Origin: Methanobacteriota archaeon
GTDB taxonomy: Archaea > Methanobacteriota > Methanobacteria > Methanobacteriales > Methanobacteriaceae
DNA length: 16,985 bases
Assembly (NCBI GenBank): GCA_016874685.1
Contig: VGTM01000033.1
Span: forward strand, 1-16,985
Reading direction: 5' to 3'
Part shown: in pieces, positions 1-16,985 of the stretch
How the letters are laid out: each line of letters opens with the position of its first letter
Numbering within the stretch: the stretch's first letter is position 1
Position numbers and translations under genes: made by a program
The notes under the pieces: generated by a model
Database searches by the model: none
What the model saw: only the letters and a program-made list of their open reading frames with translations
Told to the model about the DNA's origin: nothing

Positions 1-591
1 GTGGCTTCTGTTACAGGCGAAAGTGCAGTTAAAATAGCTGAAACTATTAAAAACAAGAATATAGTTTGTGTAACATGTCCTCAGGGAATGTACTGGGAAG
101 TTGACAAGATGGATAATGATCTTTTTGCCGAAATACCTGAATTAAGGGATGTTAGAGATGAATGGATCAAAAAAGGCTTAAAAAGAGTTCCGATGGATAT
201 TACTGAAGAAAATAAAATTAAATTAGAGGATTTCGAGATTCAAATTGTTCGTGGAACCATTCCTCTTTTCGGGCCAACTTTTTCTTTGAGATTACATCTC
301 CAAAAAGTGACATCACTTGATATAATGGCTAAAACACTAGAACTGATTTCTCCAGGGACGCTTGTGTGCATGGAAAGTGTTTTAATGGCTACTGATGCTG
401 GAGAAATCCCGGAAGATGAACTGGTGCTTGCCTGTGCCGGCACAGAAATGGGTCTGGATACAGCATGGGTCCTAAAAAGCTGCGCATCTGCAAATCTATT
501 CCATCCAATAAAAGGTTTTAGATTTGTTGAATTATTGGCAAAACCCGGTATTGCTTTAAATCCCGATATAAATATAGAATATCTAAGATAA
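1..591 (+). CDS. Conserved archaeal protein with pyruvate-kinase alpha/beta (PK_C)-like domain (COG1751-like); 5' end probably outside window
   Basis: Open frame runs from base 1 to TAA at 589-591. Motifs VLMATDAGEI, GTEMGLDTAWVLKSCAS and ELLAKPG match my recollection of the small archaeal PK_C-like family. No unambiguous start codon or RBS lies inside the window. Confidence 0.45.
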   Translation: MASVTGESAVKIAETIKNKNIVCVTCPQGMYWEVDKMDNDLFAEIPELRDVRDEWIKKGLKRVPMDITEENKIKLEDFEIQIVRGTIPLFGPTFSLRLHLQKVTSLDIMAKTLELISPGTLVCMESVLMATDAGEIPEDELVLACAGTEMGLDTAWVLKSCASANLFHPIKGFRFVELLAKPGIALNPDINIEYLR

Positions 592-610
592 ATAAAAAGG
601 AGCTATTTGA

Positions 611-1278
611 TGTTACCATACATCATTTTATATGGTGTATTAAGCCTTGATGGTCATATAACCGGTTTTAATGCATGTGGAGTTTTATTATGAAATGGCT
701 TCTAAATGGAATAGTGATGCGTACTTAGGGGAAGCAACACAGTTTAAACAGGATTCAACGGTGCGCCGGAGAAATTTTCGAAGAGAATGAAGAAGCTTTC
801 AAACTGCGAAAAAAAGATCCAAAAGATTCAAGACCATTATTGGTAGTTCCAGATAGCAAAGGACAGATCCGTATCTGGAATGGATTGTTTAAAATGCATT
901 ATATATGAAATTTGTAGTTTATGTTCCAAATCAACCCCTAAAGAATATCTGGGTTTTTTAGATAAGAGATTTACAGGTTACAAAATTGCAGGCTATGATC
1001 AGGTTGATTTACAGGGTGTTGGAAAAATTAAACACTGAATATGGAATAAAATTTATTAGAGTTGATAGTGGAGGTATTTTAAACGGTGTTCTACTTCGCC
1101 GGGTTTGGTGAATGAAGTTCACGTGCTAATCCATCCAGAATTTGTTGGTGGCACAAAACCAAGTTCTATTTTCCAGGTACCTGATTTAAATTCTTTAAAT
1201 CATGTTAAAAAAGTTAAGTTGATGCATATTGAGAAATTAAAGGATGATGTCATTTGGTTAAAATATATGGTACTTTAA
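611..1278 (+). pseudogene. Dihydrofolate reductase family (RibD C-terminal domain) gene, disrupted by several frameshifts and stops
   Basis: The N-terminal fragment MLPYIILYGVLSLDGHITGFNA (ATG 611) resembles the RibD_C start (..LDGyIag.ng). A middle fragment in another frame reads RVDSGGILNGVLLR. The C-terminal fragment GLVNEVHVLIHPEFVGGTKPSSIF...KLMHIEKLKDDVIWLKYMVL* ends at TAA 1276-1278. The three fragments are in different frames, and no intact ORF longer than 60 aa exists. Confidence 0.5.
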
Positions 1279-1374
1279 TTATTTTAGGTAAGTATCGAAT
1301 AGTTTTCACCATTTTCTAGTTTGCAATGTAAGAACCTGAACATCCTATTTATTAAGTGTTTAGAAGGGATTTCA

Positions 1375-2225
1375 ATGAATAAAAGTAAAATGCTCAAAAA
1401 ATTGCTCTCCTTTGGAGAAACTTTGGTCATGCCAGACGCTTATGACTCAATAAGTGCTAAATTAATTGGAAATGCTGGGTTTAACGCAATTCAGTGTTCA
1501 GGATACAGTTTTTTCATTGCAGCTGGTTACAAAAGAGAGACTGATGTTACTCTTAATGAGAATGTTGAATTAACTCGTAATATTGTAAAATCAGTGGACA
1601 TTCCAGTCATGGCTGATGCTGAAGATGGATATGGGGATGCTGGTGCTGTTAAAGATACGGTGAGGAAGTTTATTGAAGCTGGTGTGGCAGGACTTAGCAT
1701 TGAAGATCAAATACTGGATAAAGAGGATAGAAGAAAGGGAACCAGGATTATAAAATCTGAAAAGATGGTGGAGAAAATCATAGCTGCAAGAGAAGTTGCA
1801 GAAGCAGAAGGTTTCTCTGATTTATAATAAATGGAAGAACAGATGCCTTAAAAACCACCAACAATCCAAGTGAAGCTTTGGATATGGCCATAAAACGTGT
1901 TAATCTATACCTTGATGCTGGGGCAGATCTGGCATTCATTACATATGTTGAAACTTTAGATGAAGTTAAACAGATTATGAAAAAAGTAAAGGGACCTGTG
2001 AGCATAGCTGCAGGTATGCCATATAATATACGTGAATTTTCAATTGCTGATTTAAAGGAATGTGGTGTTGCAAGGGTGAGTTTGCCTACAATATTAATAT
2101 TCTCCAGTCTTCAGGCAATAAGCCGCTCTCTTAGACAGATTATGGAAGAAGATGGGTTTTCCAGTATCATTAAAGGTGAATTATTGTATTCTGACCATAA
2201 ATTGACTGATTTATTGAATAAATAA
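1375..2225 (+). pseudogene. Isocitrate lyase/PEP mutase superfamily enzyme (2-methylisocitrate lyase / carboxyvinyl-carboxyphosphonate phosphorylmutase-like), split by a 1-nt frameshift
   Basis: ATG 1375 has a GAAGGGA RBS. The N-terminal half (VMPDAYDSISAKL..., DIPVMADAEDGYGD, GVAGLSIEDQ) ends at TAA 1825-1827. The C-terminal half (NGRTDAL..., YLDAGADLAFI) continues in the +2 frame to TAA 2223-2225. The junction 'gat tta taa' would read D-F-I-I-N-G-R-T-D with one extra T in the T-run at 1821-1823. Confidence 0.7.
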
Positions 2226-2254
2226 CATCAAAAAAAATAAACAAATAAAATCTG

Positions 2255-3067
2255 GTGAAAAAAATGAGAGAAGACTATGTACACGGATATTCAAAAAAAG
2301 AAGCAGAAAGATTAGTTGATCAGGCTAATACATTAGCCCAAATATTACACTATGATACAAGTTTTCCTCCAGGAAGCCAAGTTTTAGAGGCAGGATGTGG
2401 TGTAGGTGCACAAACTGTTATATTGGCTAAAGGTAGTCCTGATGCACATATAACATCCATTGATATTTCTAAAGATTCGATAAATCAAGCAAAAACGTTA
2501 ATAGATGATAATAGAATTTCTAACGTCAAATTTCAGCTGGCAGACATTCATGATCTCCCGTTTGAGGATGAAAGCTTTGATCATATTTTTATCTGTTTTG
2601 TACTGGAGCATCTTCCAGATCCTCATGAAGCTCTGGAAAGTCTAAAAAGAGTACTAAAAAAAGGAGGCTCAATTACAGTTATAGAGGGCGATCATGGGTC
2701 TTGTTACTTCTATCCAGAGACAGAGGAAGCTTTAGCGGTTTGGAATTGTCTGATTGAAACTCAAAGAATATTAAACTGCAATTCACTGATGGGCAGGGAA
2801 ATTTATCCTTTATTAAAAAACGCAGAATTTAGGGATGTTCAGGTATCTGCGAGAATAGTTTATGTAGATAACAGCAAACCGGAACTAGTTGAAGGATTTA
2901 TCAAAAAGACCATAATAGCAATGGTGGAGGGTGTAAAGGATCAATCTCTTGATTTAGGATTAATCGACAAAAAAACATGGGAAAAAGGCATAAAAGATTT
3001 ATATAAAACCGCAGAACCTGACGGAACATTCTTTTATAATTTTTTCAAGGGAACAGGGACAAAATAG
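2255..3067 (+). CDS. Class I SAM-dependent methyltransferase
   Basis: Intact 270-aa ORF with a GGTGA RBS upstream of ATG. Motif I is LEAGCGVGAQT, there is an acidic residue after beta-2 (SIDIS), and a post-I motif DHIFICFVLEHL. Confidence 0.8.
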   Translation: MKKMREDYVHGYSKKEAERLVDQANTLAQILHYDTSFPPGSQVLEAGCGVGAQTVILAKGSPDAHITSIDISKDSINQAKTLIDDNRISNVKFQLADIHDLPFEDESFDHIFICFVLEHLPDPHEALESLKRVLKKGGSITVIEGDHGSCYFYPETEEALAVWNCLIETQRILNCNSLMGREIYPLLKNAEFRDVQVSARIVYVDNSKPELVEGFIKKTIIAMVEGVKDQSLDLGLIDKKTWEKGIKDLYKTAEPDGTFFYNFFKGTGTK

Positions 3068-3313
3068 ATATATAAACAGATATTATTCGTAAAATCAAAA
3101 ATAATCTGGTAAATTGATTTTTAATCTAAAATGAACCCTAATAAATTTATTTATTAAAGTGAAAACTAAACTATTTATTATTATAAAGAAAACTTATGTC
3201 AGGTTTATATACTTATTATAGTCGCAAAATAATCTGATAAAATCAATGAAATAACATCAGGGAATTATATCTAATAAAATAATAGTTGGTGGCCTTATGA
3301 ACAGATTTATAAA

Positions 3314-3736
3314 TTGAATTTAAAAATTGCTTTTCTAATCTATGTTATTATTGATGTTTTATGTGTAGGAATGGGAGTTCCTTTTTTCTGTATTTTATTA
3401 GGATTTCCTGTTGGATGGTATATCGCAAAGAGAATAACAACTGATAAAAAAGTTAATTCTAACCTAACTGAAATTTTAACTGAAATTTTCCGATATGCAG
3501 TCCTGACTTCTTTATTTACCTTCATTTTAATGTTGGTTATCTGGGGAAGTGTTGCTACCATGCTTTTAGACCCAAAAGCCGATTTCATAAATTTTGGGAT
3601 TCCAATGATTCTCTATGATCCCAAATTTGGCTTTATAGGCTGGCTGGGACTTATGATATTTATATCTCCATTCCTACAGTTCCTAATGACCATTTTTGCT
3701 TCCTATTTAGGTTTGATGAAGTGGTCAAAAAGTTAG
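3314..3736 (+). CDS. Hypothetical integral membrane protein (3-4 predicted TM helices)
   Basis: ORF of 140 aa dominated by hydrophobic segments. The start is uncertain (TTG 3314 or ATG 3371), with no strong RBS. Confidence 0.45.
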   Translation: MNLKIAFLIYVIIDVLCVGMGVPFFCILLGFPVGWYIAKRITTDKKVNSNLTEILTEIFRYAVLTSLFTFILMLVIWGSVATMLLDPKADFINFGIPMILYDPKFGFIGWLGLMIFISPFLQFLMTIFASYLGLMKWSKS

Positions 3737-3796
3737 TTAAAGTTAAAATTTAGTTAAAATTTACATTTGAGCAAATATTATGCATCAATTGTCTGT

Positions 3797-4054
3797 TCAA
3801 CGCTGTGATACGGTTTTGTAAAGGGCAAATATAACTATTAGATAGGCAAATGTTCTGATTATTATTAAACCCATTTCAGAGGTCTTATATCCAATAAGAA
3901 TTGCAAAATGTGAGATACCAAAGAGACCAAAAGCCAAACCAATGTAAAGAGGCAGGGCGTTATCTATCTTTTTATAAGCCCAATATCCCAATAAAACTAT
4001 TATTATGCAAAAAAACAGATTTATGGTGGTTAATGGATCCAAAGCATATGCCAT
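3797..4054 (-). CDS. Small hypothetical membrane protein (85 aa, ~3 TM)
   Basis: Strong RBS: on the minus strand GGGAGGTGA sits 6 nt upstream of the ATG at 4054. The product is hydrophobic. Confidence 0.55.
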   Translation of the reverse strand: MAYALDPLTTINLFFCIIIVLLGYWAYKKIDNALPLYIGLAFGLFGISHFAILIGYKTSEMGLIIIRTFAYLIVIFALYKTVSQR

Positions 4055-4159
4055 AAACTGTCACCTCCCTAAAGTTTATGTAAAAAATCACATATATAGG
4101 TTTTTAAATCATAAATAACAGTGATTATAGGGAATGAGTATAATAGAGAAAGTATAAAT

Positions 4160-4432
4160 ATGCCAAAGAAAGAATCAGTTTTAAAGAACTTGGAAGAAAT
4201 TTCTGGTGTTGGCAAGAAAATTGCACAGGACCTATAGGATTTGGGTTTTCGCTCAGTTCATGAATTAAAGGACAGAGACCCTGGAAAACTCTACATGAAG
4301 TTTTGTAAATTGGAAGACAGACCGGTCGATAGATGTATGCTTTATGTTTTCCGATGTGCAGTTTATTATGCATCTAACAGGGAACATGACCCACAACTAC
4401 TTAACTGGTGGAACTGGAAGGATAATAAATGA
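4160..4432 (+). pseudogene. Helix-hairpin-helix domain protein (Cdd1 / 'pathogenicity locus' family) with an in-frame TAG at 4235-4237
   Basis: ATG 4160 reads MPKKESVLKNLEEISGVGKKIAQDL-TAG-DLGFRSVHELKDRDPGKLY...NWWNWKDNK in a single frame. This matches my recollection of the HhH small-protein family (GVGKKIA hairpin). The TAG interrupts codon 26. Confidence 0.6.
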
Positions 4433-4498
4433 TAAATTATGATATTCAAACCATAAACACCTTTAAAGGGGAGTGACGCGATTAAAGTCAATATAATA

Positions 4499-4852
4499 TT
4501 GGTTTTTATTGTATTGTTATTTTTGGGTGTTGTATTTGGTATCTATTTTGCAACAGCAGATACAAAGACCAGTATCAGTGGCAATATCACTAACATTTAC
4601 CATGATGGGAGAGGAGGAAATAATACAGCTGGTTCTATCATGATCAACGGAGTTGTCAACGGACATAACCAAAATGTGTCAGTTAAAGTGACCAAAGATA
4701 CTCAGATTTTCCTGAAAAAGGGAAATGATCGCCAAACAGTGACGTTTGAAACTCTCCAGGTGGGTCAAAAGGTAGAAATTAAAATCACAGGCTCTATAAT
4801 CCAAACTTATCCCCCCCAGGCAACAGCATTGGAAATCCTGATTTTGGAATAG
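4499..4852 (+). CDS. Hypothetical signal-anchored protein with beta-rich extracytoplasmic domain
   Basis: The N-terminal hydrophobic helix VFIVLLFLGVVFGIYFA is followed by a polar domain (VSVKVTKDTQIF...VGQKVEIKITG). The start is TTG 4499, with no in-frame ATG upstream and a GGGGAGTGA 23 nt upstream. Confidence 0.45.
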   Translation: MVFIVLLFLGVVFGIYFATADTKTSISGNITNIYHDGRGGNNTAGSIMINGVVNGHNQNVSVKVTKDTQIFLKKGNDRQTVTFETLQVGQKVEIKITGSIIQTYPPQATALEILILE

Positions 4853-4974
4853 ATTTCAAAATTACATCTTTTATAAGATTTTTTATAATTTTTATTTAAG
4901 TTTTAATTCAAGATAAAATTCACATATTAACTCTGTAAGATTTAAATATAAACAAAAATGCAAGTTTAATACCT

Positions 4975-5035
4975 GCCAAGGAGCTAAGAGGCGAAGCGGT
5001 GGACTGCATACATTAAAGGTGAGTTTAGATCTTCC
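4975..5035 (+). pseudogene. Degenerate partial copy of tRNA-Cys (5' half near-identical, 3' half decayed)
   Basis: GCCAAGGAGCTAAGAGGCGAAGCGGTGGACTGCA is near-identical (about 2 substitutions and 1 indel) to bases 1-35 of the intact tRNA-Cys at 7665. The following T-arm-like GGTGAGTTTAGATCT is degenerate, and no acceptor 3' strand is present. Confidence 0.6.
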
Positions 5036-5155
5036 TGTATGTATTCCTGAAAAACTGTTAGAATCTGCAAATATCAATGATGGGATTATGTAGAAGTTAA
5101 AATTAGGAAATTAAATAGAAAGGAAATAGATTAAAAAAATAAGGGCCGGATCTAA

Positions 5156-5737
5156 ATGGATAATATCGAAATTAGAAGAAAAATCTTAGAAAAATTGTAT
5201 GATACTGAAAAGATAAATCCTGGAAACATAATATCAAGTATTGACCTTGGTAACGAATTAAATATTTCTAATGAAGATTTAGGATTTAATATTAAATATT
5301 TAAAGGAAAAACAGTTTATTAATGCCGAGCAAATGGCTACTCCATTCTATTCCGCTCTTTTAAGCATTGCTCCCTATGGTATCGATATAGTTGAAGATGA
5401 AAATGAATTTAATAGAAGTTTTCCTTTAATGAATATAACAAATATTCGCAATAGTAAAGGCGTGGTAATAAATTCCGATAACGTTAAGATTGATATCAGT
5501 GAAAATATCAACATAAAAGACAGTTTTAATGAAATATATAATGAAATTGATAATCATATTAATGCAAAAGAAGTTGAACAACGAATTAAAGCAATTGAAG
5601 AAGAATTAAGCAAGGATAAAATTAGTACATCTAAAATAAAAGAATCCACAAACTGGCTTCATAAAAATGCTAATTGGACTATACTTCCATTAATTCAGAT
5701 TTTTCTTAGTTTATATGGGCTCACTTTACCTCGTTAA
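5156..5737 (+). CDS. Hypothetical protein: N-terminal winged-helix-like segment, C-terminal transmembrane anchor
   Basis: ORF of 193 aa with ATG 5156. The N-terminus IRRKILEKLYD...SSIDLGNELNISNEDLGFNIKYLKEKQFI has a wHTH-like pattern. The final 25 aa are hydrophobic (WTILPLIQIFLSLYGLTL). Confidence 0.5.
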   Translation: MDNIEIRRKILEKLYDTEKINPGNIISSIDLGNELNISNEDLGFNIKYLKEKQFINAEQMATPFYSALLSIAPYGIDIVEDENEFNRSFPLMNITNIRNSKGVVINSDNVKIDISENINIKDSFNEIYNEIDNHINAKEVEQRIKAIEEELSKDKISTSKIKESTNWLHKNANWTILPLIQIFLSLYGLTLPR

Positions 5738-5814
5738 AAAAAGAGAAATAATTTAAATTATCTTTTATAGGACATTGCTCTGTAAATCTGTTTTACATAG
5801 TTTCTTAAGATTAT

Positions 5815-7359
5815 CTATTCTTTACTTCTTTTTTCTATTCCTTTTTGAACTTCAACAGCTTTCTTTCCAATTTCTTTTATAAAATAATGTATTACTTTCA
5901 TTTGAGTTAAGCTTTCAAAATCAGGTTTAAAGCTCAATAAACAATTAGTGACATGCATTAAAGAAATAGCTGTATTTTGAAGTGGATCTGCAAGACCATA
6001 ATTTGAAGCTCCAATATGCAAAATCTTATTCTGAGAATCATCCATTAATCCCATACTATGAAAGCCTCTGGAACTTCCATGAACATGTGCTGATGATAAT
6101 TTATAAAATGGACGTAACCTATCAAGCCCTATATATCCCTCTAAACCTCTAAAAGACCGATCCAATCCTTTAAAGTTAGGTATCCATCCATTATCTCCAT
6201 AATAATCACTACCATATTTATTACATAGATAATCCTTTCTTTCTTTCAGTTTATCCAAAGTTTCTTTTTTATGTGGAGCATAGCCTAATTTTTCACACTG
6301 TTCTTGATAAATCAAGGCTTCTTTGTATCTCATTATACTTTCATGTTCTAAATATCTTTGAGAAACAATATTATCATTATCTGATAAAAAAATGGAAATC
6401 ACTGCAAGTTCATGTAAACTTCTCCATCTAGCATTAGCACCATTAGGATATCCTGCCTTTAATAATGTGAGAGCTTCATTACTTATTTGCAAAGCCCTAG
6501 CATGAATTCTAATAAGAGTATTAAACTTAATATCTTCTCTAAAACCTTTTTGGGTAACTTTTTTTCTGTGATTATCAACTGAATCCAATGAAACCCTAAT
6601 TAAACACTCTAATAAATCTAAGGGTTCTTCCCAGTCTTTATATAAAATAGACTCAAATTCCTCTCTATATCCTTTCTGTTCAGTTAACATCTCTTTACTG
6701 AGATCTTTAAATGATTTAAAATAAATTTGAGCAAGTCCAGGTATCAATTTGTTAGCAAGACCATTTTTTAATTTATTCATGTCTTTACCAAATGAAAATG
6801 TATTGTTTTTTTTAATATTAGCTGCTATTATTGCTGTCATTATTTTTGAATGTAAATCTCTGTCAGTTCGTCCTGATTTTTTAATTTCTTCTTTTTTTTC
6901 TTTTAGATATTTTTTGCTTCGATTTATATCAATTTCTTTTTCTAATTGCGCAATTAAATTAAGGATTTTTGGAAAATCACTTTGCAATCTTGCCTTAAAA
7001 TTATTGTAATATTCTACATCGATTTTTTTCACTTTTTTTTCATCTTTAACGTGAATAATTGAGTCTACATCTTTTTGGACATCTTCATATTTATTTTTTA
7101 TATTTTCACGCATATCTATTGATAATCCATATTCTTCAAGGTTTTCTGGAGTTAAATTACTAAAAAAATTGTCAATAAATGTAGCATAAAAGAAAGACTC
7201 AAATAATTCAAAAAAATAATTCTGTAGAATTTCTGATTTATCATATTCATTAAGCATCTCAACAAATTGACTAAATAATTCATCCAATTCCGCATAAAAC
7301 TTTTCAGTCATAATACTTAATTTATTAAAATCAATTAATATTTTTCCATTTTCTTCCAT
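5815..7359 (-). CDS. Large hypothetical protein with a K/E-rich coiled-coil-like N-terminal half and a C-terminal region carrying an Rx4H (HEPN-like) motif; possible defense/abortive-infection type protein
   Basis: Long open frame of 514-525 aa. The first ATG is at 7359 (MEENGKIL); the frame opens further at TTG 7392. The motif ALTLLKAGYPNGANARWRSLHELAV matches the HEPN Rx4-6H pattern. The gene has very low GC compared with its neighbours. Confidence 0.55.
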   Translation of the reverse strand: MEENGKILIDFNKLSIMTEKFYAELDELFSQFVEMLNEYDKSEILQNYFFELFESFFYATFIDNFFSNLTPENLEEYGLSIDMRENIKNKYEDVQKDVDSIIHVKDEKKVKKIDVEYYNNFKARLQSDFPKILNLIAQLEKEIDINRSKKYLKEKKEEIKKSGRTDRDLHSKIMTAIIAANIKKNNTFSFGKDMNKLKNGLANKLIPGLAQIYFKSFKDLSKEMLTEQKGYREEFESILYKDWEEPLDLLECLIRVSLDSVDNHRKKVTQKGFREDIKFNTLIRIHARALQISNEALTLLKAGYPNGANARWRSLHELAVISIFLSDNDNIVSQRYLEHESIMRYKEALIYQEQCEKLGYAPHKKETLDKLKERKDYLCNKYGSDYYGDNGWIPNFKGLDRSFRGLEGYIGLDRLRPFYKLSSAHVHGSSRGFHSMGLMDDSQNKILHIGASNYGLADPLQNTAISLMHVTNCLLSFKPDFESLTQMKVIHYFIKEIGKKAVEVQKGIEKRSKE

Positions 7360-7618
7360 CTTTACTTGAAATCTTAGACTGCCGAATACCAACTCTCAAA
7401 GTTTCACCTTTACGTCTGGCCCTTAAAAATTTCCTCTGGGTTTCTTCAATAGCTTCCATTAGGCGCATATATTTTGTTTCAGGCGAAATAACTTTATTGT
7501 ACTTAGAATGGCTATAATCAATATTAAATAAAACGACATTAGATATTTTTAAATATAAATAGGGTATAATTAAACCATATTTAAATTTCATTATTTTAAA
7601 AATTGTTTCACTCCACAA
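7331..7618 (-). CDS. Small ORF (95 aa, TTG start) overlapping the 5' end of the large Rx4H gene; possibly spurious
   Basis: ORF only, with no RBS. The first ATG is internal and the product is basic. Confidence 0.2.
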   Translation of the reverse strand: MWSETIFKIMKFKYGLIIPYLYLKISNVVLFNIDYSHSKYNKVISPETKYMRLMEAIEETQRKFLRARRKGETLRVGIRQSKISSKDGRKWKNIN

Positions 7619-7664
7619 GATTTAAATACCAACAATATATAATGTATTTAATGCGCTATGGTAT

Positions 7665-7736
<72 letters not shown>

Positions 7737-7780
7737 TCTTAAATTCTTTAAAGCATAAAATCTCAGATTTTTAAATTTGT

Positions 7781-7919
<139 letters not shown>

Positions 7920-7925
7920 TCACCC

Positions 7926-7937
7926 TCTTTTTTTTAT
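7926..7937 (+). terminator. Oligo-T tract (9 T) immediately after tRNA-Trp; archaeal-type terminator
   Basis: ctcttttttttta directly follows the tRNA 3' end. Confidence 0.4.
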
Positions 7938-7990
7938 TGATATTACATTTAAAATTAGAATAAACCAAAAAAGTATCTCTGGTGGATAAA

Positions 7991-8611
7991 ATGGAAAAGA
8001 TCAATGATGTCTTCATAATTGAAGGAGTGGGTTTTGATTCTAATGTTTATATCATCCATGACATGATCGTTGATACTGGAACAGGAGAAAACATTCAATA
8101 TATATTAAATTCTGTTAAAAAAGCGGGTCTTAGAGTTGAGGACATATCAATGGTTTTAAATACACACTGTCATTTTGATCATACTGGAGGTAACCCCTAT
8201 TTTCCATCTGCCAAAATAGCCATTCATAAAGACGATGCCTCTGCACTGGAGGAAAGTGACGGTGTTAAAACCCTTGGTTTTATGTTTAAAAGATCATTTG
8301 AACCAATGAAAGTTGATGTTTATTTGAATGAAGGTGATAGAATTGGCAATTTTGAAGTTATTCACACTCCAGGACATACCATGGGTTCTATCTGTCTTTA
8401 TGATGGGGAAATTTTAATATGTGGGGACACAGTTTTTGCAAATGGAGGTTTCGGCAGAGTGGATCTTGGTGGAGACTTAAAAATGATGCAAAAATCTTTA
8501 GAGAGGCTCAGTAAGCTGGATATAGAATATCTTCTCCCTGGACACGGACCATGGGTCAATAATGGATCTCAACACGTAAAATGGGCATATGATCTTTTAA
8601 AAGAATTTTAG
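7991..8611 (+). CDS. MBL-fold metallo-hydrolase
   Basis: HCHFDHTGG (the HxHxDH motif), a later His (HTPGH), and a C-terminal PGHG. A GGTGGA RBS sits 4 nt before ATG 7991, and the frame also opens at GTG 7982. Confidence 0.85.
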   Translation: MEKINDVFIIEGVGFDSNVYIIHDMIVDTGTGENIQYILNSVKKAGLRVEDISMVLNTHCHFDHTGGNPYFPSAKIAIHKDDASALEESDGVKTLGFMFKRSFEPMKVDVYLNEGDRIGNFEVIHTPGHTMGSICLYDGEILICGDTVFANGGFGRVDLGGDLKMMQKSLERLSKLDIEYLLPGHGPWVNNGSQHVKWAYDLLKEF

Positions 8612-8731
8612 AGGAATAAACTGATTCATTTAATCTGCAATTTTTTATTTAAGAATTTAAGGTAAATTTTCAAATAATAGACAAATTTATACAAAATAAT
8701 AATTTTAATGGCTTAAATCCTTAATACTTAA

Positions 8732-8940
8732 ATTTAGGCTCTGTAGAAATCCTCATCAAAAGTTGATGATGAAAGTATAATGCTTTGAAATATTTGTGAT
8801 TATAAGACCATAAAGATGTTTTAGCACTCTGAATGCATAGATAAGCTTTAATAGATATTTTTCCGACCAAAACATCTATAGATCATCTTACTTGATAATA
8901 ACTTATGTACAAATTTGCATGTTTTCTACAGAGCCTAAAT
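8732..8940. mobile_element. MITE-like non-autonomous element, copy A (~209 bp, 18-bp terminal inverted repeats ATTTAGGCTCTGTAGAAA)
   Basis: The left end atttaggctctgtagaaa is the exact reverse complement of the right end tttctacagagcctaaat. It has no coding capacity. It has internal inverted repeats (TCATCAA-aag-TTGATGA, and AGATGTTTT...AAAACATCT). A second, about 97% identical copy is at 12888-13096. Confidence 0.7.
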
Positions 8941-8944
8941 GAAT

Positions 8945-9403
8945 TCAGATCTTTTCAATATACACTGCTTTAATTAATGGTACAACTGTGTTTTTGGGTA
9001 AGTCTTCTTGTGACGTAGATGGGCCGTATTCTCCATAGACCTCTATTTTATCTCCTTCTTTGTAGGGTATTCGTGTTGAGTAGGTTACTAGAATGTATGG
9101 GTTGGGTGATAGTTCAGGGACTTTAAGCTCAATGTCAGTGGTGTTATCAAAGTTTTCTCTTATCTTTAGTATTTCACCTTTCACTTTAACTCTCTGTCCT
9201 AATGATTTATCAGAAATCATAGATACGTTCAGTTCACTGCAAGAAGCTTTATACGCTGAAACATTATCTTCTGAAACAGTGGGTAAACAAATATCACTTC
9301 TCTCCACCTCACCTCCTACAAATCCAAACATTACTATGTAACCTATAAAACCTGCCGCCACTGTTATTAGTAGTACTGCTAGAACTTTACTCAATTTCTC
9401 CAT
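8945..9403 (-). CDS. Small membrane-anchored protein, paralog 1 of 3 (N-terminal TM/signal anchor plus ~120-aa extracytoplasmic domain with OB-fold-like profile)
   Basis: GGAGGAG RBS before ATG 9403. N-terminus MEKLSKVLAVLLITVAAGFIGYIVMF. Conserved core VKVKGEIL...IELKVPELSP.PYILV.YS..IP.KEGD.I.VYG.Y shared with 10374-10856 and 10890-11372. Confidence 0.65.
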   Translation of the reverse strand: MEKLSKVLAVLLITVAAGFIGYIVMFGFVGGEVERSDICLPTVSEDNVSAYKASCSELNVSMISDKSLGQRVKVKGEILKIRENFDNTTDIELKVPELSPNPYILVTYSTRIPYKEGDKIEVYGEYGPSTSQEDLPKNTVVPLIKAVYIEKI

Positions 9404-9443
9404 TATACTCCTCCAATAAATTTATTTGATATGAAAACTTTCT

Positions 9444-10140
9444 TCAGCATTCCAAAGGTCTAGTGAGGGAGCCATTCCAAGACCATTCCCAAACCCAGTC
9501 ATAATGCCATTCTGTCACATAAGCATATACCCAACGAAGAACTCTTCTCAATTCTACTTTACTCGGTTTACCCCTATACCGCTTTGTTACTACATACTCA
9601 CGTACATACATCTGTATCCAAGTCCAGTGCCCCCCATAATGCTGTACTTTCACCCATAATTTGCCCTTAACACTCTGCATTTCTTCATCGGTTAGAGTTC
9701 TGTTATCTGAATGCACCTTAGTTGAATTTATATTTGTTGTGTCAGTTACGGATTCTGACGATGTTGTATTTCCATTGATTTGATTTGTTTGATTATTTGC
9801 TTGATCTGTAGTTCCATTAACTTGTGTTGAATTATTAGGATCATTTATAACCAGTGCATATCCGCTGTAAACCTCAGCAAACTTCTCTCTGCTCATATCA
9901 ATGTTCCCTAGGGAGGGATCTGCCAGTTTAACGCTTTCATTTGTTATTTCTCTTACGACGCTGTAGTGTGGTCCGCCATCGATGGTTACATACACTATGT
10001 TGTTCTTTTTAAGCTCCTCTATTGACAGTTTCATGCCAACCGCATTTAAATCTTTAGCCTTGGCTGCTTCTGCCAATCGTACATTGTTGTCCAGTTTTCA
10101 TCTGTTCCCCCGACATTGGCAAATTTCCGTTATGTTATAT
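9444..10140 (-). pseudogene. 5'-truncated, frameshifted duplicate of the C39-like peptidase gene (retains the region after the catalytic Cys plus the W/Y-rich tail)
   Basis: The ORF 9444-10076 (TTG start) aligns with residues about 190-400 of the 402-aa protein. Nucleotide identity is about 90% over 9895-10010 versus 11950-12070. Upstream in another frame reads GTDENWTTMY (the intact copy has GTDENGTTMYGLVEAAKAK). A 1-nt deletion near 10079 breaks the frame, and the N-terminal signal peptide, linker and CGPAALA catalytic motif are absent. Confidence 0.65.
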
Positions 10141-10373
10141 TGACTTCAAAGTTGTTTAAGACTGTTTTAAGTGCTGCAGGTCTCAAGTTTAAAAAGTTAA
10201 TTGCATACACTTTTTCTATTATCTGAACCCTTATTGTGTCATTTGGATTTTTATGTGCTCTTAGAGATTATAATTTTTACAAAATGTGATTTATCCAATA
10301 ATTATTCCGGAATTACATTTATAAAATCATTAACTTCTTTAAAAAATAAATAAATTATGAAAATGGTTTATTT

Positions 10374-10856
10374 TTATGTTTTTTCTATGTATGCGGCTTT
10401 GATAGCGGATAAATCTTTGTTTGCCAATTCTTGTGATGATTGAGTTCCTACAGGAAATTCATATACTCCATATACTGTTATCATGTCGCCTTCTTTGAAG
10501 GGGATGGTTGCTGAGTAACTGACAAGAATGTGATGGTATGGTGAGAGTTCTGGAACTTTAAGTTCAATGTATGTTCTTGTTTTGTCAAATTGCATATATT
10601 CTTCTTTTTTTTGTATTTGGCCTTTTACTTTGACTTTTTGTCCGTTTAGAGCTTTGAAATCTTTAGATAATTCAGATAGGTTAATTTCGGTGCAGGAATT
10701 TTTATATGATGAAATATTGGCTTCTCCTGTAACAGCGGGTACATAAAAATCGCTTTCCTTACCTTCAAAAGTAAAAGGTATTCCAAATATTACATAAGCA
10801 AAAGCAGCTACTACTATAATTAGTATTACTGCCAGAACTTTACTCAATTTCTCCAT
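10374..10856 (-). CDS. Small membrane-anchored protein, paralog 2 of 3 (OB-fold-like extracytoplasmic domain)
   Basis: GGAGGT RBS 7 nt before ATG 10856. It shares the N-terminus MEKLSKVLAV with paralog 1 and the core EGKESD.Y.PAVTGE.NIS.YKNSCT..NLS...VKVKG.I..KEEY.QFDKTRT.I.LKVP.LSP with paralog 3. Confidence 0.7.
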   Translation of the reverse strand: MEKLSKVLAVILIIVVAAFAYVIFGIPFTFEGKESDFYVPAVTGEANISSYKNSCTEINLSELSKDFKALNGQKVKVKGQIQKKEEYMQFDKTRTYIELKVPELSPYHHILVSYSATIPFKEGDMITVYGVYEFPVGTQSSQELANKDLSAIKAAYIEKT

Positions 10857-10889
10857 TACAAAACCTCCAATAAAAAAATATGATTATTT

Positions 10890-11372
10890 TCACTTCTTTT
10901 CTATGTACCCTGCTTTAATACAGGGAAAAAATTTGTTTGCTATCTCTGGTGGTGCATCAGTTCCTCCTGGGTAATAATATTTTCCATAAACCGTTATCAT
11001 ATCGCCCTGTGTGAATGTAAGTGTCCCAGAGTAACTGACAAGAATGTAAGGGTCGGGTGAAAGTCCTGGGACTTTAAGTACTATAGATGTTCTTGTTTTG
11101 TCAAATTGTACATACTCTTTTTTTTCTAGTATTTCACCTGTCACTTTTACATTTTTATCAATTAATGAAAAAGGATCTTTTGATACTTGAGATAAGTTAA
11201 GTTTAGTGCAGGAATTTTTATATGCTGAAATATTGTCTTCTCCTGTAACAGCAGGTGCATAATAATCGCTCTCCTTACCTTCAAAAGACAGCCCAAAAAT
11301 TTGAATATAACCTATAAAACTTACTGCTGCTATTATTAGTAGTACTACTGAAATTTTTATTTTTTTATTCAT
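10890..11372 (-). CDS. Small membrane-anchored protein, paralog 3 of 3 (OB-fold-like extracytoplasmic domain)
   Basis: GGTGA RBS before ATG 11372. It is 160 aa and shares about 60% identity with paralog 2 over the ectodomain. Confidence 0.7.
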   Translation of the reverse strand: MNKKIKISVVLLIIAAVSFIGYIQIFGLSFEGKESDYYAPAVTGEDNISAYKNSCTKLNLSQVSKDPFSLIDKNVKVTGEILEKKEYVQFDKTRTSIVLKVPGLSPDPYILVSYSGTLTFTQGDMITVYGKYYYPGGTDAPPEIANKFFPCIKAGYIEKK

Positions 11373-11513
11373 TCTATCACCATTTTAATTTAAAAAGTTA
11401 AAAAAAGATATAAACTACTGTTATTTAAGTTTATAACTCTTCAACTAAAGGTATCTGATGTTAGTAGGTAAACCACTATACATATTTCCCCTTGCTAACC
11501 CCTAAAATGGCCA

Positions 11514-12722
11514 TTAACCATAATATGGCCATGGAGGAGTAAAGAATCCAACATAATTCCAAGGCAATGTCCAACACCAAATTCTCACTACATGCCATCC
11601 ATATATTTTCCTATACCATCCCCATTTTTGATACCAACCCTCATGCCTATAAAACAGCCAAGCAGTACTTGATCCTTTAACAGTACCTGCGGGAAATATA
11701 TGTGTGTGTCGTCCATATTTCCACTCATACCAGCTCCAAAACCATCCTTTTACCCATACAGGTATCAAAGCGTGTTTTCCTTTAATATTCTGCATCTCTT
11801 CGTCAATCAGAATTTTACTGTTATCTGCCTGCACATTAGTTGAATTTGTATCTGTTTCATTCTTTGTTTGTTCTGTAGTTCCATTAACTTCTGTTGAATT
11901 ATTAGGATCAGTTATAACCAACGCATTCCCACTATAAGCCGCAGTAAAATCTTCTCTACTCATTTCAATGTTCCCTAGGGAGGGATCTGCCAGTTTAACG
12001 CTTTCATTTGTTACTTCCCTTACCACGCTGTAATGTGGCCCGCCATCGATTGTCACAAACACTATGTTATTGGGTTTAAGATCATCTACTAATAACTTCA
12101 TACCAACACCATTAAAACCTTTTGCTTTTGCTGCTTCAACTAACCCATACATTGTTGTTCCGTTCTCATCTGTTCCGGCTAAAGTTGCTAGTTCTTGTTC
12201 TGTTGTGTTGATTCCCAGGTTATTTAGTACTGTTGCAAGGGCTGCTGGTCCGCAGGTATGATTGGTTGACTGCATCACAATACCCGTTGTGTCTATTTGT
12301 GGAATTGTCTCATTTTCAGCCACCGTTGTATCATTCTCAAGATTAATATTTAAATCCGGGATTTGCACATCTTCTGTAACTTGATCATTCACGACTGGCG
12401 TAGAATTATCATTTGTCGTTGTATCTGGTTCTGTAACTGCATTTGGTGTTTCAATTGCAGTATTTTGCTCTGTAGCTGTGTTTGACATGTCTGCTGTCAT
12501 ATTAGCTACTTCAATATTTGTTTCAGTTTGTCCATCCTCAACCTGCTCAGTTATCTGAGATGCAGCCTCTGCATCAACACCTTTTCCTTTAACATCCATT
12601 GGATCAAGTGTTTGGAAATTGGCGGAAGCTGCAACAGCACATGCTGGTGATAATCCCATGATCAAAGCCACCAGCATGATGGCTGCCACTGTTTTGGTAT
12701 TAACTTTCTTCAATTTTATCAC
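11514..12722 (-). CDS. Secreted C39-like cysteine peptidase domain protein with T/N/E-rich linker and Trp/Tyr-rich C-terminal tail
   Basis: Sec-type signal peptide (MIKLKKVNTKTVAAIMLVALIMGLSPACAVAASA). The low-complexity linker is rich in N-x-T/S sequons. The C39-like catalytic signature is QSTNHTCGPAALATVLNNLG (Cys) with a downstream DGGPHYSVV (His). The last ~85 aa are about 30% W/Y/F. The start is GTG 12722 or TTG 12713, with an AGGGGTGA RBS. Confidence 0.75.
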   Translation of the reverse strand: MIKLKKVNTKTVAAIMLVALIMGLSPACAVAASANFQTLDPMDVKGKGVDAEAASQITEQVEDGQTETNIEVANMTADMSNTATEQNTAIETPNAVTEPDTTTNDNSTPVVNDQVTEDVQIPDLNINLENDTTVAENETIPQIDTTGIVMQSTNHTCGPAALATVLNNLGINTTEQELATLAGTDENGTTMYGLVEAAKAKGFNGVGMKLLVDDLKPNNIVFVTIDGGPHYSVVREVTNESVKLADPSLGNIEMSREDFTAAYSGNALVITDPNNSTEVNGTTEQTKNETDTNSTNVQADNSKILIDEEMQNIKGKHALIPVWVKGWFWSWYEWKYGRHTHIFPAGTVKGSSTAWLFYRHEGWYQKWGWYRKIYGWHVVRIWCWTLPWNYVGFFTPPWPYYG

Positions 12723-12887
12723 CCCTTATGGGTGATATATTTGCTGCAATATAAATATTACTATTATTTATTATTATATTACAAAAGCAATATTGCTCTG
12801 GGAAGACAATATTGTTCTAAAAGCACAAACCATGATTTTATAGTAAGAATTAATTGAAATTAGATAAAATAAAAGATTACTTATCAA

Positions 12888-13096
12888 ATTATGGCTCTGT
12901 AGAAATCCTCATCAAAAGTTGATGATGAAAGTATAATACTTTGAAATATTCGTGATTATAAGACCATAAAGATGTTTTAGCACTCTGAATGCATAGATAA
13001 GCTTTAATAGATATTTTTCCGACCAAAACACCTATAGATCATCTTACTTGATAATAACTTATGTACAAATTTGCATGTTTTCTACAGAGCCTAAAT
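12888..13096. mobile_element. MITE-like non-autonomous element, copy B (same orientation as copy A)
   Basis: ggctctgtagaaa...tttctacagagcctaaat is about 97% identical to 8732-8940, with about 5 substitutions including one that weakens the left TIR (at versus ta). Confidence 0.7.
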
Positions 13097-13140
13097 TTAA
13101 ATATACAGAAAAAAGAGGTAGTTAAGGTATTAATTGGATA

Positions 13141-14097
13141 TTAGGGTACAATCACTGTTAAGTTATTCATGTGCCAAGTGGAACCTAAAAAATCATAATA
13201 AGTTATGTTCCACTGAGGTGAATTGGAAGTGGCGTCAATACAGGTGAAATATGCATCCCACCTGAAGTTTTCAACTTCTGGGAGATTATCTGCAATTTTT
13301 ATCGTGTTTTTGGCTGATTCATAGGAACCATTTTGAACTGTAATAAATTTGAAGGTCCCAATGTCCTGCCTACGATTTTCAATAGCATTGTACTCTAGGG
13401 CATGGTATTGCTGATTTTTAAAATCAGTACCCACAACATTCCAAACAAACATATCAGAAGTTGGATAGGCTGATATTTCAGTGTAGTTTCCATTAAAAGA
13501 TACACTTTCTGTTTGAAGGATAGTGAATTTCTCGTAACCTCTTATACCTCCAAATGAGACTAAGAGAACGATAAAAACTGCCATAGCAACTTTTTTATAT
13601 TTCCAATTTATTTTTAGGTAAATAATGAACAGTACAACCGCACCAACAGCCAACGTGATAGAATCAAGGTAGTAATATATTTCGGCACTGTATCTGGTGA
13701 TTGTGAAGGGATAAAGCAGTGGAATACCTTTGCTGGTCAAAAAATCAAGTACTAAGTGAGTTAAAGCCCCGAAACATGCTATAAAACCTACTGTCATTGC
13801 ATTACTTTTATTAAACTCCAGATTTATATCACGTTTTATAACATAACCAATGGATCTTTTAACTGGTTTTCGAGATAGGATGTAGATAAAAATAAGGGAT
13901 GTAATAAAACCAAGAATAAAAGAATGAGTAATTCCTCGATGGCTGAAGATGAAATATTCAGGGAAGAGTATTCCAATCCACACAATAAGAAAATCAAAAT
14001 CGAGTGAAATACCTCCAAATGCTCCAGCAAGTTTATTTTTACTTTTTAGAATAGTTAAAATGATGTATGGAACTAGAAAATGTGTTATTATATCCAT
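13141..14097 (-). CDS. Membrane-bound metal-dependent hydrolase, YdjM/DUF457-like, with extra C-terminal extracytoplasmic domain
   Basis: The N-terminus MDIITHFLVPYII and the motifs HRGITHS and THLVLDFLT resemble the YdjM family. There are multiple TM segments and a C-terminal ~140-aa polar domain with N-glycosylation sequons. Confidence 0.6.
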   Translation of the reverse strand: MDIITHFLVPYIILTILKSKNKLAGAFGGISLDFDFLIVWIGILFPEYFIFSHRGITHSFILGFITSLIFIYILSRKPVKRSIGYVIKRDINLEFNKSNAMTVGFIACFGALTHLVLDFLTSKGIPLLYPFTITRYSAEIYYYLDSITLAVGAVVLFIIYLKINWKYKKVAMAVFIVLLVSFGGIRGYEKFTILQTESVSFNGNYTEISAYPTSDMFVWNVVGTDFKNQQYHALEYNAIENRRQDIGTFKFITVQNGSYESAKNTIKIADNLPEVENFRWDAYFTCIDATSNSPQWNITYYDFLGSTWHMNNLTVIVP

Positions 14098-14331
14098 TTT
14101 ATTTTTACCTGATTAATTGGTTTTTTTGAGTGTTATAATGTTACCCAAGCATATATTAAATTAATTAATTTTCGGTTTTTTGTAGCTAACTAATGTATCA
14201 TATATTTTTGAATTTTTTTGTATATCAAAATGGATTTTAAATCCAATTGTTGAATAAATGATTTATCTAGTTTTAATGAAAGACAGTTCCATGATTATTA
14301 ATAAATCAAAAAAATAAAAAAATGGAGGGAC

Positions 14332-15099
14332 TTATTTTAGTACCTCTGCTTCTATGAATTCTTTGATGTCTTTGATCGTAGCCATAAACTGGGCAGGGAA
14401 TAATATGGTTGAATTTTTCTCTGCCGCTATCTCAAGGAGCACCTGTAAATTACGTAGTTGAAGTGCCACTGGATGTGCAGCTATTATATCTGCAGCTTCA
14501 CCAAGTTTTGAAGCAGACAGATATTCACCCTCAGCAGCGATTATCTTAGCTCTTTTCTCTCTTTCTGATTCGGCTTGTTTTGCCATTGATCTTCGCATAG
14601 TGTCAGGTAACTTTATGTCTTTGATCTCCACAGCTGTAACCTTTATTCCCCATGGTTCACTGTGTTCATCTATTATTTCTTTGATCTTATCGTTTATTTT
14701 ATTGGTTGAACTTAAAACGTCATCTAAGAGAAATTGTCCAATGACATTTCTTACTGTGGTCTGTGAAATCTGATTAACTGCTCTGTTGTAATTTTCGATT
14801 ATAACCACAGCATTATATGGATCTATCACTTTAAAATAGGCAACAGCAGCCACATCGATTGAAACATTGTCCTGTGTTATAATCTTTTGGGATGGAATAG
14901 GCATGGTAACGATTCTCAACGATACTTTGACCATTCTATCGACCAAGGGTATTATAAGTCGAAGACCTGGATCTCTGACTCCTATAACCTTACCCAGCCG
15001 AAAAACCACTCCTCTTTCATACTGGTTTACTATACGTATGGACAGTCCTAAAACAATCAAAACTATTATGCCCAAAAAAATGAGCGTAAATATATCCAT
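14332..15099 (-). CDS. SPFH/band 7 (stomatin/prohibitin-like) membrane protein
   Basis: N-terminal TM helix, then [16 protein letters not shown]...[12 protein letters not shown] and the classic SPFH core, then a coiled-coil [27 protein letters not shown] 7 nt before ATG 15099. Confidence 0.85.
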
Positions 15100-15202
15100 A
15101 TTTTCAACCTCCAATAAGATTTTCTAATTTTTTTTTATCAGAGTTTATATATCCGTTTTAAGATATAATTCTTTAGGATCAATAGGTTATTTGGGTGTAA
15201 GC

Positions 15203-15685
15203 ATGATAGGAATAATGTCAGATACGCATGATAATCTGGATGCCATCCGAAAAGCTGTCGATTTTTTCAATAAAGAAGGAGTGGATCAGGTAATACATGC
15301 AGGAGATCTAATAGCTCCATTTACTGTTAAAGAATTTGAAAAACTCCAAACCGAGTTCATGGCTATTTTTGGAAATAATGATGGAGAAAGAGATGGTTTA
15401 AGAACAGCTTATAAAGATATATGCATACTTGAAGATTTTAAAGAATTTGATGTTGGAGGAAATAAAATTGGAGTTATTCACGGTACCAATGAGGCTATTG
15501 TAAATGCAATGGTTAAAAGCGGAAACTATGATATTGTTATAAGGGGGCATACCCATAAACTGAAAATTTTAGAGGAAGAATCGTTAATAATAAATCCGGG
15601 AGAAGTATGTGGATATGTTTCTGGGCAGAAAACTGTTGTTTTACTCGATACACGAGATTTAAGCTATGAAGTTGTAAATTTATAA
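15203..15685 (+). CDS. Metallophosphoesterase, YfcE/MJ0936 family phosphodiesterase
   Basis: [28 protein letters not shown] motifs. Confidence 0.85.
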
Positions 15686-15756
15686 AAACTCATAAAACTA
15701 CGTTTTGAACTTCTAAAATTTTAATAATAAGACAATAAGATCTTTAAAGGGTTTAA

Positions 15757-16773
15757 ATGAAACACAAAGCTTTAATTTTGTTAGCCCTAGGAATTGGAAT
15801 TCTAGTTGTGATGATCTTGTTTATAGGGCCTGCTAAAATTGAAGATGCCATTAAAATGGCAAATCTTTGGTATGTGACCCTAGCAATATTAATCCAGTTT
15901 CTTCTTTATTGTTTGTGGACATATAGATGGTCTATAACAACAAATTCTGTTGGCATATCCATTAAAAAGCGTTATCTATTCCCCATGTTGATGGTGGGAA
16001 TGGCGGCTAACAACATAATTCCCAGTGCAAGGGGAGCTGGAGAACCATTAAGGGCTTATATTTTAAGTAAATATTCAAGAACACCTATTGAAAAATCTTT
16101 CGCAACAGTTATAGCTGATAGAGGGCTTGATATATTTCCTTTCATTTGTTTAGCAATCATAACAATTATTGCAATGGTTTTATATTTTAGTCTATCAAAA
16201 TGGGTAATTTACGCTCTTTTATTATCTGTAATGGTATTGCTTGCTGTTTTTGTTCTAGCTATTTATATGTCACTCAATAAAAAATTTGCAGAAAGAGTCA
16301 GTCCATGGATAGTAAAGATTTTAAATAGATTTTCCCGCAGAAAACGTAATGAAATTGAGAAGAGGGTTATGAAGGCCATAGGCGGATTTCAAGGTAGTTT
16401 GAAAGTCATGGCCAGAGACAGAACTATTCTGGGGTATGGGGTTCCTTTATCTTTCCTAATCTGGTTTATAGAAATATTAAGGGTTTATATAATTTTTTCA
16501 GCTTTTAATGTTGATGTTTCACTTATTATAATTGCAATGGTATTTATTTTTGCCAGTTTAATTGGTCTCATCCCAATTTTTCCAGGGGGTATAGGTGCCA
16601 TTGATGGTCTTATGATTGTTTTTTATTCTTACGCAGGAGTTCCACCCTCTATAAGCGCCGCAGCAACCATTATAGAAAGATTGATATCCTTTTGGATGAC
16701 TACGATAATTGGTATTGCCATCCTTCCTTATTTTGGGGCTGAGGTTTTTGATAGGATTTTCAAGAAGCTTTAA
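15757..16773 (+). CDS. Flippase-like / lysylphosphatidylglycerol-synthase TM-region family membrane protein (UPF0104)
   Basis: 338 aa with about 8 TM helices. It has the characteristic PSARGAGEP loop and a C-terminal PGGIGAIDG motif. Confidence 0.8.
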   Translation: MKHKALILLALGIGILVVMILFIGPAKIEDAIKMANLWYVTLAILIQFLLYCLWTYRWSITTNSVGISIKKRYLFPMLMVGMAANNIIPSARGAGEPLRAYILSKYSRTPIEKSFATVIADRGLDIFPFICLAIITIIAMVLYFSLSKWVIYALLLSVMVLLAVFVLAIYMSLNKKFAERVSPWIVKILNRFSRRKRNEIEKRVMKAIGGFQGSLKVMARDRTILGYGVPLSFLIWFIEILRVYIIFSAFNVDVSLIIIAMVFIFASLIGLIPIFPGGIGAIDGLMIVFYSYAGVPPSISAAATIIERLISFWMTTIIGIAILPYFGAEVFDRIFKKL

Positions 16774-16985
16774 TAAATAAATTTTATTTATTCCAAATTT
16801 AAGGGCTCGTAATAATTTAAAAATTTTAAATACATACAGATATTATAGTAATCGACTCAACTTTTGAAAATATATTTTTTTATCCAGTTTTCTGTGTATG
16901 TTTTTTGTTTTACTTCAGTATAATATAGGTTTTTTAGTTTTTTAATTAGTTTTTCTATGTATTTGAAGTCTATTGATGATATTTT

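Follow-up and report, generated by a model that had tools for sequence, protein, structure and literature searches.

The window (the whole stretch of 16,985 nucleotides analysed here) carries on its minus strand, at 5815-7359, an open reading frame of 514 codons, as seen in both the sequence and the list of reading frames. The chance of meeting no stop across 514 codons at the given base composition is ~4e-18. Within this frame we recovered the peptide LIRIHARALQISNEALTLLKAGYPNGANARWRSLHELAVISIFL quoted in a preliminary description of the locus, with its R311-x4-H316 string at window 6412-6429. The probable start codon is that of Met17 (ATG at 7311), which would give a protein of 498 aa: homologues align from query residue 17 onwards, and in the full-length AlphaFold model pLDDT is <50 for residues 1-15. 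The features of the locus are as follows.

4975..5040, plus strand: degenerate tRNA-Cys copy, 5' half near-identical and 3' half decayed; left border of a low-GC 2.7-kb segment
5156..5737, plus strand: convergent neighbour encoding a 193-aa protein (MBM4240967.1), N-terminal ~85 aa weakly winged-helix-like
5815..7359, minus strand: DUF5677-family gene, 514 aa (public annotation MBM4240968.1, 'hypothetical protein'; exact sequence in the public collection)
5818..6537, minus strand: C-terminal DUF5677 domain, aa 275-514, with a predicted HEPN-like helical-bundle fold
6079..6081, minus strand: codon of H427, the only invariant His of the family, at the end of helix 413-426
6409..6444, minus strand: family signature DGAx[AS]-R-W-R-x-[LI]-[HY]-E, aa 306-317, here NGANARWRSLHE, which includes the Rx4H string
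6538..6804, minus strand: helical linker or stalk, aa 186-274
6805..7311, minus strand: N-terminal helical module, aa 17-185
7665..7736, plus strand: intact tRNA-Cys (GCA), found by ARAGORN and scored at 63 bits by Rfam; right border of the segment

The gene had been described as very low in GC and as part of an island bracketed by tRNA-Cys genes. The base composition was confirmed, with 27.4% GC in the gene vs 33.7% outside the 5009-7664 segment, whereas the bracketing holds on one side only: the right-hand tRNA-Cys is real and the left-hand copy is degenerate. The two copies share a 27-nt repeat at 96% identity (D2; 4982-5008 vs 7673-7699), and a further repeat (D3) with promoter-like similarity lies upstream, so that the tRNA-derived repeat consists of the 5' half plus a promoter-like region and not of the usual 3' end. 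No integrase was found between the two copies. The left copy was also considered as a functional tRNA and rejected, as it was scored neither by Rfam (even at E<=10) nor by ARAGORN.

Regulation of the gene by the convergent winged-helix protein or by a small overlapping upstream reading frame had been suggested, and neither proved to be a conserved partner. The winged-helix signals of the 193-aa protein are below threshold (MarR 3nrv at E 0.023, TubR and HTH_34), and the protein has only three database homologues. A related 172-aa gene is again convergent with a DUF5677 gene at one locus (L001) only, and the other homologues adjoin a TIR gene or an EVE/NmeDI_C gene; proteins of this type occur in 2/25 non-redundant loci and are absent from the other 23. 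Clustering of the neighbouring reading frames over these 25 loci revealed no conserved partner gene, no neighbour family being shared by more than four loci, and speaks against a two-gene toxin-antitoxin module. We do not regard the 95-aa upstream frame (7331-7618) as a gene, since neither homologues nor a family match were found for it and the closest locus (L010), with which DNA conservation ends at 7349, does not preserve it. Neither an RNA antitoxin nor a tandem repeat array was found around the gene.

Family membership and modular architecture

The protein had been introduced as a large orphan, a view that the database searches overturn. The Pfam family DUF5677 (PF18928) matches aa 281-441 with 88.7 bits (cut-off 27.1; profile positions 3-163 of 166), as had been anticipated when DUF5677-type profiles were proposed for the search, and it also matches 29/29 aligned homologues. 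At least 255 homologues were detected at E<=1e-3, most of them ~500 aa long with 95-97% of the query matched, in both archaea and bacteria, including Methanobacterium, Methanoperedens, Bathyarchaeia, Aenigmatarchaeota, Nitrosopumilus, Actinomycetota, Aminicenantes and others. Relatives are named 'DUF5677 domain-containing protein' at NCBI. In addition, the PHROG family phrog_27456 matches aa 173-507 at 2.7e-54.

Within the C-terminal domain, the Pfam model spans the central part only, and the ~500-aa subfamily differs from the common ~350-aa DUF5677 proteins by an extra N-terminal module of ~170 aa, which the short proteins lack. This region had been taken for a long K/E-rich coiled coil. It is indeed highly charged (35% charged residues in the N-terminal 280 aa; K 13.6%, E 11.1%), but AlphaFold modelled these 280 residues as about ten separate helices (pLDDT ~90) plus one long helix (192-273), so the predicted structure shows the N-terminal part as a folded, conserved module and not as a simple coiled coil. 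The long helix crosses the linker, where W243 is invariant and P246 and D248 are conserved; the short DUF5677 proteins have this linker too.

When aa 1-170 were searched exhaustively, 84 cluster representatives were returned, and the module was found joined to other C-termini. Four proteins (P0194, P0200, P0217 and P0265) carry it without the DUF5677 domain. P0200, which is 40% identical to the module over 162 aa, P0217 and P0265 have hydrophobic C-terminal stretches that we read as two transmembrane helices, and three further carriers show weak beta-propeller matches (P0243, P0260 and P0252), two of them with TPR matches as well (P0243 and P0260). A module protein with two presumed C-terminal transmembrane helices adjoins ScoMcrA-like and GmrSD restriction genes, and a propeller/TPR protein bearing the module adjoins an AIPR gene.

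Predicted fold and conserved residues

The full-length AlphaFold model has a pLDDT of 90.4, and the model of the isolated C-terminal domain (from aa 275) reaches 95.8. A Foldseek search of the PDB with the full model gave nothing below E 0.5 and listed only rhodopsins and GPCRs. With the isolated domain, HEPN chains of many families lead the list, 80-85% of their own length being covered at 2.3-3.3 A, whereas the non-HEPN matches are partial and involve helical hairpins of membrane proteins or designed proteins. The modelled domain superposes on solved HEPN domains as a four-helix up-down bundle, and we predict that it folds like HEPN RNases. Its best structural neighbours are AF0298, TT1696, ST0689, sacsin and the C-domains of nucleotidyltransferases, a branch of HEPN that often lacks the catalytic motif and binds nucleotides; this counts against an RNase reading.

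In sequence-profile comparisons this likeness has no counterpart. No HEPN family was matched in Pfam at E<=10 by any of 29 members, the PADLOC and NCBIfam scans gave no match for the protein, and PDB sequences, searched both with the protein alone and with a profile of the family, yielded only chance matches to ribosomal protein eS12 (E ~0.6). The HEPN-clan hit on which the preliminary description had staked its proposal was therefore absent from all four collections.

The protein was also compared with known HEPN systems. To AF0298-like HEPN proteins (PDB 2hsb; UPF0332 / HEPN-T) it shows 12% identity and no profile match; proteins of that type are single domains of ~125 aa, whereas the bundle here lies inside a 240-aa domain with large insertions, in a protein of 500 aa. 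AbiV, a HEPN RNase of Lactococcus (PDB 9bj5), has 201 aa and an RNA antitoxin, abiV2. The AbiV models in Pfam and PADLOC give no match here, no repeat or conserved upstream element that might correspond to the antitoxin was seen, and the upstream DNA is not conserved relative to the closest homologue. In AbiV the motif RNHKSKH belongs to the loop that follows helix alpha3, whereas RWRSLHE of our protein is part of a helix. AbiJ-type proteins resemble our protein in having a variable or shared N-terminal module followed by a HEPN-fold C-terminus, and both often stand beside restriction-modification operons (PMC3710099). However, no sequence relation was detected, and in comparison with AbiJ it is the N-terminal module that is constant here and the C-terminus that is swapped (DUF5677, transmembrane or propeller/TPR).

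The preliminary description had interpreted R-x4-H as the catalytic motif of HEPN RNases. By the published definition, this motif is found where helix 3 ends or where the helix 3-4 loop begins, its Arg is directly followed by a polar residue (N, D or H), and a conserved acidic residue lies on helix 2 (PMC3710099). The residues of the motif were examined in 115 close and 82 species-level homologues. R311 is present in all sequences of both sets, whereas H316 is variable: it is His in 96/115 close homologues (Tyr in 11) and in 52/82 species-level homologues (Tyr in 25), and Tyr, Arg, Asn, Cys, Glu or Leu replaces it in 19/115 and 30/82 (17-37% of homologues). Thus, an Rx4-6H motif with both residues conserved is not found in the family. 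Position 312, directly after the Arg, is Trp in every sequence of both sets, not a polar residue. Since the domain model begins at aa 275 and yet keeps the full 107-residue HEPN alignment, with a first helix at 277-301, the motif helix (305-326) would be the second helix of the bundle, and the motif therefore appears to sit on helix 2 and not at the end of helix 3. E317 lies on this second helix, its equivalence with the helix-2 acid of HEPN depending on the inferred helix mapping. Moreover, an Rx4H string arises in 44% of shuffles of the protein, and by itself such a string means little. The catalytic role claimed for R-x4-H is not supported by these observations, nor is its conservation, as the Arg is kept and the His is not.

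Several residues are far more constant than H316. R311, W312, R313 and E317 are invariant in 82/82 species-level homologues (E317 in 113/115 close ones), and the full invariant set comprises E295, R311, W312, R313, E317, W392 and H427. Five of these are polar (E295, R311, R313, E317 and H427; 82/82 sequences), and H427 is also kept in 115/115 close homologues.

Genomic context and possible function

At the DNA level, the closest Methanobacterium genome is similar to the window at the gene only (5751-7349), and the gene lies in the low-GC segment between the tRNA-Cys copies; both points speak for mobility. Around homologues we observed a type I restriction-modification system, two TIR genes, an Eco57I-like gene and a second DUF5677 paralogue; an MmeI-like gene, Dcm plus Vsr and a DEAD/MZB helicase; and NgoPII with Dcm and Vsr. 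Integrases are also among the neighbours. An E. coli homologue (WP_000379313.1) occupies a lambdoid prophage slot beside hokD in 73/5426 genomes, a DUF5677 homologue is encoded by Bacillus phage SPR, and 13 records of a plasmid collection contain homologues. Hence, the gene travels horizontally as a single-gene cassette into defence islands, prophages and plasmids. Recurrent defence and mobility neighbours together with a patchy distribution fit an accessory gene of defence islands or mobile elements, these contexts being qualitative counts and not a statistical enrichment. Some homologue loci have no defence genes nearby. The Haloferax and Planctomyces plasmid contexts were uninformative.

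Tentatively, and with slightly less than even confidence, we regard the protein as a mobile stand-alone anti-virus effector of the abortive-infection type, whose HEPN-type C-terminal domain is a candidate RNase with a non-canonical site. The Abi-like defence role proposed earlier thus retains the support of the homologue neighbourhoods, but not that of the canonical motif and the regulator that had been put forward with it. The protein has three parts: the N-terminal helical module (aa 17-185), which may be a regulatory or sensing part, the linker (aa 186-274) and the HEPN-type bundle domain (aa 275-514), which most likely would bind and cleave RNA. Cleavage would then proceed without the canonical Rx4-6H dyad, at a relocated site that the conservation pattern would place at E295, R311, R313, E317 and H427. 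A possible parallel is offered by the AF0298/AbiV branch of HEPN, in which a different His takes over from the missing canonical one. Against an effector role, we know of no activity demonstrated for any DUF5677 protein, and the full-text literature searched gives no mechanism for the family. In the single published test, a DUF5677 open reading frame from Bacillota was outside the five constructs that lowered plaquing of six Enterococcus phages. The gene is best described as a plausible anti-virus candidate.

More doubtful is a broader proposal, in which DUF5677 would be an unrecognised branch of HEPN with a moved catalytic centre, made of RWRxL[H/Y]E on helix 2 and H427 from an insert, and would form in archaea one arm of a modular single-protein immunity that couples an N-terminal sensor or regulator to an RNase-like or membrane-spanning domain.

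It is rather unlikely that the domain has the HEPN fold but is no nuclease, the invariant Arg, Glu and His residues forming a pocket for a nucleotide, a small ligand or a partner in a sensor or regulator, as in the nucleotidyltransferase-associated and sacsin HEPN domains. No nucleotidyltransferase gene or fixed partner stands beside the gene in the 25 non-redundant loci; five charged or His residues that stay invariant over 27-80% identity suit catalysis at least as well; AbiV, which has the same structural neighbours, is an RNase; and among the other C-termini joined to the module is an effector-like domain that spans the membrane. Quite unlikely is a helical-bundle enzyme or structural protein outside HEPN (for instance a hydrolase with H286, E295 and H427), with convergent HEPN likeness and a role on mobile elements other than defence: HEPN chains of many families top the isolated-domain search over most of their length, other structures match only in part, and restriction-modification, TIR and integrase neighbours recur. 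Least probable is a canonical HEPN RNase toxin with R311-x4-H316 in a dimeric composite site, restrained by the 193-aa protein or the upstream frame, for which the Rx4H string, the invariant R311, the HEPN-like fold and the second convergent arrangement in L001 would speak, and which the substitutions of H316, the non-polar W312, the apparent helix-2 position, the frequent chance occurrence of the string, the rarity of the 193-aa type, the lack of homologues of the 95-aa frame and the lack of tandem repeats able to supply an RNA antitoxin oppose.

If the protein were inactive or merely a binding protein, this would be an ordinary finding, another mobile hypothetical gene. The predicted link to the HEPN fold gives DUF5677 a testable biochemical hypothesis, and the unconserved His of Rx4H makes R311, R313, E317, E295 and H427 better targets for mutagenesis than H316. 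For the discovery of archaeal defence systems, a field much less explored than its bacterial counterpart, the N-terminal module with its exchangeable C-termini offers a candidate handle. The range of DUF5677 extends over methanogens, haloarchaea, E. coli prophages and a Bacillus phage.

The DUF5677 gene and its family

The AT-rich window (33% GC) resembles a Methanobacterium-type archaeal contig. The DUF5677 gene, its neighbours and the tRNA-Cys copies lie as follows:

5815-7359, reverse strand: DUF5677-family ORF of 514 codons (ORF listing and sequence)
5156-5737, forward strand: convergent gene encoding a 193-aa protein
7331-7618: 95-aa ORF upstream of the DUF5677 gene
7665-7736, forward strand: intact tRNA-Cys, one border of a 2.7-kb low-GC stretch
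about 4975-5040, forward strand: decayed tRNA-Cys copy (27 nt at 96% identity), the other border

The peptide cited in the preliminary description was found exactly within the DUF5677 frame, and the frame itself is genuine, the chance of such an open frame at the base composition of the window being ~4e-18. The same protein is publicly deposited under MBM4240968.1, as 'hypothetical protein FJ150_04820' of a Euryarchaeota MAG. Since homologue alignments open at residue 17 of the query and residues 1-15 have pLDDT <50 in the AlphaFold2 model, the true start is probably the ATG at 7311, giving 498 aa.

This protein had been taken for an orphan, which is refuted by a match to Pfam DUF5677 (PF18928; aa 281-441, 88.7 bits, cut-off 27.1) and by 255 homologues found in a word-indexed search of 5.8 billion proteins. 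Most homologues are 490-520 aa long, share 40-79% identity and span 95-97% of the query, and their named sources include Heimdallarchaeota, Methanoperedens, Aenigmatarchaeota, Bathyarchaeota, Actinobacteria and Thermodesulfobacteriota. PHROG phrog_27456, of unknown function, also matched aa 173-507 (2.7e-54). Scanning one genome per species, we identified 158 DUF5677 loci, the closest in Methanobacterium sp. palsa_68 (73% identity). A short form of ~350-460 aa occurs in haloarchaea, Pseudomonas, Vibrio, Shewanella, rhizobia, planctomycetes and others. Nine haloarchaeal genomes of different genera have a 459-aa short-form gene (L047, L053, L054, L056-L058, L060, L062 and L072; two of these loci on plasmids); its motif regions are identical and the flanking ORFs conserved, which suggests that it is part of a recently spread mobile element.

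Predicted fold and conserved residues

Sequence methods gave no indication of a HEPN domain: no HEPN family was found in Pfam, even at E<=10, among 29 DUF5677 members scanned, PADLOC and NCBIfam had no match for the protein, and PDB sequences were matched neither by the single sequence nor by the family profile. A Foldseek search of PDB with the full-length model was also empty. Support for the proposed HEPN-type fold came from comparing the isolated model of the C-terminal domain (aa 275-514) with solved chains. After the top match came TT1696 (8.0), the HEPN protein 4nqf (8.0), ST0689 (7.8), sacsin HEPN (7.8), the LinB C-domain (7.6), Csm6 (7.4 and 6.8), AbiV 9bj5 (7.4), YutE (6.7), HepT toxin (6.7) and kanamycin nucleotidyltransferase (6.7). 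Shorter non-HEPN matches, to helical hairpins of membrane proteins and to designed proteins, were interspersed. A HEPN fold of the domain is thereby supported, bearing in mind that the model is a predicted one and that helical bundles can converge.

The catalytic role assigned to R311-x4-H316 did not hold up as well. Residues R288, E295, G303, R311, W312, R313, W392, H427 and G455 are invariant in 115 close homologues, and E295, G303, R311, W312, R313, E317, W392, H427 and G455 in 82 species-level homologues with identity down to 27%. Position 316 is variable in both sets (His 96, Tyr 11, Arg 4, Asn 2 and Cys 2 in the former; just 52 His, with 25 Tyr, in the latter), and the family signature reads DGAx[AS]RWRx[LI][HY]E. 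By definition the HEPN motif closes helix 3 and its Arg is usually followed by N, D or H, while helix 2 has a conserved acid (PMC3710099); in the window protein and both homologue sets, by contrast, Trp invariably follows the Arg. By helix order alone, the modelled motif helix (305-326) can only be the second of the bundle, because the isolated-domain model opens with helix 277-301 and a full 107-residue HEPN alignment is still obtained. Of shuffled versions of the protein, 44% also contain an Rx4H string by chance. With its variable His, the Trp and the apparent helix 2 placement, Rx4H is probably not the active site.

Because AF0298-type and AbiV-type HEPN proteins are without the motif His and have an alternative conserved His in the helix 2-3 insert (PMC3710099), and because the functional RNHKSKH of AbiV lies in the loop after the second core helix with neither R nor H strictly conserved in the family (AbiV preprint), a relocated site formed by E317 (as the helix-2 acid), R311, R313, E295 and the invariant H427 would be a reasonable guess.

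The N-terminal module

The full-length model is all-helical (AlphaFold2 with a 115-sequence alignment, mean pLDDT 90.4). The N-terminal part, with 35% charged residues, had been described as a K/E-rich coiled coil; in the model it is instead a conserved folded module followed by a long helix at 192-273. Since short DUF5677 members start at about residue 170, sequence comparison points to aa ~170-514 as the conserved core and aa 17-170 as an extra module.

An exhaustive search of 1.84 billion cluster representatives with aa 1-170 returned only 84 matches, the majority from the same ~500-aa family or its fragments. In several others the module is joined to different bodies. Four such proteins (P0194, P0200, P0217 and P0265; 620-743 aa) lack any Pfam domain, and we read C-terminal hydrophobic stretches in the last three as two putative TM helices. 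In P0243, P0260 and P0252 weak beta-propeller matches follow the module, and P0243 and P0260 have TPR matches as well; an AIPR gene adjoins P0243. P0200 shares 40% identity with the window protein across 162 aa of the module, and its gene is located as follows:

L094, 5001-7232: P0200, module-headed protein

Its neighbours encode ScoMcrA-like SRA-HNH, GmrSD, UvrD helicase and MazE-like proteins, and P0200 is a candidate sister defence protein.

Genomic setting and possible function

When neighbouring ORFs were clustered across the ~500-aa form (25 non-redundant loci), no conserved partner gene emerged. Eco57I-like restriction-modification genes were the most frequent neighbours (4 loci), followed by tyrosine integrases (3) and by Dcm plus Vsr (2). 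A Methanobacteriaceae island (L004) combines a type I restriction-modification system with genes for two TIR proteins and a DUF7380/EMARD_N protein, and within 4534-9329 it has two divergent DUF5677 paralogues (473 and 442 aa), one on each side of an Eco57I/TaqI_C gene. At another locus the DUF5677 gene is accompanied by an MmeI-type enzyme, Dcm/Vsr and a DEAD/MZB helicase, and at a further one an NgoPII-Dcm-Vsr operon leads directly into it. Some loci had no visible defence-related neighbours. In a Methanobacteriaceae MAG (L006, 4798-9216), the DUF5677 gene separates the small-subunit primase gene from the large-subunit one, and a DDE transposase lies a short way past them.

Members also occur in Bacillus phage SPR (an SPbeta-like virus), in 13 plasmid-collection records and, as a 341-aa form that separates the replication region from hokD, in an E. 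coli lambdoid prophage:

L092 / L093, 9111-10136 (E. coli 55989, O128:H27): WP_000379313.1, between a DUF977 gene and hokD

Of 5426 complete E. coli genomes, 73 have this protein in near-identical form (at least 99% identity), so that WP_000379313.1 would be a convenient experimental stand-in. With restriction-modification, TIR, integrase and prophage neighbours, the proposed defence setting is probably right. DUF5677 has been reported as enriched beside defence-linked serine recombinases, and one Bacillota DUF5677 ORF challenged with six Enterococcus phages was not among the five constructs reported active (PMC12632615). The latter is only a weak negative, since it concerns one homologue, one host and six phages.

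Neither proposed regulator was substantiated. The 193-aa neighbour has three database relatives only, and its similarity to winged-helix proteins is weak and stays below threshold (MarR 3nrv, E 0.023; TubR; HTH_34). A related 172-aa gene is likewise convergent with DUF5677 at L001, and other relatives directly follow a TIR gene or adjoin an EVE/NmeDI_C gene. One of these, in a Methanobacterium MAG (L097, 5012-6558), lies 27 nt downstream of the TIR-domain gene and is followed by a PIN_8 gene; the EVE/NmeDI_C case is at L099. This family may itself be defence-associated, and the neighbour looks like a further defence-island gene rather than a dedicated antitoxin. No homologue of the 95-aa ORF was found and it is not conserved; nor does a repeat array that would point to an RNA antitoxin lie near the gene.

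The most likely function, proposed tentatively, would be that of a mobile single-gene defence effector, in which a HEPN-like domain, possibly with RNase activity, would be controlled by a swappable N-terminal module. Our confidence in the family and fold is much higher than in this mechanism. What stands of the HEPN reading is the fold and, probably, the biological arena; the catalytic motif, coiled coil and partner genes do not.

The DUF5677 gene and its convergent neighbour fill the 2.7-kb stretch between the tRNA-Cys copies (27% GC versus 33.7% elsewhere), which has no integrase. DNA similarity with the closest Methanobacterium locus is confined to 5751-7349, the gene alone. The decayed copy is no longer recognised as a tRNA, and the duplication (4927-5040 versus 7607-7736, both forward) includes promoter-like similarity upstream. 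Its preserved part is the 5' half of the tRNA; integration scars usually keep the 3' end. Either duplication or integration could be its origin. A second tRNA gene, with a long intron of ~65 nt, at 7781-7919 (forward; anticodon region CCA, Trp) scored 41 bits in Rfam and was missed by ARAGORN; its intron has ATGATGA and CTGA motifs resembling box C/D, as known in euryarchaeal pre-tRNA-Trp.

Elsewhere in the window, a PEP mutase/isocitrate lyase family gene is split into two forward ORFs (1321-1827 and 1878-2225; profile positions 1-137 and 156-239), which could reflect a frameshift, a pseudogene or an assembly error. Genes for two peptidase C39-domain proteins, one truncated, lie on the reverse strand (9444-10076 and 11514-12722) and enclose two uncharacterised 160-aa ORFs (10374-10856 and 10890-11372); such a cluster is unusual in a methanogen-like genome.

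Follow-up and report, generated by a model that had tools for sequence, protein, structure and literature searches.

The stretch of DNA analysed here (hereafter the window) comprises 16,985 bp from an archaeal, AT-rich host (~33% GC) and carries an intron-containing tRNA at 7781-7919. The flanking proteins are closest to those of Methanobacterium (55-58% identity), and near-identical contigs are found in Lake Tanganyika metagenomes. Two direct copies of a repeat, at 8732-8940 and 12888-13096 (204 of 209 positions identical), enclose a set of genes read from the minus strand. The features of this region are the following.

8729-8736, no strand: left outer target-site duplication (TSD), TAAATTTA, identical at 8/8 positions to 13092-13099
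8737-13091, minus strand: putative composite unit of 4,355 bp, consisting of a MITE, 3,957 bp of cargo and a second MITE
8737-8935, minus strand: MITE copy A, 199 bp, with terminal inverted repeats (TIRs) at 8737-8749 and 8923-8935 and a transposase-sense remnant on the minus strand
8936-8943, no strand: inner flank of copy A, TAAATGAA, 6/8 against 8729-8736 and not its TSD partner
8945-9403, minus strand: cargo gene 5, 152 aa, hydrophobic segment at the N-terminus, without match to a family, paralogue of both 160-aa proteins
9444-10076, minus strand: cargo gene 4, 210-aa N-terminally truncated paralogue of the C39 peptidase, covering positions 51-132 only of the 133 of the Pfam profile
10374-10856, minus strand: cargo gene 3, 160 aa, no family match, unit of a 516-bp tandem duplication
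10890-11372, minus strand: cargo gene 2, 160-aa paralogue of cargo gene 3
11514-12722, minus strand: cargo gene 1, 402-aa ORF (gene call on L001: 387 aa), Peptidase_C39 (PF03412, 103 bits)
12885-12892, no strand: inner flank of copy B, CAAATTAT, 5/8 against 13092-13099 and not its TSD partner
12893-13091, minus strand: MITE copy B, 199 bp, oriented as copy A
13092-13099, no strand: right outer TSD, TAAATTTA, with a single homologous TAACTTTA in the relative L122

Cargo gene 1 encodes a standalone Peptidase_C39 protein, either secreted or anchored in the membrane, with weak, sub-threshold similarity to the standalone C39 peptidases FilB and FapD. The region of cargo gene 4 is 83% identical at the nucleotide level to 11850-12137, within cargo gene 1. 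The three small paralogous proteins are described as membrane-anchored. No match to an integrase, a transposase, a plasmid gene or a defence system was found in the cargo.

Boundaries and coding capacity of the repeat

The initial annotation had described two copies, about 97% identical, of a ~209-bp element with perfect 18-bp TIRs and a start sequence common to both. The copies lie where they were placed, with the identity given above, but the boundaries took in 5 bp too many at either end. By comparison with the family, the true element is 199 bp long, not 209, because other family members end in GG...CC. With these ends, the copies span 8737-8935 and 12893-13091, and similarity between them stops precisely at GG/CC. 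Over the 199 bp, 196 positions are identical, the mismatches being at 8782, 8795 and 8875. The TIR, GGCTCTGTAGAAA, has 13 bp and is perfect at all four ends of both copies. This 13-mer occurs exactly four times in the whole window, always at an element end, when 0.33 occurrences are expected by chance, and none of 200 shuffled windows reached four.

Comparison with the family also indicates that the outer 5 nt beside each TIR are AT-rich flanking or target DNA. The inverted ends reported at first are thus real and perfect over 13 bp only, and the 18-bp repeat of copy A is the 13-bp TIR followed by 5 nt of AT-rich flank that are complementary by accident. Copy A does start with ATTTAGGCTCTGTAGAAA (ATTTA), as had been annotated for both copies, but copy B starts with ATTATGGCTCTGTAGAAA (ATTAT).

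As annotated, neither copy encodes a protein. Every ORF of the 199-bp sequence is shorter than 60 aa; the longest has 39 aa with an ATG start and 49 aa with a TTG start. The absence of a transposase from the 16,985-bp window, also noted at the outset, was confirmed by tblastn searches with transposases of the family, which returned nothing but the C-terminal remnant described below (E >=0.6). In its size of 199 bp and in its lack of transposase coding capacity, the repeat is as expected of a MITE.

A MITE subfamily in Methanobacteriaceae

Three other species representatives of Methanobacteriaceae and six metagenome contigs carry copies of the 199-bp sequence that are 76-91% identical to those of the window. 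The genomes are those of Methanobacterium sp. UBA279 (loci L007 and L033), an uncultured Methanobacteriaceae MAG (L108) and Methanobacterium sp. OMB003 (L056). With the window, these four loci and the six contigs, the subfamily comprises at least 10 distinct copies. The metagenome scan that yielded the six contigs used the MITE's own left end as query and is therefore unbiased by the target pattern. Solo copies on metagenome contigs are bordered by perfect 8/8 TSDs (TATATAAT, AAAAAATG, GATTTAAA), and one more by a 7/8 match. Over the subfamily, TSDs are 8/8 in L126a, L129 and L130/L131, and 7/8 in L128 and L007. L126 and L128 carry pairs of the MITE within ~5 kb, each copy having its own TSD. 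The family generates TSDs of 8 bp.

These data bear on the origin of the repeat. The two copies of the window, the only ones there, lie in direct orientation, as would be expected of a local segmental duplication without mobility, the alternative that the initial annotation had itself put forward. Yet their similarity ends exactly at GG/CC, related copies sit at unrelated loci in other genomes within perfect 8-bp TSDs, and the same termini bound IS elements that encode a transposase (see below). The probability left to a mere duplication is negligible. The repeat belongs to a genuine mobile MITE family, because solo copies with perfect 8-bp TSDs are present in other genomes and metagenomes. 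The initial proposal of a non-autonomous MITE family therefore holds, as related copies carry perfect 8-bp TSDs and the TIRs are those of ~1-kb IS5 elements. As far as we could check, this IS5/ISH1-type MITE subfamily of Methanobacteriaceae was previously undescribed.

Between species, the MITE is 89-91% identical, whereas host genes are 64-82% identical. For example, identity with the window is 89% for the L108 copy but only 71-79% for genes of that MAG (L124). This identity fits a recently spreading element. It could also be regarded, the interior being more conserved (89-91%) than the neighbouring genes (71-82%), as the mark of a selected structured ncRNA or regulatory module in which the TIRs would be incidental. 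The single sequence indeed folds better than its shuffled versions (z -3.7 on the plus strand and -5.0 on the minus strand). The predicted fold, however, consists mainly of TIR pairing. In a 10-copy alignment, no compensatory change was seen at any of the 51 predicted pairs and the covariation term was unfavourable. No Rfam family matched at its gathering threshold, the best sub-threshold hit having an E-value of 0.19. Moreover, copies lie in unrelated contexts within TSDs, and a mobile element that spread recently would give the same high identity between species. A function as a structured RNA is, in our opinion, highly improbable.

A conserved RNA structure was accordingly rejected, and the initial description of a strongly folded RNA finds no support in covariation or in Rfam. 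Of the internal inverted repeats listed in that description, the hairpin TCATCA-N5-TGATGA is present, but it is uninformative because it is nearly invariant. The other, the 9-nt pair AGATGTTTT/AAAACATCT, is perfect in copy A only; the nine other aligned copies have AAAACACCT or AAAACACTT.

Parent insertion sequence

The distribution of the terminus was studied with the 18-mer ATTWWGGCTCTGTAGAAA as query against one genome per species, a pattern that skews the matches to ATTWW targets. At least 119 loci were found among the species-representative genomes, and 91 of the matches listed are archaeal, as counted from record titles. The archaeal matches listed belong to Methanosarcinales, Methanomicrobiales, Methanobacteriaceae, DPANN, Nitrososphaerales and Asgard, the DPANN and Asgard groups being Woesearchaeota, Micrarchaeota, Nanoarchaeota and Promethearchaeota. 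The ~28 bacterial matches among those listed are about what chance predicts for the pattern. Two scans of viral contigs found no carriers.

Pairing of the matches with a downstream inverted core gave two size classes, a long one of 943-1,032 bp and a short one made up of numerous derivatives (96-312 bp). Elements of the long class contain a single ORF of ~300 aa. That of L054 matches the NCBIfam model NF033579, "IS5 family transposase", with 215.7 bits (cutoff 140) and PF01609 (DDE_Tnp_1) with 74.8 bits; a Micrarchaeota copy reaches 125 bits with NF033579, under the cutoff of 140. RefSeq names the homologues of these transposases "IS5 family transposase", and one of them (WP_015313961.1) is encoded by pMETHO01, a plasmid of Methanomethylovorans hollandica, which is in culture. 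Outside the GG...CC ends, full-length elements are bordered by a TSD of 8 bp, which is a direct and not an inverted repeat (TCAATTTA, GATATTTT, GAGATTAA and GCCATTAT are examples). Among the matches listed, 14 of 37 paired elements have 8/8 flanks; perfect 8-bp TSDs are seen in L019, L030, L031, L032, L049, L051, L054 and L066.

The ISH1 subgroup of the IS5 family is tabulated with a length of 900-1150 bp, direct repeats of 8 bp and one ORF (PMC6352166, Table 2). The long elements (943-1,032 bp, one DDE ORF, 8-bp TSD) share these features with members such as ISH1 of Halobacterium and ISTth7 of Thermus. Judged by size, TSD length and ORF number rather than by phylogeny, the parent type thus fits an ISH1-subgroup-like member of the IS5 family. 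The element of the window has in common with this group its termini, the 8-bp TSD and remnants of N- and C-terminal coding sequence; it differs in being 199 bp long and without a transposase. Haloarchaeal IS5-like matches, for instance ISHvo2, are only ~34% identical, and the closest autonomous relatives among the matches listed are from Methanosarcinales and Methanomicrobiales.

A second family comes to mind from the ends of the element. IS6/IS26 elements have termini such as GGCTCTGTTGCAAA in IS6100 and generate an 8-bp TSD, and the first 8 nt of the window terminus, GGCTCTGT, together with the TSD length, give a superficial likeness to them. An IS6-family origin was rejected, since the transposases found inside GGCTCTGTAGAAA-ended elements match IS5, IS1182 and IS982 models and no IS6 model.

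Traces of the parent coding sequence are seen on the minus strand of the MITE, where an N-terminal remnant ending in KYFKALYFHHQLL is fused to the C-terminal MRISTEP. The N-terminal remnant aligns with transposase residues ~20-46, ending in HQLL (Smith-Waterman, P 0.0005-0.0025 against shuffles); a tblastn search of the MITE with transposase N-termini, at default settings, gave no match. In Methanolobus and Methanosarcinaceae copies, MRISTEP forms the C-terminus and is encoded by the TIR. At the level of sequence, these traces suggest that the MITE arose by internal deletion of an IS5-family IS. By BLAST, it has only 13-20 nt of terminus in common with the full-length elements retrieved, and a search with the 49-aa remnant peptide found no match. 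We are nearly certain that the repeat is a genuine MITE, best explained as an internally deleted, non-coding derivative of an IS5-family IS.

The initial annotation had postulated an autonomous partner IS elsewhere in the genome. Longer elements with the same ends and a transposase do exist in other genomes, as ~1.0-kb IS5-family elements, but they were seen only in other archaeal lineages. Within the sampled Methanobacteriaceae loci there was no autonomous copy, the DNA adjacent to the TIR at five Methanobacteriaceae loci encodes no transposase, and no entry from Methanobacteriaceae is among the best 120 homologues of a Methanolobus transposase.

Insertion of the MITE pair and its cargo

The flanks of the pair differ from those of the solo copies. 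The 8-mers outside the pair are identical (8/8), a match that has a P of ~1e-4 for random 8-mers of the window and that was seen in none of 89 unrelated flank pairs of the subfamily. The flanks of copy A itself agree at 6/8 positions, somewhat above what is typical (at least 6 in 7 of the 89 unrelated pairs); the inner flanks of A and B agree with each other at 5/8.

L122, from a different species, is the closest syntenic relative with context, its neighbouring genes being ~82% identical at the nucleotide level. The LPG-synthase, metallophosphoesterase, Band_7, YdjM and MBL-fold hydrolase genes are in the same order in the window and in L122. In L122, the YdjM and MBL-fold genes lie 186 nt apart, without cassette, MITE or TIR core. 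The left flank of the window, one TSD and the right flank are collinear with this intergenic region across the junction (P ~0.009): the window reads ATCCTTAATA-CT-TAAATTTA-AATAT and L122 reads ATCCTTAATA-TTTT-TAACTTTA-ATATT. It should be noted that this alignment is pairwise, with a predicted empty site, and that the intergenic DNA of L122 is divergent and AT-rich. A three-way MAFFT alignment of the junction was uninformative in such AT-rich DNA.

The pair therefore shows the configuration of a composite transposon, in which two MITEs bracket a cargo, a TSD of the family-typical length is found outside the pair only, and a relative has the empty site. The initial annotation was right in seeing mobile MITE copies here, but it missed both the absence of a TSD of their own and the composite unit within the outer TSD. 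Because of the 8/8 outer flanks and of the lack of MITE and cassette in L122, the 4,355-bp unit is most likely a composite insertion. We regard as probable the explanation as a whole, that is, the insertion of the MITE pair and the C39 cassette as a composite transposon by an IS5-family transposase, and transposition of the 4,355-bp unit in one step as rather likely. The transposase would have been made elsewhere in the cell and would act in trans, binding both termini and cutting at the GG/CC ends; the DNA would then insert into an AT-rich target through an 8-bp staggered cut. Most likely, it used the two outermost ends, the left one of copy A and the right one of copy B, so that the whole 4,355-bp unit would have moved into the intergenic site TAAATTTA between the MBL-fold hydrolase and YdjM-family genes. 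What the data show is the family with its ends, the 8-bp length of its TSDs, the outer TSD of the pair and the empty site of a relative; mobilisation in trans, the identity of the enzyme and the movement of the pair in a single step are what we infer.

Two other histories can be considered. First, the MITEs could have inserted independently around a resident cassette, the pair never having moved as a unit. Such insertions have precedents in the pairs of L126 and L128, which lie within ~5 kb with a TSD for each copy, and copy A does have flanks that agree at 6/8. Against this history, the copies of the window are 98.5% identical, hence recent, yet neither has a TSD of its own (6/8 and 5/8); moreover, the outer flanks match at 8/8, and L122, where the flanks are contiguous around one copy of the target motif, has neither MITEs nor cassette. 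We hold independent insertions to be very unlikely.

Second, a solo MITE may have inserted at TAAATTTA, and a circle carrying a MITE and the cassette (plasmid, excised unit or other replicon) may later have recombined with it between the MITEs. This would yield direct copies, an 8/8 outer TSD and unmatched inner flanks, all as observed, and a similar "hybrid TSD" is known from a large MITEHsal3-bounded insert in Halobacterium salinarum (PMC7002104). Nevertheless, a recent donor TSD would give matching inner flanks, while only 5/8 positions agree; the cargo is without plasmid or integrase genes; and neither a variant of the site with a solo MITE nor a second context of the cassette appeared in the contigs searched. 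Recombination with a circle thus seems unlikely, if a more credible course than independent insertions. As regards the contexts, every contig with the cargo proteins either has this filled site or is broken inside the MITE, and no second context, empty site or solo MITE was found in the same population. The composite unit, preferred here, is accordingly seen in one genomic context only.

A broader proposal sees in the unit an active composite transposon built on MITEs only; moved by an IS5/ISH1-type transposase, it would ferry the C39-peptidase/small-protein cassette between Methanobacteriaceae genomes. The identity of the MITE between species (89-91%), as against that of host genes (64-82%), fits this role as a vehicle, to which we give about even credence.

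Similar arrangements are known. In Acinetobacter, a pair of MITEs flanks class 1 integrons, and a pair of MITE-297 flanks a 76-kb mer region on pA297-3 (PMC6382973). As in the window, two non-autonomous MITEs there bracket a cargo in the manner of a composite transposon (PMC6382973); the window differs by its archaeal host, the chromosomal location of the unit, and a cargo of C39 peptidase and small proteins instead of resistance genes. In H. salinarum 91-R6, copies of MITEHsal3 with a hybrid TSD surround a 164-kb insert, for which the authors favour later, MITE-targeted integrations over composite transposition in one step (PMC7002104). The haloarchaeal MITEs (the MITEHsal series, ISH2) resemble those of the window in being archaeal, in being assigned to an IS class by shared termini and, in one instance, in having an outer TSD that spans an insert. 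They differ in lineage, the window being Methanobacteriaceae-like, in IS class and in termini.

More generally, archaeal MITEs have been described in Sulfolobus and haloarchaea, and a 2024 census finds them in 20% of archaeal genomes (PMC10969869, PMC11602168). A 2024 review still lists Methanobacterium thermoautotrophicum as devoid of MITEs (PMC10969869), and the biology of mobile elements in Methanobacteriaceae is poorly described. The process discussed here is a known one; the locus offers a clean composite-transposon configuration and no new mechanism of transposition or kind of element. For a terminus common to many archaeal phyla, it is now established where the element ends, how long the TSD is and to which type the parent IS belongs. 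Defined ends should help the annotation of MAGs, the contigs of which often break at such repeats, and the C39-peptidase cassette is flagged as accessory, horizontally acquired DNA. The locus thus provides a concrete case of gene-cassette mobility via non-autonomous elements in an uncultured Methanobacteriaceae-like archaeon. If the reading as a vehicle is true, it would be, according to the literature searched, the first well-documented MITE-bounded cargo transposon of a methanogen for which TSD and empty site are both known.

Variable content around the window locus

Between positions 8102 and 14895, the window and L001, a metagenome contig from Lake Tanganyika, differ by one 15-nt indel and are otherwise 99.8% identical. 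In L124 (5940-9172), a contig from another Methanobacteriaceae relative, PIG-L and zinc-ribbon (DZR) genes occupy the YdjM/MBL-fold interval instead. This intergenic position seems to be a hotspot of variable content. Other window genes are listed here.

5815-7392, minus strand: DUF5677 protein, 525 aa
within 5156-7392: 193-aa ORF with no family
7665-7736: tRNA-Cys, with the tRNA match listed below coming next
7781-7919: tRNA match, 139 nt (Rfam RF00005, 41 bits)

The DUF5677 gene and the 193-aa ORF lie in a region of low GC content (about 26-32%; 5156-7392), which is possibly a further small accessory island. At 1321-2225, a PEP-mutase/isocitrate-lyase-like gene is split between two neighbouring ORFs (1321-1827 and 1878-2225), and it is likewise called as two genes in the identical metagenome contig; it may be a frameshifted pseudogene. 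ARAGORN made no call for the 139-nt tRNA at 7781-7919. This match must contain an intron, and nothing else in the window points as clearly to an archaeal host.

Elements sharing the 13-bp terminus

In the full-length IS relatives found in other archaea (L054, 5181-6187; L043, 3383-4297), the transposase ORF reads through the right TIR (...R-N/I-S-T-E-P). Since the stop codon is located outside the IS, within flanking or TSD DNA, the C-terminus of the transposase varies with the insertion site. The same 13-bp terminus is common to several further, unrelated MITE families, with sizes of about 231-233 bp, 247-253 bp and 130-132 bp, and to a distinct family in other Methanobacteriaceae MAGs. Their loci are as follows.

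Methanofollis STE_20: L022, L028, L034, L093
Methanoregula: L096, L098, L102
Methanosarcinaceae/Methanococcoides: L048, L082, L101, L115
Methanobacteriaceae MAGs, one labelled RUG14233: L100, L111

Many of the matches are located at contig ends, which suggests that such repeats break assemblies.

Two other metagenome contigs carry direct pairs of the 199-bp MITE, spaced by about 5 kb.

L126: 348-546 and 5741-5940
L128: 3-127 and 4914-5112

Each complete copy in these pairs has a TSD of its own. The pairs look like independent insertions, or possible composite precursors. From their sequences, the ORFs enclosed by the L126 pair look like polyphosphate kinase and exopolyphosphatase genes.

Duplications and relatives of the cargo cassette

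The cargo (8945-12722) contains internal duplications. A 516-bp tandem corresponds to two genes of 160 aa, and a third paralogue has 152 aa. The cargo also contains a complete C39 peptidase gene and an N-terminally truncated copy, 83% identical across 288 nt; both C39 proteins end with unusual Trp-rich C-terminal tails. For the small cargo proteins, neither Pfam nor NCBIfam nor PADLOC yielded a matching family. On L131, another Lake Tanganyika contig, a 407-aa ORF (8086-9309) can be aligned with the C39 genes of the cargo at 78-81% nucleotide identity (window positions 9660-10182 and 11860-12305) and lies about 6.4 kb away from a solo MITE copy. This ORF could hint at the source lineage of the cassette.

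Follow-up and report, generated by a model that had tools for sequence, protein, structure and literature searches.

Mobile units bounded by paired elements

A composite transposon is recognized by two element copies that flank passenger genes and by a target-site duplication (TSD) of family-typical length around the whole unit. Tn903 is of this kind, with two full-length, transposase-encoding copies of IS903 (IS5 family) in inverted orientation and a 9-bp TSD. A related arrangement is seen in the translocatable units and pseudo-compound transposons of IS26, an IS6-family element with a transposase gene of its own; it is this transposase that confers targeted conservative integration. We know of nothing comparable to this integration for IS5-family MITEs.

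In Acinetobacter, a 439-bp MITE pair surrounds class 1 integrons and a MITE-297 pair surrounds the 76-kb mer region of pA297-3, as summarised in PMC6382973. ISH1 of Halobacterium has an 8-bp TSD, AGCCGCCA (PMC7002104). Among archaeal loci that resemble the cargo described below, the 'dark matter island' loci combine a C39 peptidase with double-glycine-leader proteins (PMC6393860, Fig. 2E), and arCOG10864 (PMC4158269) represents archaeal C39/double-glycine-leader loci.

The window analysed here is a stretch of 16,985 nucleotides from a Methanobacteriota archaeon. It carries a 4,355-bp unit (8737-13091) with 3,957 bp of cargo, which we regard as probably a non-autonomous composite transposon, made of two IS5-family-derived 199-nt MITEs around the cargo, that would have transposed en bloc after mobilisation in trans. 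This MITE-flanked composite structure is already known in kind, and the present unit adds an archaeal example. As in the Acinetobacter pairs, transposase-less IS-derived MITEs bracket cargo in an arrangement likened to a composite transposon, for which mobilisation in trans is needed. Those pairs are bacterial and plasmid-borne, with resistance cargo and MITEs of other IS families, whereas this unit is chromosomal, lies in a Methanobacteriaceae-like archaeon, and has IS5-family ends, an 8-bp TSD and a block of C39/OB-fold surface or secreted genes. With Tn903 it shares IS5-family ends (GGC... termini, DDE_Tnp_1), putative use of the outermost ends and a family-typical TSD around the unit, but its boundaries are direct 199-nt MITEs without a transposase and its TSD is 8 bp long. 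An 8-bp TSD is also found in ISH1-type and methanogen ISs. The features of the locus are as follows.

7982-8611, plus strand: left host neighbour, metallo-beta-lactamase-fold (MBL) gene (Pfam PF00753); stop 117 nt from the TSD
8729-8736, no strand: left TSD copy, TAAATTTA, directly abutting the left TIR of MITE A
8737-8935, plus strand: MITE copy A, 199 nt, 30% GC; TIRs at 8737-8749 and 8923-8935
8945-9403, minus strand: gene for a 152-aa protein with a predicted N-terminal TM helix and OB-fold domain; stop 9 nt from MITE A
9444-10200, minus strand: degraded second C39 copy; 210-aa ORF (9444-10076) plus broken upstream homology to about 10200
10374-10856, minus strand: gene for a predicted 160-aa membrane-anchored OB-fold protein, 89% identical to P0242
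10890-11372, minus strand: gene for a predicted 160-aa membrane-anchored OB-fold protein; tandem paralog of the preceding gene by alignment, with a 516-nt period (repeats D2 and D6)
11514-12677, minus strand: intact gene for a secreted C39 peptidase; 387 aa from the ATG at 12677, or 402 aa if the GTG at 12722 is used
12678-12892, minus strand: cassette upstream region, putatively promoter-bearing, carried inside the unit
12893-13091, plus strand: MITE copy B, 199 nt; TIRs at 12893-12905 and 13079-13091
13092-13099, no strand: right TSD copy, TAAATTTA, identical (8/8) to 8729-8736
13141-14097, minus strand: right host neighbour, YdjM-family membrane hydrolase gene (Pfam PF04307, synteny); stop 41 nt from the TSD

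The repeats are MITEs with the ends of an archaeal IS5 family

The repeat search initially returned a 227-nt direct repeat (8714-8940 and 12870-13096) at 95% identity. The original prediction had described two direct MITE copies, and these were confirmed as a shared 199-nt core in the same orientation, with three mismatches (8782 G/A, 8795 T/C and 8875 T/C; 98.5% identity) and a 13-nt TIR, GGCTCTGTAGAAA, that is perfect in both copies. A 39-mer taken from the MITE occurs exactly twice (0.00 expected) and the TIR 13-mer four times (0.33 expected). The repeat is non-coding, its longest stop-free stretch being 48 codons with no ORF, and it lies well under the ∼500-bp size bound for MITEs; copy A has a subterminal hairpin (TCATCAA-AAG-TTGATGA) and a DNA fold z-score of -3.6. 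The TIRs match those of an autonomous IS, the terminal 20 nt being identical to the ends of ∼1-kb archaeal IS5-family elements. These sequence features support the repeats as genuine IS-derived MITEs. The MITE has no Rfam family match, and another ∼40 kb of DNA from this population or related ones contained no further copy of its TIR. MITE-specific scans of a metagenome contig collection, which evidently lacks the source contigs, gave no match either.

Over their terminal 18-20 nt the two copies agree exactly with the ends of IS5-family ISs of ∼1 kb, among them methanogen elements, and of ∼120- and 230-nt MITEs. For the 18-mer end GGCTCTGTAGAAATCCTC, at least 120 matching stretches were found in genome contigs, the listed ones almost all archaeal; by our own estimate, ∼17 matches would be expected by chance in 596 Gb. 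Carriers include Methanolobus, Methanosarcina, Methanogenium and a Nanoarchaeota MAG, and no Methanobacteriales were present among the matches listed (at least 120). Unlike the ends, the MITE interior (∼160 nt) had no match in any of these listed loci. The asymmetry of the MITE ends (…GAAATCCTC on the left, …GAAAAC on the right) is common to Methanolobus sp. ZRKC3 and the Methanosarcinaceae copies L123 and L107.

Full-length ∼1-kb elements with these ends encode DDE transposases of ∼300 aa. The ORF in L123 matches the NCBIfam model NF033579 'IS5 family transposase' (E=2.5e-68; 230.6 bits against a cutoff of 140) and Pfam PF01609 (DDE_Tnp_1, E=1.1e-20), and intact transposase ORFs are also present in L058, L074, L107, L110 and L121. 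Family members define the element boundaries exactly as GGCTC...GAGCC, and a perfect 8-bp TSD abuts these termini in 25 of 61 paired elements, with a 7/8 match in 4 more. The family may fall in an ISH1-like subgroup, a provisional label based on TSD length and the ISfinder scheme. The gene tables and domain matches of the window contain no transposase, inside the unit or elsewhere, and no IS carrying these ends was found in the DNA of the source organism that was examined, namely the window and the contigs at the locus.

A target-site duplication and an empty site bound the unit as a whole

The original prediction saw no clean target-site duplication, which does not hold: the outer flanks of the MITE pair, 8729-8736 and 13092-13099, both read TAAATTTA. 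The duplication had been overlooked because the element ends were set ∼5 nt too far out. Two independent sites would be identical with a probability of 9e-5 from intergenic 8-mers and 2.7e-4 from the family target matrix (∼1e-4 to 4e-4 overall), and TAAATTTA itself lies at the 99.5th percentile of that matrix (top 0.5%). The inner flanks of the pair, TAAATGAA and CAAATTAT, agree with each other at 5/8. No family-typical TSD was seen around either single MITE copy, the flanks of copy A matching at 6/8 and those of copy B at 5/8, against 8/8 for the outer flanks; a match confined to the whole pair is what a composite element predicts. Since TAAATTTA is a palindrome, the window alone cannot separate a direct repeat from an extension of the inverted repeats, and it is read as a direct repeat on the basis of the family boundaries and of an empty site in a relative.

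This empty site is found in L005 and L006, from two different metagenomes, where the Band7, YdjM and MBL genes are adjacent without MITE or cassette. Nucleotide identity to the window is 82% on the YdjM-Band7 side and 73% on the MBL side, and 108 nt stand in place of window positions 8710-13153. The orthologous target position in L005 reads TAACTTTA, and the empty site reconstructed by removing 8737-13099 aligns with it colinearly, so that no remnant of an 'island' lies outside the MITEs. The comparison with related genomes that had been proposed as a check therefore finds the cassette missing as a unit, with no MITE copy retained. As the genomes with the empty site are ∼18% diverged, the event is dated only loosely. 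The stops of both neighbouring genes face the unit, which places the insertion between two convergent genes.

The exact 8/8 outer TSD and the empty site in a relative together indicate that the 4.4-kb unit was inserted as one piece. With family-typical ends in addition, the composite-transposon reading is stronger than originally thought. In the proposed mechanism, a cognate DDE transposase would act in trans, supplied from elsewhere in the genome or by a transient element, and would bind the outermost ends, the left TIR of copy A and the right TIR of copy B. The whole segment would be cut from a donor site and pasted into TAAATTTA between the MBL-fold and YdjM genes, and 8 bp would be duplicated when the staggered cut was repaired. 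TAAATGAA and CAAATTAT would then be leftover half-sites of two separate original MITE insertions beside the donor cassette.

Other routes to the same arrangement

The outer-TSD pattern would be produced equally well by another history, in which a solo MITE first inserted at TAAATTTA with its TSD and a circular molecule carrying a MITE and the cassette then joined it by homologous recombination, or in which the MITE of such a circle moved into this site by replicative transposition and the resulting cointegrate stayed unresolved. Direct repeats, an 8/8 outer TSD and unlike inner flanks are the product expected of Campbell-type integration or of a cointegrate; IS26 translocatable units, where direct repeats likewise bound cargo with one TSD outside, are a precedent covered in the review PMC7986276, and the cargo belongs to a multi-copy family whose paralogs recombine with each other. 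This history takes two events instead of one, however, and the donor MITE on the circle would have been flanked by CAAATTAT and TAAATGAA; at 5/8 these are not a TSD, and a further event has to be postulated. A cointegrate would also begin with identical MITE copies, whereas three differences are seen, and the contigs examined, including the ∼40 kb from the same or related populations, contain no solo-MITE allele or other MITE copy. We consider integration of a circle at a resident MITE less likely than en bloc transposition, and on the whole rather unlikely.

The alternative offered with the original prediction, separate MITE insertions to the left and right of a pre-existing island, fares worse, the TSD pattern being the opposite of what it predicts. 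Independent insertions would give each copy its own 8-bp TSD and leave unrelated outer flanks; the copies show 6/8 and 5/8, and the outer flanks 8/8. Excision of 8737-13099 moreover yields a sequence colinear with L005, with no island left outside the MITEs. In favour of this alternative, the MBL-YdjM gap is variable, a 64%-identical relative having unrelated PIG-L and zinc-ribbon genes there, and the 6/8 match of copy A is somewhat above random expectation, a match of 6/8 or better occurring in ∼1.3% of random flank pairs. On balance, independent insertion is improbable. Least probable by far is that the architecture is an artefact of a chance repeat or of metagenome misassembly through the repeat. 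Metagenome assemblies from short reads are indeed prone to breaks and mis-joins at repeats, and the Logan contigs L129 and L130 stop 25 nt inside the MITE. Chance, however, cannot produce a repeat of 199 nt with 98.5% identity, and L001, from another assembly, reads through both MITE copies and every junction with the three copy-specific differences preserved, while L002 and L128 each span one copy and confirm single junctions. Reproduction of the arrangement and its SNPs in independently assembled contigs makes an assembly artefact unlikely.

The cargo encodes a C39 peptidase and OB-fold proteins

Under the favoured reading of a composite transposon, the passenger is the block between the MITEs. 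The five minus-strand genes of the original prediction are indeed present as ORFs that fill this interval (8945-12722), but the 210-aa ORF is a C39 pseudogene degraded at its 5' end.

The intact C39 peptidase consists of a signal peptide, a Thr/Asn-rich linker, the C39 domain with its Cys and His, a second linker, the LIDEEMQNIKGK motif and an 86-aa Trp-rich tail. It matches Pfam PF03412 (E=1.3e-29; 103 bits against a cutoff of 22) and the peptidase domains of PCAT1 and ComA in the PDB; the Cys in HTCGP and the His in GGPHYS align to the PCAT1 domain. A leader-like motif, LTxEEMQxIxG[K/R/Q], ending in G-[K/R/Q], is encoded in cis with the peptidase, and among 29 C39 homologs it is conserved while the tail is hypervariable. 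From this sequence arrangement, we infer that the C39 domain may cleave a leader of the double-glycine type. The degraded copy, tied to the intact gene by repeats D1 and D7, keeps the His half of the C39 domain (PF03412 matched only over profile positions 51-132), the leader-like motif and the Trp-rich tail; translation of its upstream region revealed a frameshift and a stop, with the catalytic Cys region gone.

The 152-aa gene and the two 160-aa genes are paralogs. The 152-aa product had no Pfam match; the predicted fold of this OB-fold cargo family has a pLDDT of 87 and structural matches to OB-folds. P0242, the close match of one 160-aa protein, is encoded by a related genome in a cluster that has no MITE. 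The MITE is also missing from paralogous C39/OB clusters at other places in the same samples and in a relative, which makes the MITEs specific to the cargo copy at 8737-13091. The cargo is part of a multi-copy, fast-evolving Methanobacteriaceae family. Recombination among the paralogs is visible in mosaic identities of 70-87% to L131, L132 and L133, and positions 12559-12817 of the window share 87% identity with the sequence upstream of a paralogous C39 gene in L132. The suggested comparison of cassette and flanks gave a GC3 of 0.277 versus 0.247 and an RSCU correlation of r=0.90, values consistent with an intragenomic or close-relative origin of the cargo.

The cargo is probably a bacteriocin-like or surface-conflict module. 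It shares with the archaeal 'dark matter' loci a bona fide C39 domain as well as gene duplications and hypervariable segments, which agrees with proposed bacteriocin-like or conflict roles. The present cargo differs from them in that peptidase, leader-like motif and variable peptide are joined in cis within one protein, the motif ends in Lys, Arg or Gln and not Gly, an ABC transporter is lacking, and the locus is bounded by MITEs.

Distribution and possible mobility

All contigs with the exact cargo proteins have them in the same context, so no second insertion site of the unit was found among them, and plasmid and phage collections yielded no match. The MITE ends may have come from an IS lineage that, outside this locus, is known mainly from Methanosarcinales, Methanomicrobiales and DPANN archaea. 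More speculatively, and with considerable doubt on our part, MITE pairs mobilised in trans could carry self-processing loci of the type 'protease + leader + hypervariable peptide', an archaeal bacteriocin-like or polymorphic-peptide system, within and between methanogen genomes. If so, the element would have crossed orders into Methanobacteriaceae, in an order whose model species is reported to be without MITEs (PMC10969869), and such pairs would be a mechanism by which C39 'dark matter' islands came to be distributed patchily over multiple loci. In a Micrarchaeia MAG, ends of the same family enclose a 4.8-kb element that has no transposase and an ambiguous TSD, which suggests that such ends can carry cargo of similar size.

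Two copies of a short element enclose a block of minus-strand ORFs

A repeat search of the window returned a 227-nt direct repeat (8714-8940 and 12870-13096, 95% identity). Alignment of both regions placed the truly common core at 199 nt, with divergence beyond it. The two copies, A and B, lie in the same orientation and differ at three core positions (8782, 8795 and 8875), and each is bounded by a perfect 13-nt terminal inverted repeat (TIR; GGCTCTGTAGAAA / TTTCTACAGAGCC). This TIR 13-mer occurs four times in the window against 0.33 expected, and a 39-mer of the element twice against 0.00 expected. Five minus-strand ORFs occupy 8945-12722 between the copies:

8737-8935, MITE (transposase-less miniature element) copy A
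8945-9403, minus, small ORF, 152 aa
9444-10076, minus, 210-aa ORF, degraded C39 copy, Cys half lost
10374-10856, minus, small ORF, 160 aa
10890-11372, minus, small ORF, 160 aa
11514-12677, minus, intact C39 peptidase (PF03412, E=1.3e-29)
12893-13091, MITE copy B

The original prediction of a repeat pair around a cassette is thus correct to within ~5 nt. Its five minus-strand genes correspond to the five ORFs, except that the 210-aa ORF is a degraded gene copy.

The arrangement recurs in independently assembled contigs. L001, from a different assembly, contains both copies with their copy-specific differences and spans every junction, while L002 and L128 each confirm one side of the unit. These contigs make an assembly artefact scarcely credible as the source of the arrangement. 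Over 6.8 kb, L001 departs from the window only by a 15-nt tandem duplication (TTAATAAATCAAAAA) at 14313, in the YdjM-Band7 intergenic region, which is a population-level indel. Tandem segmental duplication was rejected: repetition at 98.5% is confined to the 199-nt element, and the internal paralogs share 68-88% identity and differ in period.

Relatives of the element among archaeal IS5-type sequences

The left-end 18-mer of the element (GGCTCTGTAGAAATCCTC) had at least 120 matching stretches in the genome collection, against ~17 expected by chance in 596 Gb (our own arithmetic). Nearly all of the matches listed are archaeal, from Methanosarcina, Methanolobus, Methanohalophilus, Methanococcoides, Methanofollis and Methanoregula as well as from Nanoarchaeota, Micrarchaeia and Nitrososphaeria MAGs; none of the 120 genome matches listed comes from Methanobacteriales. 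Paired ends at the loci listed fall into three size classes (~120 nt, ~220-240 nt and ~1.0 kb). Several 1-kb members, among them those of Methanolobus sp. ZRKC3 (L123) and Methanosarcina hadiensis (L121), retain an intact reading frame for a roughly 300-aa DDE transposase of the IS5 family (NCBIfam NF033579, E=2.5e-68, 230.6 bits vs a cutoff of 140; Pfam DDE_Tnp_1, E=1e-20). This IS lineage presumably corresponds to the 'ISH1-like group' of the ISfinder scheme.

Among the loci listed, a perfect 8-bp direct repeat abuts GGCTC...GAGCC in 25/61 paired elements, 4 more match at 7/8 positions, and one Nanoarchaeota copy has a 9-bp direct repeat. Because these flanking repeats abut the ends, the family terminates exactly at GGCTC/GAGCC and generates 8-bp target-site duplications (TSDs). 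ISH1 of Halobacterium has an 8-bp TSD (PMC7002104). A TA duplication of the IS630/Tc1 type was considered, since TA abuts 3/4 ends, and was ruled out by the 8-bp TSDs of the family together with its IS5-type transposase. The window element shares its terminal 20 nt with the family ISs, has nothing in common with their interior and lacks coding capacity for a transposase; judged by sequence, it is a MITE of the IS5-family lineage.

Contigs from the same or related populations yielded no further copy of this MITE, and those of the source organism no cognate transposase. Metagenome-contig scans with a MITE-specific 22-mer (GAAATCCTCATCAAAAGTTGAT) and 21-mer (TTGCATGTTTTCTACAGAGCC) gave zero matches, missing even the source contigs, which that collection evidently lacks, and so do not inform on copy number. 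In viral contigs the left-end 18-mer had no match; the right-end 18-mer had one, which lies in coding sequence of 47% GC, lacks a partner end and was dismissed as chance.

Elsewhere in the family, the Methanofollis sp. STE_20 MAG (L036, L040, L114 and other contigs) holds many MITEs of ~230 nt, several per 8 kb, and the family appears to have been recently active in that genome. In a contig of a Micrarchaeia MAG (L007, JAVZRC010000004.1), ends of this IS family delimit a 4.8-kb element (485-5298) without a transposase and with a 1,329-aa repeat protein as cargo. The element has GAAATATA on both sides, but these flanks lie within an ~18-nt tandem-like repeat, which makes the TSD ambiguous. A recent review lists few archaeal MITEs, with Methanobacterium thermoautotrophicum apparently having none (PMC10969869).

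A single target-site duplication surrounds the pair

Flanks of each MITE copy and of the pair, with matching positions out of eight
Copy A: left ...acTTAAATTTA; right TAAATGAAttc...; 6/8
Copy B: left ...tatCAAATTAT; right TAAATTTAaat...; 5/8
Outer pair (8729-8736 / 13092-13099): TAAATTTA / TAAATTTA; 8/8

No clean TSD had been recognized at the outer flanks, and this is overturned once the family-defined ends are applied, as the outer 8-mers are identical. Two random intergenic 8-mers of the window agree with p = 9e-5 (3.8e-4 in a sampling run), and two targets taken independently from the target matrix of the family with p = 2.7e-4. Ranked as a family target, TAAATTTA is among the best 0.5% of the window's 8-mers.

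The 8-mer is a palindrome, so that the inverted repeat reported by the repeat search (8724-8749 paired with 13079-13104) extends to 26 nt, and from the window alone a TSD looks the same as a longer TIR. The family boundaries at GGCTC/GAGCC and the empty site on the related contig L005 identify it as a TSD. A TIR of 21-26 nt was accordingly rejected: the extension is palindromic host target, and L005 has the 8-mer once with no element.

Related genomes retain an empty site

A homolog (P0004) 84% identical to the YdjM-family neighbor (13141-14097) is present on L005 and L006, contigs from two unrelated metagenomes. Their gene order (LPG-synthase, metallophosphatase, Band7, YdjM, MBL) is that of the window, yet YdjM and MBL, the metallo-beta-lactamase-fold neighbor, are adjacent. 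By blastn, L005 aligns to the window at 82% over 13154-15125 and at 73% over 7610-8709, and only 108 nt stand in place of window 8710-13153. When 8737-13099 is removed, the window aligns colinearly with L005, which has TAACTTTA opposite the single reconstructed TAAATTTA. Both MITE and TIR are absent from the locus of this relative. The comparison with strains lacking the cassette, proposed to learn whether it is missing as a unit, thus shows the whole block absent and no MITE copy retained.

In L003, a contig of a more distant relative (GCA_964559295.1; 64% aa identity), the YdjM-MBL gap at 5940-8882 holds unrelated PIG-L-family and zinc-ribbon genes. This implies that the convergent MBL/YdjM intergenic region is a recurrent landing place for accessory genes.

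Probable insertion as one piece and its alternatives

One TSD of family length around the pair, none around either copy, and a clean empty site argue that the unit is probably a compound transposon inserted as one piece, a reading we hold with some confidence. The outermost ends would have been used, and since the bounding elements are MITEs, the transposase would have to be supplied in trans. Had the MITEs instead inserted independently beside a pre-existing island, as was also suggested, the 8/8 match would not be expected at the outer flanks while each copy's own flanks agree at only 6/8 and 5/8; this flank pattern makes such a history quite improbable. Less easily set aside, though still unlikely, is homologous recombination of a circular molecule, made up of a MITE plus the cassette, into a resident solo MITE, or a cointegrate left when a MITE on such a circle transposed replicatively. 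These routes lead to the same end-state as en bloc insertion, but they require extra events, and the flanks of the donor MITE would form no TSD. The unit was seen at no second location in contigs from the same or related populations or among PLSDB plasmids and INPHARED phages, the latter two sets giving no blastn match to the whole unit.

Tn903 is the textbook IS5-family compound transposon, and the compound transposon proposed here would work in the same way. It would likewise work as do the MITE pairs that bracket cargo in Acinetobacter, described as 'comparable to a composite transposon' (PMC6382973). The window unit shows the structural hallmarks of a composite transposon: paired MITE copies, a TSD at the outer flanks and an empty site. 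MITE-bounded composites are documented in bacteria, mostly with resistance genes as cargo, and no archaeal MITE-composite was found in the literature searched. The unit is a well-supported, tidy example with interesting cargo and is mechanistically unsurprising. It would represent a clean archaeal case, at the level of sequence, of passenger genes caught as a block between two transposase-less MITEs and inserted, with the three classical signatures (family-typical ends, single outer TSD, empty site).

Cargo genes and their relatives

In the intact C39 protein, Cys and His are conserved in alignment to the PCAT1 and ComA peptidase domains, which marks the product as a genuine member of the C39 peptidases. 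Besides the C39 domain (residues ~133-260 of 387 aa), this protein carries a signal peptide and a Thr/Asn-rich linker, and it has no ABC transporter fusion. In the degraded copy, a frameshift and a stop break the upstream homology. The three small ORFs match no Pfam family, and members of their own family were found in Methanobacteriaceae-type sequences only; in their products, prediction places an OB fold after an N-terminal transmembrane helix (pLDDT 87, OB-fold PDB matches).

Several further loci of the same samples and of relatives have homologous C39/OB clusters; these abound in fragments and tandem paralogs, and no MITE or TIR was found at those examined. The unit suggests a route to new loci for these fast-evolving Methanobacteriaceae C39-peptidase/OB-fold 'dark matter' clusters. 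Comparing composition with the flanks, as had been recommended, showed that GC3 and codon usage of the cargo match its surroundings; a foreign origin is rejected on this basis, and the match points to a donor in the same or a closely related genome. A scan with bacterial promoter and terminator models gave matches below shuffle expectation and is uninformative for an archaeon.

A leader-like motif and a variable tail in C39 homologs

Alignment of 29 C39 homologs revealed a conserved motif, [T/I/Q]-L-[T/S/A]-x-x-E-x-M-Q-x-I-x-G-[K/R/Q], present in the two window copies as LIDEEMQNIKGK (region 11514-11810) and LTDEEMQSVKGK (region 9444-9690), and present twice in some homologs. The double-glycine leader consensus LSxxELxxIxGG spaces Leu, Glu, Met/Leu, Ile/Val and Gly in the same way and differs in the last residue alone. 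The motif is followed by a tail of 52-102 aa, Trp-rich, cationic or Gly/hydrophobic, that is essentially unalignable among homologs (mean pairwise identity 19% vs 71% for the C39 domain).

This organization suggests that C39 homologs with an in-cis motif and tail give rise to secreted peptides that are polymorphic and self-processed, and we infer that the peptidase may release its own variable C-terminal peptide. Such release would fit the bacteriocin-like or conflict role earlier proposed for archaeal C39 'dark matter' islands (PMC4158269, PMC6393860). The C39 domain, leader-like motif and hypervariable cationic/Trp-rich tail together form a candidate archaeal antimicrobial or signalling peptide system.

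Sites of the 'x-G-K' type resembling the motif end also follow the peptidase signal peptide (DPMxVKGKG) and, in the small proteins, separate the TM helix from the OB domain (FEGKE). In the latter, a conserved F-x-G-K-E-S-D stretch lies in the low-confidence linker from helix to OB fold. That these are cleavage sites is speculation from sequence; cleavage in the linker could release the OB domain.

The tRNA-Cys region

Outside the unit, the intact tRNA-Cys gene (7665-7736) is preceded, at a distance of 2.6 kb, by a degenerate partial copy (85% over 62 nt) that includes the upstream AAGATTTAAATA box, the repeat pair being 4935-5032 vs 7617-7736. The intervening low-GC segment (5033-7663, GC 0.23-0.30) encodes a DUF5677 protein of 525 aa in addition to a 193-aa ORF. 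It is missing from the relatives L003 and L005, in which a single sequence corresponds to the two repeats, which suggests a small element integrated at the tRNA-Cys gene. At 7781-7919 the Rfam tRNA model matches with 41 bits and ARAGORN made no call; the 139-nt span of this match implies a tRNA gene with a long intron, which fits the archaeal host.
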